Source of the DNA: Nitrososphaerota archaeon
Lineage (GTDB): Archaea; Thermoproteota; EX4484-205; JAAOZP01
Reading direction: 5' to 3'
Assembly (NCBI GenBank): GCA_011605725.1
Contig: JAAOZP010000012.1
Span: 96,001 to 160,000, forward strand
Length of the DNA stretch: 64,000 nucleotides
In this document: positions 1 to 64,000 of the stretch, one piece after another
How positions within the stretch are numbered: position 1 is the stretch's first letter
Layout of the letters: every line of letters starts with the position of its first letter
The notes under the pieces: generated by a model
Databases searched by the model: none
What the model saw: the letters and a program-made list of their open reading frames with translations, nothing else
Told to the model about the DNA's origin: nothing
Made by a program: the position numbers and the translations under genes

Positions 1-692
1 TGTATTTCTCCAAGCCTGCTTGAGCATTTTCTGAGAGCGTTTTCGACGCTTATCTCTCCAGAGTATCCGGCGAGAATATGGCCAGTATCTATGCAGATTG
101 ACGTGTCAAATCTTTCAGCGATTTCAAGCGTTTTTGAAAACGGGAACTCTATCGACTCTAATGCTATTCTACGCGGCTTCACGCCAGCATCAGCCAAGTA
201 TGAAACTATCTGCCCAATGCTTTTAGAAGCATTTAGAGCAAGCGTCTCGAAAAAGAGCTGCTTATAACCTGGGTTAATCCTCATCCTGTTAACCTCCGCA
301 GCCAAAGGACCTGCTACGTGAAGAACATAAGCGAGCGGTTTAAGATCCTCCAGCACTGTAACGGGCTTAATGACCGCGCTGACCGAGGCTGCCCGAATAT
401 CCTCAACCGGGGAGTCAAGCTCGATAGACCAGATGGGCAGGTGTGCGGAGAAAGTAATACCCTCCTCTCTCATGGAAACCCATTCATCCAGGTTCTTACT
501 CGAGAATGAAGCTGGAAGAACATAGTAAAGATCGGCGCTGAGCTCAACATGCTTAAAACCGTTTTCAACAGTCTTCCTAACCAGCTTTGAATAGTCAAGG
601 AACACTGAGCCATCTTCAAGCTCTAAACCTTCTAATACTCCCTCCAGCGAGAGAGCTGTAGCCCCAAGCCTTAAGCCAGCCTGGTTACCCAT
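1..692 (-). CDS. Xylose-isomerase-like TIM barrel protein, resembles cobamide-remodelling phosphodiesterase CbiR (3' end outside window)
   Basis: Not in the ORF track. Manual translation from ATG 692: MGNQAGLRLG...FKHVELS...SAHLPIWSIEL...YVLHVAGPLAAEV...IALESIEFP...ICIDTGHILAG...LGEI. E/H/E/DxGH metal motifs present; SD GAGGT upstream. Confidence 0.65.
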   Translation of the reverse strand, partial: MGNQAGLRLGATALSLEGVLEGLELEDGSVFLDYSKLVRKTVENGFKHVELSADLYYVLPASFSSKNLDEWVSMREEGITFSAHLPIWSIELDSPVEDIRAASVSAVIKPVTVLEDLKPLAYVLHVAGPLAAEVNRMRINPGYKQLFFETLALNASKSIGQIVSYLADAGVKPRRIALESIEFPFSKTLEIAERFDTSICIDTGHILAGYSGEISVENALRKCSSRLGEI

Positions 693-727
693 GCTACCTC
701 AACCAACTATATATGACGGTTATAAGA

Positions 728-1012
728 TTATATTATGGCCTCAGGCATCAAAACCACTCTACTAGTCTCGTTTAAAACGGTTGACTGAGCCTCATCCACC
801 GGGACCACCCTTCCGTCCAACACTATCGTAAAGTCCTCTGAGAGTCTTTCTGTTTCCCCGGAGAAAACCCTTTCCTTAAACCTCTTCCCATATTTATCCG
901 CCATTTTCTTAACCAGATCGTAAACAGTACTTCCTTCTTTCATATCGATAAGCGTCTCAGTAGACCCAACGATATCCCTAAACTGGCCTACGAGCTCCAC
1001 GCGAATCTTCAT
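728..1012 (-). CDS. MoaD/ThiS/SAMP-type ubiquitin-like beta-grasp protein lacking the C-terminal GG
   Basis: MKIRVELVGQFRDIVG...STVYDLV...IVLDGR...VVLMPEAII*. ATG 1012 is preceded by GGAGTG; the ORF track starts at 1033. Confidence 0.75.
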   Translation of the reverse strand: MKIRVELVGQFRDIVGSTETLIDMKEGSTVYDLVKKMADKYGKRFKERVFSGETERLSEDFTIVLDGRVVPVDEAQSTVLNETSRVVLMPEAII

Positions 1013-1463
1013 CACTCCGTTAACCTTAGGCACACTGCTTTAAAATAAATGTTTTCATTTAAAGCTAGTTAGGCGCAATATTTCCGGCACATGGCTTGTC
1101 ACGCATACGTCTTTCCTGCGGGTTAAAATAGCGTTCATACCTATTAATGACATGGGGCCTGATCAACATTTTGGAGCCCACGCCAAGGAGGCTTGAACGA
1201 TAAATTTCCAGGAGGAGGTTGAACGCTACATTATGGCACTGCTTGAGGAAACCTCTCCGGAGAAGGCTTCATCACGCGAGAGAGTGGTGGACTGCCTGTA
1301 ACGCCGCCTTTAGCGGCTGCCGAAGCCTCGCTAACCAAGGAGTGAAATATGGAAAAAGTAGCAATGCTAAGGGTTTGAAGACATCCGTGGAACAATGAAG
1401 CACACCGGCGCGCGGGTTTTCATGAACTATACGCATAAAAACTTTGCTGAGAGCTTGAAATCC

Positions 1464-2162
1464 CTACAATAAGTCAACTAGCTCCTTTAGGCTAGATATT
1501 TTAAGGCACTGCTCGTCCCCATACCTTCCCGTCCTGTCAATAAGAATGGCGTTCATACCGGCTGAACGCGGACCCAGATAATCCTCCTCATACTTGTCTC
1601 CAACGTGTAGAATTTTTTCCAGCGGAGTCTTGGAAAGCCTGGATGCGACGCGAAATATTTCAGGACTAGGTTTCTCAAACCCGATGTCGCCTGAAGCAAT
1701 GAGCATGTCGAAATACTCTAAGAGACCTGCTTTTCTCAAGTATGTTGCTAGGTTCCTGCTGGAAGAAACGTTTGAAATAGTTATCAGCTGGAAACCACTG
1801 TTTTTAAGCTCCTTCAAAGTGTGTTCAGCATCTTCATAGGCCCGAAAGACTGCTTCAGTCAACCAGTAGTCGCGCAAATGCTCAGCAAGACCCTGGTTAG
1901 GGATGGAAAGGTTTGAAACCATTTTTCGAAGCAGCCTAATCCAAGCATTTTCATTCCAGACTTCTCTAGTCATTGCTTTCTCCTGGCTCCACCATAAGCG
2001 AGCATCCTTCAAAGCCTCCTCAACCTCAACCGGTTTAAACTGATACCCTAGCTTGAGCAGAATCCTGTGGAAAACCATGTGGTCCTCTTCAGCCTCATAA
2101 TAGAGGGTTCCACCGCAGTCGAAAGAAACCGTTCTAACTATATTTTTAAACAATAACCGCAT
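1464..2162 (-). CDS. HAD-superfamily hydrolase (subfamily IA)
   Basis: FDCGGTL, ISN, EKPSPEIF and HVGD...D motifs. Confidence 0.9.
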   Translation of the reverse strand: MRLLFKNIVRTVSFDCGGTLYYEAEEDHMVFHRILLKLGYQFKPVEVEEALKDARLWWSQEKAMTREVWNENAWIRLLRKMVSNLSIPNQGLAEHLRDYWLTEAVFRAYEDAEHTLKELKNSGFQLITISNVSSSRNLATYLRKAGLLEYFDMLIASGDIGFEKPSPEIFRVASRLSKTPLEKILHVGDKYEEDYLGPRSAGMNAILIDRTGRYGDEQCLKISSLKELVDLL

Positions 2163-2180
2163 CTCACGATGCTTGACGAC

Positions 2181-2618
2181 TCAACTTTTCCCCTTCCACC
2201 ACTGGAACAGCTTTTTACTAAGCTCATGTATCTTCCTAGCGCTATCTATTGCTTTCTCAGCATCCTCCCTGGAATATAGCTCCCTAGGCGGGATGAAGGC
2301 ATTCTCATCCCCGTAGAAAGCCGGACCCCTTTCTCCGGCAAGCCTTTTACTCGCAATACTGATTGTTTCCAGTTCAAATCTAAACCAGTCTGGAAGAACT
2401 CTTATGCGAGCGATTTCAGCCAATGCATCGCTGACATCGTGCTCGCGTGGATACTCTACGCCAAGTAGTCTGAGAACAGCCTTCAGGCTTAGTTCAACGC
2501 TTTCCTGCGCCCTCCTAACAGTTCTGTGATACATCTTTTTGGCTAAGGCTTCTTCAGCCTCGTAGAGGGAATACTCAGCATCGTCAAGATAGCCTCTAGC
2601 CATAGCCTCGGTGTTCAA
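2181..2618 (-). CDS. HEPN domain protein (toxin partner of MNT-HEPN pair)
   Basis: AQESVELSLKA, PREHDV, RGPAFY; 4-nt overlap with the MNT gene. Confidence 0.9.
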   Translation of the reverse strand: MNTEAMARGYLDDAEYSLYEAEEALAKKMYHRTVRRAQESVELSLKAVLRLLGVEYPREHDVSDALAEIARIRVLPDWFRFELETISIASKRLAGERGPAFYGDENAFIPPRELYSREDAEKAIDSARKIHELSKKLFQWWKGKS

Positions 2619-3154
2619 ATCTCAACGACCTCGCCAGGTTTTATATCGGGTTTCAGATCCCAGAGCCACGTTCCATTCTTAAGGTAAATGCGTCTAGCTT
2701 TGAGTTCATCCAGCCTTTTCCTAAGGTTGGTGAAAATCGATTCCATAAAGCCATCTTTGTCAACCAAGATAACGGCATCCTCAACCATATCCAAGTATAT
2801 TGGCCTATGGAACTTTGCCTCCTCCGGAGTAAGAGGGTAAAATTGCACCCATGTGTTAACACCCTTCTTTCCAAGCTCTTTATACACCGGGGTTTCTCTA
2901 AGCTTAATCAGGATCCTAGCCATAATCTCCATTTTTTCACTAATCCTTTTAGGAAGATTCTCTGCCACAAGGAGGATATCTGTGTCGCTAGTCGGCTTAG
3001 CGTCTCCCCTGGCTACGGAACCAAAGACAACTAGGCTCACCAGTTTTTCTTTAAAAAAATCATTAAGAAGATTAATAATTTCTTTAATGAATTCTCTTCT
3101 ATCCGGATCTATTATACTGGTTAATCCATATCTTGGCTTCATCGATCCTTGCAT
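2615..3154 (-). CDS. Minimal nucleotidyltransferase (MNT) antitoxin
   Basis: VFGSVARGDAKPTSDTDILLV (GS...DxD) motif. Confidence 0.9.
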   Translation of the reverse strand: MQGSMKPRYGLTSIIDPDRREFIKEIINLLNDFFKEKLVSLVVFGSVARGDAKPTSDTDILLVAENLPKRISEKMEIMARILIKLRETPVYKELGKKGVNTWVQFYPLTPEEAKFHRPIYLDMVEDAVILVDKDGFMESIFTNLRKRLDELKARRIYLKNGTWLWDLKPDIKPGEVVEI

Positions 3155-3313
3155 TTTGAAATATCTTGACTCATTACACTTTATATACTTTTAGCATCTG
3201 AGTAGAAAAACGTAAGCATTAATACGAGATGGTCAGGTCAACATTAGCGTACTAAACAGATGGTAACCATAGTAAAGTTAATATCGCCAGAAAAAATCCT
3301 TCGGCAATATGAA

Positions 3314-3750
3314 CTAGCGCGCGCCCATAATCATGAAGGAGAACACCATCACCGTCAGAGAGCCGTTATAAGCAACAGGGAGACTTTCCCGCCGAAACCC
3401 TTCCGGAGCAGGAAAACCCAGAAAACAACGTAAAGTGCTGAACCTGCAGCAGACTGTATGGGGAACAGGCCTAGAAGATTCAGATACAGCCATGCGAGGA
3501 GAAACAGTAAGCATAAGGCGTCTGCCTGAAGCTTCCCACGGTTTTTAAAAATCTGAACAATAATGGTTGTCCTGCTGCAGAATGTTGAGCCGATAAGGTA
3601 GGAAACCATGCTGAAGAAGAGGAGGCCCCAAAGCCATATATCAGGGTAAGTGAACTTCGAATAAGGGATGTGGAGGATAAGCACCACATAGGGTGCGGCG
3701 TAGAATGATACTAGCGTCAGCGAAAAAATCGCCTTATGGTTTACGAATAT
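3314..3750 (-). pseudogene. Probable decayed multi-pass membrane protein gene
   Basis: The hydrophobic frame is open from 3750 without a canonical start at its 5' end. Removing 2 nt from GCTCTCTGA near 3355-3363 joins it to the hydrophobic tail LTVMVFSFMIMGAR. Confidence 0.4.
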
Positions 3751-3902
3751 TCAGACGCTTTCAAGCCGTGATGCATCCTTAGGCTGGCCTTATTAACTTA
3801 GCCTGGTTATTATTGATCCATGGGAAACTAGGCCTTAACCAGTTATTTGAAGCGCGTCTTTGAAAGGAAGTCGATAATTTCATTAAGAATGAGCAAATGC
3901 GC

Positions 3903-4403
3903 TTAACTAATGCTGGCAACCTCTGGTGGGTGAGCTAAGCTGGAAGTCGAATACTTTTGCTTTCTCCACGGGTTCTTATAAATCTCTATGACCTCCGATA
4001 TTACGTTTGGCAACTCCTCTGGCCTACCGACGCCGACCCCGGGGCATATGAAAGCATATTGATTAAAGTAAACATAGTATGTCTCACCCTTATAGTAAAA
4101 CTCAGCCTCACCGCAGCTTACGGATTTTGGCTTCCTGTAAACCAGGAAGGGCCATACCTTACAAGAAAACGGTTTTAGGCCCAGCTCATGCAGACTGCAC
4201 AACCCGTATTCGTCCAGAAAGACACATCTCCCACCAATTTTTCTCAAGTATGGCTTCACATCAACAACCACGGCCTCCGGCATTAGCTCAAAAATTTTCG
4301 CATACTCGTAGGGGCTGAGGGTCACTTTAAACTTCGTGCAACACTCTCCACACCTGAGACAGGCCCAGGACCCCACTCTTCTCCAAGGTATTTCCCCAAC
4401 CAT
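3903..4403 (-). CDS. YkgJ-family (CxxCxxCC) zinc/iron-chelating cysteine-cluster protein
   Basis: CLRCGECC, CVFL...CSLH..KPFSCKVWPF, CPGVG. ATG 4403 lies downstream of a TATA box; the ORF track starts at 4433. Confidence 0.85.
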   Translation of the reverse strand: MVGEIPWRRVGSWACLRCGECCTKFKVTLSPYEYAKIFELMPEAVVVDVKPYLRKIGGRCVFLDEYGLCSLHELGLKPFSCKVWPFLVYRKPKSVSCGEAEFYYKGETYYVYFNQYAFICPGVGVGRPEELPNVISEVIEIYKNPWRKQKYSTSSLAHPPEVASIS

Positions 4404-4591
4404 TTTTTTCCCTACCAGGTGGCAGTAATGCATTTAAATTTGGAACAGAGATATAAAATTTTAAAGTGTGCGCAGCGAATTCTTAGACGTAAATTATTAA
4501 TTAACTTTAGAATGTGGCGACTCTGCCGATAACAACCCAGTTAGAAGAGCACGTGCACGGTGTTTAGAGCAACCCACAGCTCTGAGCCTCC

Positions 4592-5599
4592 TCAGAGATC
4601 CGTGTAATCAAGCACTACTGGGAGCCCGGGTAGGACCGGTATTCTAGTTAGGCTGCTCGCCATCCTCCAGGCTTCTATGCTCCACTTACGATGCGCAGGG
4701 GTTTCCGAACCCTTATCTTTTATTGAGAAGGCTTTCGCGAGCATTGGTGATGATGCTATGATTGATGAGACTATTCCGCCTAAGAGGCCCAGCGGATTAT
4801 TCAGAAAGAATGTTGCTAAAAGCCCAGTTAGCAAGCCTACTGCGGCGAGGGCTGCTGAGGCGGTTAGCATTGTTGCCCGTGACCTAGTGCTTAACGGGTA
4901 CTCGACAAAGAGGACCCTGCCCCCGGCCGCGTCCAGGAGAATCCTGTACGGCTTACCCTTGTAAGCGTACTCCATTAGCCAGAACGGGTAGTGGACTAGC
5001 CCAAGATAGTTAACTTCAACCCTCTCAAGCCTCTTTGAGCCTCCGCAGCTCCTGCTAGCTTCATCCATAGCCTGCCCAGATATTAACCGGTACGCGATAT
5101 TATAGGCTTCCTCGTAGCTCAAGGTAGGCATGTAGAACCTGCTTCTCTGGGCTTGACTCGGGTTGAAGAAGCTTCTCCCCCTCACCGAGAACGAGAGTTC
5201 CTTGGCATGGTTGTCGAGCCAGGTGCCTGTGTACGCTGCCAGAATAGGCGTGTTCCGCGTCTCAAGGTAGCTGGCCTGCCTGTCGCCGTAGGAGCAGGAG
5301 GAGTATGCCTTGCAGCTGAAAACATGATAGGGAACGTTGTAGAGCTCAGCTTTGCGAAGATTAGCCTCAGCGTTGAAATCGTCAGGTACGCCGTACCTCC
5401 TGGTTATGAACTGCATTGCTTTACGCCAGGCTGACGGGCTCTCCACGTAGGCTGGAAACATGTAGTATGTCCAGGTCTTCCCGGTTGAAAGCTCGAAGGT
5501 GTGGCCGCAGTAGGGGCAGACGATTATTGAGGCTGATTGCGGCGCGTTTATAGAAGCGTTGCAGTTTAGGCACGTGACTGTCTTCATGCTCACTTCCAC
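4592..5599 (-). CDS. Zinc-ribbon membrane protein, YdjG-like
   Basis: N-terminal CLNC...CPYC, HYPFW..Y.YKG motif, two C-terminal TM helices; alternative start ATG 5587. Confidence 0.7.
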   Translation of the reverse strand: MEVSMKTVTCLNCNASINAPQSASIIVCPYCGHTFELSTGKTWTYYMFPAYVESPSAWRKAMQFITRRYGVPDDFNAEANLRKAELYNVPYHVFSCKAYSSCSYGDRQASYLETRNTPILAAYTGTWLDNHAKELSFSVRGRSFFNPSQAQRSRFYMPTLSYEEAYNIAYRLISGQAMDEASRSCGGSKRLERVEVNYLGLVHYPFWLMEYAYKGKPYRILLDAAGGRVLFVEYPLSTRSRATMLTASAALAAVGLLTGLLATFFLNNPLGLLGGIVSSIIASSPMLAKAFSIKDKGSETPAHRKWSIEAWRMASSLTRIPVLPGLPVVLDYTDL

Positions 5600-6552
5600 T
5601 TCTCCTCCCTAACGTCGCTAACAGCCTTACTCGCCAGGAGGGCTCCGGCTGCTGAAACAAGTATGAAGCCGAGTACTGGAAACCATTCTCTGAAAGACGG
5701 CAGGAGGGCCAGTATGAAGGCGCCTGCCGCAACTGACAGGATGCTTCCGAGTATGTACAGTATTCTCTGGCCTAGGAAGACTGGTTCCGAAACCCTTAGG
5801 AATTGAAGGTTGTAGCCTGAGACGCTTGCCCTATACATTCCACCCTTATACTTGTATACGAGGCTCCACATCGGAGCCAGCAGTATCCAGAGCGAGTTCA
5901 CCCTGGCCTCGCAGGAATAATAGTAGAAGCCGTCTAAGCCGTTGGATGAGCGTGTGCTTTCCCTCAGCTCGTCCTCAACCATGTCCTTAAGCTCGTCCTC
6001 AGCCTCCTCAGGGAGAAGCTCAGCGTTTAAAACCTGTAGCCCAACGTTCCTCCAGTCTACCGCAGCTAGGGGTTGAGGGTCTTTAGCGGACTTCGCCTGG
6101 CTCACAAGCTCCTCCAAGCCGTACTCAGCAGCCTCCCTCCTAGCCGTGAAGGCGAGCCTCATCGAAGTGTTGAAAGACCCTTTCTTCGTCACGGTCCTGG
6201 TGACGAACGATTTACCCCTTTTCTCAGTAACCCTCCGGAAACCGGACCACTCGACGAAAGCGGAAACATCCCCCATGAGAATCGGCACGTAGAAGCCCTG
6301 AGCCTCGACAAGCTCAATGTCGCCGTAGACCCTGCTCATATCCGGGTCGCTCCTCATCCTGCTCCAGAAGGCGTTCACCACCTCATCCCTTGTCCGAGTC
6401 GGCAGTATGAATATTTCAAACCTCCCTGTTGAGAACCAGTTAACCGTCCCACAGTATTCGCACACGCATGCTATTGTCTCAGGAGTGTAATTCAAGGGAG
6501 CACCGCAGTTTGAGCATTTGAAGACCTTTTCAGATATGGTTGACTCTGTCAA
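5590..6552 (-). CDS. Zinc-ribbon membrane protein, YdjG-like paralog
   Basis: CSNCGA...CEYCG, LAPMW...YKYKG, two C-terminal TM helices; same architecture as the adjacent gene. Confidence 0.7.
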   Translation of the reverse strand: MTESTISEKVFKCSNCGAPLNYTPETIACVCEYCGTVNWFSTGRFEIFILPTRTRDEVVNAFWSRMRSDPDMSRVYGDIELVEAQGFYVPILMGDVSAFVEWSGFRRVTEKRGKSFVTRTVTKKGSFNTSMRLAFTARREAAEYGLEELVSQAKSAKDPQPLAAVDWRNVGLQVLNAELLPEEAEDELKDMVEDELRESTRSSNGLDGFYYYSCEARVNSLWILLAPMWSLVYKYKGGMYRASVSGYNLQFLRVSEPVFLGQRILYILGSILSVAAGAFILALLPSFREWFPVLGFILVSAAGALLASKAVSDVREEKWK

Positions 6553-6875
6553 CGCCTACCAATCCTTGAAACCATTACCCCGACCACGACGATTATTATG
6601 AGGGATATGCTCAGGTTCAGCGGCAGGTTTCCGGTGAGAAGTGTTAGTAAGAGTGAGAAACCGAGGCAGCACATCACTAGTCCCCAAATAAGGTAATACT
6701 TAAAGTCGGCAGCGTAAATCGAGAAGAAAATAGTGTAGAACCCAAGCATGATGAGCGGCAGTGAAACTAGAGTAAGCGGTTCACCGTAGCCTGTTGAAAA
6801 CAGTATGCCGTCTACGCCTATTGAGACTAGCAGGACAGCCAGCGCGTAGCTCCCATACCCGGCTTTTCTACTCAT
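6549..6875 (-). CDS. Small four-TM membrane protein
   Basis: Four hydrophobic segments. ATG 6875 has GTGAGG and a TATA box (about 6910-6918) upstream; the ORF track starts at 6953. Confidence 0.7.
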   Translation of the reverse strand: MSRKAGYGSYALAVLLVSIGVDGILFSTGYGEPLTLVSLPLIMLGFYTIFFSIYAADFKYYLIWGLVMCCLGFSLLLTLLTGNLPLNLSISLIIIVVVGVMVSRIGRR

Positions 6876-6952
6876 CTCATTAGCCTCACAACCACAAGGC
6901 GAGCTTTGAATATATAACTTTTCCCTCATCTTCGTCAAGGATTGAAGGGACA

Positions 6953-8233
6953 TTACGCACCTCGCCTCAATTTCCTCGTTATGCTTGCCAATTCTTCTGG
7001 GCCAAGCTCCTCGTGAGAACCCGACACTCTGGGAGGCTTCTCGCTGAGACTTATGAGCCCTGCCCTCGGTATTCCTTGGGAATGAATTAGTTCTATAGAT
7101 CTCCTAGCTTCACTCTCGCTGATCTCCCCTATCTTAACTTCATACCCTATCATCGGGGCCCTGCCCTTCGAATCCAAGATGACTATATCCACATCCCCCT
7201 TCCCCCCAGGCAGAATCATGTAGCTCCTCACCCCTCCTAGATACTCGGCAAGCATCTCCCCCAGGCTAAACTGTAGCTCCCTACCCAACACGCTTAGAAT
7301 AATGCCTTCATCTATTTTTACGCGCGGCGATTCGCTGATGTTCAGCTTCTGGTCAAGATAATAGACTAGCGAGAGCAGGGGAGACCTGTGCTTGAAATAG
7401 TTCCTCGAACCCCTGGTTTTCCATAGCGGGATTTTCTCTAGAATCCCCATGCAGGTAAGCCTTTCAAGCAAACCGGTTACTGTTGGAAGGCCGCCAGATA
7501 TCAGGTTGTTCGCGGTTAAAACCCCTGAGATCTCCGCTGGCATCCATATGCCTCCTCCCACTATCCTGATGACCGCGTCGTAAACCCTTGTTAACATCCT
7601 CTCCTCCTCCTCAAAAACCTCTCCGACAAGCCCAGGTGCTGACGCAACGAAGTATTGAATCTTATTGCGGATTTCTGAAAAAACATCCTTTTCGAATGAG
7701 ACCATAGGGATCACCCATGGGTCTCGGACAATCAGCCCCCATAGTAAGGCGTTCCTGAGGGAAGAACATATCTTACTGAGAGAGAGAACAGCGTCAGAGT
7801 AGCTTATCAAGTCCACCTTGAATGGCGAGAACAAGCCTAGGAGAGGACTCTTTCTCTCGAAAACCCTTCTCACGATGCTGAGGCTCGAACCGCTTGCAAC
7901 CAGCCTTCCGTTCGGATGGTTCGCGGCAATCGAGTCCCAATACTTATCTGGCAACCTTTGAAACTCATCCAATAGGACAACCCTTCCATCCCTCAAGAGG
8001 TTTCCGATACGTCTAACCGCCTCCTCAGGATTAACATGTGAAAAACCGTTTTCATCCCAAGCGGCAACGCTGCCAGACCTGGTCACCATAAAGTAGTTAG
8101 ACTGGGTGAAAACCCTTTTTAGCAGGAAGGTCTTCCCGGTTTTCCGCCTCCCGTAAACCAGTATCCATCCTCTTAGACCTCTTAATTCGTCTTCCTCTCT
8201 CCTGCTTACTACGATATGAGGAATATTCTCCAT
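6953..8233 (-). CDS. Archaeal ATPase (AAA+/STAND-like) with central wHTH and C-terminal PD-(D/E)xK (DUF234-like) domain
   Basis: YGRRKTGKT Walker A, LLDEFQ Walker B, SGSS, C-terminal DVDIV...GYEVK. Confidence 0.85.
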   Translation of the reverse strand: MENIPHIVVSRREEDELRGLRGWILVYGRRKTGKTFLLKRVFTQSNYFMVTRSGSVAAWDENGFSHVNPEEAVRRIGNLLRDGRVVLLDEFQRLPDKYWDSIAANHPNGRLVASGSSLSIVRRVFERKSPLLGLFSPFKVDLISYSDAVLSLSKICSSLRNALLWGLIVRDPWVIPMVSFEKDVFSEIRNKIQYFVASAPGLVGEVFEEEERMLTRVYDAVIRIVGGGIWMPAEISGVLTANNLISGGLPTVTGLLERLTCMGILEKIPLWKTRGSRNYFKHRSPLLSLVYYLDQKLNISESPRVKIDEGIILSVLGRELQFSLGEMLAEYLGGVRSYMILPGGKGDVDIVILDSKGRAPMIGYEVKIGEISESEARRSIELIHSQGIPRAGLISLSEKPPRVSGSHEELGPEELASITRKLRRGA

Positions 8234-8263
8234 AGAATATTCCCATTAGAATATTCTTATAAA
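8221..8263 (-). promoter_or_regulatory. Three GAATATTC palindromes at 14-bp spacing plus TATA box, overlapping the ATPase start codon
   Basis: GAATATTC at 8221-8228, 8235-8242 and 8249-8256; TTTATAA on the minus strand at 8257-8263. Confidence 0.7.
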
Positions 8264-8331
8264 CTTTTAGCTTATCCTACACACCAGTTCAGATTTGCTT
8301 CTTAACTATCGAGTCTACTTGTTTATTCAAA

Positions 8332-9486
8332 CTATTGGAGCTTTGCACCACAATTGAGGCAGAACTTTGAACCCTCAGGCACCGTGGACCCGCATTTCGG
8401 ACAGTTAACACTCTGAGGCTGCAACTGAGCCCCACAGTTCATGCAGAACTTTGCGCCAGCAGGGTTCTGCGTTCCGCATTTCGGACAATTCACCGTGGCC
8501 TGCATGGGTGCACCGCAGCTCATACAGAATTTAGCTGTGCTCGGGTTCTGCGCCCCGCATTTAGGGCACGCTACTGTTCCTGCTGGAGGCGCGGCAGGTG
8601 GCTGCGCCGGCGGCGGAGGTGCTTGGATGGCTGCGCCGCAGGACGGGCAGAACTTGCTTGTAGAGGGTACTTGAGCTTTGCAGCTTGGACATATGACCAT
8701 TGGTGCTGCGGCAGCCTGCTGCATTAGCTGGGGCACCAGAACTATTCCTGTTCCAGCCGCCGCCCCGGGCGACTTGCTTAGGGACTCGGCGACGCTCTTA
8801 GTCGTGTCCATCGCCATGACTTGTGTCGCAGCGCCGCCGGTCTGCTTTATCCAGAACAGCCTATCCCTGTACTCCGGCGTGGTGTCGACGCCCTCAAACT
8901 TTAGGTCTATGACGTCTACGCCGACGCGCTTAAACTCCTCGTCTATCGTTGCCTTAACCTTGAACGAAACCTCCTCAAGCTTTGTGAAGACCGTCACAAG
9001 GTCGTATTTCGAGAGCTGCGTTATCAGCCTCTCGTTCATGAAGCCCCGTAGAAAGCTGTTTACGGATTCGGTGGTGTAGGCGCTCTGCCCTCCCACGACC
9101 TCCATTACGAACGTCTTTGGGTCTCCAACTTTAAACCAGAATGCCCCGTAGAACTTCAGGGGTGCGAGCTCAACCGTCTGCCCGCTGGCTCCGAACAATC
9201 CTTTAAACTGCTTCGTGGAGACGAATATGACTGTGGCTTTGAAAGGCGTGGTTTCGAAGCCAGCCACCCTTGTTAAGACGCCTGTGAGCAGCGGAAGGTT
9301 CATCGTTGTTAAAGTATGTCTGCCAGGCCCGAAGACATCGTAGGCTTTGCCGTCCCTGAAGAATATTGCAGCCTCATACTCGTGGACGATCAGCTGAGCA
9401 CCCCAGGTTATCTCCTCCTTAGGGTATCTCCAGACGATGTCTTCAGCCGAGGCCCCTACCCACTCTATTATCTGAGGCATCTTCAA
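8332..9486 (-). CDS. SPFH (band 7, YdjI-like) domain protein with four tandem zinc-ribbon repeats
   Basis: QLIVHEYEAAIFFRDGK..DVFGPGRHTLTT.NLPLL; C-terminal (CPxC...KFCxxCG)x4. Confidence 0.9.
   Translation of the reverse strand: MKMPQIIEWVGASAEDIVWRYPKEEITWGAQLIVHEYEAAIFFRDGKAYDVFGPGRHTLTTMNLPLLTGVLTRVAGFETTPFKATVIFVSTKQFKGLFGASGQTVELAPLKFYGAFWFKVGDPKTFVMEVVGGQSAYTTESVNSFLRGFMNERLITQLSKYDLVTVFTKLEEVSFKVKATIDEEFKRVGVDVIDLKFEGVDTTPEYRDRLFWIKQTGGAATQVMAMDTTKSVAESLSKSPGAAAGTGIVLVPQLMQQAAAAPMVICPSCKAQVPSTSKFCPSCGAAIQAPPPPAQPPAAPPAGTVACPKCGAQNPSTAKFCMSCGAPMQATVNCPKCGTQNPAGAKFCMNCGAQLQPQSVNCPKCGSTVPEGSKFCLNCGAKLQ
8340..8700 (-). repeat. Intragenic tandem zinc-ribbon repeats (4 units) with a Pro/Ala linker
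   Basis: CPSC..KFCPSCG, CPKC..KFCMSCG, CPKC..KFCMNCG, CPKC..KFCLNCG; boundaries approximate. Confidence 0.8.
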
Positions 9487-10019
9487 ACACCTCCCTTAAT
9501 GGAGACTATCTCCTCCTCCCTGGAGGCTAAGGCTGATTCAAGCTCTCTAGCCTTGGCTTCAAGCTGCTTCAAGAGACCGGGGAGAACATCCAGGCTTCCG
9601 GCGCTTGCAGCATTTTCAGCCTCCTCAGCTGTTCTAGAGACCTCTTCACAAGCTCCTAGAAGCCTATAGTCGTGCTCCATCAGCCTGTCGAGCTCAGCCT
9701 CACGAACTTTAACAAGGTCGAAGAAGCCCGCGTAACCGTAGTCAGCATGCTCAATCTTGTTTATAACCCTGTCTAGGACCGCGGAAACCCTGTTCAGATT
9801 CTTAAACAATTCGACCGCGTTTGAGTCGGCAGCCTCTCTTGAAACTGTTTTCAAACGGAACCTGGCTGCCTCAAGCTTTTTAACCATGAAATCTCTTAGA
9901 AGCTTATCTGCTTCCCTCCTAACCTCCTTCTGCTTGTATCCCCTGTAGCCCGGGATGTAGGAAGCTATCTTCTCAGCCAGCCCTCTTTTCTCCTCATACT
10001 CCTTTATGAATTCGCTCAT
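9483..10019 (-). CDS. All-helical/coiled-coil hypothetical protein coupled to the SPFH gene
   Basis: IPGYRGYK.KE.RREADKLLR and ADYGYAGFFD segments; stop codon overlaps the SPFH start. Confidence 0.75.
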   Translation of the reverse strand: MSEFIKEYEEKRGLAEKIASYIPGYRGYKQKEVRREADKLLRDFMVKKLEAARFRLKTVSREAADSNAVELFKNLNRVSAVLDRVINKIEHADYGYAGFFDLVKVREAELDRLMEHDYRLLGACEEVSRTAEEAENAASAGSLDVLPGLLKQLEAKARELESALASREEEIVSIKGGV

Positions 10020-10084
10020 GAAAAGACATGATTCATAACTAGCTTAAAAACATTACTTATAGAAGAATTTAAAAACACGTTTTC

Positions 10085-11092
10085 TTAAAGGGGGAGTGTA
10101 ACAGGCCTCCCCTGTCTGATTGACCTGTGTATCGCCAGCGCAACCTCTACAGCAGCCCTCGCATCCTCAGCTGAAACCAGTGGCTTCTCCACCCCCTTCA
10201 CGCAGTTTATGAAATGGCTAATCTCGTCCCTGAGATACCCTTTGACCTGCCCTTGAACAACTGGATTATAGTAGGACAGGGTTTCCTGCCCCTTCTCCCC
10301 CCAGAACAGGAAGCTGTCACTAGGCTGGCTTATCCAGATGCTGCCCCTTGTCCCAACGAGTTCAAGCTTGAAGTCGAAAGACATTGTGGAAGGCAGTATC
10401 CAAATGTTTTCAAGAGCCCCTATCGTGCCGCCTTTAAATCTGAAGACGGACCAGACTGCATCCTTCACACCATATGGCTTGAGAACCCTGCTTCCAGCCT
10501 CAGCGTAAACCCGGGTGATATTTCTCCCGATAATCCACCTCATCACATCAATATCGTGTACTCCGAGGAATAAGAGCAGAGAGGTTTCCTTAAGCCAGGC
10601 TTTCAACCGCATGGGGGAGTTTATCGAGTTGTTTCTCCTAGCCCATATTGAGACAGGTTCGCCTAGCAGCCCCCTATCCATGTATTCCTTAGCCTTCGCA
10701 TAATTGTAGTCGAACCTCACTATGTGGCCGACGAGGAAAGTTATCCCTGCTTTTTTAACAGCCTTCACAATAGCGTCCGCATCTCTCAGAGTTGTCGCGA
10801 TGGGCTTCTCCAGAAGCACTGCTTTCCCAGCCTCCGCCGCAGCAATCGTAGGCTCCCGGTGGAGATGATCCGGGACAACGATGCTAACAGCATCAATATC
10901 CGGCCTCGCTAAAAGATCGTTGTAATCCGTATACCATTTCTCCGCCCCATATTCTCTCGCAGCCTCCCTAGCTTTTTCCTCAAGAACGTCCGCGGTTGCA
11001 ACAAGCTTAACCCCCGGGAGCTCCGAGTAGACGCGAGCATGGCACTTCCCCATAACGCCGCAGCCTATTACTCCCACCCTAATCAGACTCAT
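10085..11092 (-). CDS. Gfo/Idh/MocA family oxidoreductase
   Basis: GVIGCGVMG, LEKPIA, GVHDID. Confidence 0.92.
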   Translation of the reverse strand: MSLIRVGVIGCGVMGKCHARVYSELPGVKLVATADVLEEKAREAAREYGAEKWYTDYNDLLARPDIDAVSIVVPDHLHREPTIAAAEAGKAVLLEKPIATTLRDADAIVKAVKKAGITFLVGHIVRFDYNYAKAKEYMDRGLLGEPVSIWARRNNSINSPMRLKAWLKETSLLLFLGVHDIDVMRWIIGRNITRVYAEAGSRVLKPYGVKDAVWSVFRFKGGTIGALENIWILPSTMSFDFKLELVGTRGSIWISQPSDSFLFWGEKGQETLSYYNPVVQGQVKGYLRDEISHFINCVKGVEKPLVSAEDARAAVEVALAIHRSIRQGRPVTLPL

Positions 11093-11103
11093 CTCTCTTC
11101 AAT

Positions 11104-12114
11104 TTAAAGCATCTTAACCGTCTCTAAAGGCTTTACTCTCAAAACCTCAGGATTGAGAAGGCTTGGAGGAGCCTCCCCGCGGAGAATGCTTATAATGTTT
11201 TCAGCAGCTTTCTCAGCAAGCCGTCTCCTGGCTTCGAAAGTTGCGCTCGCTATGTGCGGGGTGAGGACAACGTTATCCATGTTTATCAAAGGATTATCAG
11301 GGTCAATAGGCTCCTTCTCGAAAACGTCGAGCGCTGCTCCAGCTATCCATCCTTCTTTTAAAGCCCTCACCAGAGCCTTCTCATCTATCACAGCCCCTCT
11401 GGAGACGTTTATCAAGTAGGAGGTGGGCTTCATGCTTCTAAGCTCCTGCTCACCAATCATCTTAACGGTTTCAGGAGTTAAAGATGTTGAGAGTACGATG
11501 AAGTCAGACTCTCTGAGAAGATCTTTAAGGGGCCTGTAGGATACGTCTAGCTTAGCTTCAACATCCGGCTTCCTTGTCCTGCTGAAGTATATAACCCTCA
11601 TGCCTAGACACCTGGCTCTGCTCGCCACAGCTTTCCCAATGGCTCCAAGCCCAACAATGCCGAGCGTCCTACCGTTAATATCGGGGCCAAGCATGAACAT
11701 TGGGGACCAGGCTATCCTCCAAGAGCCCTTCCTGAGAAACCTGTCCGCCTCCACAATCCTCCTGGCGACTGAGAAGAGGAGTGCTAGTGCAAACTCTGCA
11801 ACAGCATCCGTTAAAACACTCGGCACATTAGTAACGTAGACTCCTCGCACAGTAGCCTCTTTCAAATCTATATGGTCGTAGCCGGCGCTCATTGTGCTTA
11901 TAACCCTGAGTTTCTCAGCCTTCTCAAGAACCTCCCTATCTATCGTGTCGCTTAGAAGTATGAGCGCAGCATCCTTGTCCTCGAGGCTCTTAACCAGAAC
12001 GCTTTTAGGAGGCGGGTAGTCGGAATCGTGAAGCTCGACGTCGCAGTGTCTCCTGAGAAGCCTTAGAGCAGACTCCTGTATCCTTCTCGAAACATAGACT
12101 CTAGGCCTAACCAT
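11104..12114 (-). CDS. gyaR: Glyoxylate reductase / D-2-hydroxyacid dehydrogenase
   Basis: AGYDHID, GIVGLGAIG, INVSRG, LDVFEKEP, TPHIAS; ATG 12114 follows a TATA box. Confidence 0.85.
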   Translation of the reverse strand: MVRPRVYVSRRIQESALRLLRRHCDVELHDSDYPPPKSVLVKSLEDKDAALILLSDTIDREVLEKAEKLRVISTMSAGYDHIDLKEATVRGVYVTNVPSVLTDAVAEFALALLFSVARRIVEADRFLRKGSWRIAWSPMFMLGPDINGRTLGIVGLGAIGKAVASRARCLGMRVIYFSRTRKPDVEAKLDVSYRPLKDLLRESDFIVLSTSLTPETVKMIGEQELRSMKPTSYLINVSRGAVIDEKALVRALKEGWIAGAALDVFEKEPIDPDNPLINMDNVVLTPHIASATFEARRRLAEKAAENIISILRGEAPPSLLNPEVLRVKPLETVKML

Positions 12115-12164
12115 GCCACGGATTAACCTCGGGGTTTTATAAGTATTGGTGTACAAGCCTGAGC

Positions 12165-13193
12165 TTATGAATGTTTTAAAACCATTATGCTAGGACTAGC
12201 ATCGCCATGTTGAACAGTTCTCTCGTGCTCAAGGCTCAACCCTATTTTTGAAGAGATTTCCCTCACGTAGCTTGGCTTAATGGTTATGAGCACGATCCGG
12301 CCGTTCTCGTTTAGAACCTTCCTCATCTCAGGCAGGCACCTGCTGTAGAAAACATACGGATTGATTCTTGCTATCGGCTTAGTGCCATATGGAGGATCCG
12401 TAACTATCCTATCTACTTTAAACCTTAAAGCTTTAGAAAGCCTTCTGCAATCAACCCTCTGAAACACTATTTTTTCTGAAGCACCCATGGCTTCAGCGTT
12501 AATAGCAGCACCCTCCAGAAAGTATTCTGAAACGTCGAACCCGTAGATCTTAACACCATCCGTCGAGAGGGCAGCCTCAATAGGTATGATTCCGCCCCCG
12601 CACATCGGGTCGAGAAGAGTCATCCCAGGCTTAAGGTTGGCGATCCTAATCATTCCATAAGCAATTGAAGGCCTGAGGGCAGCCGGATGAGTGAAAACCA
12701 AGTATCTGCCAGAAGCATACTCTCTTCTAGAAAGCCCGACGAAACACGTGTCTCCAACAATATCGAGGAAAACGTTAGCCTGAAAATTCTCCAAGTCCAC
12801 TTTTAAACCATACTTGTCCACCAGTGCTTGACCCGCCTTCCTTTGAACATCCATGCTTGTAAACTCGTGTTCCCCACGTCTCTTGCAGGTCACCCTGAAG
12901 GAGGAGGCTTCACGAAACCAGTTGTTGAACTCCATCCCTATGATCCCGCTGTAAACATCATCTAAGCCCCTTAAACCAGTATCCAAGTTGAAAGCCCCAA
13001 CATATTCTATGAACCAGTCTACGCTTCTGAGCGACAACAGCCTCGGAGAATCGGATTCAGGAATATCTATGACGATCCTTCCCGGAACACCCTGAGGATT
13101 CTCTTCGATGATGCTTTTAACACTGATTTTCTCCTCCAGCTCAGCCTCTACAATATCCTCGAGACCGCATGGGAAGACTAGTAGAAATCTCAC
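12165..13193 (-). CDS. trm14: THUMP-domain tRNA (guanine-N2)-methyltransferase, Trm14-like
   Basis: THUMP region (SFRVTCKRRGEHEFTS), HPAALRPSIA, DPMCGGG, TDPPYG. Confidence 0.8.
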   Translation of the reverse strand: MRFLLVFPCGLEDIVEAELEEKISVKSIIEENPQGVPGRIVIDIPESDSPRLLSLRSVDWFIEYVGAFNLDTGLRGLDDVYSGIIGMEFNNWFREASSFRVTCKRRGEHEFTSMDVQRKAGQALVDKYGLKVDLENFQANVFLDIVGDTCFVGLSRREYASGRYLVFTHPAALRPSIAYGMIRIANLKPGMTLLDPMCGGGIIPIEAALSTDGVKIYGFDVSEYFLEGAAINAEAMGASEKIVFQRVDCRRLSKALRFKVDRIVTDPPYGTKPIARINPYVFYSRCLPEMRKVLNENGRIVLITIKPSYVREISSKIGLSLEHERTVQHGDASPSIMVLKHS

Positions 13194-13211
13194 GGCAAAG
13201 CTGTAAGCATG

Positions 13212-15050
13212 CTAGCCTATAAGATTTATCTTCTTCAGAAGCTCCAGGGAGACTTCTCGCGTTAGGCTTTCCGGCCTGGAGAGGCTTCTGAAGGCTTGTG
13301 AAACATAGAGTAGCGTTGAAACGTCTTCATCGTTTAAAACACGTATCTTAACGTTTCCAAGTGACTCCAGGGCTTTCTGGAGCTCCGGGCTGACTGGGCT
13401 TGTAGTCAGCATCACAATCCTGTCGAGCTTCCTGCTTCTCGCGAAATCTATAAGCGGCTCAATACTGCTTCTTTTAAGCCCTTCAGAAGGCTTTGGCGCT
13501 TTAATCATCACTCCAACCTGGACACCTCCGCTTGACGTATCTGTGAAAAGAAGGTCTATCTCCCTCTTCCTGGTTAAGGATACGCTTATCCTCTTCCTGC
13601 CTATGAGGCTCTGTTTACCGAGAGCTGTTTCAATAAGGCTTGAAACAGCTTTTTCCAGCAGGATCGCCCTCTCAGAGGATTTTTCAATATTGTAGAACCT
13701 TGTGATTATCTGACTTTTAACATCGCTGTCAGGTGTAACTGGAGTCACGGCCCTGGCGGCGGGCAGACCCATTTTCATAACGGCCTCCATAGCTATCACG
13801 GTGTCAACGTAGTCTGGCTGAGTAATGCCCCTTTCAAGTCTTTCAGCAAGTATCTCGATGCATGCGAAACACTCCGACAGCAGCCTCCTGATCTCCCCAC
13901 CCGAGTTCGCCCAGAGGAGTTTAACACTATTCATTGGAAACAGGTTTGAATATGCTCCCTCATCCTTACCAAGGTAGAGGGCCTTCACATACCTGTCGAT
14001 TATATCCTTGGCTTCTTCCACACTTATCTTCTCAAGGCTTATCGGGGTTGAGGAGACCCTGCTTACAATGGCCGGAGCCACTCTGAACCTCTGTCCCTTC
14101 AGCTCTTCAAACATAACTGGCGTTAGAAGCAGGAGTATGAATAATCCACCAGGACCATTATCCACAATCCTCTTCAAAGTATGGAAGAAAACGTCAATAT
14201 TATCATGCACAAGCGTCTCAACCTCGTCCACAACGATTACGAAAGGAGCGTTGCTGACAAGCTTCGACAGATTCACCAGCGTCGTCAAGAATTTTAAAGC
14301 ATTCTCGTCTGACTCCTTCAAGTAATCGCTCGAATGCTTAGCACCCCAGCTCCCATAGTATGGACTCGGAAGCCACAGTATCCATTTCGCAAGGTTAGGA
14401 TCGATGAACCTCCTTGTTTTCGAAGGCTCAAATCTCGTTTCAAAAATTTTCCCAAGTTCTTCAAGCTCAAGCCTTACGAGCCCAGTTATTTCAAGCATTC
14501 CTTCCTCGACAAGTTTCCTTACAGCCCTGAAATCGTTTGAAACCATGTTGAAAGCCTCCCTAGCCTTCTCAGCCTTTTTACCCAGCACCGTTGGAATCAG
14601 ACCGACGCTAACAGTTCTCTGAAAAAGCTCGTAACCCATTCTGGAAATCAACACTTGATGGAGCCTCAGGGAAAGCTCCATTAGAAATTCTTCGCTGCCG
14701 AGTGTCTCCACGACTTTTGATGCGAAGAAGATTAAGGACGGTTTGTAAACAGAGTCTTGAATAGTCGGCATGTAGGAGAAAGGCTGACCCGGTTTCTCCT
14801 GGCTCAGAAGATATTGCAGGTGGAGGGCGAGGTGCGTCTTCCCGCTTCCAGCATCCCCTATAAGCATATCGATCTTTGGCTCTTCAAGCTTGAAAGAATA
14901 GTCGATCTCCTCCCTGATTCTTTTCAACGCCCTTATCCTGGACTCGCCGCCAAGTATCCAGATTCTACTTGGAACAGGAGTCAGTGGAAAAGGGTTGGCT
15001 TCAAGCATAAGACGGGAATACTTATTTGACGATTGCATAATGGTAGACAC
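13212..15050 (-). CDS. P-loop ATPase with C-terminal Mrr-like restriction-endonuclease-fold domain
   Basis: LEANPF, GDAGSGKTH, IVVDEVE; C-terminal REIDL...VMIK...MLTTS...IRVLN. Confidence 0.7.
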   Translation of the reverse strand: MSTIMQSSNKYSRLMLEANPFPLTPVPSRIWILGGESRIRALKRIREEIDYSFKLEEPKIDMLIGDAGSGKTHLALHLQYLLSQEKPGQPFSYMPTIQDSVYKPSLIFFASKVVETLGSEEFLMELSLRLHQVLISRMGYELFQRTVSVGLIPTVLGKKAEKAREAFNMVSNDFRAVRKLVEEGMLEITGLVRLELEELGKIFETRFEPSKTRRFIDPNLAKWILWLPSPYYGSWGAKHSSDYLKESDENALKFLTTLVNLSKLVSNAPFVIVVDEVETLVHDNIDVFFHTLKRIVDNGPGGLFILLLLTPVMFEELKGQRFRVAPAIVSRVSSTPISLEKISVEEAKDIIDRYVKALYLGKDEGAYSNLFPMNSVKLLWANSGGEIRRLLSECFACIEILAERLERGITQPDYVDTVIAMEAVMKMGLPAARAVTPVTPDSDVKSQIITRFYNIEKSSERAILLEKAVSSLIETALGKQSLIGRKRISVSLTRKREIDLLFTDTSSGGVQVGVMIKAPKPSEGLKRSSIEPLIDFARSRKLDRIVMLTTSPVSPELQKALESLGNVKIRVLNDEDVSTLLYVSQAFRSLSRPESLTREVSLELLKKINLIG

Positions 15051-15546
15051 CTCTAGCCGTCTTCAAACCACTATTCGATTCGCCACTACCTGCATGAAGT
15101 TGAACGACATACGGATCACTACTGTTCAACTCTATTATCCTCCTGTCGAATTCATCACCACTTATATTTAATTCTTCAGATACTTTAAGCCGGAGATCAG
15201 TTATTCTCACATAAGGTGCTATTGGACTAGACCTTACCAAGTCGTTATACTTCAGCCTTAAGGTTTCGAGGAAACTTTGAGGCGACAGTTGCTCAGCCTC
15301 TTTAAGCCTAGCGTATTTTAAGAAAGGAAGGTTCCAAATGCTCTTCATGCAATAGGCCCTGCCAGCCTCAGAAGTCCTATACTTTTTAACGGTCCTAGTC
15401 CTCCCCTCAACCGGTTCAAGATACCCTTTTTTAACTAGTTCTTTAAACTCTTTTTCAGTAAGCCTGCCAGCCTTCTTAACCATTTTCTCCGTGACCCCTT
15501 TAGGAGTGTCGGCGAATACAAGTGCAAGCAATTGAAACTCGTTCAG
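15022..15546 (-). CDS. Winged-helix-type hypothetical protein, partner of the ATPase (probable CTG start)
   Basis: ELVKKGYL...YRTSEAGR wHTH wing pattern; in-frame CTG at 15546 with AGGTGA 6 nt upstream; 3' end overlaps the ATPase 5' end. Confidence 0.65.
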   Translation of the reverse strand: MNEFQLLALVFADTPKGVTEKMVKKAGRLTEKEFKELVKKGYLEPVEGRTRTVKKYRTSEAGRAYCMKSIWNLPFLKYARLKEAEQLSPQSFLETLRLKYNDLVRSSPIAPYVRITDLRLKVSEELNISGDEFDRRIIELNSSDPYVVQLHAGSGESNSGLKTARGVYHYAIVK

Positions 15547-15696
15547 CCGGTATCACCTTATTAAAATGGGCTAAAGTAGTTTTTAAAGCTTGCCTGTCGG
15601 CCACAGTAAGCCCCATCTCCAGGGTGTTCAGAGGTTTAGATAAAGTTAAATCCTAATAGGCGAGACGTTTCTACACAGGAAGGCAAACGGTTAGAG

Positions 15697-16161
15697 ATGA
15701 GGGTGAAAAGGAAGCGTAAAATGGTTTTTCCCAGAACCATGTTTGAATGCAAAGTGTGCGGGAAATGCTGCGTTGAGGATGTTAAGCGTGGTAGACGGAT
15801 AGTTCTAACCGAGATTGACGCCTTAGAAATATCTAGCGCTACCGGAATAGGTTTGAACGAGTTCGCGGAGAAAAACAGTAGTGAAGCCTATCCGTACGCT
15901 ATTAGGCTTGTCAACGGAAGATGCTTCTTCCTTAATCAGGACAACAAGTGCAGTATTTACCCGGTTAGACCTCTGGTGTGCAGGTTCTACCCTTTCGTAA
16001 TGCATAAGATTGGAGAGACATACGTGTTTCACGCTGACCCTTTCTGTCCAGGACTTGGGGAAGGCACTTATCTTGACGAAGAATATTTCGAAAGGCTTGT
16101 CGAGCTGGCTGAGAAGCGTTTAAAAAAGCCTACTGGGCTGTTCGAGGCGCGCCGCAGTTAG
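15697..16161 (+). CDS. YkgJ-family (CxxCxxCC) cysteine-cluster protein
   Basis: CKVCGKCC, CFFL...CSIYPVRPLVCRFYPF, CPGLG. Confidence 0.88.
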   Translation: MRVKRKRKMVFPRTMFECKVCGKCCVEDVKRGRRIVLTEIDALEISSATGIGLNEFAEKNSSEAYPYAIRLVNGRCFFLNQDNKCSIYPVRPLVCRFYPFVMHKIGETYVFHADPFCPGLGEGTYLDEEYFERLVELAEKRLKKPTGLFEARRS

Positions 16162-16705
16162 GGCACCTGGTCTCACTCTGCGGGAAAACAGTTCCACAAT
16201 ACTTGCATGAAACAGTGGATAGCACGTGCTGAATCTGGAGAGGCGGGGAAACATGTATTTCGATTGTTTTACTTGTCGCATCAGGCCGCCCTTCTACAGC
16301 AGCAACCCCCTTCAGACTCCAGGCTACGACCCTATCTAGGCTCTTGAAAGAAGGCTGGGCTCCTGGAGGTATTAGGATTTTAAACTGGTAGCTTTGGACA
16401 AAACCCTCGGGAACGTGAAGAGGCCCAGCCAACTGTGGTCTAGCTGAAAATATGACTGCAGAATCCCAGACCTGTTGCTCAACCTCCCTTTTAAGAGAAG
16501 CATTGTAAACCCTCCTGGTTCTACGTACCCGCTCAATACATTCAAGCTCGCACCTTATCTCCGTGCAGTCGAACTCTTCCTGAGACTCAACCTGTACTGC
16601 GCCCTCCACAGTGTCGCCAAGATAGAAGACCTGTTTACTCAGAAACAGAGAGATGTTTACCCTGGGCGGTGTAACCTTATCCCTGAGTTTCTTAAACAGG
16701 CTCAC
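16130..16705 (-). CDS. Arrestin-N/Spo0M-like beta-sandwich protein with C-terminal zinc ribbon
   Basis: FYLGDTVEGAV, YQFKILIPPGAQPSF...VAWSLKG; CKYC...CPNC. Confidence 0.7.
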   Translation of the reverse strand: MSLFKKLRDKVTPPRVNISLFLSKQVFYLGDTVEGAVQVESQEEFDCTEIRCELECIERVRRTRRVYNASLKREVEQQVWDSAVIFSARPQLAGPLHVPEGFVQSYQFKILIPPGAQPSFKSLDRVVAWSLKGVAAVEGRPDATSKTIEIHVSPPLQIQHVLSTVSCKYCGTVFPQSETRCPNCGAPRTAQ

Positions 16706-16765
16706 AGCAGGATTTTTTCAACGGGGGGATTTAAGTTTTAAACGGCGCTGAATTAAAACGCGTGC

Positions 16766-17923
16766 TTACAATGGTATTAGCAGAAGGCTTGACAAGATTA
16801 TAACCAGCCCGCCGATTAAAAAAGGCAGATTTATACTAATGGAGCCGGAGTATCCAGCTAAGAGGGGTCCGATAATGTTCCCCAAGGAGCCTACAAAGTT
16901 GACTACATTGAAGTCCCTCGCCCTGGCTTCATCACTACAATGTTTTTGAATCAAGTAGCTTCTAAGCGGGAGCCATACTGAAGCCCCGAGAGGATCATGC
17001 ATAAGCCATAGTGCTGCAGACGTTGTGAAATCACTCGGCGCAGTGGCTAATGCTGTGAAAACCCCCTGTACGCATGTGAAAAGGATCAGGGATGATTTGT
17101 AAGAAAACTTTTTCAAGCCTGTGACAATCCTGCTGCTGAACAACATGGGTATTCCCAGACTAAGCCTGTGAACAGTCATCAGGATTGAAAGCGTCTCTGG
17201 AGATAGTGAGAATTTCTTTGAAAAGAACATTGGTGTGATGAAGCAGTGCGTAGCTGAGCCTCCAATCGTTACAACAAGCCCTGAGGCAGCCAGAATAATA
17301 AGCCCCCTGTTTAAACCCTTGCCTCCAGCCTTTTCCACAAGGGGCTTCTCAACATGCCGTACTCCTGCAGAATCCTGTTCGCTGAAGAATAAAGCGATCA
17401 CTAGGAAGCCTATTACTTGAAGAAGCCCAGAAAAAACGAAGGGAAGCCAGTAACCATAGATGCTTATTAATAGCCCGGAGGATGCGAGGCCCAATGCTTG
17501 AGAGATGAACTCGAGCCCCGATACTTTAGAGTAGGAGGCAATGAATCCCCGACGATCCTGCTCGTAGACCATGGTTGTGAAAACAGCGTTCCTGATCGCA
17601 ACCGCGGAGTCGAAGAGAATCTTGACAACACCCATTATAATCACCGATTTAAAGTAGGGTGTTAGAAGGTGGGAGAGCCCTCCGAGCAGTAGAGCTAACG
17701 CAATGAAAATTTTCCTACCGTACTTATCTGACGCAGCCCCTAGAAGGATGCTGAGGAAGGCGATGAATATTGCTGAGGCTGTGAAAACATACCCGATTTC
17801 CATAAGCGGAATGGAAACATAGTCCATGTAAAGGGGAAACAGGATTTCGTAAAGCCCGAAGGAGAAGCCGAAGAGCCATGTGGATGCGGTCAGCGCAGTC
17901 AGTCCTTTTTTTCTGCCTGACAT
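16766..17923 (-). CDS. MFS transporter
   Basis: About 12 TM helices; motif A GAASDKYGRK. Confidence 0.9.
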   Translation of the reverse strand: MSGRKKGLTALTASTWLFGFSFGLYEILFPLYMDYVSIPLMEIGYVFTASAIFIAFLSILLGAASDKYGRKIFIALALLLGGLSHLLTPYFKSVIIMGVVKILFDSAVAIRNAVFTTMVYEQDRRGFIASYSKVSGLEFISQALGLASSGLLISIYGYWLPFVFSGLLQVIGFLVIALFFSEQDSAGVRHVEKPLVEKAGGKGLNRGLIILAASGLVVTIGGSATHCFITPMFFSKKFSLSPETLSILMTVHRLSLGIPMLFSSRIVTGLKKFSYKSSLILFTCVQGVFTALATAPSDFTTSAALWLMHDPLGASVWLPLRSYLIQKHCSDEARARDFNVVNFVGSLGNIIGPLLAGYSGSISINLPFLIGGLVIILSSLLLIPL

Positions 17924-17999
17924 GTGCTACGGGCCGTTCAGCAAGAGGCTTATAAGCATTGACAACAAAGTTTTTAAAAGGCTTTTAAGCAATAATAAC

Positions 18000-18548
18000 A
18001 TGGCCAAGTACAGTACGGGTGCGAAATATTTTGCTCAACCAGGCCCAGGAAATACTGGTAAAGTGATTAAGGCGGTTGCGGAAAGAATAGAGAAAGGCGG
18101 TGTTACGCAGGTTGTTGTCGCAAGCACTTCCGGAAGGACGGGAGTCAGGTTTGCCAAGGCTTTAAAGGGTAGAGCACAGGTTGTAGCCGTATCCCATGAG
18201 AAGATGGAGCCTAAGCTGAAGGAGAAGATAATTAGCCTGGGCGGAATAGCTGAGGACGGTACGCACCTGCCGCTCCACGGAAGGGGCATGGATAAGGTTA
18301 GGGATGCCTTCTACACGCTGGGACAAGGATTCAAAGTAGCTTTAGAAGTCGTTCTGATAGCTGCAGATAGGGGGCTTGTTAAACCCTATAGGGACGTCGT
18401 AGGCGTCGGTGGAAGTGGAGAGGGTGCTGACACAGCAGTAGTGGCGAGAGCAACCCCGACGAAGGAGGTTTTCAGCAGCGATAAGTCGAAGAGGCTTGAA
18501 GTAAGGGAAGTAATCTGCATGCCGCTGAAGAAGAAGTGGTGGGACTGA
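18000..18548 (+). CDS. Stand-alone pyruvate-kinase C-terminal alpha/beta domain protein
   Basis: YFAQPGPGNT, VVASTSGRT, GQGFKVALEV, GADTA; ATG 18000 follows a TATA box (about 17971). Confidence 0.85.
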   Translation: MAKYSTGAKYFAQPGPGNTGKVIKAVAERIEKGGVTQVVVASTSGRTGVRFAKALKGRAQVVAVSHEKMEPKLKEKIISLGGIAEDGTHLPLHGRGMDKVRDAFYTLGQGFKVALEVVLIAADRGLVKPYRDVVGVGGSGEGADTAVVARATPTKEVFSSDKSKRLEVREVICMPLKKKWWD

Positions 18549-18684
18549 TCATCCTAGGAGCAGTTTAAACCGAACAGTTAAGCCGGCGTAGACCATTAGA
18601 AAGCTTCTAACAGCGTAAACTTTTAGAAATAATATTCTTGACTAAATCCATATATCCTGTTCATTAGCAGGTTTTTGTTTAGAA

Positions 18685-19359
18685 ATGGTCAGGAGGCTGC
18701 CGGACAGGTTTCTTAAATGGGCTTACTTCGACAGAGTCCGCTTCATCAAATCCATTCTGGACACCGGTAATCCGGATAAAGCGATGCTTCTCATAGAGTC
18801 GACAAGACACAACCCAGCGCTCTGCACAGCCCGGATTAAGAGCTCTGGGATAGAGTTGAACGCTAAGATAGTTGGCGCCGGCTTCGTGCCTAAGCAAAGC
18901 TTTCTTGAAGACGCAGTTAGAGAACTGAGGTCACATGTGGAGGCAGGCAGCTCAATGACGAGGGAGGACTATGCTGAAAAAGGACTGCAAATTCTGCTTA
19001 GACACGTGTACTTCGAAAGCGAGGATGAGGCGAATCGTAGAGTCGACTTTACGAAAATAGCAACCCTAGAAATAGGTGCAGGAATAGCGGGATCCTCCAG
19101 ACACACATGGGAGAACGTTCAGAGTTACAGGCGAGCAGTCATGCTTTACTACATGCCTCCCAACACCAGCTTCGAGGTCAGGGGCATGCTCGACGTATTG
19201 ACCGAGGGAAACTATTTTGAATTCGTCAATTTAGCCCATGATGCATTCCATTACACACCCGTTGAGAAGAGGGTCTTCAAACCATGCTATATTTTGAATG
19301 TTGAAGAGGTTTATGATAACAGTGCTACGCAGGAGGGTTTTGGCCGTCTGCTTGAATAA
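18685..19359 (+). CDS. Putative pyridoxamine-5'-phosphate-oxidase-like FMN-binding protein
   Basis: HNPALCT, NAKIVGAG, HTWEN, PP..SFEVRG, EEVYDNS pattern. Confidence 0.55.
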   Translation: MVRRLPDRFLKWAYFDRVRFIKSILDTGNPDKAMLLIESTRHNPALCTARIKSSGIELNAKIVGAGFVPKQSFLEDAVRELRSHVEAGSSMTREDYAEKGLQILLRHVYFESEDEANRRVDFTKIATLEIGAGIAGSSRHTWENVQSYRRAVMLYYMPPNTSFEVRGMLDVLTEGNYFEFVNLAHDAFHYTPVEKRVFKPCYILNVEEVYDNSATQEGFGRLLE

Positions 19360-19474
19360 TTGTGAGCACGATGAAAGACTCCTGACGTTCTCATAATGGT
19401 TCATTAAGCCTATTCCCAATACCCTTTCTCCGCCAGCGCGCGATACATGTAAGCCGATTAAACGCATTAAGAGT

Positions 19475-20794
19475 CTATAGAAACATCTTGGCTTCAGAGT
19501 TCACTTTCCGCCAATAGAGTTCAAACAATAAGCCTGAAGGCTTAGGCTTCACTTCATTGATGAAGCCTTTTTCAAGCTCTAATGATTTTGCAAAGGCTTC
19601 CTCAGTAAGTCTCTTCAATTCCTCGACGGATGCTTCCCCTTCTAGAAATCTAGACCTTAATTCCTCGGCCTTCGAATGGAGATAAGCCTCTAAAGACTCT
19701 ACTTGGCTACGTATCTTTAAGAAGTATTCTTTAAAGGAGCCCAGCATCCTCCTGCTCAACCTTTCATGAATCCACCAGACCGAGTCGGAATCGTAAAGCC
19801 TGTCTGGGACAAGTTTTAAATCCGGTAGACCAGCCTCCATGAAAACCGGCTTGTAGACGCTTATACACGGCGTCGAGGTAGCTGTAAACCAGTGTATCTG
19901 CACCTTTTCAAAAAGCTGCCCCACGTAGGAGGCTGCAGTCTGGGAAGGTCTTGTAAGCACTCCGGCATGCATACAGACATCTCTCATAGATCCTTTAGCT
20001 GGGGTAAAGTTCTCTCCTAGCCTGTGGCTTCTCATAATGTTCTTGACGATATGCACATCGATCTCACCTGTTTTCTGCTCCAGAAGGCCCTGGGTATAGG
20101 CTTGTCTCTCCCTACCTCTTGCAAAATGCGTGTAAAACTTGTCTGAATAGCAGTTCGAAAAGTCGAAGTCCCTATCATCCTTACACCACCCTTTTTCAAC
20201 AGCATGTTCAACAACGTTTTTCGAGGCTAAGTCCCATTTGTTTTTAATAGTTAAAGCGTTGGAAATACTTCTCACATTCTTCACTTTCTCAGCAACCCAG
20301 TATTTCCCAGCGGTCTCTAAAACCCACGCCTCGTTAGGGTCGGAGATTATGAACGAATTATGGTAATACGTCTTGCTTTTAAACCCGCAGTTACCACCCT
20401 GCCCAAATTCCTCCAAATATCTAACTATGAAAAGCAGGGCCTCATAGGAGTCCCTACATCTCTCCAAGGCTAGCCTCAGCAAATCCATTCCAGTGAGACC
20501 CTTCTCCAGCTTCTTTTCCCTTGTGAATACAGCTTCGTTTCCTATAGCCAAGCCGAATTCGTTAACACCCATTTCAGCACCCCACATCCAAACCGGCCTT
20601 GAAACAATTATGGCATTCGTCCTCTTTACTTGCGGAACCTTTACATACGTGCAGTTTACAAATTCTTCGTCGTGCTCCATCCTAGGATAAAACTCTAAAG
20701 CCTGAGGCTCGTTAGGCTCCCTGTCACTATTCTTAGCGAAAATCGTAACCCTCTCTTTAGTTGAATTCTTAAGCGCTACTAGAGTGTCGCACAT
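19475..20794 (-). CDS. C69-family dipeptidase (secernin-like Ntn hydrolase)
   Basis: N-terminal MCDT nucleophile, AKNSDREPNE, WGAEMGVNE, GMDLLRLALER. Confidence 0.92.
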   Translation of the reverse strand: MCDTLVALKNSTKERVTIFAKNSDREPNEPQALEFYPRMEHDEEFVNCTYVKVPQVKRTNAIIVSRPVWMWGAEMGVNEFGLAIGNEAVFTREKKLEKGLTGMDLLRLALERCRDSYEALLFIVRYLEEFGQGGNCGFKSKTYYHNSFIISDPNEAWVLETAGKYWVAEKVKNVRSISNALTIKNKWDLASKNVVEHAVEKGWCKDDRDFDFSNCYSDKFYTHFARGRERQAYTQGLLEQKTGEIDVHIVKNIMRSHRLGENFTPAKGSMRDVCMHAGVLTRPSQTAASYVGQLFEKVQIHWFTATSTPCISVYKPVFMEAGLPDLKLVPDRLYDSDSVWWIHERLSRRMLGSFKEYFLKIRSQVESLEAYLHSKAEELRSRFLEGEASVEELKRLTEEAFAKSLELEKGFINEVKPKPSGLLFELYWRKVNSEAKMFL

Positions 20795-20883
20795 GCCTTA
20801 GTAGAGTCATTTAAAGAAAATAAACCTTTATGCTGGTTCAAGTGGAAACGTTTTAAAAATTTTAAAGAGAGTTATTAACACTA

Positions 20884-21882
20884 TCAGCGAGTTATTGAAG
20901 CCCCTAGAATTTTCGGGCATAACGGATCCGGATTGCTGAATGTTCCGTAAAGCCTGTATGATCTAGCGTAACATCCCCCTCTACAAGTCTCTCTCAGAGA
21001 ACAATCTGGGCAAGGGTTATTCTCGACGATTTTCCTAAGGATTCTGCTTGAACGCAGCTCCCGCCATGCTTCTGAAAGACTCTTACTCCTAACGCTTGAG
21101 ACAACAATGTCAAGAGTATCGCAGAGAAGAACCTCCCCTCCTGGACCTATATCCATGTTTTTCTCAATCCTGCACGAGTCCCATGAAACATAGTGGGATC
21201 TCACTATGAGGCTGGCGAACGGCATACACCACAGTATGATGTTGAAACCAAGCCTATCCGCAGCCTCATCAGCCAAGCGTAGAGCTTTAACGCAAGAGTA
21301 GGCGTCAGCATTCCAATCCTTGTCCGCCGCCCTTCCGAAAGGCATTACGGGAAGCAGTACTGCAGAGGAGGCTCCAAGTTTCTCCGCCAGTTGCACAAAC
21401 CCTCCGGCTTCACTGGCATTCAGGCGGGAAATCGAAAAGATAGGTGTGAAACTAACCCCCTCCTCCTTGAGAACCCTTATGTTCCGCATCAAAACATCCC
21501 ACGTTCCTGGGCCGCGCACAGCCTCATGCGTATTCTTAACTGCGCCGTCAATGCTTGTGAAAACGCGGATACCCTGCGAACCTAGCCTCCTTGCCTTCTC
21601 CCGGCTTATTGCGGAAAGATTTGTGAAAAGAGAAACGTTTACACCTTCTTCCGCGGCCGCAAGTATTTCGAAAATACCCTCCCTTAAAAGAGGCTCGCCA
21701 CCCGTTAAATGAAGGTTTTTAACACCCATTTCACAAGCCTCCTCAACCAGTTTTAAAACCCGGTTCTTGCTTAGTTCACCACTCCAAGAGCGGGAGGAAA
21801 CATAGCAATGTTCGCATCTAAAGTTGCACCTTGCCGTAAGCAGCCATGTCACGTAATCTGGGGGGCTTGGAATCGGACTCAT
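20884..21882 (-). CDS. Radical SAM/SPASM domain protein
   Basis: CNFRCEHC, TGGEPLL, C-terminal CPDC...CRGGC...DPLC. Confidence 0.92.
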   Translation of the reverse strand: MSPIPSPPDYVTWLLTARCNFRCEHCYVSSRSWSGELSKNRVLKLVEEACEMGVKNLHLTGGEPLLREGIFEILAAAEEGVNVSLFTNLSAISREKARRLGSQGIRVFTSIDGAVKNTHEAVRGPGTWDVLMRNIRVLKEEGVSFTPIFSISRLNASEAGGFVQLAEKLGASSAVLLPVMPFGRAADKDWNADAYSCVKALRLADEAADRLGFNIILWCMPFASLIVRSHYVSWDSCRIEKNMDIGPGGEVLLCDTLDIVVSSVRSKSLSEAWRELRSSRILRKIVENNPCPDCSLRETCRGGCYARSYRLYGTFSNPDPLCPKILGASITR

Positions 21883-22224
21883 GATCCCACCTGAGAATTA
21901 TTGAAAGATTACTCGGATTGTTTGGAAACGGGTTATTAATACGTTTTTGTGAAAAGAATCCCACTTAATTCATATGGGAAGACTATGGGAATAACCTTAT
22001 TAAGACACCCGTAGATCATCTAAGTTTAATAAGCTTAACGTCGAAAAAGCAGCGCTGTAAAATCCCAGCCTCCAGCCCATAGCAGATGCGTACGCTCCTC
22101 TTCCGCAATGATCCATGCTCAAGTTTAATACATTTCTTGACGTGATGAAGCCTCAGGTTAATGAACCGGGTTGTGGCTTACGCGGAGTTTAAAACTTATA
22201 TTGCTACAGAGTCTTCCGCCTTCC

Positions 22225-23049
22225 ATGAACCTGGCTGAAGCCATAAGCCTCATCCTTGTCGCATTCGCATCTACAACGCTGCTTTCAGCCGTCGGGTTGG
22301 CGGGTGGCGTGGTAATAGTTCCAACATTGGTTCTGCTTTTCGGTCTGGAATCAAGGTATGCTTCAGGCACAGGTATTTTCGCAATAATCTTCGGAATATT
22401 TTCAGCAGCATTCACGTATTTCAGGCAGAGAAGAGTCGATGTTAAGCTGGCTCTGCTCTTCGACACGCTGGATGTGGTTGGGGTTGTGGCCGGAGCATAC
22501 TTAGTCGTTGTTCTACCATCCCTGGTCACAGCCCTACTCATGGGGTTTTTCCTACTGACTTCAGCATGGAGGCTCTGGGCGGGCAGTGTTAATCAACCTA
22601 GAAAAGTCGAGAAGAAAAGCCGGAGACCATGCATTAAGCGGCGTCTCACAGATAGGGATGGAAACATTTATGAGTATGAGCTTGGCGTACCTGAGCTCGT
22701 CCTATCCCAGCTTGCAAGCGTTTTAAGCGGCATTGCAACAGGTCTGTTTGGAATAGGAGGGGGAGCAGTAGATACTACCGTGATGATGCTGATCGGAGTA
22801 CCGCCTCACATCGCCGTTGCCACAGCAGTCTTCGGAATGACAGTAACTAAGATTGCTGGAGTAATCTCGCATCTTGCATTAGGAAACGTTTTAATAGAAT
22901 ACGGTGTCCCCCTAGCAATTGGGACAACGGTAGGAGGATTACTCGGCCCAAGGATTTCCAAGAGGCTGAGGCCCTTAGCGTTGAGAAGGGTTCTAAGCAT
23001 ACTTATTCTGATCATTGGTCTCAGGATGGTCGCGTTATGGTTTGAATGA
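22225..23049 (+). CDS. TauE/SafE (sulfite exporter) family membrane protein
   Basis: GLAGGVVIVP and GLFGIGGG repeat halves; ATG 22225 follows a TATA box. Confidence 0.88.
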   Translation: MNLAEAISLILVAFASTTLLSAVGLAGGVVIVPTLVLLFGLESRYASGTGIFAIIFGIFSAAFTYFRQRRVDVKLALLFDTLDVVGVVAGAYLVVVLPSLVTALLMGFFLLTSAWRLWAGSVNQPRKVEKKSRRPCIKRRLTDRDGNIYEYELGVPELVLSQLASVLSGIATGLFGIGGGAVDTTVMMLIGVPPHIAVATAVFGMTVTKIAGVISHLALGNVLIEYGVPLAIGTTVGGLLGPRISKRLRPLALRRVLSILILIIGLRMVALWFE

Positions 23050-23075
23050 GTCGAAAACTAGCGCTAACAATTGTT

Positions 23076-24140
23076 TTAAGCATCGCATTCACCATAATAA
23101 TTCATGAGGCTTTCGAAAGCCGTGCAAACCGCGTCTATGTTTTCAAGCGGAACATCTGCATGAATCTCTGAATACATCATTAATCCTCCTTTCTCAGAAC
23201 CGAGCTTGACAACAGCCTCATGAATGTGGCTCCTGATTTCCTCAGGATTGCCGAAGGGGACAAGGAGTTGACGGTCTATATCCAGGTCGATGCAAACCCT
23301 CCCCTTGATCTCCTCTCTAATATTGTCTAGCCCGTTAACCCGGTCCTGAATATTTAAGACTGAAACACCCGCTTCCATAAGGGCATCAGCCACCTCCATT
23401 ATGTGGCCGTCAGTATGCAGGTAAACCCTTATCCCTGAATCCCTGACTCTCCCGAATATTTTCCTGTATGAAGGATAGATAAACCTTCTGAACGTCTTAG
23501 GGCTTATTGGCATCCTGTCTTGAAGACCAAGATCGTCCCCGAAGGAAACCATGTCAACCCTGAGCCTGATGAATCTTTCAACAAGAGCAAGATTATACTC
23601 GGTCAACATCTCTATTAGTTTTTCAAGCTGACTAGTGTTTCTCACGAAGTCCATCATCAGGTTTTCAAATCCTCTCAGATAATAGAGCCTTTGGAAGAAG
23701 AAGCCGTGAGGCATACTTCCGACAATAACATCATCCATTTTCCTAGCATTTTCTATTCTCTCCTCAATCGCATCCCACGGGTCTAACCCACCACCCTCCT
23801 GAACAATGCCTTTCTCCGGATCGGGTAGACTATAGTGCGCAAAGTCAGACCAATCCTTCAAAGGGTGCTTCACAACCTGACCCTGCAACCCGCTTATGTT
23901 AAACCTCCATAAGCATCCGAAGTCATCCAAAACCTCTCTACCCTTCAACCTGCTTCCGAAGTTGTTAAAGTCGACACTTCCCTTCTTGAACGTTGGGAAA
24001 AGCCTAGGATGCCTAGCGAGCAGGTCCTCAAGCTTATCCCTATACTTGCTCCAAGTCGTTGGGAAAATTCCCACTCTACAAGGGATCCACCCGCAACCAT
24101 TCATGTCTATGACTCTAAGCTTTTTCACTCTGATGCTCAA
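23076..24140 (-). CDS. Uroporphyrinogen decarboxylase/MtaA-CmuA family protein
   Basis: D.FGC.W, LRGFENLMMD, GDDLG.Q, LHTDG, VPLENI. Confidence 0.88.
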   Translation of the reverse strand: MSIRVKKLRVIDMNGCGWIPCRVGIFPTTWSKYRDKLEDLLARHPRLFPTFKKGSVDFNNFGSRLKGREVLDDFGCLWRFNISGLQGQVVKHPLKDWSDFAHYSLPDPEKGIVQEGGGLDPWDAIEERIENARKMDDVIVGSMPHGFFFQRLYYLRGFENLMMDFVRNTSQLEKLIEMLTEYNLALVERFIRLRVDMVSFGDDLGLQDRMPISPKTFRRFIYPSYRKIFGRVRDSGIRVYLHTDGHIMEVADALMEAGVSVLNIQDRVNGLDNIREEIKGRVCIDLDIDRQLLVPFGNPEEIRSHIHEAVVKLGSEKGGLMMYSEIHADVPLENIDAVCTAFESLMNYYGECDA

Positions 24141-24249
24141 ATCGAAGGGTATGCTTCCCCCGCTAAGCTTTAAACATTTCTCGTTTAAAGCTGGAGCCTA
24201 AATCATAAGATTTAAAAGATTTAAGTATTATTGAGGAAAGCGAGGGAAA

Positions 24250-25359
24250 GTGTCAAGGAACCCGAATATAGGTAGACTGCTTAAAGTCCTTCTGAGAGAG
24301 GGAGAGCCGGATAGAGTACCTTTCTACGAGCATTTCGTCGATAACGAGGTTATTGAAGCCTTGACAGGTAAGCCTGTATCTAAGGCTTTAGCTGAAGAAG
24401 GCTTGAGCTCAGAGAAATACCTTAACACCTTGATTGAGTTCTATTCTAGGCTCGGGTACGACTATGTTCCGATGGAGGTTTCTCCTAAACTCCCCAGGAC
24501 TAATGTTCTTCAGACGAACGATGTCGCTTATCTTTCCCGTGGGAAAAGAACCTGGCAGGATGAGAACAAGGGGACGATTGAAACAATTGAGGATTTTGAA
24601 AAATACCCCTGGCCCAGTCCAGATGAAGCACTGGATTTTTCAGTGTTTGAAAGACTGAGGAGAAAACTGCCTGAAGGCATGGGGGTTGTTGGGGGAGTCG
24701 CCGGAGGATTCTTCGAGCATGTGAGCTGGCTGATGGGCATTGGAAAACTCTGCAGGGCCGTGTACTTGGACAAGAGGCTTGTTGAAAAAATGTTCAGCAA
24801 AATCGCCATGCTAATAATTTCCCTAGACGAGAGGATAGTTAAGGAAGGGTATGTTGATGCCTTGAGGATGGGTGACGACTTAGGGTATAAGACGGGCACG
24901 TTTCTGCCGCCCAGAATCCTACGGGAATACGTTTTCCCAAACTACAGGAGGCTCGCCGACTTGGCGCATTCGAAAGGACTTCCATTTATAATTCATTCCT
25001 GCGGAAACCTGTATACTCCTGACGAAACAGGGAGAACAGTGATGGATGATCTTGTGAACAGTGTTAGGATAGATGCTAAACATTCTTTTGAAGACAATAT
25101 AATGCCAGTATACGAGGTTAAGGAGAAGTATGGGAATAAGGTAGCGGTGCTGGGCGGTGTAGACATGAATAAGCTTGTTCAACTTCCTGAGAAAAGCCTG
25201 AGGGAGTACGTCAGGCTAATAATTAAGAAGTGCGCACCAGGAGGCGCATATGCTTTAGGCTCTGGAAACACGATAGCCAACTATGTGCCCTTAGAAAACT
25301 ATCTCGCGATGCTCGACGAAGGTTTTAGAAGCGGAGTATATCCGATAAGGATTAGTTGA
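24250..25359 (+). CDS. Uroporphyrinogen decarboxylase/MtaA-CmuA family protein
   Basis: EPDRVP, GDDLG, IHSCGN, LGGVD, GSGN, VPLENY. Confidence 0.9.
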   Translation: MSRNPNIGRLLKVLLREGEPDRVPFYEHFVDNEVIEALTGKPVSKALAEEGLSSEKYLNTLIEFYSRLGYDYVPMEVSPKLPRTNVLQTNDVAYLSRGKRTWQDENKGTIETIEDFEKYPWPSPDEALDFSVFERLRRKLPEGMGVVGGVAGGFFEHVSWLMGIGKLCRAVYLDKRLVEKMFSKIAMLIISLDERIVKEGYVDALRMGDDLGYKTGTFLPPRILREYVFPNYRRLADLAHSKGLPFIIHSCGNLYTPDETGRTVMDDLVNSVRIDAKHSFEDNIMPVYEVKEKYGNKVAVLGGVDMNKLVQLPEKSLREYVRLIIKKCAPGGAYALGSGNTIANYVPLENYLAMLDEGFRSGVYPIRIS

Positions 25360-25370
25360 GAAACAGGTTT

Positions 25371-26537
25371 TCAACACGCGTCAGGCTTAATCCTGTCTAA
25401 ATGTTTGAAGCGCTCTCTCCTTATCGGATACCTTCCAACCTTTTTAGCGTATTCAACCTCATACTTCAAGCGTTCAGGAGGCACTTTGGCATATGTCTCA
25501 CCGCCATTGTCGAAAACATAGCCGCCGCCGGGTGCAGCATGAAAAATGCATTTCTCAACCTCAAGCTCAATGCTTTCAAAAGATCCGTCTACTAGAACCC
25601 TCCAGTCAGCGTTGCCGTTGAAGAACACTTTCCCCTTAAACGCTTCACTAATTGTTTTAATATTGTTCTCAACACCTACATCAGCCTCCTTTATCCTGTA
25701 AACGTTTACAAGTATGTCTGTTATGTGATCCATGTGTGAATCCATGTGTAAATACCGGTGGTTGGCGCCGTGCCGCTCGTAAAGCCGAAGGTTATAAGGC
25801 ATCGCGAACTCCTCGTACATCCTCCTATTCAAGTAGCCTGAATGATCGTCAGCCAAGCCTAGGCTTCCTGGCCCCGACCCGGAAAGCTCATAATAGTATT
25901 CTTGGAGAACGTTGAAAGCCTCCTCCAGTTTTCGGAAAAGCCTATGCATTTCACTAGGATTCTCATAGAGCCACCGATATAGTTTTCCCGGGCCCAGTAG
26001 AGAGCCGGCTGCTGAAACCGGCGGATGTATCTGGAGCCGGCCTTCGACAGGAAGACCATCATAGTTTTTACGAACAAGCTCCCTGAACTTTTCAAGCTTC
26101 TCATAGTAGGCTTGAACCCCTTTGTGGCGATGCGGGTCCGGAACCTCCAGCTTATCAATATCCTCAAGAGTCTTAATGCGGGGAATTATCCATGGGCTGA
26201 GCCAAGGGTTTCTCTCATCAGGCATTTCAATCTTGCAGTCGAAAACAATGCCTTCAGATACGGCTCCAAGGTCTAGATGCACCCCTATACTTGTTAAATC
26301 ATCTTCAAGCCATTTCAGCCTCCATTTCAATCCTTTCACTTGAGCATCCAGCATTATACTCGTATCGTTATAGTATTCGGCGAAAGTATAGCCAAAAAGC
26401 ATCGCGTAATATGGTCCTCCCAGCCCTATGATAACCGGAACCCTATCAGGCTCCTTAAACTGAGCAGCTTTCTCAACGCGCTTCCTATTCTCCTCCAGGA
26501 GACTCGAATACTTGGCTTTGTTGAAAGGCTCCATCAA
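25371..26537 (-). CDS. Uroporphyrinogen decarboxylase/MtaA-CmuA family protein
   Basis: EPDRVPV, ADD, LHMDS, GN, APGGGYVF. Confidence 0.85.
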   Translation of the reverse strand: MMEPFNKAKYSSLLEENRKRVEKAAQFKEPDRVPVIIGLGGPYYAMLFGYTFAEYYNDTSIMLDAQVKGLKWRLKWLEDDLTSIGVHLDLGAVSEGIVFDCKIEMPDERNPWLSPWIIPRIKTLEDIDKLEVPDPHRHKGVQAYYEKLEKFRELVRKNYDGLPVEGRLQIHPPVSAAGSLLGPGKLYRWLYENPSEMHRLFRKLEEAFNVLQEYYYELSGSGPGSLGLADDHSGYLNRRMYEEFAMPYNLRLYERHGANHRYLHMDSHMDHITDILVNVYRIKEADVGVENNIKTISEAFKGKVFFNGNADWRVLVDGSFESIELEVEKCIFHAAPGGGYVFDNGGETYAKVPPERLKYEVEYAKKVGRYPIRRERFKHLDRIKPDAC

Positions 26538-26670
26538 TGATGTTGAATAAAGCGTCTTTTTAAAATTTAGCTGTTGAAGGAAAACATACTGGGAATGCGG
26601 TAGGCTTGTTTCTCAGTCGCGGCGATGCTCTTAAATACGTCTGGAGGCGAGTGGGAACCGTGACAGGCTG

Positions 26671-28629
26671 ATGAAGGATAGGGTCTTCCCAGTTTTCAAG
26701 AAACCCGGGAAGCTCAGGGTACTTGACGTCCGGCCGTATTCTTGGCATGAACAGATGACAATAACCTGCGCGCAAGGATTGATAAACCGTGTGAAGCCAA
26801 GGGTTTACCTAGTGTTCGACGATTATGTTGACAGACTATGGCTGTCAATCTACGGGAAAAGATACGGAGTGAAGCATGAGGAGGTTAACAATATTTACGA
26901 GCTACTGTCATCCTTTAGAAGGGAAATAGCAGGGTTCGTGGTTTACGATGAGAACATGCTGCATTCTGCAAACGTAGCAATGACGTATGGAAGCATCCAT
27001 AATGCGGTTCCAGCGTCCCCAGGGGTTGCGGAAAAGCTTTCGGAAGCAGGCTTCAGGAAGATAGCTGATTTCAGAGGCAAATGGGGAAATAGGATTGAAG
27101 CCTACGAATGGGCTTTTCAAAACCTGATGCAGCAGTGCAATAAAAGGATTGTTGGAAGCATGTGTGTAGACCCTCCTTTAACATCATTCACGAATAAGCA
27201 TCATGTTAGAGACTATCTCGTTGCAGTGAAAGCATTCTCCTTCGACCTCTCCACTAAGATTAGGGACCGCCGTGAAGTAGAATTGTTCGACAGGATACTT
27301 AGCTCTTTCGACTCGCTAGGAGTGGTTTTAGGATGGCACTGCATCAGGGACCTTGAGTCGGAGGCTGTTGCAAGAGCATCTGCAAACGGCTTCTTCGTGC
27401 TTTGCAACCTGCATTCTCCAAACCTGACTGTCCACTCAGGCGTGAAGACCAGTTTCAAGTTTAAACAGAGGCATGTTAAGAAAGTAATGCTGGAGGAAAA
27501 GGTTTACGTGGCCTTCATACAGTCTGATGGAGACGCTGTTTGGGCAATGAACAATTTTCAAAACCTTAACTGGCTTGACAGCCAGAGGGGAAGATTCCCC
27601 TACACATGGGAGATTCAACCCTTGCTGCTGGACCTAGCACCCGGGATTCTGGAACACTATTACAGGACTGCGACTTTAAACGATTATTTTATAGCTGGAC
27701 CTTCGGGAGCAGGCTATACTGCACCCAGTGTTAACAAGCGTCTTGACGAGTTCCTTGAGCACACTAAGAGGTATATGGAGGCATGTGATTTAAGGTCAAT
27801 ATTAATCATGAACCGTAACCCCCGGGTGGCCTACCAGGAGCTTGAAGACCCTAAGGTTTCTGAGGCTTTTGCTAAAAAGCTTGAAAACTGTTACGGGTTT
27901 CTGCATGGCTACTCAGGATCGGCTTTCGAGCCAGCGTTCTTCTTTAACAGTAAGCCGTATTTTCACACAACGCTCTACGCCTCCGCTTCAACAGATATTT
28001 TGAAAGAGCTGAAGCGGCTTGTGGAAGACTGCGAAACACGACCATTATTCGTCTCAATCCACGTTAGAGAAGAGGTTAAAATGCCAGTCTTACGCAGCGT
28101 GATAGAGAAGCTTGACAGTGAAACATATAGGGTTGTGAAAATGGATGAGTTCATGCTTACCTTGAAAAAGGCTTATGAAAAAGGCCTGTTTAAACAGGGC
28201 TTTTCAGAATCAGCCAGGGAATCTCTTAGGGAAAACGGTAAAACAATTTGGGAAACATACCACCGAAGAGTTGAACGCTTGGAGAGGCTTGTCGAAATGG
28301 ATGAGCAAAGAATGCTGGCGGAGTACAACTCGGACGGATACGGTTTCACCGTAGAGGAGTTGCCGGATCTTCTGGCTTACGATGCGGTTGAGATAGCACT
28401 ACGGCTTGTTCAGGCAGCGTTAAACATGAAGGGTGTTTACGTGAATAATGTTGAGAAGAGCGTTAAGGACTTTCTGAAGGAGTATAGCGAGCTTCCAGGC
28501 GCCCAGATTGTTGAAACAGTTTTCGAAACCTGGAGGAACTGGGAGAGAACCAGGAGTAGCATGGAGGAAGCAAGGACACTGGCGAGAAGAGTAGTTGGGT
28601 TTGCGAAGGCTCTTGAGGAGAAAATTTAG
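26671..28629 (+). CDS. GxGYxYP-family putative glycoside hydrolase
   Basis: QGLINR..PRVY, NLTVHSG, SDGD, RGRFP..W, GPSGAGYTAP. Confidence 0.8.
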   Translation: MKDRVFPVFKKPGKLRVLDVRPYSWHEQMTITCAQGLINRVKPRVYLVFDDYVDRLWLSIYGKRYGVKHEEVNNIYELLSSFRREIAGFVVYDENMLHSANVAMTYGSIHNAVPASPGVAEKLSEAGFRKIADFRGKWGNRIEAYEWAFQNLMQQCNKRIVGSMCVDPPLTSFTNKHHVRDYLVAVKAFSFDLSTKIRDRREVELFDRILSSFDSLGVVLGWHCIRDLESEAVARASANGFFVLCNLHSPNLTVHSGVKTSFKFKQRHVKKVMLEEKVYVAFIQSDGDAVWAMNNFQNLNWLDSQRGRFPYTWEIQPLLLDLAPGILEHYYRTATLNDYFIAGPSGAGYTAPSVNKRLDEFLEHTKRYMEACDLRSILIMNRNPRVAYQELEDPKVSEAFAKKLENCYGFLHGYSGSAFEPAFFFNSKPYFHTTLYASASTDILKELKRLVEDCETRPLFVSIHVREEVKMPVLRSVIEKLDSETYRVVKMDEFMLTLKKAYEKGLFKQGFSESARESLRENGKTIWETYHRRVERLERLVEMDEQRMLAEYNSDGYGFTVEELPDLLAYDAVEIALRLVQAALNMKGVYVNNVEKSVKDFLKEYSELPGAQIVETVFETWRNWERTRSSMEEARTLARRVVGFAKALEEKI

Positions 28630-28634
28630 AAGCT

Positions 28635-29018
28635 TCAGCATGCTAGAAGCAAAGCGATAGCTATCGCAACGTCACTCGTCCTATCATGGCTTAAGCTGAT
28701 TAAAACTCTTCTAGCACCCTTCTCGCGGAGAAGATTGAGAAGCGGTTCACTCATAACTATTCTGACCTCCGAGTTGACCGTTTCAGTCTCAACACCCCTC
28801 CACCCTAGCCGGCTTCTGCTAGCATGACCTATGGCTTTGAAAACCGCCTCTTTGGCTGCAAACCTTGCGGCTAGCTTCTCGTAGGGACAGCCCGATTGAA
28901 AACAGTATTCAATCTCCCTATCTGTGAAAACCCTTTTTAGAAAACGTTCACCGCCCTTCTCTATAGCCTTCTTAACCCTGTTTATCGAAACAGCATCAAC
29001 GCCAACCCCGGTTATCAA
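28635..29018 (-). CDS. acpS: Holo-[acyl-carrier-protein] synthase (4'-phosphopantetheinyl transferase)
   Basis: GVGVD, F..RVFT..E, LAARFAAKEAVFKA, ISLSHD. Confidence 0.93.
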   Translation of the reverse strand: MITGVGVDAVSINRVKKAIEKGGERFLKRVFTDREIEYCFQSGCPYEKLAARFAAKEAVFKAIGHASRSRLGWRGVETETVNSEVRIVMSEPLLNLLREKGARRVLISLSHDRTSDVAIAIALLLAC

Positions 29019-29032
29019 GCCTATCTGAAAGT

Positions 29033-29278
29033 TCAGCAGCCTGCTTGAGCCAGCTTCCTCTTTATGTATTCAACAACCTGACCCACTGTCTGGTTTTTCT
29101 CAGCCTCCTCCTCAGGAATCTCCAGGTTGAAAGCCTCTTCGAAGGCTGCGATCAGCTCAACAGTATCTATTGACTCAGCCATAAGGTCGTCCACGAGAGA
29201 AGTGTCGTCCTTCAAGCTTTCAACACTAACACGGAAGTGTTCAGCTATAATCTTCTTAACCTTCTCCTCAACCGACAT
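29033..29278 (-). CDS. acpP: Acyl carrier protein
   Basis: 81 aa, acidic; VKKIIAE...DDLMAESIDTVEL..AFEEAF.LEIP.EEAEK..TVG..V.YI; SD GGAGGT. Confidence 0.92.
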   Translation of the reverse strand: MSVEEKVKKIIAEHFRVSVESLKDDTSLVDDLMAESIDTVELIAAFEEAFNLEIPEEEAEKNQTVGQVVEYIKRKLAQAGC

Positions 29279-29279
29279 T

Positions 29280-30560
29280 CTACATACCTCCTCGCTCCAT
29301 TCTCATCTCCGCCTTCCTTATTAAAGTTTCCCTCTCCTCTCTAGTGTCCTGATATATTTTCTCAAGCATCCTGACGTAGCTCTCCGACATTACGACAGAC
29401 CTTCTCGACATGACTCTCTTCTCCGCTTCAACAGTCCTTCTGAAGCCAGCACCCCTTCTCAACCTTCCTTCAGCATACCAAGAGAAGCTTGGAATATACT
29501 TGGGAAGAACCTCCCCGCCTAGGAGGACGCATGCTACTCCGACAACGGTTCCAGTGTTCAGCAGGCAACCTATGCCGAACTTCGTATGGTCTCCTATGAA
29601 GCTGCCAACCTTCAGGTCACCAGTATCCATTAACCTACCTTTCACGTAGACGTCGACATTACTGTAATCATTCTTAAGATCACTATTAGTAGTCAGGGCG
29701 CCGATGTTAACCCATTCACCAACGTAAGCATGGCCCAGGAAACCAGTGTGATACTTGTTAGAATAACCGTGGATGATGCTTGCCTCAACCTCTCCCCCAA
29801 CCCTGCAGACAGGCCCTATCGTTGTCTCCTCCCTTATGTTTCCACGGACAATCCAAGTATTCCTCCCAATGTAGCAGGGTCCTTCGACACGGCTGAACGG
29901 ATATATGCGTGCATCCTCGTCAACTATTATTGGGCCGGAGCTAGTGTCTAGAACAACGAAAGGATGTATAACTGCATTTTTACTAACGTGAAGCATACTC
30001 TTTTCTCCGACGACAGCAACCTTCTCGTCTAAGGATCCAGCCCCCTCCTGCTTAGACCAGTATGCTTCAAAATCCTCCTTCAGCATTTCGTGATTATACT
30101 GGATAAGGTGCCACGGGTATTCTACCATCCGGGCGTCAACCTGCTTAACGCTCAGCTCAGACCTAAGATTCTCAACAGTCTTCTGAAAAGTATCTGAAAG
30201 TTTTCTTCTAACTGTTTCCCTCTTGACGTGAATATATACTATATCATCCTTGCACATCGCGATGACCTCGTCTTTCTCAAACGGGAGATGGCCGTGCTCA
30301 GGAAGCCACCTACCGTTAACCAGAATAGCATCATCCCTACTCAGATCCTGAAGGCTGTTCACAACAACGTCTCCAAGCCTTTCTCTCAGAACAGGAGCCA
30401 AATAGTCCCTTAGGAAGAAAGAGGTCTCGACACCGGGATGAGTCCTCCTGATTCTTTCAACAAGCGTCATCGACCCGCATCTCAGCTCGAAAGTAGCTCT
30501 TGTAAGCGTCAACGGGTAGAGAAGGTCATACTTCTCATCCTCGAACACGCAGACCTTCAA
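29280..30560 (-). CDS. GlmU-like protein of the 'alternative' (Bacteroidetes-type) family: degenerate nucleotidyltransferase domain + left-handed beta-helix acyltransferase
   Basis: LYPLTLTR..FELRCG, INGRW-like VNGRW, hexapeptide repeats, SNKYHTGFLGHAYVGEWVNIGA, SDLKNDY; no GGxGxR; SD GGTGAGG. Confidence 0.85.
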   Translation of the reverse strand: MKVCVFEDEKYDLLYPLTLTRATFELRCGSMTLVERIRRTHPGVETSFFLRDYLAPVLRERLGDVVVNSLQDLSRDDAILVNGRWLPEHGHLPFEKDEVIAMCKDDIVYIHVKRETVRRKLSDTFQKTVENLRSELSVKQVDARMVEYPWHLIQYNHEMLKEDFEAYWSKQEGAGSLDEKVAVVGEKSMLHVSKNAVIHPFVVLDTSSGPIIVDEDARIYPFSRVEGPCYIGRNTWIVRGNIREETTIGPVCRVGGEVEASIIHGYSNKYHTGFLGHAYVGEWVNIGALTTNSDLKNDYSNVDVYVKGRLMDTGDLKVGSFIGDHTKFGIGCLLNTGTVVGVACVLLGGEVLPKYIPSFSWYAEGRLRRGAGFRRTVEAEKRVMSRRSVVMSESYVRMLEKIYQDTREERETLIRKAEMRMERGGM

Positions 30561-30595
30561 TTCGCCTCACCACTGCCACAACATGGGATTCTTTT

Positions 30596-31807
30596 TTAAT
30601 GGTTTAATAAGTGTTTCCTAGTCTCCTCAGCTATAGCAAGCTCCTCATCAGTCGGTATAACTAGAACCTTAACCCTAGACTGCCTACTGCTTATCACCCC
30701 AGTTCTGCCCACTGTCACCCTATTCGCATCCTCGTCAATCATTAAACCTAGGAAACTCATGTTGTCACATATCATTCTCCTTATGAGAGGATCGTTCTCA
30801 CCTATCCCGCCTGTGAAAACAAGTATGTCGAGCCCACCCAACACTACGGTGTAAGCACCTATATACTTTTTAGCCCTGTAGGCAAAGATATCTAGGGCAA
30901 GCCTAGCCCTTTTGCTGCCAGCCTCAGCCTCCCTCTCCACATCCCTAATATCGTTGCTAACACCCGAGACACCAAGGAGCCCACTCTTCTTGTTAAGAAT
31001 GTCTTCAACCTCCCTGGGGGAGAAGCCCTCGCCGATCAGGTAGAAAACTATCGACGGGTCTATGTCCCCGCTTCTAGTACCCATGACCAGGCCTTCCAAC
31101 GGGGTGAAACCCATGCTAGTATCTATTGACCGTCCGTTTTTAATAGCGGTTATGCTGCAGCCGTTTCCGAGATGACAAGTCACCATCCTGAGCTTCTCAA
31201 GAGGCTTGCCAAGTATCTCGGCAGCCCTGTGAGCAACATACCTGTGGCTTGTCCCGTGAAACCCGTATCTCCTTATTCCGAACTTCTCGTAAAGCTCGTA
31301 AGGTATGGCGTAGAGATAAGCTGTCTCCGGCATAGTCTGGTGGAAAGCGGTGTCGAACACCGCTACCTGGGGGACTTTTGGAAGAAGGCTTCGCGCAGCC
31401 TCTATACCAGCTATGTTCGGAGGATTATGGAGCGGAGCCAGGTAAGCCCATTTCCTAAGGGCCTCCAGAACCTTTTCGTCGACAACCGTGGCTTCGAAGA
31501 AAGAATCCCCGCCGTGAACAACCCTGTGTCCAACTGCAACTATTTCCTCGAGTGAAGCAATAGCCTTCGGCTCAGCATCGAGGAGAACCCTGAGAATAAG
31601 CTCAAGGCCCTGCCTGTGGTTGGAAACATCAACCTCGCTTCTAGACACGATTCCACGAACCTCATGTTTTAAAACCGCCGGCCTGCTTCCGATTCTCTCC
31701 AGCAGGCCGCTGGCAACACCCGTCAATAAATCAGCGTCGAAAAGCTTGTACTTTATTGATGAGCTACCGCAGTTCACGACAAGTATTTTCCCCGGCAACC
31801 CTTTCAC
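30596..31807 (-). CDS. ackA: Acetate kinase
   Basis: [63 protein letters not shown]. Confidence 0.96.
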
Positions 31808-32808
31808 CCGGCTGACTGCGCTAGAACGGAGACAACAGCCATAGCTCCAACGATGTCTTCAACCTTAGCACCCCTTGAAAGATCGCTGACGGGCTTCTTG
31901 AAACCCTGGAGAATAGGACCGTAGGCTCCTGCTCCAGCCACGTGTTGAGTAAGCTTGTACGCTATGTTTCCAGCATTCAGATCGGGAAATATAAGGATGT
32001 TAGCCCTGCCGGCTACCGGGCCGAGATCTTTCATCTTCTTCCTGGCAACATCCATCACGAGCGCCGCGTCAGCCTGAAGCTCCCCGTCAACCTTGATCTC
32101 GGGCGCCCGCTTCTTAACGATCTCGGTTGCTCGAACCACCTTATCCACAAGAGGATGTACTGCACTACCCTTGGTTGAGAATGAGAGCATCGCTACCCTC
32201 GGCTCCCAGCCTAGGAGCCTACTGACGCTTCTAGCTGTGGATACAGCTATGTCCGCAAGCTGCTCAGGAGTTGGATCCGGATTTACCGCAGCGTCAGCGT
32301 AAACCAGGACACCGTTTTCACCAATATTCTTGTTCCCGGTCTCCATTATGAAGAAGCTTGAAGGTGTTTCAACCCCCTTCTCATACCCAATTACAAGATG
32401 GCTGGCTTTAATAACGTTTGCAGTAGTGGTGGAGGCACCGGCAACCATCGCGTCAGCCAAACCCGTCTTAACCATCATGCAGGCAAAATAAAGCGGCTTG
32501 CTGAGTATTCTTCTCGCAACAGCCTCGCTGACACTCTTCTCCTCCCGGGCCCTGCAATACTCCTTGACAAAACCGTCTAAATAGCCGGAGGCCGCTAAGT
32601 CTACGACTTCAACACCGGTTAAGGATAAGCCCAGCGAAGCAGCGTTCTTCTCCACGGTTTCTCTCGAGCCTAACAGTATTGGTTTTGCAATACCCTGCTC
32701 CACGGAGGCGGCGGCTGCCCTCAGTATCCTTTCATCCTCAGGCTCAGGTAGAATAATCCTCATAGGCTTCTCCCTAGCCCTGTTCTTTATCAGCTGGATT
32801 ACTGACAA
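31804..32808 (-). CDS. pta: Phosphate acetyltransferase
   Basis: [52 protein letters not shown]. Confidence 0.95.
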
Positions 32809-33009
32809 TCTGCGGCTGGAAACCCGGAGAATTTAATAAACTTTTTGCGTTAAGCGTCTCATCACCTGGTGTGCAGCATTGCTGGGCGTAACACTATCTT
32901 AGGCGGAACATGGTTCATCTTTCTAATCTTCAGCTGCATGCATCAACATTAACTCAGAAATAACTGGTTAGAAAGCCTTTTAAAAGGAGGAACCAGTAGT
33001 ATTTTCGGG

Positions 33010-34074
33010 ATGAAAATAAGGTCCATAACGCTTTTCGCAGCATCCGGGGAAATGCAGAGCGTTAGAGAACGCGTCTCAAACCTGGGCTCAATGCTTTCAT
33101 TCAACATAGAATCAATGTTTCTGTCGGAAAGCGTTTGGAGCACGAGGGTTGCGCTTCCACCCTTAAGCGAGCAGGAAACCCCTATGAAGAGAGCCTCTCA
33201 GCTTCTTGATCTAAACGTTGTAAACTATGCTTCAATAGGTCAGGTTGAGGATGCGCATCCGGCTTTAGAGGAGGTTGTGGAGGTTGTTGAAAACGGGCTC
33301 TACGTTTCTATAAACATGAGGAGCACAGATAGGATTAAGAGTATTGAAAAGGTTTTGAGAAAAGCATGTGAGAAAAACCCTTCTAACGGAAGCCGGATAT
33401 GTGTCAACATGGGTGGAGACATATTTACACCATATTTTCCTTCAGCATGCAACCTGCATGGTGAAGAAGGATTAGCAATATCTCTACTGTATCCCAGTCT
33501 CCTCAGACACAAGCATTTAAACCAGTTTCAAGACATTCTCGCCGAAGTTTACGCTTCAACCGAAAAAGTTGGTCTAAAGCTTTCCGAAAGGCTTGGGATC
33601 AATTACTACGGGGTTGACGCCTCACTGTCACCCTGGATGGAGGAGAGCGTCGCAGAGATCATTGAGTTCGCCTCAGGGGTTAGAATACCGCTTCCAGGAA
33701 CCCTCAGCACGATTAGAGAGATAAACAGCCTTATAAGGAGTGCTGTTAAAACGGCTGGGATAAGGGCGACAGGCTACAATGAGGTCATGCTGCCGGTTGC
33801 TGAAGATAATGTTTTGAAGGAGAGGGTTGCGGCGGGAGACGTTAAGCTCAGGGACCTTGTATACTTGGCTTCAGCATGCGTCTCCGGAGTCGATATGGTT
33901 GTGGTCTCAGACAATGCTCCTAGCAGGATTATAGAGGGAGTTTTTAAAGACCTTTTTGAAATAAGCATGTTGAAAGGCAGAGCCACCGGGTTGAGAATGA
34001 TTTTCGCATCAGCAGAACCGGGTGAAACAGTTAAACTTAATTTCTTCGGGTGGACACCCGTTATATCGCCCTAA
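33010..34074 (+). CDS. DUF711-family protein
   Basis: MKIRSIT, TPYFP, GVDASLSP, GYNEVMLPVAED, ACVSGVDMV. Confidence 0.8.
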   Translation: MKIRSITLFAASGEMQSVRERVSNLGSMLSFNIESMFLSESVWSTRVALPPLSEQETPMKRASQLLDLNVVNYASIGQVEDAHPALEEVVEVVENGLYVSINMRSTDRIKSIEKVLRKACEKNPSNGSRICVNMGGDIFTPYFPSACNLHGEEGLAISLLYPSLLRHKHLNQFQDILAEVYASTEKVGLKLSERLGINYYGVDASLSPWMEESVAEIIEFASGVRIPLPGTLSTIREINSLIRSAVKTAGIRATGYNEVMLPVAEDNVLKERVAAGDVKLRDLVYLASACVSGVDMVVVSDNAPSRIIEGVFKDLFEISMLKGRATGLRMIFASAEPGETVKLNFFGWTPVISP

Positions 34075-34108
34075 AGCTTTATATTCAGAGCAGGAGTATT
34101 AGGAGGTG

Positions 34109-34321
34109 ATGGGGATAGTTCACAGGCCGGATGATATTCTTAACAGGAGAAGACGTGTAGAGGTTGCTTTAAGAGACCTTAACCCCGGGGTTAGAGAGCT
34201 TGTTTTAAACATAGTGAACTCCTGGAAAGGAAGCAAATCCATGGAGGATTTGAAGCGTGCCGTCGGTGAAGAAAAAGCTGTTAGAATTGTTGAAGAGCTA
34301 AGCCTGCCTGTAGACCAGTAG
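34109..34321 (+). CDS. Small hypothetical protein
   Basis: Strong SD AGGAGGTG before ATG 34109 and a TATA box about 34078; natural helical composition. Confidence 0.7.
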   Translation: MGIVHRPDDILNRRRRVEVALRDLNPGVRELVLNIVNSWKGSKSMEDLKRAVGEEKAVRIVEELSLPVDQ

Positions 34322-34425
34322 GCTGCGATAAACCATTTGAAGGTTAACGCTACCCACATCCGTATCATCGATACGTGTCAACAGCTTACGGTGAGGAAAA
34401 CGGTTTCTCACAGATATTCCGAGGC

Positions 34426-35940
34426 TTAGCTTTTCTCAGCCGCGGATTTTTCAATCATAGAGCAGAAACGGACATAGGCTTCTTCGACAGCGTCATCATG
34501 CTCCGGCTCGAATTCTCTCAATTCAAACGAGTCTCCAACTATCCGCCTAATATCCTTATGTGATTTAACAAAACCCATAGCGTATGCTTGCATAAGGATG
34601 TTGCCGATAGATGTTGCCTCCACCGGTCCAGCAACCACTTTAACCCCGGTGAAATCAGCAGTAAGCTGGTTCAGCAACCAGTTTCTAGAACCGCCTCCGA
34701 TAATGTTAATCCGGTTTATTTTTCTCCCAGTCAGTTCCATTATCCTTTCCAGAACAAGCCTGTATTTGAAGGCCAGGCTTTCAAGTATTACTCTAACAAG
34801 CTCACCCTCATCCCTAGGTTTCTCTTGGCTAGTTTCCTCTAAGTAGCTCACTATCTCCTCAACCATGTTTGCCGGAGCCATGAACCTCTCGTCGTCAGGA
34901 TCGATGAAGGCTATGAATCTTCTCGACTTGCTTGCAATCCTTGTTAGCTCATCGTAAGAATACTCCCGTCCTTGGCCCGCCCAGATCCTCCTGCATTGTT
35001 GAACCAGCCACATCCCCTGAACGTTACGCAGAAACCTGAATTTTCCGAAAACACCCCCCTCATTAGTGAAGTTATACTCGAGTGATTTTCTGCTTATTAT
35101 TGGCTTATCCACCTCAACGCCTACTAGGGACCATGTTCCGGAACTAATGTAGGCTGAGCCTTCATCCTCCAGAAGCGCCGCCGCGACAGCTGAAGCCGTG
35201 TCATGGCAGGCAGGGGCTACGATTGAAACCCTGCTGCTAATGCCAAGCTCGCCAGCAAGACTCGTAGAAATCCCTTCAAGCACGGTTCCCGGTTTAACAA
35301 TCTCGGGCAGAAAATGGGTTGGAATCCCGAGGTTCTCTAAGAGTTCATAATCCCAGTTGTTCTTAGAAGGGTTGAGGAACTGGGTTGTCGTAGCATCTGT
35401 AAACTCAGAGACCTTGACGCCGGATAGCCAGTAGTTGAACAAGTCCGGCATCATCAGGAACCTGCTTGCAGCGTTGAGAATCGAAGACCTGCTTAAAACC
35501 AGCGAGTACAACTGGTAGAGGGTGTTCAGCCGGAGAAACTGTATACCTGTTCTGAAGTAGATTTCCTCCCTCGAAACCTTTTTAAAGATCTCTTCAAAAG
35601 CTCGCTCCGTCCTAGGATCCCTATAATGGTGAGGGTTTCCGAGGAGCTCGCCATTGCTGTCGAGAAAAGCAAAATCAACTCCCCACGTGTCGACACCGAT
35701 GGACTCAAGGCTTCCGTTAAGCTTTGAATACGCCAGTGAAGCAGCATTCTTAATTTCACCCCATATCCTTAAAACATCCCAGAAAATACTTTCCCCCACC
35801 TTCACCGGTATGTTTGGAAACCTGTAAACCTCCTCCACCGTTATCTTTCTCTCAGCCAGTATTCCGATTAAGGCTCTACCGCTCTCGGCCCCAAGGTCGA
35901 AGGCTAGAAAGGCAGGATGCCCCATGAGTCTTAAAAACAT
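34426..35940 (-). CDS. rhaB: Rhamnulokinase (FGGY carbohydrate kinase)
   Basis: FDLGAESGR, GVDTWGVD, YRDPRT, HDTASA, ISSGTWSL, FTNEGG, GPVEAT. Confidence 0.9.
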   Translation of the reverse strand: MFLRLMGHPAFLAFDLGAESGRALIGILAERKITVEEVYRFPNIPVKVGESIFWDVLRIWGEIKNAASLAYSKLNGSLESIGVDTWGVDFAFLDSNGELLGNPHHYRDPRTERAFEEIFKKVSREEIYFRTGIQFLRLNTLYQLYSLVLSRSSILNAASRFLMMPDLFNYWLSGVKVSEFTDATTTQFLNPSKNNWDYELLENLGIPTHFLPEIVKPGTVLEGISTSLAGELGISSRVSIVAPACHDTASAVAAALLEDEGSAYISSGTWSLVGVEVDKPIISRKSLEYNFTNEGGVFGKFRFLRNVQGMWLVQQCRRIWAGQGREYSYDELTRIASKSRRFIAFIDPDDERFMAPANMVEEIVSYLEETSQEKPRDEGELVRVILESLAFKYRLVLERIMELTGRKINRINIIGGGSRNWLLNQLTADFTGVKVVAGPVEATSIGNILMQAYAMGFVKSHKDIRRIVGDSFELREFEPEHDDAVEEAYVRFCSMIEKSAAEKS

Positions 35941-35949
35941 AGTTATTTT

Positions 35950-36906
35950 TTAAGCTTTTTCCCGTTTAACTTTAAAGGATTTCGAGGCGTTCACAAGGTT
36001 TTCTAGAATGAGGAAAGCCAAGTCGTGTTTAGTCCTCCTCAACCCGCAATCAGGATGAATATAAGCCACGTTATCGATACCGATTTTCGAAGACACCTTG
36101 CTCACGATCTCCGCAGCCATTTCAGGAACTGTCAGATCATCCTTCGATAAGACGTTTACCTTCATGCATCCTACTCCAATTTTCTTCCCAACCTCCTCCA
36201 TAACGCTTCTAGACAGGAGATCAATGTTTCCAGAGGAGCCTGCAAACTCTAAACTGAGAATACTCACGTTTTTCGTCGCGCTTAGAGATTTTATTGTTTT
36301 CGCACTTAGCCTTCCGCAGACATGTATACTCGTCAGCTTAGGATCCAGGCCTTCGGTCGCAATGCTAAGGGGCTCCAATATTCTATCGGGGTCAAGAAAA
36401 CCCGCGCTGATCCCGGGCTCATCTATCTGCGTCAAACCGTCGTACGATTGAATAAGCTTAGCCACCTTGTTCACAACATGCGCAACATCATTATAGAGTT
36501 CGATATTCCTCACATTACCGTATGGTCCAGCGTTCTTCATCGCCGCTGAAAAAGCGAAGGTTATAGGCCCTGTTATACCAACTTTTAAACTATTTGAATA
36601 ACCTTTTTCAGCAATATGCCTCCTCGCCTCAAGGAAATCCACAACCTTGAAAGACTCTCCGATATTCGCCACTGGCTTTATTCTTCCAGTTAAGCAAATC
36701 CTCTCACCAGCCACCGTCACACCATGCATAGAGTTCGAAAGATAGGAGAGCATGTCTGTCCTCTGCTCTCCGTCGGACACTATATCTATGCCTGTCTTAA
36801 CCTGAAGGTCCACGGCAAGCCTGATCGATGTTTCAAGGTCCTGGTGGAGCCTTGGGAGGCTTCCGATAACGGTCGTGGTTAAACGCATTAGTAGGGAATT
36901 CGCCAA
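35950..36906 (-). CDS. metE: Core (single-barrel) MetE-type methionine synthase / methylcobamide:homocysteine methyltransferase
   Basis: IGSLPR, SDGEQR, TGPIT, QIDEP, HVCG, LEFA, PDCGL zinc ligands; 318 aa. Confidence 0.8.
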   Translation of the reverse strand: MANSLLMRLTTTVIGSLPRLHQDLETSIRLAVDLQVKTGIDIVSDGEQRTDMLSYLSNSMHGVTVAGERICLTGRIKPVANIGESFKVVDFLEARRHIAEKGYSNSLKVGITGPITFAFSAAMKNAGPYGNVRNIELYNDVAHVVNKVAKLIQSYDGLTQIDEPGISAGFLDPDRILEPLSIATEGLDPKLTSIHVCGRLSAKTIKSLSATKNVSILSLEFAGSSGNIDLLSRSVMEEVGKKIGVGCMKVNVLSKDDLTVPEMAAEIVSKVSSKIGIDNVAYIHPDCGLRRTKHDLAFLILENLVNASKSFKVKREKA

Positions 36907-36947
36907 GCTTTCTTTTAAGCGTTTCAGCCCCGTGGATATAAAGCGGC

Positions 36948-38006
36948 TCAGAACCTTCCGTTAACAACCTCGAAGTGAGTCGGCTTATTAAAAGTACGAC
37001 CCCCTATTAGAACCCAGTGTGCAACCCATTTAATCATCCGATCCAGCGTGACTGTTGGAGGGCCGAATATCCTGAAGCATTTTGAAGCATTGCTTAACAA
37101 AGCATTCCCCGTCTCGCTGTTTTTGAAAACCGGCTTCTTACCGAAGATAGCTCCGAATTTCTCCGCCAACCATCTGACGGAAACTGTTTCAGAACCAGTC
37201 ACGTTTATCACCTCAGGAGGGGAGCTGCAGAGCTCAAGGGAGCGAACAGCTATGTTGTTAACGTCCCCTTGCCATATAACGTTGACGTACCCCATTCTCA
37301 AGTCTATAGGCAAGCCTTCGAAAACTTTCCTAGCCACATCCAGTAGAACACCGTATCTAAGGTCTATCGCGTAGTTAAGCCTTAAGAGCAAGGTTTTCAA
37401 ACCGTATTTTCTAGAGAAGTATTCAAATATTCTTTCACGTCCTAAACAGGATTGAGCATACTCACCCACCGGGTCTGGAGGAGTAGACTCGTCCGCGCCC
37501 CCAGAAGACACCGGGACCAATGGATAAACATTCCCCGTTGAGAACACTACTATCCTCGACTTCTTAAACCTCCTTGAAACAATAGCCGGGATATACGTGT
37601 TTACAGCCCAGGTTAGCGAGGAGTCCTCCTGCGTGCCGAACTTCCTACCAACCATGTAGATCACGTTTGAGGCCTCTGGAAGCCTCTCCACCTCTTCCTC
37701 CTCCAGCAGGTCGCATGAAAAAGTTTCCACACCTATTTTTTCCAGTTCTTCTCTTAATCCTGGTGTTGAAAACCTGGATACTCCTATAACCCTTTTATTC
37801 AAGCCGCCTTCGTCCACAGCCCTCTTAACAAGCCTCGCAAGAGTAGGGCCGATTTTACCTGAAACACCCAGGATGAGAATGTCGCCCCCAAGCCTGGAAA
37901 CAGCCTTCACAGTTTCAGGCATAGGCCTCGACAAAATTTCTTCGAGCTCAGGCTCGCTTCCAACAAGGTCTGGAAGACAGGCTGGTTTAAAGCTGCTGCA
38001 AGCCAT
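36948..38006 (-). CDS. NAD-dependent epimerase/dehydratase
   Basis: LGVSGKIG, FSTGNVY, GEYAQSCLGRE, RLNYA. Confidence 0.88.
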   Translation of the reverse strand: MACSSFKPACLPDLVGSEPELEEILSRPMPETVKAVSRLGGDILILGVSGKIGPTLARLVKRAVDEGGLNKRVIGVSRFSTPGLREELEKIGVETFSCDLLEEEEVERLPEASNVIYMVGRKFGTQEDSSLTWAVNTYIPAIVSRRFKKSRIVVFSTGNVYPLVPVSSGGADESTPPDPVGEYAQSCLGRERIFEYFSRKYGLKTLLLRLNYAIDLRYGVLLDVARKVFEGLPIDLRMGYVNVIWQGDVNNIAVRSLELCSSPPEVINVTGSETVSVRWLAEKFGAIFGKKPVFKNSETGNALLSNASKCFRIFGPPTVTLDRMIKWVAHWVLIGGRTFNKPTHFEVVNGRF

Positions 38007-38096
38007 TGATAGTTAAACAGTGTCTCGACGTGTAATATAAACGATACGCGTCGAAATCGTGAGACGGGCAAAGGTTTTTTAAGGCTTTAAAGCCTT

Positions 38097-39992
38097 TTGG
38101 AAACAGTCTTGCCGACTCGCATAGTGGATACTTCAAACAGTCCCTACGCGAAGCTACGTCCTGTGCCAATTGAAGAAGTCGAGTTGAAACACGGCTTCTG
38201 GGCGAAACGCTTGAAGAGGATTAGGGAAGTGACTGTTCCATCCCAGTATGAGCTTCTTGAAAAAACCGGCAGGATTTACAATTTCAGAAGGGCAGCTGGA
38301 AGGGAGAAAGGCGGTTTCCAAGGGCTAGTTTTCAACGATTCAGATGTTTACAAGTGGGTTGAGGCCGCCGGGTTCCTTCTCGCATCCCGGTTTGACGAGA
38401 AGCTTCACAGTCTGGTTGAGAAAGTTGTTGACGATATATGTGCAGCCCAGGATGAGGACGGCTATCTGAATACTTTCTTCACGTTTGGGAACAAGGCTAA
38501 ACGCTGGTCGAACCTTGCGCGCGACCATGAACTGTATTGCGCTGGACACTTGATTCAGGCCGCTATTGCTCTTCACAGAGCCACGGGAGACCAGAAGCTT
38601 TTCAACGCTGCCGTGCGTTTCGCAAACCACATATTGAGAGTCTTCGGCCCAGACGGGAAGCCGGGGGCACCGGGACATCCTGAGATAGAGATGGCGATGG
38701 TTGAACTCTACAGGGAGACGGGTGACCCTGCATACTTAAGCATGGCTAGAAAATTCATAGATAACCGTGGAAGGGGAATAGCGGGTGGAGATGTCAACAG
38801 GATAGACCATAAGCCGTTCAAGGAGCTCGAAGAGATCGTTGGACATGCCGTTAGATCGCTGTATCTGAACAGTGGAGCTACGGACCTTTACATGGAGACT
38901 GGGGACAAAGAGGTCTGGAGCGTTTTAGAACGGCTCTGGAACAACATGGTGAAGTGCAAAATGTACGTTACTGGAGGCGTAGGCTCCCGTTACGATGGGG
39001 AAGCCTTCGGCCTCAACTATGAGCTTCCCAGCGCTCAGGCCTATGCTGAAACATGCGCCTCGGTAGCGAACTTCATGTGGAACTGGAGAATGTTTCTCGC
39101 AAGCGGGGAAGCTAAATACGTAGACGTGATGGAGCTTACTCTATATAACGGCGTGTTGGCAGGCATATCGCTCGACGGTGAGGAGTATTTCTATGTGAAC
39201 CCGCTTGCGAGCCGTGGGAACCATAGGCGGAGGAAATGGTTTGAATGCGCCTGTTGCCCACCGAACGTGGCTAGGCTTCTAGCGGGCTTACCCGGCTACT
39301 TCTACAGTATTTCTGAAGAAGGCGTATGGGTGAACCTGTATGATCAGAATGAAGCCCGCATCAGGTTTAAAGACGATGTTGTAGAGATTGCTCAGACCAC
39401 TGATTATCCATGGGACGGGAAGGTTGAAATACTTCTCGGCTTAAAGCGTGAACTAGCCTTCTCAATAAATCTTCGAATACCGGCTTGGAGTAACAGAACA
39501 GAAGTGAGCCTGAACGGTAGTAGAGTTAATGGTGACGTTAAGCCAGGGTCATACTTTAGGCTGGACAGAACCTGGAGCAACGGCGATAGAATAAGGGTGA
39601 ATTTTCAGATGGAGGTTAGAAAAATATCCTGCAACCCGCTTGTCTACGAGAACACTGGAAGAATATCTTTAGGCAGGGGTCCCCTAGTGTATTGCATCGA
39701 GGGTGTTGACAACCCCGGGTTTGACGTGTGGGACCTGTTGATTCCCGAGGATGCGGTGCTCAGCGTGGAGTGGATCCCATCCCTGCTTGACGGCGTAATG
39801 GTGATAAGGGGAGAGGGTTACGTGGCTGATTCGGACTGGATTCAGGACTCCCTGTATAGAGTTTTCAACCCGGCTGGGACACGGAGAACAGAGTTTTTAG
39901 CAATACCCTACTACGCCTGGGCTAACCGTGATCCAAGCCCCATGATCACCTGGGTCAGGTCAATACCCAGGCTGGAGAACATTCAGAAGTAA
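38097..39992 (+). CDS. GH127 beta-L-arabinofuranosidase-family glycoside hydrolase
   Basis: DSDVYKW.EA, HELYCAGH, GHPEIE, GHAVR, YAETCA, CACCPPN. Confidence 0.93.
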   Translation: METVLPTRIVDTSNSPYAKLRPVPIEEVELKHGFWAKRLKRIREVTVPSQYELLEKTGRIYNFRRAAGREKGGFQGLVFNDSDVYKWVEAAGFLLASRFDEKLHSLVEKVVDDICAAQDEDGYLNTFFTFGNKAKRWSNLARDHELYCAGHLIQAAIALHRATGDQKLFNAAVRFANHILRVFGPDGKPGAPGHPEIEMAMVELYRETGDPAYLSMARKFIDNRGRGIAGGDVNRIDHKPFKELEEIVGHAVRSLYLNSGATDLYMETGDKEVWSVLERLWNNMVKCKMYVTGGVGSRYDGEAFGLNYELPSAQAYAETCASVANFMWNWRMFLASGEAKYVDVMELTLYNGVLAGISLDGEEYFYVNPLASRGNHRRRKWFECACCPPNVARLLAGLPGYFYSISEEGVWVNLYDQNEARIRFKDDVVEIAQTTDYPWDGKVEILLGLKRELAFSINLRIPAWSNRTEVSLNGSRVNGDVKPGSYFRLDRTWSNGDRIRVNFQMEVRKISCNPLVYENTGRISLGRGPLVYCIEGVDNPGFDVWDLLIPEDAVLSVEWIPSLLDGVMVIRGEGYVADSDWIQDSLYRVFNPAGTRRTEFLAIPYYAWANRDPSPMITWVRSIPRLENIQK

Positions 39993-40288
39993 CTTGTTAT
40001 TGCCATCCATAACGAAGTTTCCTGTAGCACGCTTAGATCAGCTGGATATAGGCAACTCATAGTGTGCATCAGGTGGACATGAGCATGAAGCCGACTGTTC
40101 AACCAACGCGAGTCTGAATCTTTCAACCGTAGCCTTGGAAACCATCTTGCTCAAGAATCTTTAACGAGGGTTGAAGGTGTTGTAAATAAGGTCCCTGCTG
40201 GGGCTCAAGCATCGTAGAGCAGTTAAGCCGCTTTTTAAACGGTTATAAAGCTGAAGAAATGTTTAAGAAAAAGCGCGGTTTTACTTGG

Positions 40289-41179
40289 TTACTCTTCTGT
40301 CCTAAGCCTCGGGTTGAATATCTCTTCTAATGCCGAGGATATTAGTACGAAGCCTGTCTGAAGCAGAACTATGCATACTATTGGGGAGAAAAGATAAATC
40401 CATGCCTTCGGATTGATCAAAGCTGCTTCACCCAGCGCGATGTTTATCATCACTCCCCAGTTTACGGATGTGAACCTGAGGATGCCGAGGGAGAACAATA
40501 CGACCTGTGAATATATACCGCCGGTAAGTGCTAAGACGAAACTCATAACCAAGTAGGGCATCAGGTTAGGTATTATTTCTCTGAAGATTATGTGCATACG
40601 CCCCAGGTTTAGACATCTAGCAGCCTCTATGAAAGGCCTCTCCCTAATCGCCAGAACCTGAGACCTGATCGCCCTAGCAGTAGCCGGCCACTGCACTATA
40701 CCTATTATCAGCGAGACTTCGAACAGGTTGAGCTCCCTCGGGAGGCTGGCGGCTATAAGTATGAGAAGCGGGTACTGCGGAAGCATCAGGAATATTTCAG
40801 TAATCCTCATCATCACCTCGTCGAAAATCCCTCCAAGTATCCCTGAGGAAACACCTATGAGCGTCGCGATGGAAATAGTTACTAAACCAGTCATCGCGGC
40901 GATTAGCAGAGCCTCCCTAGAGCCGTTGATTATCTGCATAAGCACATCCCTCCCGTAGGCATCTGTGCCCAAAGGATGCTCAAGGGAGGGTGGAAGATAC
41001 CTTTTCGCCGGATAGGCCCTTATGTCGAGCGGGAAGAAGAAAGGGCCGATGAGCGCCATCAGTAGGAAGAACGTGACGATTATGAAGCCAGCCATGGTTG
41101 AAGGCTTCTTCCTAATCACGTTGAAGGCGAGCATCAGCCTTTTAGACATTCTTCGCCCCCTCTCACTCATTTCCCTCAC
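40289..41179 (-). CDS. Opp/Dpp-family ABC transporter permease (C type)
   Basis: HPLGTDAYGRD, FIEAAR..G. Confidence 0.92.
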   Translation of the reverse strand: MREMSERGRRMSKRLMLAFNVIRKKPSTMAGFIIVTFFLLMALIGPFFFPLDIRAYPAKRYLPPSLEHPLGTDAYGRDVLMQIINGSREALLIAAMTGLVTISIATLIGVSSGILGGIFDEVMMRITEIFLMLPQYPLLILIAASLPRELNLFEVSLIIGIVQWPATARAIRSQVLAIRERPFIEAARCLNLGRMHIIFREIIPNLMPYLVMSFVLALTGGIYSQVVLFSLGILRFTSVNWGVMINIALGEAALINPKAWIYLFSPIVCIVLLQTGFVLISSALEEIFNPRLRTEE

Positions 41180-41182
41180 CTA

Positions 41183-42166
41183 TTACTCAAACCTTATTCT
41201 CGGGTCAAGCCTACTGTAGAGCAGGTCCGCCATGAAGTTAGCAGCCACGACGGCGACAGCAGTTATCAAGAACAGTCCAGATATCAGCGGGTAGTCCCTA
41301 GCATAGACAGCCTGGTTGAGAAACCTGCCTATACCCGGGTAGAGGAAAAGATTCTCGATTAAGAGTACTCCTCCAAACATGAAGCCTAGGGCGATGGCGA
41401 ACCTGGTGAACAACGGTAGCATAGCATTCCTACCGACGTAGGCGGTCACTATCCTCCTATCCTTCAAACCCCTTGCCTCCGCAGCAGTAACATAGTATTC
41501 TCCAAGCACAGAGATCGTGCTACTCTTCATCGTGAGAATCCATCCTCCGACTGTTGTCAAAACATAAGTTAGGATCGGCAGGACTGCATGCCGTAGCACG
41601 CTGATCACGAAATCCAGGTTGAAAACCCGTGGGTCAACCCCGCTGTACGGGCCTGAGGCGGGAAGCCATTTCAACTGTATTGCGAAAACCCATATCATGA
41701 AGAAACCAAGTATGTTCTGCGGCATAGCTGTTGTGATAGAGGAGTAGAATGACAATACCTTGTCGATGATTGAACCCCTCCTGTAGGCCATGTGCATTCC
41801 TAATACGATGCCGAGCAGGAAGCTTATAACTAGGGAAATAGATACTGAGAACACTGTCCACGGTATGCCATAGCCCAGTATCGTTGCCACGGGAGTGGCA
41901 AGCCAGATGGAGTAGCCCAGGTTACCGGTTAAAACCCCCTTTAGGAAACTTACGTATTGTTCGTGAAGCGGAGCCGTAGGGACGAAGGAGAGAGCCATGG
42001 AAACCCTCGTCAAAGCCTCCTCGTAGGAGTAGCCCAGTGCGAGAAACTGTTGAATCATCATGTCAACAGGGTTCCCGGGCATCATCCTGTAGAGGAAGAA
42101 GTTTATCGTTATCGCGCAGAATAGGGTGAACAATGAGAGAGCAGCCTTCCTGAATATCCACCTCAT
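41183..42166 (-). CDS. Opp/Dpp-family ABC transporter permease (B type)
   Basis: MPGNP, YVTAAEARGL, F.YPGIG, RDYPL, LDPRI. Confidence 0.92.
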   Translation of the reverse strand: MRWIFRKAALSLFTLFCAITINFFLYRMMPGNPVDMMIQQFLALGYSYEEALTRVSMALSFVPTAPLHEQYVSFLKGVLTGNLGYSIWLATPVATILGYGIPWTVFSVSISLVISFLLGIVLGMHMAYRRGSIIDKVLSFYSSITTAMPQNILGFFMIWVFAIQLKWLPASGPYSGVDPRVFNLDFVISVLRHAVLPILTYVLTTVGGWILTMKSSTISVLGEYYVTAAEARGLKDRRIVTAYVGRNAMLPLFTRFAIALGFMFGGVLLIENLFLYPGIGRFLNQAVYARDYPLISGLFLITAVAVVAANFMADLLYSRLDPRIRFE

Positions 42167-42235
42167 TCACAATGCACCTCGTTCACAATAGGGTCTTAAA
42201 AAGGGTGTTAAAAAAACTTTCGTATACGGGGAGAG

Positions 42236-44302
42236 TTATTTGCGTTTCCTCTTTACTAGGATGAAGTATGCTGCAACTATCACTATTACTATGACCACCA
42301 CTATGCCTATGTACATCTCGTAAGGTATCCTGGTGAAGACCGCTTTAACCGTGTGAGCCCTATCCATAGTTATGGTTATCGAGGTACTTGTTCCTGCAGG
42401 CGAGCCGTCGACCTCCCACCTCTCGAAATTATAGCCGCTGGAAGGAGTTGCCGTGACAGTTACCTTATCGCCCTTAGCGTACTCGTATGAGCCTGGAGCG
42501 AGGCTCGTTGTCCCTCCTTCAGAAGCCAGAACTGTCAAGGCGATCTTTGGCTTCAACCAGCCGAACGCGAACAATGGCCTAAGACCGTGCAGCTCGTATG
42601 ATCCTAGTCCACTCCAGTAACGCGGATCGGTTGGGAAGACGAACCTCTTGTTCATGTAGATCACGACGGCAGGAGCATACAGGTTTATGACTGGAACCTC
42701 GTTCCCAGTTATGTAGGAGAGCGTGGAGTATATCTCTGTAAGCTGAGCCTGGCTTATCTGAGCCGGGAACAGGTTTATGTCTAATGCTAGCTTAGTAACG
42801 TTCACTGGCTGAGTCTTCCATGGGACAGAGTGCATCTGGCCCCATGTCTTAGCGGGATCATGACCGGGGTATAGAGCCATGTACTTATGGTAGTACTCGT
42901 CGAACGAGAAGCCCGGTGAACCGTAGACTCCTCCACTCAGGTCGTAAGCACCCTTGTAGAACATGTCTGTCCAGACGGCGCTGTCAACCACTTGAACGTT
43001 AATCTTTATCCCAACCTTCTCCAGCTGGGCTTTAAGGTTTTCAGCCGCAGGAGCGTTGATCCATGATCCTCCGGTTACGAGTGTGAACTCAAGCCTTGTA
43101 CCGTTCGGAGTCACGTAAACCCCGTCAGCACCCTTCCTGAAGCCCAGGCCTTGAAGGATCTGCTCAGCCTTAGCAGGATTATACTCGTACTTGAAGTCTT
43201 TAAGATACTTGTCTATGAAGCTCTGGTTCAAGTATCTTGTTAAGTCCGGCACGTTGAACCCAATCACGTAGGGCGATGGTACGCATCCTCCAGTATACTG
43301 GACCCATCCTACCTCAGTCCTGTTTATAGCGTATGCTAAAGCTCGCCTGACTTCAACCATGTTCAACGGGTACTTAGCCTTGTTAATGTAAAGGGTTACT
43401 CCAACAGGCCTAGGTATCCTGATTGTCCAGGCCCACGGGTTCGCCTCAAGCTGCTTCACCAGCTCTGGAGCAGGCGAAATGGCCCAGACGTAGTCAACCT
43501 CGCCGCTTATCACTGCCTGCCACACAAGGTCTGAGGTCGCATACCTTATAAGGTGTATTTCGTCTATAGGCGGCTTGCCGTTCCAGTAGTCGGCGAAGGC
43601 TTCAAGCACTATCTTCGTCTCATCAACGCTCTTAATCTTGTAGGGGCCGCACCCTATTACTGTTTCAGGCCTATAGTTCTTAAGCTCGTCTATAAGGTCC
43701 TGAAAGTCGGCAGTATTCGCGAAAATATCCTTGCCCTCCCTTATCCTTGCCTGAACCTTGTCCGCAATACTGCCATACTGAGTGTAGGAGACTATCATCC
43801 AGTGCCACAGAATGTAGAACACTGGGTAATCCGTCTTCTCCTTAAAGGTGAACTTGATAGTGTAGTCGTCAATAACCTGAACATCCTTTATGTAGTACCA
43901 CAGCCTGTCTTTAAGAAGGTAGACGCAGTATAGCGTGGCCAGAACATCCTTATAGGTTAGCTCATGGCCATCATGGAACTTGACTCCTTTTCTCAGCTTA
44001 ACCTGGAACCACATGTAGTTCGGGTCCAGCTGCCAGCTCTCCGCCACACACGGCACGTAAGTGCCGTTTGCAGCGAAGTAGTGGGTCATAAGCTCGAGAA
44101 CCCAGTCGAAAACCCCAATGTTGCCGGAGATGAAAAAGTTCCAGTGCCCAACGGGGGGCGGGTTGTAGCCGAAAGGCCTCTTCCAAACAGTCTTCTCCTC
44201 CTGGGCTACGACAGTCTTGTAGGGAGTGAAGGATTGTGGAGCCATGGTTATTAGAAGCATCATACAGATCAATCCTGACGCTAATATTCGCCATGCCTTC
44301 AT
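42236..44302 (-). CDS. Family 5 ABC solute-binding protein with signal peptide, C-terminal InlB-B-repeat-like domain and TM anchor
   Basis: LRKGVKFHDG, GCGPY, VRRALAYAINR; TVTATPSSGYNFERW; terminal TM helix + KRKRK. Confidence 0.9.
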   Translation of the reverse strand: MKAWRILASGLICMMLLITMAPQSFTPYKTVVAQEEKTVWKRPFGYNPPPVGHWNFFISGNIGVFDWVLELMTHYFAANGTYVPCVAESWQLDPNYMWFQVKLRKGVKFHDGHELTYKDVLATLYCVYLLKDRLWYYIKDVQVIDDYTIKFTFKEKTDYPVFYILWHWMIVSYTQYGSIADKVQARIREGKDIFANTADFQDLIDELKNYRPETVIGCGPYKIKSVDETKIVLEAFADYWNGKPPIDEIHLIRYATSDLVWQAVISGEVDYVWAISPAPELVKQLEANPWAWTIRIPRPVGVTLYINKAKYPLNMVEVRRALAYAINRTEVGWVQYTGGCVPSPYVIGFNVPDLTRYLNQSFIDKYLKDFKYEYNPAKAEQILQGLGFRKGADGVYVTPNGTRLEFTLVTGGSWINAPAAENLKAQLEKVGIKINVQVVDSAVWTDMFYKGAYDLSGGVYGSPGFSFDEYYHKYMALYPGHDPAKTWGQMHSVPWKTQPVNVTKLALDINLFPAQISQAQLTEIYSTLSYITGNEVPVINLYAPAVVIYMNKRFVFPTDPRYWSGLGSYELHGLRPLFAFGWLKPKIALTVLASEGGTTSLAPGSYEYAKGDKVTVTATPSSGYNFERWEVDGSPAGTSTSITITMDRAHTVKAVFTRIPYEMYIGIVVVIVIVIVAAYFILVKRKRK

Positions 44303-44373
44303 ACCGTTTTCACCGTTAGAAAATGTTTCACAGCACTATATAAGTTTTTTACCTTGTTAAAAAAAATCGATAA

Positions 44374-45375
44374 CTAGGTGAATCTCTCTGCGAAATGGCA
44401 TGCGACCAGCCTCGAGTCGAACTCCCTAAGCTCAGGGACATGCTCCTCACATATTTTCTCAGCATACGGGCACCTCGGGTGGAACTTACACCCGCTTGGC
44501 ACTTGCTCCAGCCTAGGGACCTCGAGGCTCCTAAGCTTCGGTATAGGCCTGCTCCTAGTAAGCCTCGGGTCAGGCACTGATATGGCTGTCATCATGATCT
44601 GAGTATAAGGATGTATAGGTTTTTGTATTACTGAGTCCCCCTCTCCAGCCTCAACTATGCTTCCAAGATACATCATAGCAATCTTGCCACGGCCCTTAAG
44701 TATGAAATACCTGGCTATTCCCAAGTCGTGGGTGATGAAGAGATAGGACATTCCGAATCTTTTCTGGAGCTCCAGCATAAGGTCCACAGCACCCAGTCTT
44801 AAAGAGGCGTCCAGCATTGAGACAGCCTCGTCGGCAACGATATACTTTGGTCTCAAGGATACTGCCCTTGCAAGTATTATCCTCTGCATCTGTCCCCCGC
44901 TCATCCTAGCCGGATACCTGTTCAGAAAGTCTTCCGGCGGCGCCAGCCCCACCATGGTGAGAAGCTCTTTCAACCTTTCGTAGGCAGCTTTGCTGTCAGG
45001 AACCTCCTTGTTCCGGATTAGAGGCGGAGCCAAGGACTGGAAGATTGTTCTAACAGGGTTTAGACTAGTATACGGGTCCTGATGGATTATCTGAGCGTTC
45101 CTCCTGAAATAAGTAAACTCTTTCTTCCCCATTGACCAGATGTCCCTGCCTTCGAAAATGACGCTTCCAGAATCGGGTTTCAACAATCCTAGCGTAAGCT
45201 TGCCGAGAGTGCTTTTCCCACAGCCGCTTTCACCGACGAGCGCCACATTCTCCATCCTGCCTATTTCAAGAGATACTTCGTCTACAGCCCTAACAGTCTT
45301 TTTAGGAGTGAATATGCCTCCTTTCGCAAACTCCTTCGTAACCTTTACAACTCTGAGAAGAGGCTCCTCGCTCAA
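44374..45375 (-). CDS. Opp/Dpp-family ABC transporter ATPase (F type)
   Basis: GESGCGKST, MSGGQMQR, ADEAVS, C-terminal C.FHPRC. Confidence 0.93.
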   Translation of the reverse strand: MSEEPLLRVVKVTKEFAKGGIFTPKKTVRAVDEVSLEIGRMENVALVGESGCGKSTLGKLTLGLLKPDSGSVIFEGRDIWSMGKKEFTYFRRNAQIIHQDPYTSLNPVRTIFQSLAPPLIRNKEVPDSKAAYERLKELLTMVGLAPPEDFLNRYPARMSGGQMQRIILARAVSLRPKYIVADEAVSMLDASLRLGAVDLMLELQKRFGMSYLFITHDLGIARYFILKGRGKIAMMYLGSIVEAGEGDSVIQKPIHPYTQIMMTAISVPDPRLTRSRPIPKLRSLEVPRLEQVPSGCKFHPRCPYAEKICEEHVPELREFDSRLVACHFAERFT

Positions 45376-46364
45376 TTCAGCTCACGCCACCTGTGACACG
45401 CCACCAGCGAAACATCGTCCACCCGCTCCAGATTCGGCCTAACTCTTGAGCAGATTTCAACCCTATGCGGGCACCGCGGGTGGAACTCGCAGCCCGGTGG
45501 AGGGTTAACCGGGTCGGGGAGCGGCCCTGGAAGGGGCTTAAGCTCATCGACGCTCCCCACTATGCTTGGAACAGCCTTTAGGAGAGCCCTGGTATATGGG
45601 TGCCTAGGCCTGTAGAAGATGTCTTCAACGCTGGCCGCCTCAACTATTACACCGCCATACATAACGGCAACTCTGTCAGCAATCTCAGCAACCTGTGCTA
45701 AGTCATGGGTTATGAATATCATTGATTTCTTGGTTTCCCTTCTTATGTCGACGAGAGTTTTCAGGAAGAACTTTTGAGTTAGCACGTCTAGGGCTGAGAA
45801 CGGCTCGTCCAGGATGAGTAGCTTCGGGTCTAGAAGCATCGCCATAGCCGCTACGGCGCGTTGCTTCATCCCGCCGCTAAGCTCATGCGGATACCTTTCC
45901 AAAACAGCTTCAGGGTCTAACCTAACCATCCGCATCAACTCTTTCGAGCGTTTCAATATCTCATCCTTCTTAGCGTTTTCATCATGAGCAAGAGTAGTGT
46001 CAACCATGTGCTCGAAAATCCTCATGACCGGGTTGAAAGAGTTAAATGCCCCTTGAAAAACAATCGCTATCTCCTTCCATCTGAACCTTCTAAGCTCCTC
46101 CTTACTCATGCTTAAAATATCCCTTCCGCCGAAAATTATTTTCCCGCTCGCGATACGCCCGTTCGGGTCAACTATCCTCAGTATTGTATGCGCCAATACT
46201 GATTTTCCACAGCCGCTTTCACCAACCAGGCCGAGCACCTCGTCGCTGTAAACATCCAGGTCGAGATTGTCCACAGCCCTCAGAATTCCCCTTGGAACCC
46301 TGAATTCAACTGTAAGGCCCCTTATGCTTAGCAGTACTTCTTTGCCTCCTGCTGCAGACGACAA
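45372..46364 (-). CDS. Opp/Dpp-family ABC transporter ATPase (D type)
   Basis: GESGCGKS, YPHELSGGMKQR, LDEP, HPYT. Confidence 0.93.
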   Translation of the reverse strand: MSSAAGGKEVLLSIRGLTVEFRVPRGILRAVDNLDLDVYSDEVLGLVGESGCGKSVLAHTILRIVDPNGRIASGKIIFGGRDILSMSKEELRRFRWKEIAIVFQGAFNSFNPVMRIFEHMVDTTLAHDENAKKDEILKRSKELMRMVRLDPEAVLERYPHELSGGMKQRAVAAMAMLLDPKLLILDEPFSALDVLTQKFFLKTLVDIRRETKKSMIFITHDLAQVAEIADRVAVMYGGVIVEAASVEDIFYRPRHPYTRALLKAVPSIVGSVDELKPLPGPLPDPVNPPPGCEFHPRCPHRVEICSRVRPNLERVDDVSLVACHRWRELN

Positions 46365-46467
46365 CAGAGTTCAGATGCGTGGAAAACAGGGGCATTAATA
46401 AATTTTTTAAATAAGGCCGTAGCCTTCGAAAGCAACATTTATATTTCAACCAGGGAAGCCGGCTTTA

Positions 46468-46677
46468 ATGGATCCGAATACGGGGAGGCTTGCCCTAAAC
46501 CTGGCCATGGTGCTGCTCGTGCTTGATTTAATAGCCCTGCCCTTTGTGGATGTGAATTCAGGAGAGTTCTTCATAGCGCTGGTTGGAATAATCGTTCTAG
46601 TCTTGTTCATCACCCTGGTTTCCATAGAGATAAGGAGAGAGGTGAAAGCAGCGTCTATAGACCCGGCTAACAGCTAA
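46468..46677 (+). CDS. Small two-TM membrane protein
   Basis: Two hydrophobic helices; TATA box about 46438-46444. Confidence 0.65.
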   Translation: MDPNTGRLALNLAMVLLVLDLIALPFVDVNSGEFFIALVGIIVLVLFITLVSIEIRREVKAASIDPANS

Positions 46678-46698
46678 ATAAAAAGCTTTTTTACAACG

Positions 46699-48072
46699 TT
46701 ACTTCTTTCTGCTCCTCCTAACCAGGAGGAGACCCACCACCATTATGAGGATTAGAGCAGCCACAGTTAAGAAAACCCATTCTGGGGCTCTAACAGACAC
46801 TTTCGCTACCTCGCTTTTCGCAGTATTACCATTTTTATCACTTGCCTCAACGTAGAACAACACTTCTGTGAAAGCGTTTTGCCCAGGTATGTAGGCATCA
46901 TACCTGTCAGCTAAACGACTCATAGTAATCCTAGACCAGCTTGCCCCGCCGTCAGTAGAATAATACAGAATAACCTCTTTAACGCCTGTTCCGACGTCAG
47001 TAATCCATGCGGACACTTTTATAACCTCTCCCATGACAGGGCTATCAGGGCTTCTCGACACATTCACTATCTGAGGAGGATACGTGTCTACAATAACTGT
47101 GATCCATGCCGATCCCTCCACGTAATAGTCAGGGGAATATCCTTCAGCCACAGCACTAATCATATAATCACCCACGCTAGTATCATAATAATAGACAACG
47201 ATCTGCGTTTCTCCGTTTCTTATCTCAACCCTGTCAACCGGCTCACCACCTGGACTTAGAGAGAAAATTCCTGTTCTAGACGAGGTTGAAAGCTTTACTA
47301 TTGTTGAGCCGAAGCTAATCCAGTCTTGTTTAAATATTCTGTCACCCCTGATAACGAGTATACCGTCTTGGGAAAGCCTCTTAATAGTTATGCCAGCCCA
47401 TTCGCCAGATACTAGGAGAGGATTGCTCACCGTAATGTTGAGCTTGGGAGGGATAAACTCAACGGTTAGAAATGGCCTCTTATCCTGCTCTAAAGATTCC
47501 CTAGAGAGGAACCATGCTTCTTGGCTGACAGGTGAATTTTCAGAGCCATCAAGAATCTCCCAGCCTAAGTTACGCCACGCATACTCCTCTATTCCGTTAA
47601 GAAACTTCTGAACCTGATCAGTAACATCCCAAACCACCCATCCGGGGGTTGTTGGAACGATTGATGAAGCAGCGAACGTTGACGTTGATTCCGGCCTCTT
47701 ACTCCATGCAAGTGAACCCTCGTCCCAGGCTGAGGTTAAGTGATAGCAGAGATAGGTCCTGTTAGAAGCAGGTGGTTTTGAAAGATAAAGAAAGAGTTTT
47801 GCACGCAGCACGGATGCGCCAGGAGGGATCGTGGAAATATTGAAGAAGACGTAGGTCCTCGCGTTTCCTGCTTCTGACGACCTTACTTTCAGAAGCTCTA
47901 CTCCACCATGAGAACTATTAGGATTCTCCTGGTCGGCATATGAATCAGCTGAAGCCTGGAAAACAGCTGCGACCTTATCCTGCTCGCCGTGAACAGTTAG
48001 AGCAGGAATGTTTAAAACCATAAGCGTCAAAACTGCTGAAAACATGATGCTAAACAATATTTTTTTCCTCAT
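46699..48072 (-). CDS. Cell-surface DNRLRE/CBM96-like domain protein with Ig-like domains and C-terminal TM anchor
   Basis: Signal peptide MRKKILFS..., ADSYADQ.NP, RTYVFF, WDVT..V, C-terminal TM + RRSRKK; the ORF track starts at 48141. Confidence 0.75.
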   Translation of the reverse strand: MRKKILFSIMFSAVLTLMVLNIPALTVHGEQDKVAAVFQASADSYADQENPNSSHGGVELLKVRSSEAGNARTYVFFNISTIPPGASVLRAKLFLYLSKPPASNRTYLCYHLTSAWDEGSLAWSKRPESTSTFAASSIVPTTPGWVVWDVTDQVQKFLNGIEEYAWRNLGWEILDGSENSPVSQEAWFLSRESLEQDKRPFLTVEFIPPKLNITVSNPLLVSGEWAGITIKRLSQDGILVIRGDRIFKQDWISFGSTIVKLSTSSRTGIFSLSPGGEPVDRVEIRNGETQIVVYYYDTSVGDYMISAVAEGYSPDYYVEGSAWITVIVDTYPPQIVNVSRSPDSPVMGEVIKVSAWITDVGTGVKEVILYYSTDGGASWSRITMSRLADRYDAYIPGQNAFTEVLFYVEASDKNGNTAKSEVAKVSVRAPEWVFLTVAALILIMVVGLLLVRRSRKK

Positions 48073-48171
48073 TTCCAATCCACATAGCATGCATGTAAAT
48101 AACCTTATAAAGATTTTCCCTGTAGACAAGGCATGTATCAAGCCAAGTTTTATTAATAACTCTAACAGGAA

Positions 48172-49254
48172 TTGTTAATGTTGAGGACTGTAGAATCAAG
48201 CTACCCGAACAAGGATATTAGGGAGAACTATTTGAAGGCTTTAGAATATCGTTACCCAGAATGGATTCCGTGTGGGGTTAACTTTTTACCAGGCGTATGG
48301 AAGAAGCACCGCGGGAAACTGGAGGACATCGTGGCTAGACACCCGCTTATCTTCGGCCATTATGAGAAGGACGGTAGGAATTTTGACGAGATGCCTCCTG
48401 TTTATCGCCCAGGATATTTCACGGATAACTGGGGATGTGTTTGGTATACTGTTAAAGAGGGTTTAGAGGGACAGGTTGTTGGACACCCGTTAGCCGACTG
48501 GAAAGCGTTTGAAAACTATCAGCCTCCAGACCCGTTGTTGAAGACGGAGAGAGGAGAAAGAGGAGTAGAATATTGGGAGAAAACTAAGAAGGCTTTCGCA
48601 GAGCGTAGGGAGAAGGGTCTTCTAAGGGTCGGCGACGGGGAACGCCTTTTCGACCGATTATACTTCTTAAGGGGCTTTGAAAACCTGATGAGGGACATTG
48701 TTACGGATGACCCTAACCTTCCAAGGCTTATAAACATGCTTCTAAATTACGAGACTAGGCTCGTTGAGAAGTGGCTTGAAATCGGAGTGGATATCATGAG
48801 CTTCCACACAGACATAGGGACGCAGAACGGTTTGATGATAAGCCCATTGAAATTCCGGAAATACTTTAAACCAATGTTTAAAAAGCTTTTCACCCTCTGC
48901 AGGAATGCGGGTGTACATGTTTATCTCTCCTCCGACGGGCGGCTGCTGGATATTGTTGACGACCTGGTTGAATGTGGAGTCTCCGTCCATGATCCGCAGC
49001 TCCGAGCGAACACGCTGGACGGGATTGCTAGAGCTTACAAGGGCAAGCTGTGCGTCGACCTTGACTTAGACAGGCAGACACTCCCATTCTGCAGTCCCCA
49101 GGATATTCGTAGAATGGTTGAGGAGAGCATTGGAAAACTGTATTTGCCAGAGGGCGGTTTAATGATGAAAGGAGAGATCGGGCCGGATGTTCCATTGGAA
49201 AACGTCGAGGCTCTGTGTCAAGCCATGGAGGATTTCTGCATCAGGCTAAGATAG
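48172..49254 (+). CDS. Uroporphyrinogen decarboxylase/MtaA-CmuA family protein
   Basis: DNWGCVW, LRGFENLMRD, TDIGTQ, LSSDG, VPLENV; close paralog of 23076..24140. Confidence 0.88.
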   Translation: MLMLRTVESSYPNKDIRENYLKALEYRYPEWIPCGVNFLPGVWKKHRGKLEDIVARHPLIFGHYEKDGRNFDEMPPVYRPGYFTDNWGCVWYTVKEGLEGQVVGHPLADWKAFENYQPPDPLLKTERGERGVEYWEKTKKAFAERREKGLLRVGDGERLFDRLYFLRGFENLMRDIVTDDPNLPRLINMLLNYETRLVEKWLEIGVDIMSFHTDIGTQNGLMISPLKFRKYFKPMFKKLFTLCRNAGVHVYLSSDGRLLDIVDDLVECGVSVHDPQLRANTLDGIARAYKGKLCVDLDLDRQTLPFCSPQDIRRMVEESIGKLYLPEGGLMMKGEIGPDVPLENVEALCQAMEDFCIRLR

Positions 49255-49296
49255 TTTTCAACCCTTTGTAAGAAGTGTTTCACGTAGATAGGGAGC

Positions 49297-50514
49297 CTAC
49301 GGTTTTAACGGGTAGAAGCCGTTTTCATAAGCCGACCTGTAGGCGGCGAGAATGTTTTTCAGGAGGCACGTTAGCCTGAATATTGTGAACCTGGTTGAAA
49401 ACGTATCCACCATTCCTAGCGAAAACCAGAATATTCTTTTTCACATGCTTGTAAACCTCCTCCGGACTACCGGCGTGAAACACCTTCTGAGTGTCCACGC
49501 CTCCACCCCAGAAAGCAACCTGGTCGCCGAACTCTTTCTTCAACCTCTCCGGCTCCATGTTTCTCGCAGAGATTTGAACAGGGTTCAGTATGTCGACGCC
49601 AGCATCTATCAGGTCCGGGATAAGATCATGTATTGAGCCGCAGGAGTGGAGGAAGACGAATATTCTCGAATGCTTCTTCACGTATTGAAAAAGCTCTGTG
49701 TGACACGGCTTTAAGAGTTCCCTGTATGTTTTCGGTGAAACCTGGGGTCCCGTCTGAATTCCGAGATCATCCCCGAAACCTATGACCTGCACGTGGTCTT
49801 TCAAGGCTTCAACATATTTCTTCACATTATGCATTAAAACACTCATCATCCTGTCAAGAATCGCTGAGGCCAAGCTCCTTCTGGAGGAAAGATCTATGAG
49901 CCAGTTTGACCACCCTCTCAGGCCCTGACCCCACTCGTGAACACTTCCCGCGCCGAAGAAGTGTAAAGCGAAACCCGTGGATGCTCCGCTCTCCCCCTTA
50001 GGCTTGAAACATACTCATCCCCTACTTTATGGCTCTCCCAATCATAATTCTTCAACGCTTCAGGACTCTCTGCTTTCTCAAGAGGATGATAGACACTGTC
50101 GAAGTATAGGCTGCCCTTAGGCATTTTTGAAACCACTATTCCTCTTCCGTTTCTAATAACCCATCCGCCGGCACCATCCGGCTCAGGGTTAAACCAGGCC
50201 GGGACCTCGCACCTAGTTCCATCCGGCAGAAACTATTCTCTCCACGTTTCGTCTCCGGGTCCGCATGGTTCAAGCGTCCTGGTGAGGGGAATCACGTCTA
50301 CTTTAAACAATTCAAGTATCTCTTTCTCAGGCTCAGCTAACTGTTGGCCAACATCGTAAACCCTTACAACACCCTTCTCCAAGCCGAGGTGTTTCTTCAG
50401 TCTAGCGTAAGCTATTGCCATTATACCGGTTGAAGGCATTGAGCCTAAGTCTATTGGAACCCTGTCAGGCTCCTCACGCCTCAGCGCCGTCAGAACCCTA
50501 GTTCTAGAGTCCAA
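49297..50514 (-). pseudogene. Disrupted URO-D/MtaA-family gene
   Basis: Continuous family signal (EPDRVPIDLG...GDDLG.Q...LHSCG...HNIQANVPPE) broken by an in-frame TAG (50233-50235), a frameshift near 49980 and a +1 A in an A-run near 49355. Confidence 0.85.
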
Positions 50515-50675
50515 GGAGTAACGCTTTAGTTTTCAGTTAATAAGTCTTAAGAACAGCGTGTCGAACAATAGAGGAAAAACCAGATAACATGCTTGAAAAA
50601 ACCTGTTGACCCTTAAGAGGTTTTCTCAAGAATAAGCCCCTAAACGCTTATATTTTATAGGGGAACCTTAGCATT

Positions 50676-51452
50676 ATGCATCCTGTGGTGGTTGTTGAAG
50701 GAGGCTGTCTGCCAGAGGTTTGGGAGAAGTCGATAACCGAGCTCTGGAGCAAGGGTGTGAACATTAGGACTGAATACGGGAACGACAGCAAGGACTGCAC
50801 GATGCTAATGATAATAAGAACCCCTTTAGCGGAGCCGAGAATCCATAAGGCTGGGCTGATGGTTGGCAAGCTTTCACAGCTTGAAGAATACGTTCAGGAG
50901 GTTTGCAACGGGATACATGACTCTTACGTGGAGAGAGGAATTTGGCCCTATACTTACCATGAACGCTTACGCTCCTACAAGTATTGCAGCGAGACGATCG
51001 ATCAGGTAGACTACATAGTTAGAAAGCTGGCGGAAGCACCTTACTCCAGGAGGGCGCAGGCGATAACTTGGAAGCCTTGGGTTGACCCGAAGATTGAAGA
51101 CCCGCCCTGCCTCCAAAGAATCTGGTTCAGAGTTTACGGAGACAGACTTATCATGGAGACCTGCTGGAGGTCGAGGGACGCTTTGAAAGCAGCCTTCATG
51201 AACATCTATGCTCTCACAATTCTTCAGAAAAACGTGGCGGAAGAGTTGTCGAGGAAGACTGGAAGAACCATTGTTCCAGGCGAATACGTGGATTTCTCAA
51301 ACTCATACCACATATATGAAGCTGATTTCGAAAAGGCGGAAAGCCTAGTTAAACGCTCCAAGGAGTCAGGGTGGGAGACACGCTCCTGGAGCACTGAGCA
51401 GTTTAAAAGCATTGTTGAAATGGAGACGAGGGTTTCAAAAGCCTCAGGCTAA
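50676..51452 (+). CDS. thyA: Archaeal-type thymidylate synthase
   Basis: YTYHERL, DQ, SRRAQAITW, PPCL, RSRD, N, SYHIY. Confidence 0.75.
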   Translation: MHPVVVVEGGCLPEVWEKSITELWSKGVNIRTEYGNDSKDCTMLMIIRTPLAEPRIHKAGLMVGKLSQLEEYVQEVCNGIHDSYVERGIWPYTYHERLRSYKYCSETIDQVDYIVRKLAEAPYSRRAQAITWKPWVDPKIEDPPCLQRIWFRVYGDRLIMETCWRSRDALKAAFMNIYALTILQKNVAEELSRKTGRTIVPGEYVDFSNSYHIYEADFEKAESLVKRSKESGWETRSWSTEQFKSIVEMETRVSKASG

Positions 51453-52324
51453 CCTATTCTGGAGATTACCTCCAGCAAACCCTGCATCGAGATGTATGAG
51501 GCAGCGTACGCACCTGAGCTGAACTCTTTTCCACCAGGGGTTCTCAACATGGGCTCCTTAAGACTCCTCGTTACTCTCCAGTGGGTCTCGAGTGAAACAT
51601 AGCCTTCATACCCAATCTCCTTTAAAGCCTTTAGGTTTTCCCCTATTTTAGCCTGGCCCTCCCCGACTTTCAAAAACCTGGTTTCAGAACCTTCTCTAAC
51701 ACCGTCCTTAACATGCACATGCTTTATAAACTTCTTCACGTAGTTAAACCCCGTCGGAAAAGGGTCTTCACCCTCCTCATCCATCAGCTCATTACCTGGA
51801 TCCCACAGCGCCTTGACAGAGCTCGCACCCAGGGAGTTTATGAAGTCCGCCAGCATCCTCCCGTTCCCGACGAAGGTTGAAGGCTCATTCTCAACAATTA
51901 TCGTAACACCCTGCTTCTCAGCCATTTCAACAATCCTTCTGAATTTCTCAATTATGGTTCTCTTGTAATCCTCATATCTTCCTTTCTTCCAGAATGTGAA
52001 AGCCCTGACCAGTTGAGTGTCCAGGTGGCCAGCAAGCTCCAACGCGCTTCTAAATATCTCTATGTGTTTCTCGTATTCCTCTGCCGAATCAATGTCGCAT
52101 TTGAAAGTTGGAGACGCTATTGCACACACTTTTAAACCGTTATCTTGGAGAAACTTTTTCAAAACATTTTTCTCCCCAAGGATTTCTGGAAAACCCTTGT
52201 CAAGTATTGTTCTAATCTCTATAGCATCTATGTTGAAACTCCCAGCGAATTCCCTCACCTCACCCAGGTCTTGCGAAACCTCATCCGTTATGAACGATAG
52301 TTTAAATTTAATGTTCAACTTCAA
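51449..52324 (-). CDS. Sugar phosphate isomerase/epimerase (TIM barrel)
   Basis: ITDEVSQD, VENE, WDPGN, HVHVKD, SLETH. Confidence 0.88.
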   Translation of the reverse strand: MKLNIKFKLSFITDEVSQDLGEVREFAGSFNIDAIEIRTILDKGFPEILGEKNVLKKFLQDNGLKVCAIASPTFKCDIDSAEEYEKHIEIFRSALELAGHLDTQLVRAFTFWKKGRYEDYKRTIIEKFRRIVEMAEKQGVTIIVENEPSTFVGNGRMLADFINSLGASSVKALWDPGNELMDEEGEDPFPTGFNYVKKFIKHVHVKDGVREGSETRFLKVGEGQAKIGENLKALKEIGYEGYVSLETHWRVTRSLKEPMLRTPGGKEFSSGAYAASYISMQGLLEVISRIG

Positions 52325-52333
52325 ATAACCTCC

Positions 52334-53386
52334 CTACTCCACCAGTGGTAGAGCCACTTTACTCCCAGTTCTATGAGCCCTGTATATGGCGAGGACAATC
52401 TCCAGCGATTTCCTCGCCTCCTCACCGGGGACTGCAGGAGGCCTATCCTTCAGAATCGACTCAATAAAGTCCCTAACAGTCTCATCGTGTCCAAGGAACG
52501 GGGTTACTGTCTCCATTCTTTCCCCCACGCTTTCTTTACTCACAACCGTCCCGCTTTCCTCACTCCACTCCCTTGCAACCCTCTTATCACTCCCTATGAT
52601 GACGGATTTTCTGCTACCGTAGATCGCGACCCAATCCTCCTGGGGTCGAAGGTCAACGCTCCCTAGTATGTAGCCTATTGCACCGCTCTTAAAACGGAGT
52701 ATTGAAACAGCGATGTCCTCGGTTTCAATACTGTGCATCCTAGTATCGTATATCCCATAGAGATATTCCACCGGCCCCATTATCCATTGCAAAAGATCCA
52801 CAAGGTGGATTGTTTGATTTATTAAGGCTCCTCCGCCCTCAGTAGCCCATTTTCCACGCCAAGACTTTGCGACTTCATCCGCATGGTAGTAGGTCTTGTC
52901 TTCACGATACCATTTTACGACGGCTTCACCGTATATCGGTATTCCGAAGTCACCGTTTTCAAACTCTCTCTTCACCCTTTGAACATCCTGCGAGAAACGG
53001 TTTTGAAAAACTATTGCAAGTTTCACGCCGTTTTTTCTACAGGCACTAATCATTTCGTCCGCCTGCTTTAGAGATATTGCTATTGGCTTCTCGCAGAGAA
53101 CATGCTTAAAGTGTTCTGCAGCTTTTATCGTTATTTCAGCATGCAGGTGGTGGGGCGTACAGATGCTTACCGCATCAACACTCCTGTCTTTCAACAGGTC
53201 TTCATAGTTCTCGTAAACACTGGCATGCTTAAGGCTGAACCTCTCAGCCAGAGCCTTCGCTCTTTCAACCCTGCTGTCGGCGAGAGCAGTTATCTCAGCC
53301 ATACCTGATTTCAAATAGCCGGAGACGTGGGAAGCCGCAATCCCGCCGCACCCGATTACCCCGACTCTCACTTTCTCTCCGCCCAT
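52334..53386 (-). CDS. Gfo/Idh/MocA family oxidoreductase
   Basis: GVIGCGGIA, CEKPIA, GGGALINQTIHLVD. Confidence 0.92.
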   Translation of the reverse strand: MGGEKVRVGVIGCGGIAASHVSGYLKSGMAEITALADSRVERAKALAERFSLKHASVYENYEDLLKDRSVDAVSICTPHHLHAEITIKAAEHFKHVLCEKPIAISLKQADEMISACRKNGVKLAIVFQNRFSQDVQRVKREFENGDFGIPIYGEAVVKWYREDKTYYHADEVAKSWRGKWATEGGGALINQTIHLVDLLQWIMGPVEYLYGIYDTRMHSIETEDIAVSILRFKSGAIGYILGSVDLRPQEDWVAIYGSRKSVIIGSDKRVAREWSEESGTVVSKESVGERMETVTPFLGHDETVRDFIESILKDRPPAVPGEEARKSLEIVLAIYRAHRTGSKVALPLVE

Positions 53387-53428
53387 TTTCGTATCGTCAC
53401 GGATGAATCAGGAGCAGTATATAAATGA

Positions 53429-53449
53429 TGTGATTAGAGGAGCATCACA
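53429..53449. promoter_or_regulatory. Candidate operator TGTGAT-N9-ATCACA between divergent TATA boxes
   Basis: Perfect 6-bp inverted repeat flanked by TATATAAA (53418-53425) and TTTATAA (53453-53459). Confidence 0.45.
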
Positions 53450-53482
53450 ACGTTTATAAGCCTACCGTTTCCACGCAAAATT

Positions 53483-54754
53483 ATGGAGAGGGAGAAAAGA
53501 TTCATAAAGATTTTTGAAGAAATCCCCAACACTCCAGTGATAGATATTCACACGCATCTGAACCCTGTGAGGCTGAAAGCTAAGGATTTATCTGAAATAA
53601 TCCTATACCATTACATTGCTACGGAGCTTGCTTCCTCAGGAATGCCTAGAGAAATACTTGACATAGAGGATCCTGATGAAAGAGTTAGAAGGGTCATCCC
53701 ATTTCTTAAAAACGTGAGAAACACGTCGACCTTCTGGGCTTTAAGAAGGGTTTTCAGCCTCTTTGATTTTAACGAGGAGCTGACTGAGAAAAGCTTTGCT
53801 CTGCTTAAAGACAAATTTATGGATTTTGAGAAAAACTTTGACGGAGTCAGTTTTCTGAGGAAAAGGGTCAAGGTTGAGAAAGCATTTCTAACACTACAAT
53901 TCACGGATACTGGTTTAACTTTCGACACTTCCTTCTTCACAGGCTCCCTGAGGCTTGAAAGACTTTCGAAGGAGTTTTCGAAGGAATCACTCGGAATGCT
54001 TGAGAACCTTTTCTCTTTAAAAGTAAACAGTGTTAGAGGTATGAGGGAGGCTGTAGGAGAAGTATTTGACAAGTTTAAAGAACGTATTTCGACAATCACC
54101 ATTAGCTTGAATCCTAGTGAAACCATTGTTACAGACCATAGAGAGGAGCTTGTTGACGAGGCGATACGGAAGACCGAGACGGGGGGAAGGCTTAGCCTAG
54201 AGGAGAAAAACGCGCTTCTATCATTCGTAGTAGAAGAATTTCTCAAACTAATTAAGGATGAAGGGATTGTGTTTCAGCTGATGCTGGGTGTTGAAAGACC
54301 TGTTGTTGGAGCCTCTCCACCGGATTACGCGATAGTTGTGAACGAACCCAGCCAACTGCTCTCGCTCTGCCCATTGTTCCACAAGTATAAAGAGGTTAGT
54401 TTCGACCTTATATCTGCAAGCAGAACGCAGACTCATGAGCTTGACGTGATTGCTAAAAACTACAGGAATGTTTACGTATCAGGCTTCTGGTGGTACTCAT
54501 ACTATCCCTCCATAATGATGGAGAGAACGGTTGAGAAGCTCCAAATGCTGCCTGTGAACAAGTGGTGTGCGTTCTTCAGCGATGCCCAGGTTCCAGAATG
54601 GGTTTTCGGTAAGGCGCAGCTGGTTAAACATCAGCTGGCCATTACCCTAAGCGATTTAGTTGAGAAAGAATATTTAGATTTGCAGCTTGCACTTGAAACA
54701 GCAAGAAGTTTGCTTTACGAGAACGCGTTAGAAATCTATCGTTTGAAACGATAA
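53483..54754 (+). CDS. uxaC: Uronate (glucuronate/galacturonate) isomerase, amidohydrolase fold
   Basis: DIHTHL, YHYIATEL, QLMLGV, GFWWY, FFSDA. Confidence 0.8.
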   Translation: MEREKRFIKIFEEIPNTPVIDIHTHLNPVRLKAKDLSEIILYHYIATELASSGMPREILDIEDPDERVRRVIPFLKNVRNTSTFWALRRVFSLFDFNEELTEKSFALLKDKFMDFEKNFDGVSFLRKRVKVEKAFLTLQFTDTGLTFDTSFFTGSLRLERLSKEFSKESLGMLENLFSLKVNSVRGMREAVGEVFDKFKERISTITISLNPSETIVTDHREELVDEAIRKTETGGRLSLEEKNALLSFVVEEFLKLIKDEGIVFQLMLGVERPVVGASPPDYAIVVNEPSQLLSLCPLFHKYKEVSFDLISASRTQTHELDVIAKNYRNVYVSGFWWYSYYPSIMMERTVEKLQMLPVNKWCAFFSDAQVPEWVFGKAQLVKHQLAITLSDLVEKEYLDLQLALETARSLLYENALEIYRLKR

Positions 54755-54818
54755 GCTAGCACGCTATTTGTCGAACGCGATTACCATGCTCTCAAGACCC
54801 TGCGTGTTGAAGATAAGC

Positions 54819-56414
54819 CTATACTAACTGTTTAAGCCTTCTTATATGACCTTTTCCAACACCTCGAACAGCACACCCGTTTTTCAAATACTCGATTATC
54901 TTCCGGTCGTCGACTATGTTAAAAGCATCCACGATTGCAGGCGTACCCCCGTTCATTCTTAGGACTTCCTCAGGCTCTAGTTGAAGGTAAACCTTATGCC
55001 TGACGGCGAAGACTATTGCGTCAACCCCTTTAACAACCTTCTCTAAATCCTGCTCAACCCTCAGGTTCTTCAAATCCTCCTGATTCCTGAATTGCTTTGC
55101 CAGTGAGAACTCGTCTTCATCCTGCTGGGCGAACTCCGGCCAAACCTTCACGTAAGGGTCGTGAACCCTTATTTCAAAACCCATTTCCCTAAGCCTTCTT
55201 ATCAGGATCTCTGAAGGAGAATGACGAGTATCACCTATATCAGCAAGGTAAGAGGCTCCGAGAACCGCTACAGTCGAGCCTTTAATATCCCTACCCGCCT
55301 CTCTAAGAGCATCCGCAACCAGATCGGCGGTGTGAAGCGGCATTTTATCATTAATGTTTATCGCTTCAATAGTGTACGGCACGCCTTCGCAACATCCGAA
55401 TATTTCCTTGAAAGCCCAGTTAGCCAGCACGCTATCCTTCGTTAAACAATACCCGCCTACGCCTAATCCAGGGTTCATAATGTTACTGTGGGTTGGGCGA
55501 ACCCTTATTCCGGGTAGAACCTTCCAAAGATCTATACCTATTTCCTCAGCCCTAAGCGTCCAATCATATATGAAGGCTATGTTAACAGCCCTGTAGGAGT
55601 TTTCAAGTACCTTCGCAACTTCGGAGGCAGTAGTATTTTCAGCCTCGTAGAGAGGGTAAGTTATCACTCGCGACAAGAATCTTCGCGCAAGCTCCGCACT
55701 CTCCGCATCTATCCCAGCCCATGTTCTCCAGAAGTCCCTTATCGAGCTGACGTATTGTCTGCCCGGCATAACCCTTTCATAGGAATGAGCTAGATGCGGC
55801 GGCTTAGTTATACCCCTTTTCTCCCTCTCCTCCTTGAGAATCGGAAGCACGATTCTCTCGCAGGTTCCAGGGGGCACGGTGGTTTCAACCAGAACGAGAG
55901 CATCCTCCTTCATATACTTCCCTATCGTTCTGCAGCCGGCTTTGAAAGCATCCAGCTCAACATATCCCGCCTCAGCCTTTCCGAAAACAGGTTTCACAGC
56001 GTCAAGCTGTATGTCGACAACAATTATGTCGGCAAGACCCAGCGACTCCTCGCAGCCAGTAGCCATCAGGGTCTTCTTTTCAAGAACCGTCCTCCGGAAT
56101 ATTTCAGGTATCTCCGGATCCTCTGCACTCACAGGGGGTTTCCCCGAGTTTATGTACGGGATTTTCCAGTAGGATCTTTTAGAAGGCCTCTGATAGCCAA
56201 GTACGAAGTACGGAGAATCCTTCGCATCCGCGACGACGGCAGCCATAACCGCTCCGACGAAACCAAGCCCCATGACAGTAACTATCTCTCTACCGTGGGC
56301 ACGCTGATCCTCAACTATCCCCACTATTCTCGCAAACTCAGCCTTCAACTCATCTTTAGACGGAATACTATATGTAACGCCGTCCGGTGAAACAGAATAC
56401 TCTGGCATTTCCAA
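54819..56414 (-). CDS. Nucleotide-sugar 6-dehydrogenase (UDP-Glc/UDP-HexNAc dehydrogenase family)
   Basis: GLGFVG, ETTVPPGT, ERVMPG, KVLENSYR..NIAF, GVGGYCLTKD, D.RHSPS. Confidence 0.9.
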   Translation of the reverse strand: MEMPEYSVSPDGVTYSIPSKDELKAEFARIVGIVEDQRAHGREIVTVMGLGFVGAVMAAVVADAKDSPYFVLGYQRPSKRSYWKIPYINSGKPPVSAEDPEIPEIFRRTVLEKKTLMATGCEESLGLADIIVVDIQLDAVKPVFGKAEAGYVELDAFKAGCRTIGKYMKEDALVLVETTVPPGTCERIVLPILKEEREKRGITKPPHLAHSYERVMPGRQYVSSIRDFWRTWAGIDAESAELARRFLSRVITYPLYEAENTTASEVAKVLENSYRAVNIAFIYDWTLRAEEIGIDLWKVLPGIRVRPTHSNIMNPGLGVGGYCLTKDSVLANWAFKEIFGCCEGVPYTIEAININDKMPLHTADLVADALREAGRDIKGSTVAVLGASYLADIGDTRHSPSEILIRRLREMGFEIRVHDPYVKVWPEFAQQDEDEFSLAKQFRNQEDLKNLRVEQDLEKVVKGVDAIVFAVRHKVYLQLEPEEVLRMNGGTPAIVDAFNIVDDRKIIEYLKNGCAVRGVGKGHIRRLKQLV

Positions 56415-56425
56415 CCCTCCGGATG

Positions 56426-58759
56426 CTACTCTCCATGTTTAAAGATTATTAAGCTTTTCCACGCGCTTCCCGGCGATCTCCATCCTTCGTCAACAACCAT
56501 CCCGTTAAGGTTCTCCCTGTCGATTATCGTCCTTTTCGCAAGCGAACTCTTAACAAAGCATTTTTTCAGAATGCTGTTCCACACTATAGCACCCCTCTCG
56601 ATCCTGCTTTCCTCAATCATCGAGTTATGCAGGACGCACCAAGGCTTAACGTGAACCTCGCCCCTGAAAACGATTTCCCCACTCAGAAAAGAATTCACAC
56701 CCACATAGAAATGTACATCACCATACTCCTCCAAGCCAGGTATCTCGGTGAATGCTAAAGACCTTAACTGCCTTGTGAACTTTTTATCAAACTTCTTTAA
56801 GCCACCCTCTTTCTCAGCAACCATCATCATAGTCTGTAGAAAACGTTTCACCCTGGGTTCCACATATATTCGCGCACCCAGGTCAACAGTAACACCGAAA
56901 ACCTTTTCAAGAGCCTCCAAAGAAAACCCTTCTAACGCTTCCAAGCCGGAATGATCCAGCTCTGGAGTTCCCCTTATTCGAGCACAGGCCTTACCGTCTT
57001 CAAGGTAAAACACCATATTCCTCATAGGCTTGAAGGCCTCGACTTCAGCCTGAAAGACATCGCATTTCTCAAGAACCGCCTTCTCTCCAACTGTTGAGTC
57101 CACTATAACTGAGTCAACTATCCTAGCGTTCTCCCCAATCCTGACAACACGCGGGGGCATAGCTATGATGAAAGAATTACTTATGCTGGAACCATCACCT
57201 ATAGTCACATCCCCCCTTATGTCAACTCTGCCTGAGAAAACAACACCTTTCCCTATCCTGTCAGCGTTAAAATCCTCGCCCACAGTTATTATAGCATCCT
57301 CTCTCACCACGCAACCTTTCTCCGTAAGCATTCTAGCCAGCCTCTTAGATTGCAGCATCGCTCCAACCCTAGCCTCACTCCTGTAGTCATATCCTTCTCC
57401 AACACCCTCTTCACCTTTAAGCAGATATATGTTAATCCTCTCCCCTTTTGAAACAGCCTCTTTAGAGACCTCTGGCAGGAAGTATTCTCCGCCAGCATGC
57501 CTCTCTAAAACATATACTCCAGGAGGGCTTGGCCCAATCCTTCTGCACAAATTTATCGAGAGCAGCTCCTCCCTGGATAACCCATGCCTCTTTTCACCTG
57601 GTTTTAAGGAGAAAATTTCAGAGTTCGGCACCACGATCTCTGAACCATCTTTTAAAACCCGCCCGTAGTTAGGAGCGTCAACATCCCTAATCACGTTAAG
57701 ATAAACCTCAACGTTCATCGCCATCAACCCCGTGTTCCTCTCCCTTATAGCGTTAAGATAGTCTGTTGAAACCTTGAAGTCGAGAAGGTTCACCTCCAGC
57801 GAACCGATGTTTCTCCTCTGCTCCTCAGTAACACCGATTTCATCCTGCTCCTTTATGTCTAGAAACTCGTCTGACATTGGGTCGAAAAGCAGAGCCTTCC
57901 CGTCTAGCCTAACCCTTCTTTCCTCAAGCTGCTCTCTTGAAAGAACTATTTTCCCCCCTGGAAGCGCTTCTCTTATAGGGTGGTATATGCATACTTTGTC
58001 TCCAGCCCTATCGACGTCACGCCTACTTAGGAAGACGTATGATGCCCATTCACCGTATTTACCAGTATCCACTTCTGGAAGCCTGAGCGCAATCAGTTCC
58101 CCGCTTCTAATCATCCTGTTTATCTTCAGCGATTTCTCATCCTTAACATCCTTCTCATCCACCAGTCCTAGAACCTTCTTTGGATACCTGACTATCCTCC
58201 CATACATGAATGGGTCTCCCTTGTCTGACGTTACTATAGTGATCTTAGCACCGGAAGACACGTGACTCTTTATAATGTTCCTTATCTCTTCCGGAGGCAC
58301 GGTTGGCACATCCCCGTAGTAGATGAAGACGTATTTCGCTCCACTTTCCTCAACAAGCTTCTTACCCTCAAAGCTGGTTGCTGCAGCACCCGTACCCTTG
58401 TCACCAGGATTGTCGAAGAAAATCCTGACGTTACTCCATTTCGCAACTATGGCTTTCAGATCCATCAACGCCTTGAGGTCTATAAGGTCCCGCTCATCCC
58501 TACACTCCTCAATACTCTCCCCAACTCTTCTGCCTGCTGAAAGAAGAATCGATTTCACTAGGCCGCACTGCATTATGGTGCTGAATATAGTGTCCAAGTA
58601 GGTTTTCCTCCAGAAAAGGTCTCTCATCGCCGGTTTCGAGATGGTGTCAGTATACGGGTCTAACCTGGTCCAGAGCGGTGTAGACCTGAAGCCTGAGCCG
58701 CCGGCAGGTACAATTGCAACAGTGCTTTCCCTAATCTTTTCTTCAGACTTGCTTCTCAT
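56426..58759 (-). CDS. Large GlmU-like sugar-1-phosphate nucleotidyltransferase with insertions and LbH regions
   Basis: PAGGSGFR, KGTGAA, YGDVP, YGRIVR, ERNTG, GEYFL; C-terminal hexapeptide-like repeats. Confidence 0.8.
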   Translation of the reverse strand: MRSKSEEKIRESTVAIVPAGGSGFRSTPLWTRLDPYTDTISKPAMRDLFWRKTYLDTIFSTIMQCGLVKSILLSAGRRVGESIEECRDERDLIDLKALMDLKAIVAKWSNVRIFFDNPGDKGTGAAATSFEGKKLVEESGAKYVFIYYGDVPTVPPEEIRNIIKSHVSSGAKITIVTSDKGDPFMYGRIVRYPKKVLGLVDEKDVKDEKSLKINRMIRSGELIALRLPEVDTGKYGEWASYVFLSRRDVDRAGDKVCIYHPIREALPGGKIVLSREQLEERRVRLDGKALLFDPMSDEFLDIKEQDEIGVTEEQRRNIGSLEVNLLDFKVSTDYLNAIRERNTGLMAMNVEVYLNVIRDVDAPNYGRVLKDGSEIVVPNSEIFSLKPGEKRHGLSREELLSINLCRRIGPSPPGVYVLERHAGGEYFLPEVSKEAVSKGERINIYLLKGEEGVGEGYDYRSEARVGAMLQSKRLARMLTEKGCVVREDAIITVGEDFNADRIGKGVVFSGRVDIRGDVTIGDGSSISNSFIIAMPPRVVRIGENARIVDSVIVDSTVGEKAVLEKCDVFQAEVEAFKPMRNMVFYLEDGKACARIRGTPELDHSGLEALEGFSLEALEKVFGVTVDLGARIYVEPRVKRFLQTMMMVAEKEGGLKKFDKKFTRQLRSLAFTEIPGLEEYGDVHFYVGVNSFLSGEIVFRGEVHVKPWCVLHNSMIEESRIERGAIVWNSILKKCFVKSSLAKRTIIDRENLNGMVVDEGWRSPGSAWKSLIIFKHGE

Positions 58760-58807
58760 GCTGAAAACCGTGGAGTAAGAGCTTTTTTAAAGTTTGAGGA
58801 GAGTTTT

Positions 58808-60379
58808 TCAAATAAGACAAGCACCCTCAACAGGGCTGACGAGAATAATGCCGTTTCTCCGCCTACTCTCGTCACGATAATACTCTCTCCCCAACACATC
58901 CATAACCTTATTAACAGCCTTCTTATCCACAAGGATTTCGACACAGCCTCCTAGACCGGCACCTACTATGGATGCCCCTAGAGTTCCCGGAACCTTTAAC
59001 GCAGTATCGACAAGGAAATCAGTCTCCTCAGTTCCACAACCATAATAGCCCGACTGAAACTCCAGTCTAGCGTCGCCTCCTAAACGGGTAAGCTCTTCTA
59101 AGTATTCATCAGTCACTCTCACACGCCATTTCACTCCTGACTTAACCACTCTGTCAGCGTCGTGCGAAACATTCATCAGCCTTCCGAAAAGCTCCACGTC
59201 ACCTGGTAGAACCCATTCTGTTTTCCTGCTCCGCTCACACTCTGAAATCCCGAATAAGCATACTCCTCTCAAGTCGTATCCTTCCCTCGGCTCCTCATGC
59301 TCTTTAAACAGTTTGCTTAACCATTCTTCTTTCTCAGGCAGTAGACTTCTAAGCTCACTCCTACTTATTCTCTCAGGCAGCGATTTAATCATCCTATATA
59401 TTTCGGAAGTCTCGAAGTTCTCAGGATTAATATCTCTCAAATACTCAAACTTCCTCAATTCAGGGTTAAATTTCTTCATAAGCTCAAATCCAAACTCATA
59501 CGTAGAAACCTTTTCGTTAAAAATACTCCGAGCCCCCGTCATCTTGCTTGCCGCAACAAACGAGTTACACAGAATAATGTTGACACCGGTTGGAAAAGGT
59601 ATGTAAGATATTTTGAACGGAAAGAAGCCTATATGACTCACGAAGCCTTTTTTCGAAAAAAGCATAGCCGCCTGATCTCCCCATCCACCCCTAGTCCCCA
59701 CGTACCATTCCCCTATGCCAGTGTATTCAACCATCTTCTCCCTCGGGATTTCAAGGCCATTCAGGCTTGAAACCGTCAAATATGTTGCAACGACTAATGC
59801 TGATGATGAGGAAAGCCCTGCGGACCTAGGTATATCCCCATAGCAGACTATGTTTGCGCCTAGAAGCTTTTTCTTGTAGGAGCCACCGTTCATGTAAACA
59901 TTCTGCAGATAGCATACGGATTTAACATAGTTTATCCAGGATTTTCTCTCACTCTCCGTTTTCTTCTCAATGTTTTCCTGAGTCCACTTTCTCCATTCAT
60001 CCACTGTAGATATTTTTTCTGCGGGCAGTTCCTCCCCGATTTCAAACCTTCCTGATTCAAAATTTTCCTCCGCATTATGAATCTCGATGAAGGAGTCCTC
60101 TCTTCCCTCAGCAACCATTATGACTTCTCTCGGAATAACTATCGGGTTTACGAAGCCTCCTCTGTGATCAACATGCCTCCCCATCAGGTTCACCCTACCC
60201 GGAGCCCTAACTATAATCACCCTTCTCTCAAAACCATATGTTTCGCCAAACATCTTCAACACCCTCAGAATCACCCTCCTCCTTTCTTCCATGAAATCCG
60301 GCCCATACATCTCAGCCAGCCTACTAGCCCCGGGACCCGTGTTGAGGAAATCGATCCATGAGGAAACAGTTCTCAACAT
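58808..60379 (-). CDS. Galactokinase-family (GHMP) sugar-1-kinase, possibly uronate-specific
   Basis: RAPGRVNLMGRHVDHRGG, IPRSAGLSSSSA, GGWGDQ, GAGLGGC. Confidence 0.85.
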   Translation of the reverse strand: MLRTVSSWIDFLNTGPGASRLAEMYGPDFMEERRRVILRVLKMFGETYGFERRVIIVRAPGRVNLMGRHVDHRGGFVNPIVIPREVIMVAEGREDSFIEIHNAEENFESGRFEIGEELPAEKISTVDEWRKWTQENIEKKTESERKSWINYVKSVCYLQNVYMNGGSYKKKLLGANIVCYGDIPRSAGLSSSSALVVATYLTVSSLNGLEIPREKMVEYTGIGEWYVGTRGGWGDQAAMLFSKKGFVSHIGFFPFKISYIPFPTGVNIILCNSFVAASKMTGARSIFNEKVSTYEFGFELMKKFNPELRKFEYLRDINPENFETSEIYRMIKSLPERISRSELRSLLPEKEEWLSKLFKEHEEPREGYDLRGVCLFGISECERSRKTEWVLPGDVELFGRLMNVSHDADRVVKSGVKWRVRVTDEYLEELTRLGGDARLEFQSGYYGCGTEETDFLVDTALKVPGTLGASIVGAGLGGCVEILVDKKAVNKVMDVLGREYYRDESRRRNGIILVSPVEGACLI

Positions 60380-60467
60380 TCTGCTGAAAATCGTCTTGAG
60401 AATTCATATTTAAGCGTTGATTAACGGTTTGCGAATTCTTATATATCTATCAAGAGTTAGGGAAAGC

Positions 60468-61487
60468 ATGCCTGTCAAAGTGGCGGTTTATGGATTGGGG
60501 CCTATAGGGACACTCATAGCCAGAAAAGTTTTAGAACGGGAAAACCTTGAATTGGTAGCAGCTTTCGAGATAGACCCTTCTAAAATAGGCATGGATGTCG
60601 GTGAAGCGATTAGTATAGGTGAGAGGATTGGCGTAATTGTTTCAAGAGAGTCTGATGCAGCCGAGATCCTGAAGATAAGTGGAGCAGATGTCGTGCTTCA
60701 CGCAACCTCCTCCCACCTGGATAAGATATACCCGCAGATCGTTAAATGCGTTGAAGCAGGTGCTGATTTAATCTCGACTTCAGAGACGCTGGTAAACCCT
60801 TGGTATCGATACCCTAAGCTTGCCTCAGAAATAGATAGAATGGCTAGGGAAAACAATGTTTCAATAATGGGTGCCGGTGTAAACCCGGGGTTCGTGTTCG
60901 ACGCTCTACCAATACTTATGACGCTTGTTTGCATAAGAGTAGACTGTTTGAAAGTCATAAGGTCTTTAGACGCTGGGAAGAGAAGACTTTCTTTCCAAAA
61001 GAAATACGGGCTTGCCTTAAGCGTCGAGGAGTTTAGGCATAAAATGGATAGCGGCGAGATAACGGGACACATAGGGTATGGAGAATCCGTTGACCTTATA
61101 GCATCTGCGCTGGGAGTAAACCTAACTAGGATTGTTGAGGGACAGGAACCAATAGTCTCAGCGAAACTGTTGAAAACTCAATACTTTGAAATAATGCCTG
61201 GAAAAGTCTCGGGAATACATGGCTACGGAATAGGATATGTTGGAGAGAAAGAATTCATCAGGGTTGAGCTGATAGCTGAAGCCGGTAGGGAAGAGTTTGA
61301 AGAAGTAATCATCCAAGGGGAACCGCCGGTGAAATGGAGAAGTACAGGTATCCCAGGTGATACTGCTACTGCTGCAGTGGTGATCAACCTTATTCCGAAG
61401 GTTTTAGAAGCAAGGTCAGGCTTACTTAGGATAACGGATATTTCCCTGCCCTCAGCCTTCTCAAATTTAAAAGCCAGTAATTCTTGA
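60468..61487 (+). CDS. 2,4-diaminopentanoate dehydrogenase (Ord)/amine dehydrogenase-like DapB-fold oxidoreductase
   Basis: YGLGPIG, HATSS, STSE, GVNPGFVFD, GHIG..ES, PGDTATAA; ATG 60468 follows a TATA box at 60439. Confidence 0.8.
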   Translation: MPVKVAVYGLGPIGTLIARKVLERENLELVAAFEIDPSKIGMDVGEAISIGERIGVIVSRESDAAEILKISGADVVLHATSSHLDKIYPQIVKCVEAGADLISTSETLVNPWYRYPKLASEIDRMARENNVSIMGAGVNPGFVFDALPILMTLVCIRVDCLKVIRSLDAGKRRLSFQKKYGLALSVEEFRHKMDSGEITGHIGYGESVDLIASALGVNLTRIVEGQEPIVSAKLLKTQYFEIMPGKVSGIHGYGIGYVGEKEFIRVELIAEAGREEFEEVIIQGEPPVKWRSTGIPGDTATAAVVINLIPKVLEARSGLLRITDISLPSAFSNLKASNS

Positions 61488-62797
61488 AAACCATGGAGAT
61501 GAGCTACCTGGAGAGGACTAAAAAATCCATGGAACTCTTTGAAAAAGCTAGGAAACATATTCCCGGCGGATCGGCTTACTCAATAAGGTATTTCGAACCG
61601 TATCCTTTCTACGTTAGCAGGGCTAAAGGCAGCAGGATCTGGGATGTCGACGGCAACGAATACGTTGACTTCTGGATGGTTCATTTCGCAGCCGTACTGG
61701 GACACGGCTATAGGCCTGTGATTGAAGCTGCGAAGGAACAGCTTGAGCATGGTGCACACTTCGGCTGGTGCAACGAGTGGGAGGTGAAATGGGCGGAAGC
61801 AGTGTGCAGATGGTTCGACGTGGATATGGCTAAGCCAGCCAATAGCGGGACGGAGGCGAACATGTATGCTGTCAGGCTTGCGAGAGCCTACACTGGAAGA
61901 AGAAAGATCGGGAAGATGGAGGGGGGATGGCATGGAGGATACGACGGTCTGCATAAGGCGGTTAACTATCCCTATGATAAGCCGTCGTCTTTAGGCTTAG
62001 CCTGTGTTGAAAACATTGTTCCACTCCCGTTTAACGATCTTGAGGCAACGATAAGAATAGCTGGGAAAGAAGATCTGGCAGGCATAATTTTGGAACCGGT
62101 TCTCGGATCGGCGGGAGTTATTCCGGCGAGCGAAGAGTACTTGAAAGGCCTTAGGGAATTCTGCAGTAGGAGGAACATAGTGTTGATATTCGACGAGGTT
62201 ATCACTGGGTTTAGGCATCCCGGCGGTATGCAGAATTATTTCAAAGTCAAGCCGGATATAACGACCATAGGTAAAACAGCCGGAGGACAGTATTTCGCTG
62301 GAGCGGGAGGAATATGTGGAACAGCCGAGATAATGAGTCTACTCGACCAAGTCGAGAGACCAGAATTTTGGAACCGTTCATTCCACGGAGGAACGTATGT
62401 GGGTAATGCTTTGACAATGCGCGCCGGATATGTTACGATAAACGAGCTTGAAAAGAAGAGTGGAGAAGTATATTCCTACATTAATTCTCTCGGAGAATAC
62501 GGTAGAAGACGGATCATGGAGGTTCTTGAGGAAAACCGTTTCGAGGCCTACGTCACTGGATTACTGTCTATGATAGGCTTGCATTTCACAAGGGAAAAGC
62601 CGTTTAACGGGTTGACGGCGGAGAGAACTAAGAATAGAGAGTTAAGTAGAAAATTATTCAACCACATGCTGCAGAAGGGAATAGTATATCAGAGGCCCGA
62701 GACCCCGCACTTCGCAGTCTCGACTGCTCACTCAATGGATGAGATGGAAAGACTCGTGGAAGAACTAGATACCTTTATTAAAAAGGAAAGAGGATGA
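61484..62797 (+). CDS. Class III PLP aminotransferase, glutamate-1-semialdehyde aminomutase (HemL)-like
   Basis: GSRIWDVDGNEYVD, NSGTEA, WHGG.D, FDEVITGFR, IGK, HGGTY.GN. Confidence 0.88.
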   Translation: MKTMEMSYLERTKKSMELFEKARKHIPGGSAYSIRYFEPYPFYVSRAKGSRIWDVDGNEYVDFWMVHFAAVLGHGYRPVIEAAKEQLEHGAHFGWCNEWEVKWAEAVCRWFDVDMAKPANSGTEANMYAVRLARAYTGRRKIGKMEGGWHGGYDGLHKAVNYPYDKPSSLGLACVENIVPLPFNDLEATIRIAGKEDLAGIILEPVLGSAGVIPASEEYLKGLREFCSRRNIVLIFDEVITGFRHPGGMQNYFKVKPDITTIGKTAGGQYFAGAGGICGTAEIMSLLDQVERPEFWNRSFHGGTYVGNALTMRAGYVTINELEKKSGEVYSYINSLGEYGRRRIMEVLEENRFEAYVTGLLSMIGLHFTREKPFNGLTAERTKNRELSRKLFNHMLQKGIVYQRPETPHFAVSTAHSMDEMERLVEELDTFIKKERG

Positions 62798-62849
62798 GCC
62801 TACAATAATTAGAGAAACATGCTTATCAAACGTTTTGAATAATGCAGAT

Positions 62850-63680
62850 TCACGGTATGCATTGAGGCTCAGGATTCTTTGAACTTTTTAGACAGGCCTC
62901 TATGAAGTCTTTAGAGGTTGTTGACCAAGCATACTTGGTCTCTATCTCTTGAACAAATATTCTTGTTGCAAGCAACTGGTATACAGTATCGTGAGCCTCG
63001 ATAGCTGCAGTACAATCCCTTAAAAGTATAATGTTGTACCCCCTTTCACTCATAGCCCTAACCCCGTAATCCCTATGTTGTAGACACATGTTGGTGGCGA
63101 AACCAGCGTAGAAAAGATGGAGTTTCCCTAGTTTTTTAAGGATTCTGTGTAACTGTCTCCCCGACCTTACTACATAGTCACCCGACTGGGGTGCAAGAGG
63201 CTCTGCAATCATCAGTTTCTCCCTGTATATGTGCTCCCAAGCTTCTCGAGGAGGTGAAAAACCCCTGTTGAAAACGGAAAAAACCCCTATTCTATCGACG
63301 AACTCTTTGGGAGGCCATTCTGGGTCTACTGAAGCATATACTGGGAAGCGTTCCTCATCCCCTTTTTCGAAGCAGCAGGATGATTGAGGGTATTTTTCAG
63401 CCACGTTCGACGAGGGGGCATGTATAACTGTTACACCGGTTCTCCTAGCAGCATTCACCACCGGAGCAATCTTCTCCTCCACTATTCTTCTCGACCTTGC
63501 CGAGTAGCTTTCACAATAATGAATACTCCAGCAATCCACTAGGATTAAAGCGCTTTCAGCAACAGGCATTTCAAGAAGCCTCTCAACGTAGTGAAAGTCT
63601 TCCTCCAAACATCCGTAGGGTTTCTCCTCAAGGTAAAGGCGGTAGTATCTAGCGGGGACTTTCAACACGGTTTTTTGCAT
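62850..63680 (-). CDS. Isochorismatase-family cysteine hydrolase
   Basis: LILVDCW, VIHAP, AGFATNMC, LRDCT; ATG 63680 preferred over the ORF-track start at 63788. Confidence 0.8.
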   Translation of the reverse strand: MQKTVLKVPARYYRLYLEEKPYGCLEEDFHYVERLLEMPVAESALILVDCWSIHYCESYSARSRRIVEEKIAPVVNAARRTGVTVIHAPSSNVAEKYPQSSCCFEKGDEERFPVYASVDPEWPPKEFVDRIGVFSVFNRGFSPPREAWEHIYREKLMIAEPLAPQSGDYVVRSGRQLHRILKKLGKLHLFYAGFATNMCLQHRDYGVRAMSERGYNIILLRDCTAAIEAHDTVYQLLATRIFVQEIETKYAWSTTSKDFIEACLKSSKNPEPQCIP

Positions 63681-63796
63681 AAGTACGTGTTTAAACAACC
63701 TGTTTAAATTCCTTTCCGCTCTGTTGAAGCATGTATCCTTCAAACCGTTTAGCATAGGGATGGGAAAACTTAAGAAAACGCGAAACACCCTTTACA

Positions 63797-64000
63797 ATGA
63801 TGAAGAAGAATTCAAAACTGATCGGTATAGATGGCTCCGCATTGCTGATTATCGATGTGCAGGAGAAGCTTTTCCCCTTGATGAACAGGAGGGAAGAGGT
63901 TTTGAGGAACATTGTGAAACTAATAAGGTTTTGCAGAAAATGTGAAATACCCATCATAGTGACGGAGCAGTATCCTAAGGGGCTTGGAAGAACGGTGCGG
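63797..64000 (+). CDS. Isochorismatase-family hydrolase (YcaC/ISOC-like), runs off the window end
   Basis: Not in the ORF track. Manual translation: MMKKNSKLIGIDGSALLIIDVQEKLFP...IPIIVTEQYPKGLGRTVR. Confidence 0.85.
   Translation, partial: MMKKNSKLIGIDGSALLIIDVQEKLFPLMNRREEVLRNIVKLIRFCRKCEIPIIVTEQYPKGLGRTVR

Follow-up and report, generated by a model that had tools for sequence, protein, structure and literature searches.

A five-gene archaeal operon with an apparent role in carrying acetyl groups between amino sugars and acetate/ATP on a private carrier protein in place of CoA

Dedicated acetyl-bearing carriers are known from catabolism, in citrate lyase (CitD) and malonate decarboxylase (MdcC), where they use phosphoribosyl-dephospho-CoA in a closed cycle; the acyl carrier protein (ACP) of the locus described here is instead of the AcpS-type phosphopantetheine kind and would link separate enzymes. 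The NagA-NagB route of GlcNAc-6-P catabolism likewise has a deaminase partner and makes the same net sugar conversion as the reading favoured below, but there the acetyl group is hydrolysed, while the present module would keep it as a thioester, and NagA often coexists with the module. PlsX has a fold related to that of Pta and the chemistry proposed here (acyl-ACP to acyl-phosphate and back), but the window protein is a TIGR00651 Pta with no PF02504 match, a short acyl group and no PlsY context. The GlmU acetyltransferase of E. coli takes acetyl-ACP, which MadA provides (Whaley et al., 2021, PMC8666670), so the use of this donor by a beta-helix (LbH) enzyme has already been shown. The window enzyme is predicted to resemble GlmU as a beta-helix amino-sugar-phosphate acetyltransferase accepting acetyl-ACP; however, E. 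coli GlmU draws on the shared ACP of fatty-acid synthesis (FAS), charged from malonyl-ACP, whereas the window ACP is private and no FAS accompanies it. The module is moreover tied to Pta/AckA, an ADP-forming ligase (ACD) or a citrate synthase, and to a deaminase, and the N-domain of its LbH enzyme is degenerate. A literature search found no paper on Brockarchaeota together with ACP, on the function of TIGR03991 or DUF4954, or on acetyl-ACP with a deaminase; ACD and ACS are mentioned in the main text of the Brockarchaeota paper (PMC8065059), where Pta, AckA and ACP do not appear.

The window, the whole stretch of 64,000 nucleotides that was analysed, comes from a hot-spring Brockarchaeota genome and contains a real five-gene operon with the following features:

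31804-32808, minus strand: pta, 334 aa, above the TIGR00651 cut-off (339 vs 311 bits)
30596-31807, minus strand: ackA, acetate kinase, 403 aa, TIGR00016 at 516 bits
29280-30560, minus strand: GlmU-like LbH gene, 426 aa, TIGR03991 at 385 bits
29033-29278, minus strand: acp, dedicated ACP, 81 aa, above the TIGR00517 cut-off
28635-29018, minus strand: acpS, holo-ACP synthase, 127 aa, passes TIGR00516 and PF01648
30565-30571, minus strand: Shine-Dalgarno (SD) site GGTGAGG ahead of the LbH gene
29286-29291, minus strand: SD site GGAGGT ahead of acp, within the end of the LbH gene
32833-32840, minus strand: TATA-like box TTTATTAA, putative promoter element
32841-32847, minus strand: purine-rich BRE-like run, putative promoter element

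This layout, in which the pta/ackA overlap reads GTGA, agrees with that given in the earlier note, which had described five co-oriented genes, a 4-nt overlap of pta and ackA, later gaps of 35, 1 and 14 nt, SD sites before the LbH gene and acp, and a TATA-like box at about 32829-32841, now placed more narrowly with the BRE-like run beside it. The pta start lies 32 nt beyond this element, and the first gene of the operon is probably leaderless, to judge from the sequence; in 5 relatives the purine-rich run is conserved and the DNA upstream of it is divergent. Two other hot-spring/sediment assemblies match window positions 26000-35000 unbroken at >99% identity, and GC is flat across the locus. 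The contig break that the earlier note had named as a danger is therefore ruled out, and the operon is not chimeric.

The first question raised by an ACP in an archaeon is whether it serves lipids. Archaeal ACP and AcpS are rare and have been attributed to transfer from bacteria (PMC3533463), and ACP was matched in only 20/401 Thermoproteota genomes, which would suit a relic, gained by transfer, of the synthesis of fatty acids, lipids or lipoate in bacteria. Nevertheless, the absence of fab and plsX genes first noted for the window extends to the whole genome (93% complete), in which no fabD/F/G/H/Z, PlsX (PF02504), lipoate ligase or real ketoacyl synthase (KAS) was found; the sole ketoacyl-synthase match is a mevalonate thiolase adjoining HMG-CoA synthase. 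FAS thus does not explain the ACP, and a lipoate or PlsX role is rejected with it. In addition, the LbH gene precedes ACP in 19/20 ACP-bearing Thermoproteota genomes, FAS ACPs cluster apart from module ACPs, and independent assemblies span the locus, so that the relic or chimera is largely refuted and very improbable.

The ACP itself is the only PP-binding protein detected in the genome, and BLAST against the genome detected one copy of AcpS. Ser36 of the ACP (codon 29171-29173) lies within an AESI motif, and the DSLD..ELVM motif of type II FAS ACPs is absent. This phosphopantetheine serine is present in 63/63 module ACPs, with AcpS adjacent in the window operon; the residue before it is E in 57/63 of them vs 0/30 FAS ACPs, while Met44 occurs in 2/63 vs 30/30.

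The LbH protein falls in the ACP-linked clade of TIGR03991 (alt_bact_glmU; 385 bits vs a cut-off of 225.3, profile 1-394) and stays below the bifunctional GlmU profiles (TIGR01173, 23 vs 367 bits; TIGR03992, 101 vs 292 bits). Its best sequence and fold match is the archaeal GlmU ST0452 (TIGR03992; PDB 5z09, 2ggo), with which it shares the two-domain plan (AF2 model pLDDT 94, TM 0.62). The beta-helix residue H271 never varies within A3 and corresponds in the alignment to H308 of ST0452, which we take to be the acetyltransferase His. Unlike ST0452, to which it is about 19% identical, it carries Y311->F and N331->D, and its nucleotidyltransferase-like N-domain has lost GxGxR, a motif found in 0/99 LbH homologs; an NDP-sugar step, one of the options first proposed, is therefore not indicated. 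The neighbour genes make a 6-phosphate the more likely substrate rather than glucosamine-1-phosphate. The C-terminal region is basic, and the module enzyme bears a basic patch (net +3.6 vs -0.25). A second TIGR03991 copy in the genome lacks the His.

The window Pta passes the canonical Pta HMM cut-off and the catalytic Ser/Arg/Asp test, and the AckA family motifs are intact. Relative to the M. thermophila pair (PDB 1qzt/2af4), it keeps the equivalents of S309/R310/D316 (S311/R312/D318) and R87 (R88), but E99/D103 have become R100/K104 and R133 has become K134; we take S309/R310/D316 to be catalytic and R87 and R133 to be the CoA-binding arginines. R/K occupies position 100 in 40/43 module Ptas vs 1/10 canonical ones, position 104 in 43/43 vs 1/10 and position 260 in 32/43 vs 0/10, and the R133 equivalent is R in 11/43 vs 8/10. 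The phylogeny that had been proposed sets the module Ptas apart as an ACP-tied subfamily, canonical Ptas splitting off with support of 100/99. A Pta2-ACP co-fold, also proposed, separated the pair from its best control (ipSAE 0.57 vs 0.00; contacts agreeing at 96%; ACP pLDDT 85+), although 0.57 is weak by the tool's calibration, in which 7/80 solved complexes and both passing mismatches lie at or below 0.60.

Alternatively, these enzymes would use CoA, with the ACP acting as regulator, reservoir or carrier of another acyl group and the operon merely grouping acetate and amino-sugar genes. The kept R87 equivalent, R/K at the R133 position in 23/43 module Ptas, ACP-less TIGR03991 paralogs beside deaminases in genomes without ACP, and four loci (L025-L027, L029) with a module Pta and only a FAS-type ACP found are consistent with such a view. 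It is nonetheless unlikely, given the coordinated basic patches in Pta, the LbH enzyme and the module citrate synthase, the altered CoA-domain motifs of ACD, the invariant Ser with retained AcpS, and a Pta that follows ACP almost exactly within Brockarchaeota. Moreover, ACS and two ACDs for acetyl-CoA are already encoded in this genome and would make a Pta/AckA pair of the CoA type superfluous.

The operon is one form of a module found in many bacterial and archaeal groups, most carriers being bacteria; the archaeal speciality assumed in the earlier note is thus not upheld, and its set of partners lacked the glucosamine-6-phosphate deaminase. The parts are a TIGR03991 or DUF4954 beta-helix acetyltransferase, a dedicated ACP, that deaminase, and an acetyl-thioester enzyme. 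Gene order is kept: at least 58/80 loci have ACP adjoining the LbH gene. The deaminase gene nagB is present in 46/80 loci, and SIS-type deaminase-like genes replace it in Thermofilaceae and some Brockarchaeota. The acetyl-thioester enzyme is Pta/AckA in 44 loci, ACD in 10 and Re-citrate synthase (so named from its homologs) in 13, and Pta/AckA never shares a locus with either of the others. The ten module ACDs, which are close kin, all show GAS->G[VA]T, G47->P and N67->A/S, as do 2/2 unseen ones vs 0/19, with the phospho-His kept; the roles of these CoA-domain and phospho-His residues are presumed. Pta basic patch, ACD motif loss and the ACP's own signature look like adaptation of the partners to ACP. 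Because the ACP is unexplained by FAS, gene order is conserved and Pta has docking features, the best reading is that Pta interconverts acetyl-phosphate and acetyl-ACP and the LbH enzyme transfers the acetyl group. The ACP channel of the earlier note is therefore well supported; its direction, from acetate to sugar, is only one option, since in many loci Pta/AckA is replaced by Re-citrate synthase, which only consumes acetyl thioester. Neither module Pta nor module ACD was found in G075, G087, G090 and G062, and G081 has canonical Pta only (the comparison genomes being incomplete MAGs); beside a thioester-consuming Re-citrate synthase, this leaves the LbH enzyme as the producer of acetyl-ACP.

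We favour a reversible, CoA-insulated shuttle whose main purpose would be to capture acetyl from GlcNAc-phosphate in the form of ATP or citrate (probability about 0.5). The genes, their linkage and the specialisation of the paralogs are seen directly; the part of ACP as donor or acceptor, the sugar and the direction of flow are inferred. AcpS would prime the private ACP; the LbH enzyme would transfer acetyl from GlcNAc-phosphate (6-P likelier than 1-P) to holo-ACP; the ACP-adapted Pta would form acetyl-phosphate from acetyl-ACP, and AckA would then yield ATP and acetate. NagB, by converting glucosamine-6-P to fructose-6-P and ammonia, would pull the uphill first step, and the private carrier would hold its own pool at low acetyl charge, separate from acetyl-CoA. 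A rough estimate from textbook rather than measured values puts the ATP gain at about -30 to +25 kJ/mol depending on conditions; acetate, ammonium and phosphorylation potential would all have to be low for it to be feasible. With Pta/AckA the flow could be reversed to supply GlcNAc-phosphate, which may be why the lineage lacks GlmS.

MurQ and NagB, whose presence favours the capture reading, and NagA (above cut-off) are all present in this genome. The NagA hydrolase would compete with capture, and the position of nagB on contig C20, outside operon and window, also counts against it. NagA was further detected in 33/75 genomes tested, so the module does not simply replace it, and mutual exclusion does not hold.

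Pure biosynthesis is possible, if less probable than capture. Acetate and ATP would give acetyl-P, acetyl-ACP and N-acetylated glucosamine phosphate, with NagB reversed, as a glutamine-independent GlcNAc-P/UDP-GlcNAc route replacing GlmS and the GlmU acetyltransferase. At normal ATP this direction is energetically favourable, acetyl-ACP is the preferred donor of E. coli GlmU (KM 20 vs 400 uM; PMC8666670), and NTP-transferase and kinase genes border the module in L031/L033/L039. Neither full GlmS nor canonical GlmU was found in this genome, whose LbH paralog is degenerate and His-less; synthesis may therefore depend on the window enzyme. Within the genus, full GlmS is missing from 7 genomes that carry the ACP and present in 7 that do not, but the split follows one clade boundary, about one event, and is no statistical proof of anti-correlation; among bacterial LbH-gene carriers, GlmS is missing from 20/39 and full GlmU is present in just 5. 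On the other hand, full GlmS and GlmU occur together in some carriers (G082, G087, G089), an AMP-forming ligase motif was found in 0/80 loci, and biosynthesis leaves unexplained both the Re-citrate synthase partner and, given ACP-less paralogs, the private carrier.

More tentatively than for the shuttle itself, the module may represent a widespread, energy-conserving way of degrading GlcNAc, with a private ACP taking the place of CoA in Pta, ACD and Re-citrate synthase and with de-N-acetylation yielding ATP or citrate rather than free acetate, which would explain nearly all Thermoproteota ACP genes found. Such a function would give archaeal ACP and AcpS a non-lipid reason in 19/20 ACP-bearing Thermoproteota genomes sampled, and predicts ACP-specific forms of Pta, ACD and citrate synthase, which in many uncultured phyla would be wrongly annotated as enzymes of ordinary acetate metabolism. 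In anoxic habitats a catabolic module would bring up to one extra ATP per GlcNAc from chitin and cell-wall remains; an anabolic one would provide a glutamine-independent path to a cell-envelope precursor. The five proteins are all small, soluble and open to in vitro assay.

Two narrower proposals on the partners gained no support: that ACD and Re-citrate synthase together supply acetyl-ACP in the manner of ATP-citrate lyase is unlikely, since in many genomes each occurs without the other, and the tree, with 5 changes, did not show a distinct Re-citrate synthase clade confined to module loci. The proposed roles make the functions of two orphan families, TIGR03991 and DUF4954, testable, and the ACP-citrate synthase-nagB and ACP-ACD-nagB sets were found again with DUF4954.

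The operon proposed in the earlier note is real, and the sequence bears out the arrangement claimed for it:

28635-32808, minus strand: pta, ackA, the LbH gene (GlmU-like beta-helix acetyltransferase-like protein of TIGR03991, 426 aa), acp and acpS

The five genes lie where they were placed, with a 4-nt overlap followed by gaps of 35, 1 and 14 nt, and both SD sites and the TATA-like box are present; the BRE/TATA run is conserved upstream of the operon in five relatives. Pta, AckA, the TIGR03991 protein, ACP and AcpS all pass their family cut-offs, and the nearest records are Brockarchaeota MAGs (84–89% identity) with the same flanking genes. A chimeric contig at this point, which the same note had considered (coverage or composition break), is ruled out because two assemblies of other runs cover 26000-35000 in one unbroken piece and GC is flat across the region. 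Three other assemblies carry an extra T at 26599, within an intergenic gap.

The genome-wide search for fab genes suggested earlier was carried out by HMM and BLAST on the source genome, which is 93% complete and has one PP-binding protein; neither FabD, FabF, FabG, FabH and FabZ nor PlsX and lipoate/biotin ligase were found in it. The ligase family (PF03099) is present in 14 of 14 control genomes, and a classical FabG-type reductase has no BLAST match in the whole source genome. Its NagB (glucosamine-6-phosphate deaminase), on contig C20, is 70% identical to a bacterial NagB linked to the module, and the genome also encodes NagA, MurQ, two ADP-forming acetate-CoA ligases (ACDs) and one AMP-forming ACS; searches there found neither a full GlmS nor a canonical GlmU. 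In a second TIGR03991 copy on contig C6 (L103:6198-7436), Tyr replaces the His and a stretch following the beta-helix motif is deleted. G002, G006, G007 and G016 have comparable low-scoring copies, while G008, unlike the source genome, has an intact second copy. The archaeal MurQ (N-acetylmuramic acid 6-phosphate etherase; above cut-off, contig C3, L100:1090-2082) suggests the use of bacterial cell-wall sugars. The NagA run on contig C16 (L104:5620-10142) also holds a two-domain AAC(3)-family acetyltransferase-like gene, an MFS-like transporter and a ChbG-like deacetylase.

The module was surveyed in 80 LbH-gene loci from archaea (Brockarchaeota, Bathyarchaeia, Thermofilaceae, Wolframiiraptor, Hadarchaeota, Thermococci) and bacteria (Planctomycetota, Poribacteria, Omnitrophota, Latescibacterota and others). 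Gene order is shuffled among them; an ACP is present in at least 58, nagB in 46, pta and/or ackA in 44, a Re-citrate-synthase-like gene in 13 and ACD in 10, and in no locus does pta/ackA occur together with either of the last two. Loci lacking nagB often have a SIS-only, GlmD-like gene beside the module. On Bacteroidota-type contigs the LbH position is occupied by DUF4954, a distantly related beta-helix family, alongside an ACP of the module kind, a citrate synthase or ACD, and nagB. Module-type ACPs occur in 20 of 401 Thermoproteota genomes, downstream of the LbH gene in 19; the exception (G403, L243:1489-3221) adjoins an adenylate-forming-like gene and represents either a different system or contamination. 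Two loci (L071:2475-3401, L083:9813-10715) have, by eye, an AAC(3)-like gene after the module ACP, possibly a fourth partner type; module Pta, ACD and citrate synthase were not found in these two genomes. One Bacteroidota-type locus (L311:3041-10486) has two module-type ACPs, one with ACD, the other with DUF4954, Re-citrate synthase and nagB. A Phycisphaerae genome (L157:1984-6625) has a very long NagB-containing ORF upstream of an ACP-less TIGR03991 paralog.

Taken together, several signs make it probable (about 0.8) that acetyl transfer in the module is channelled through its ACP. Most bacterial carriers have a separate ACP for fatty-acid synthesis (FAS), in fabG-acpP-fabF, and these cluster as one group distinct from module ACPs, in which the residue before Ser is E (57/63 vs 0/30 in FAS ACPs) and Ala replaces Met44 (58/63 vs 0/30). 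Acidic ACPs dock on basic patches. Module Ptas retain the catalytic residues and gain basic ones at 100, 104, 257 and 260, which ten canonical Ptas of the same genomes, clustering separately, lack; R100/K104, in the helix following R87, replace E99/D103 of M. thermophila Pta. Four Ptas apart from an LbH gene bear this signature, three of them on split contigs or adjoining nagB/ackA; the fourth belongs to a genome whose module is of the citrate-synthase type. Module ACDs keep the phospho-His and are altered in three CoA-binding-domain motifs invariant in 19 other ACDs; two Bacteroidota ACDs adjoining an ACP, examined later, show the same changes. D298, K354 and a basic C-terminal segment mark ACP-linked LbH proteins and are absent from ACP-less paralogs, but the basic tail does occur in one member of the ACP-less clade that lies beside an ACP gene. 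The roles of these residues are assumed. Co-folding, also proposed earlier, was run for ACP with the Pta dimer; its score of 0.57, where the best control reached 0.00, counts as weak support on the tool's own scale. Two loci of one Brockarchaeota genus (L153:5212-10604, L148:5180-8106) are told apart by an ACP-acpS-ackA-pta block, which in one of them separates the LbH gene from the gene that follows, and only the genome with the block has the basic tail.

The predicted LbH model (pLDDT 94) is closest to ST0452, whose H308 aligns with the invariant H271; the two differ where Y311 and N331 of ST0452 become F and D. The GxGxR motif is in none of the LbH homologs, and nucleotidyl transfer is therefore unlikely. 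Since deaminases are linked to the module and mutases seldom occur in the loci, a 6-phosphate is favoured as the putative acceptor.

As for direction, we give even odds to a reversible module built for acetyl capture, in which acetyl would be taken up catabolically and the steps could run both ways. Re-citrate synthase can act only as a consumer of acetyl thioester; module-type Pta and module ACD were not found in four genomes carrying it, while a fifth has canonical Pta only. Capture is also argued for by the full GlmS and GlmU alongside the module in three carriers, by the lack of a linked AMP-forming ligase in the 80 loci, and because an uphill step that needs shielding from the acetyl-CoA pool is where a private carrier helps most. 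Pure synthesis, the main rival, is a more doubtful reading. In its favour, the source genome has NagA and lacks both GlmS and another intact TIGR03991 acetyltransferase, among bacterial carriers GlmS is missing from half and full GlmU is rare, and E. coli GlmU prefers acetyl-ACP as donor (PMC8666670). The exclusion between GlmS and ACP within the genus reflects a single clade split. By a rough energy estimate the Pta/AckA form lies near equilibrium, with ATP gain favourable only at low acetate and ammonium; this, and evidence on both sides, is why capture is proposed as reversible.

Each step has precedent: GlmU working with acetyl-ACP for the LbH step, PlsX chemistry for another, and the dedicated carriers of citrate lyase for a private ACP. 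Archaeal ACP has been viewed as sporadically acquired by transfer and tied to fatty acids (PMC3533463), and a literature search found no paper describing the module, which we regard as a form of carrier-protein acetyl transfer not described before, with a predicted function. The present analysis contributes a case in an archaeon that lacks FAS, together with sequence changes that match across Pta, ACD, ACP and the LbH enzyme.

Elsewhere in the window, 54822-60379 clusters a nucleotide-sugar-dehydrogenase-like gene, a 777-aa nucleotidyltransferase-like gene (weak hexapeptide match) and a galactokinase-like gene. Several MtaA/uroporphyrinogen-decarboxylase-family genes lie at 23076-26537 and 48172-50514, where the ORFs 49328-49873 and 50236-50514 are fragment-like. 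At 1-804 (C1:94333-96804) ARAGORN calls a tRNA-Ile, probably falsely, with a 2.4-kb intron across protein-coding genes that include an ACD just upstream of the window.
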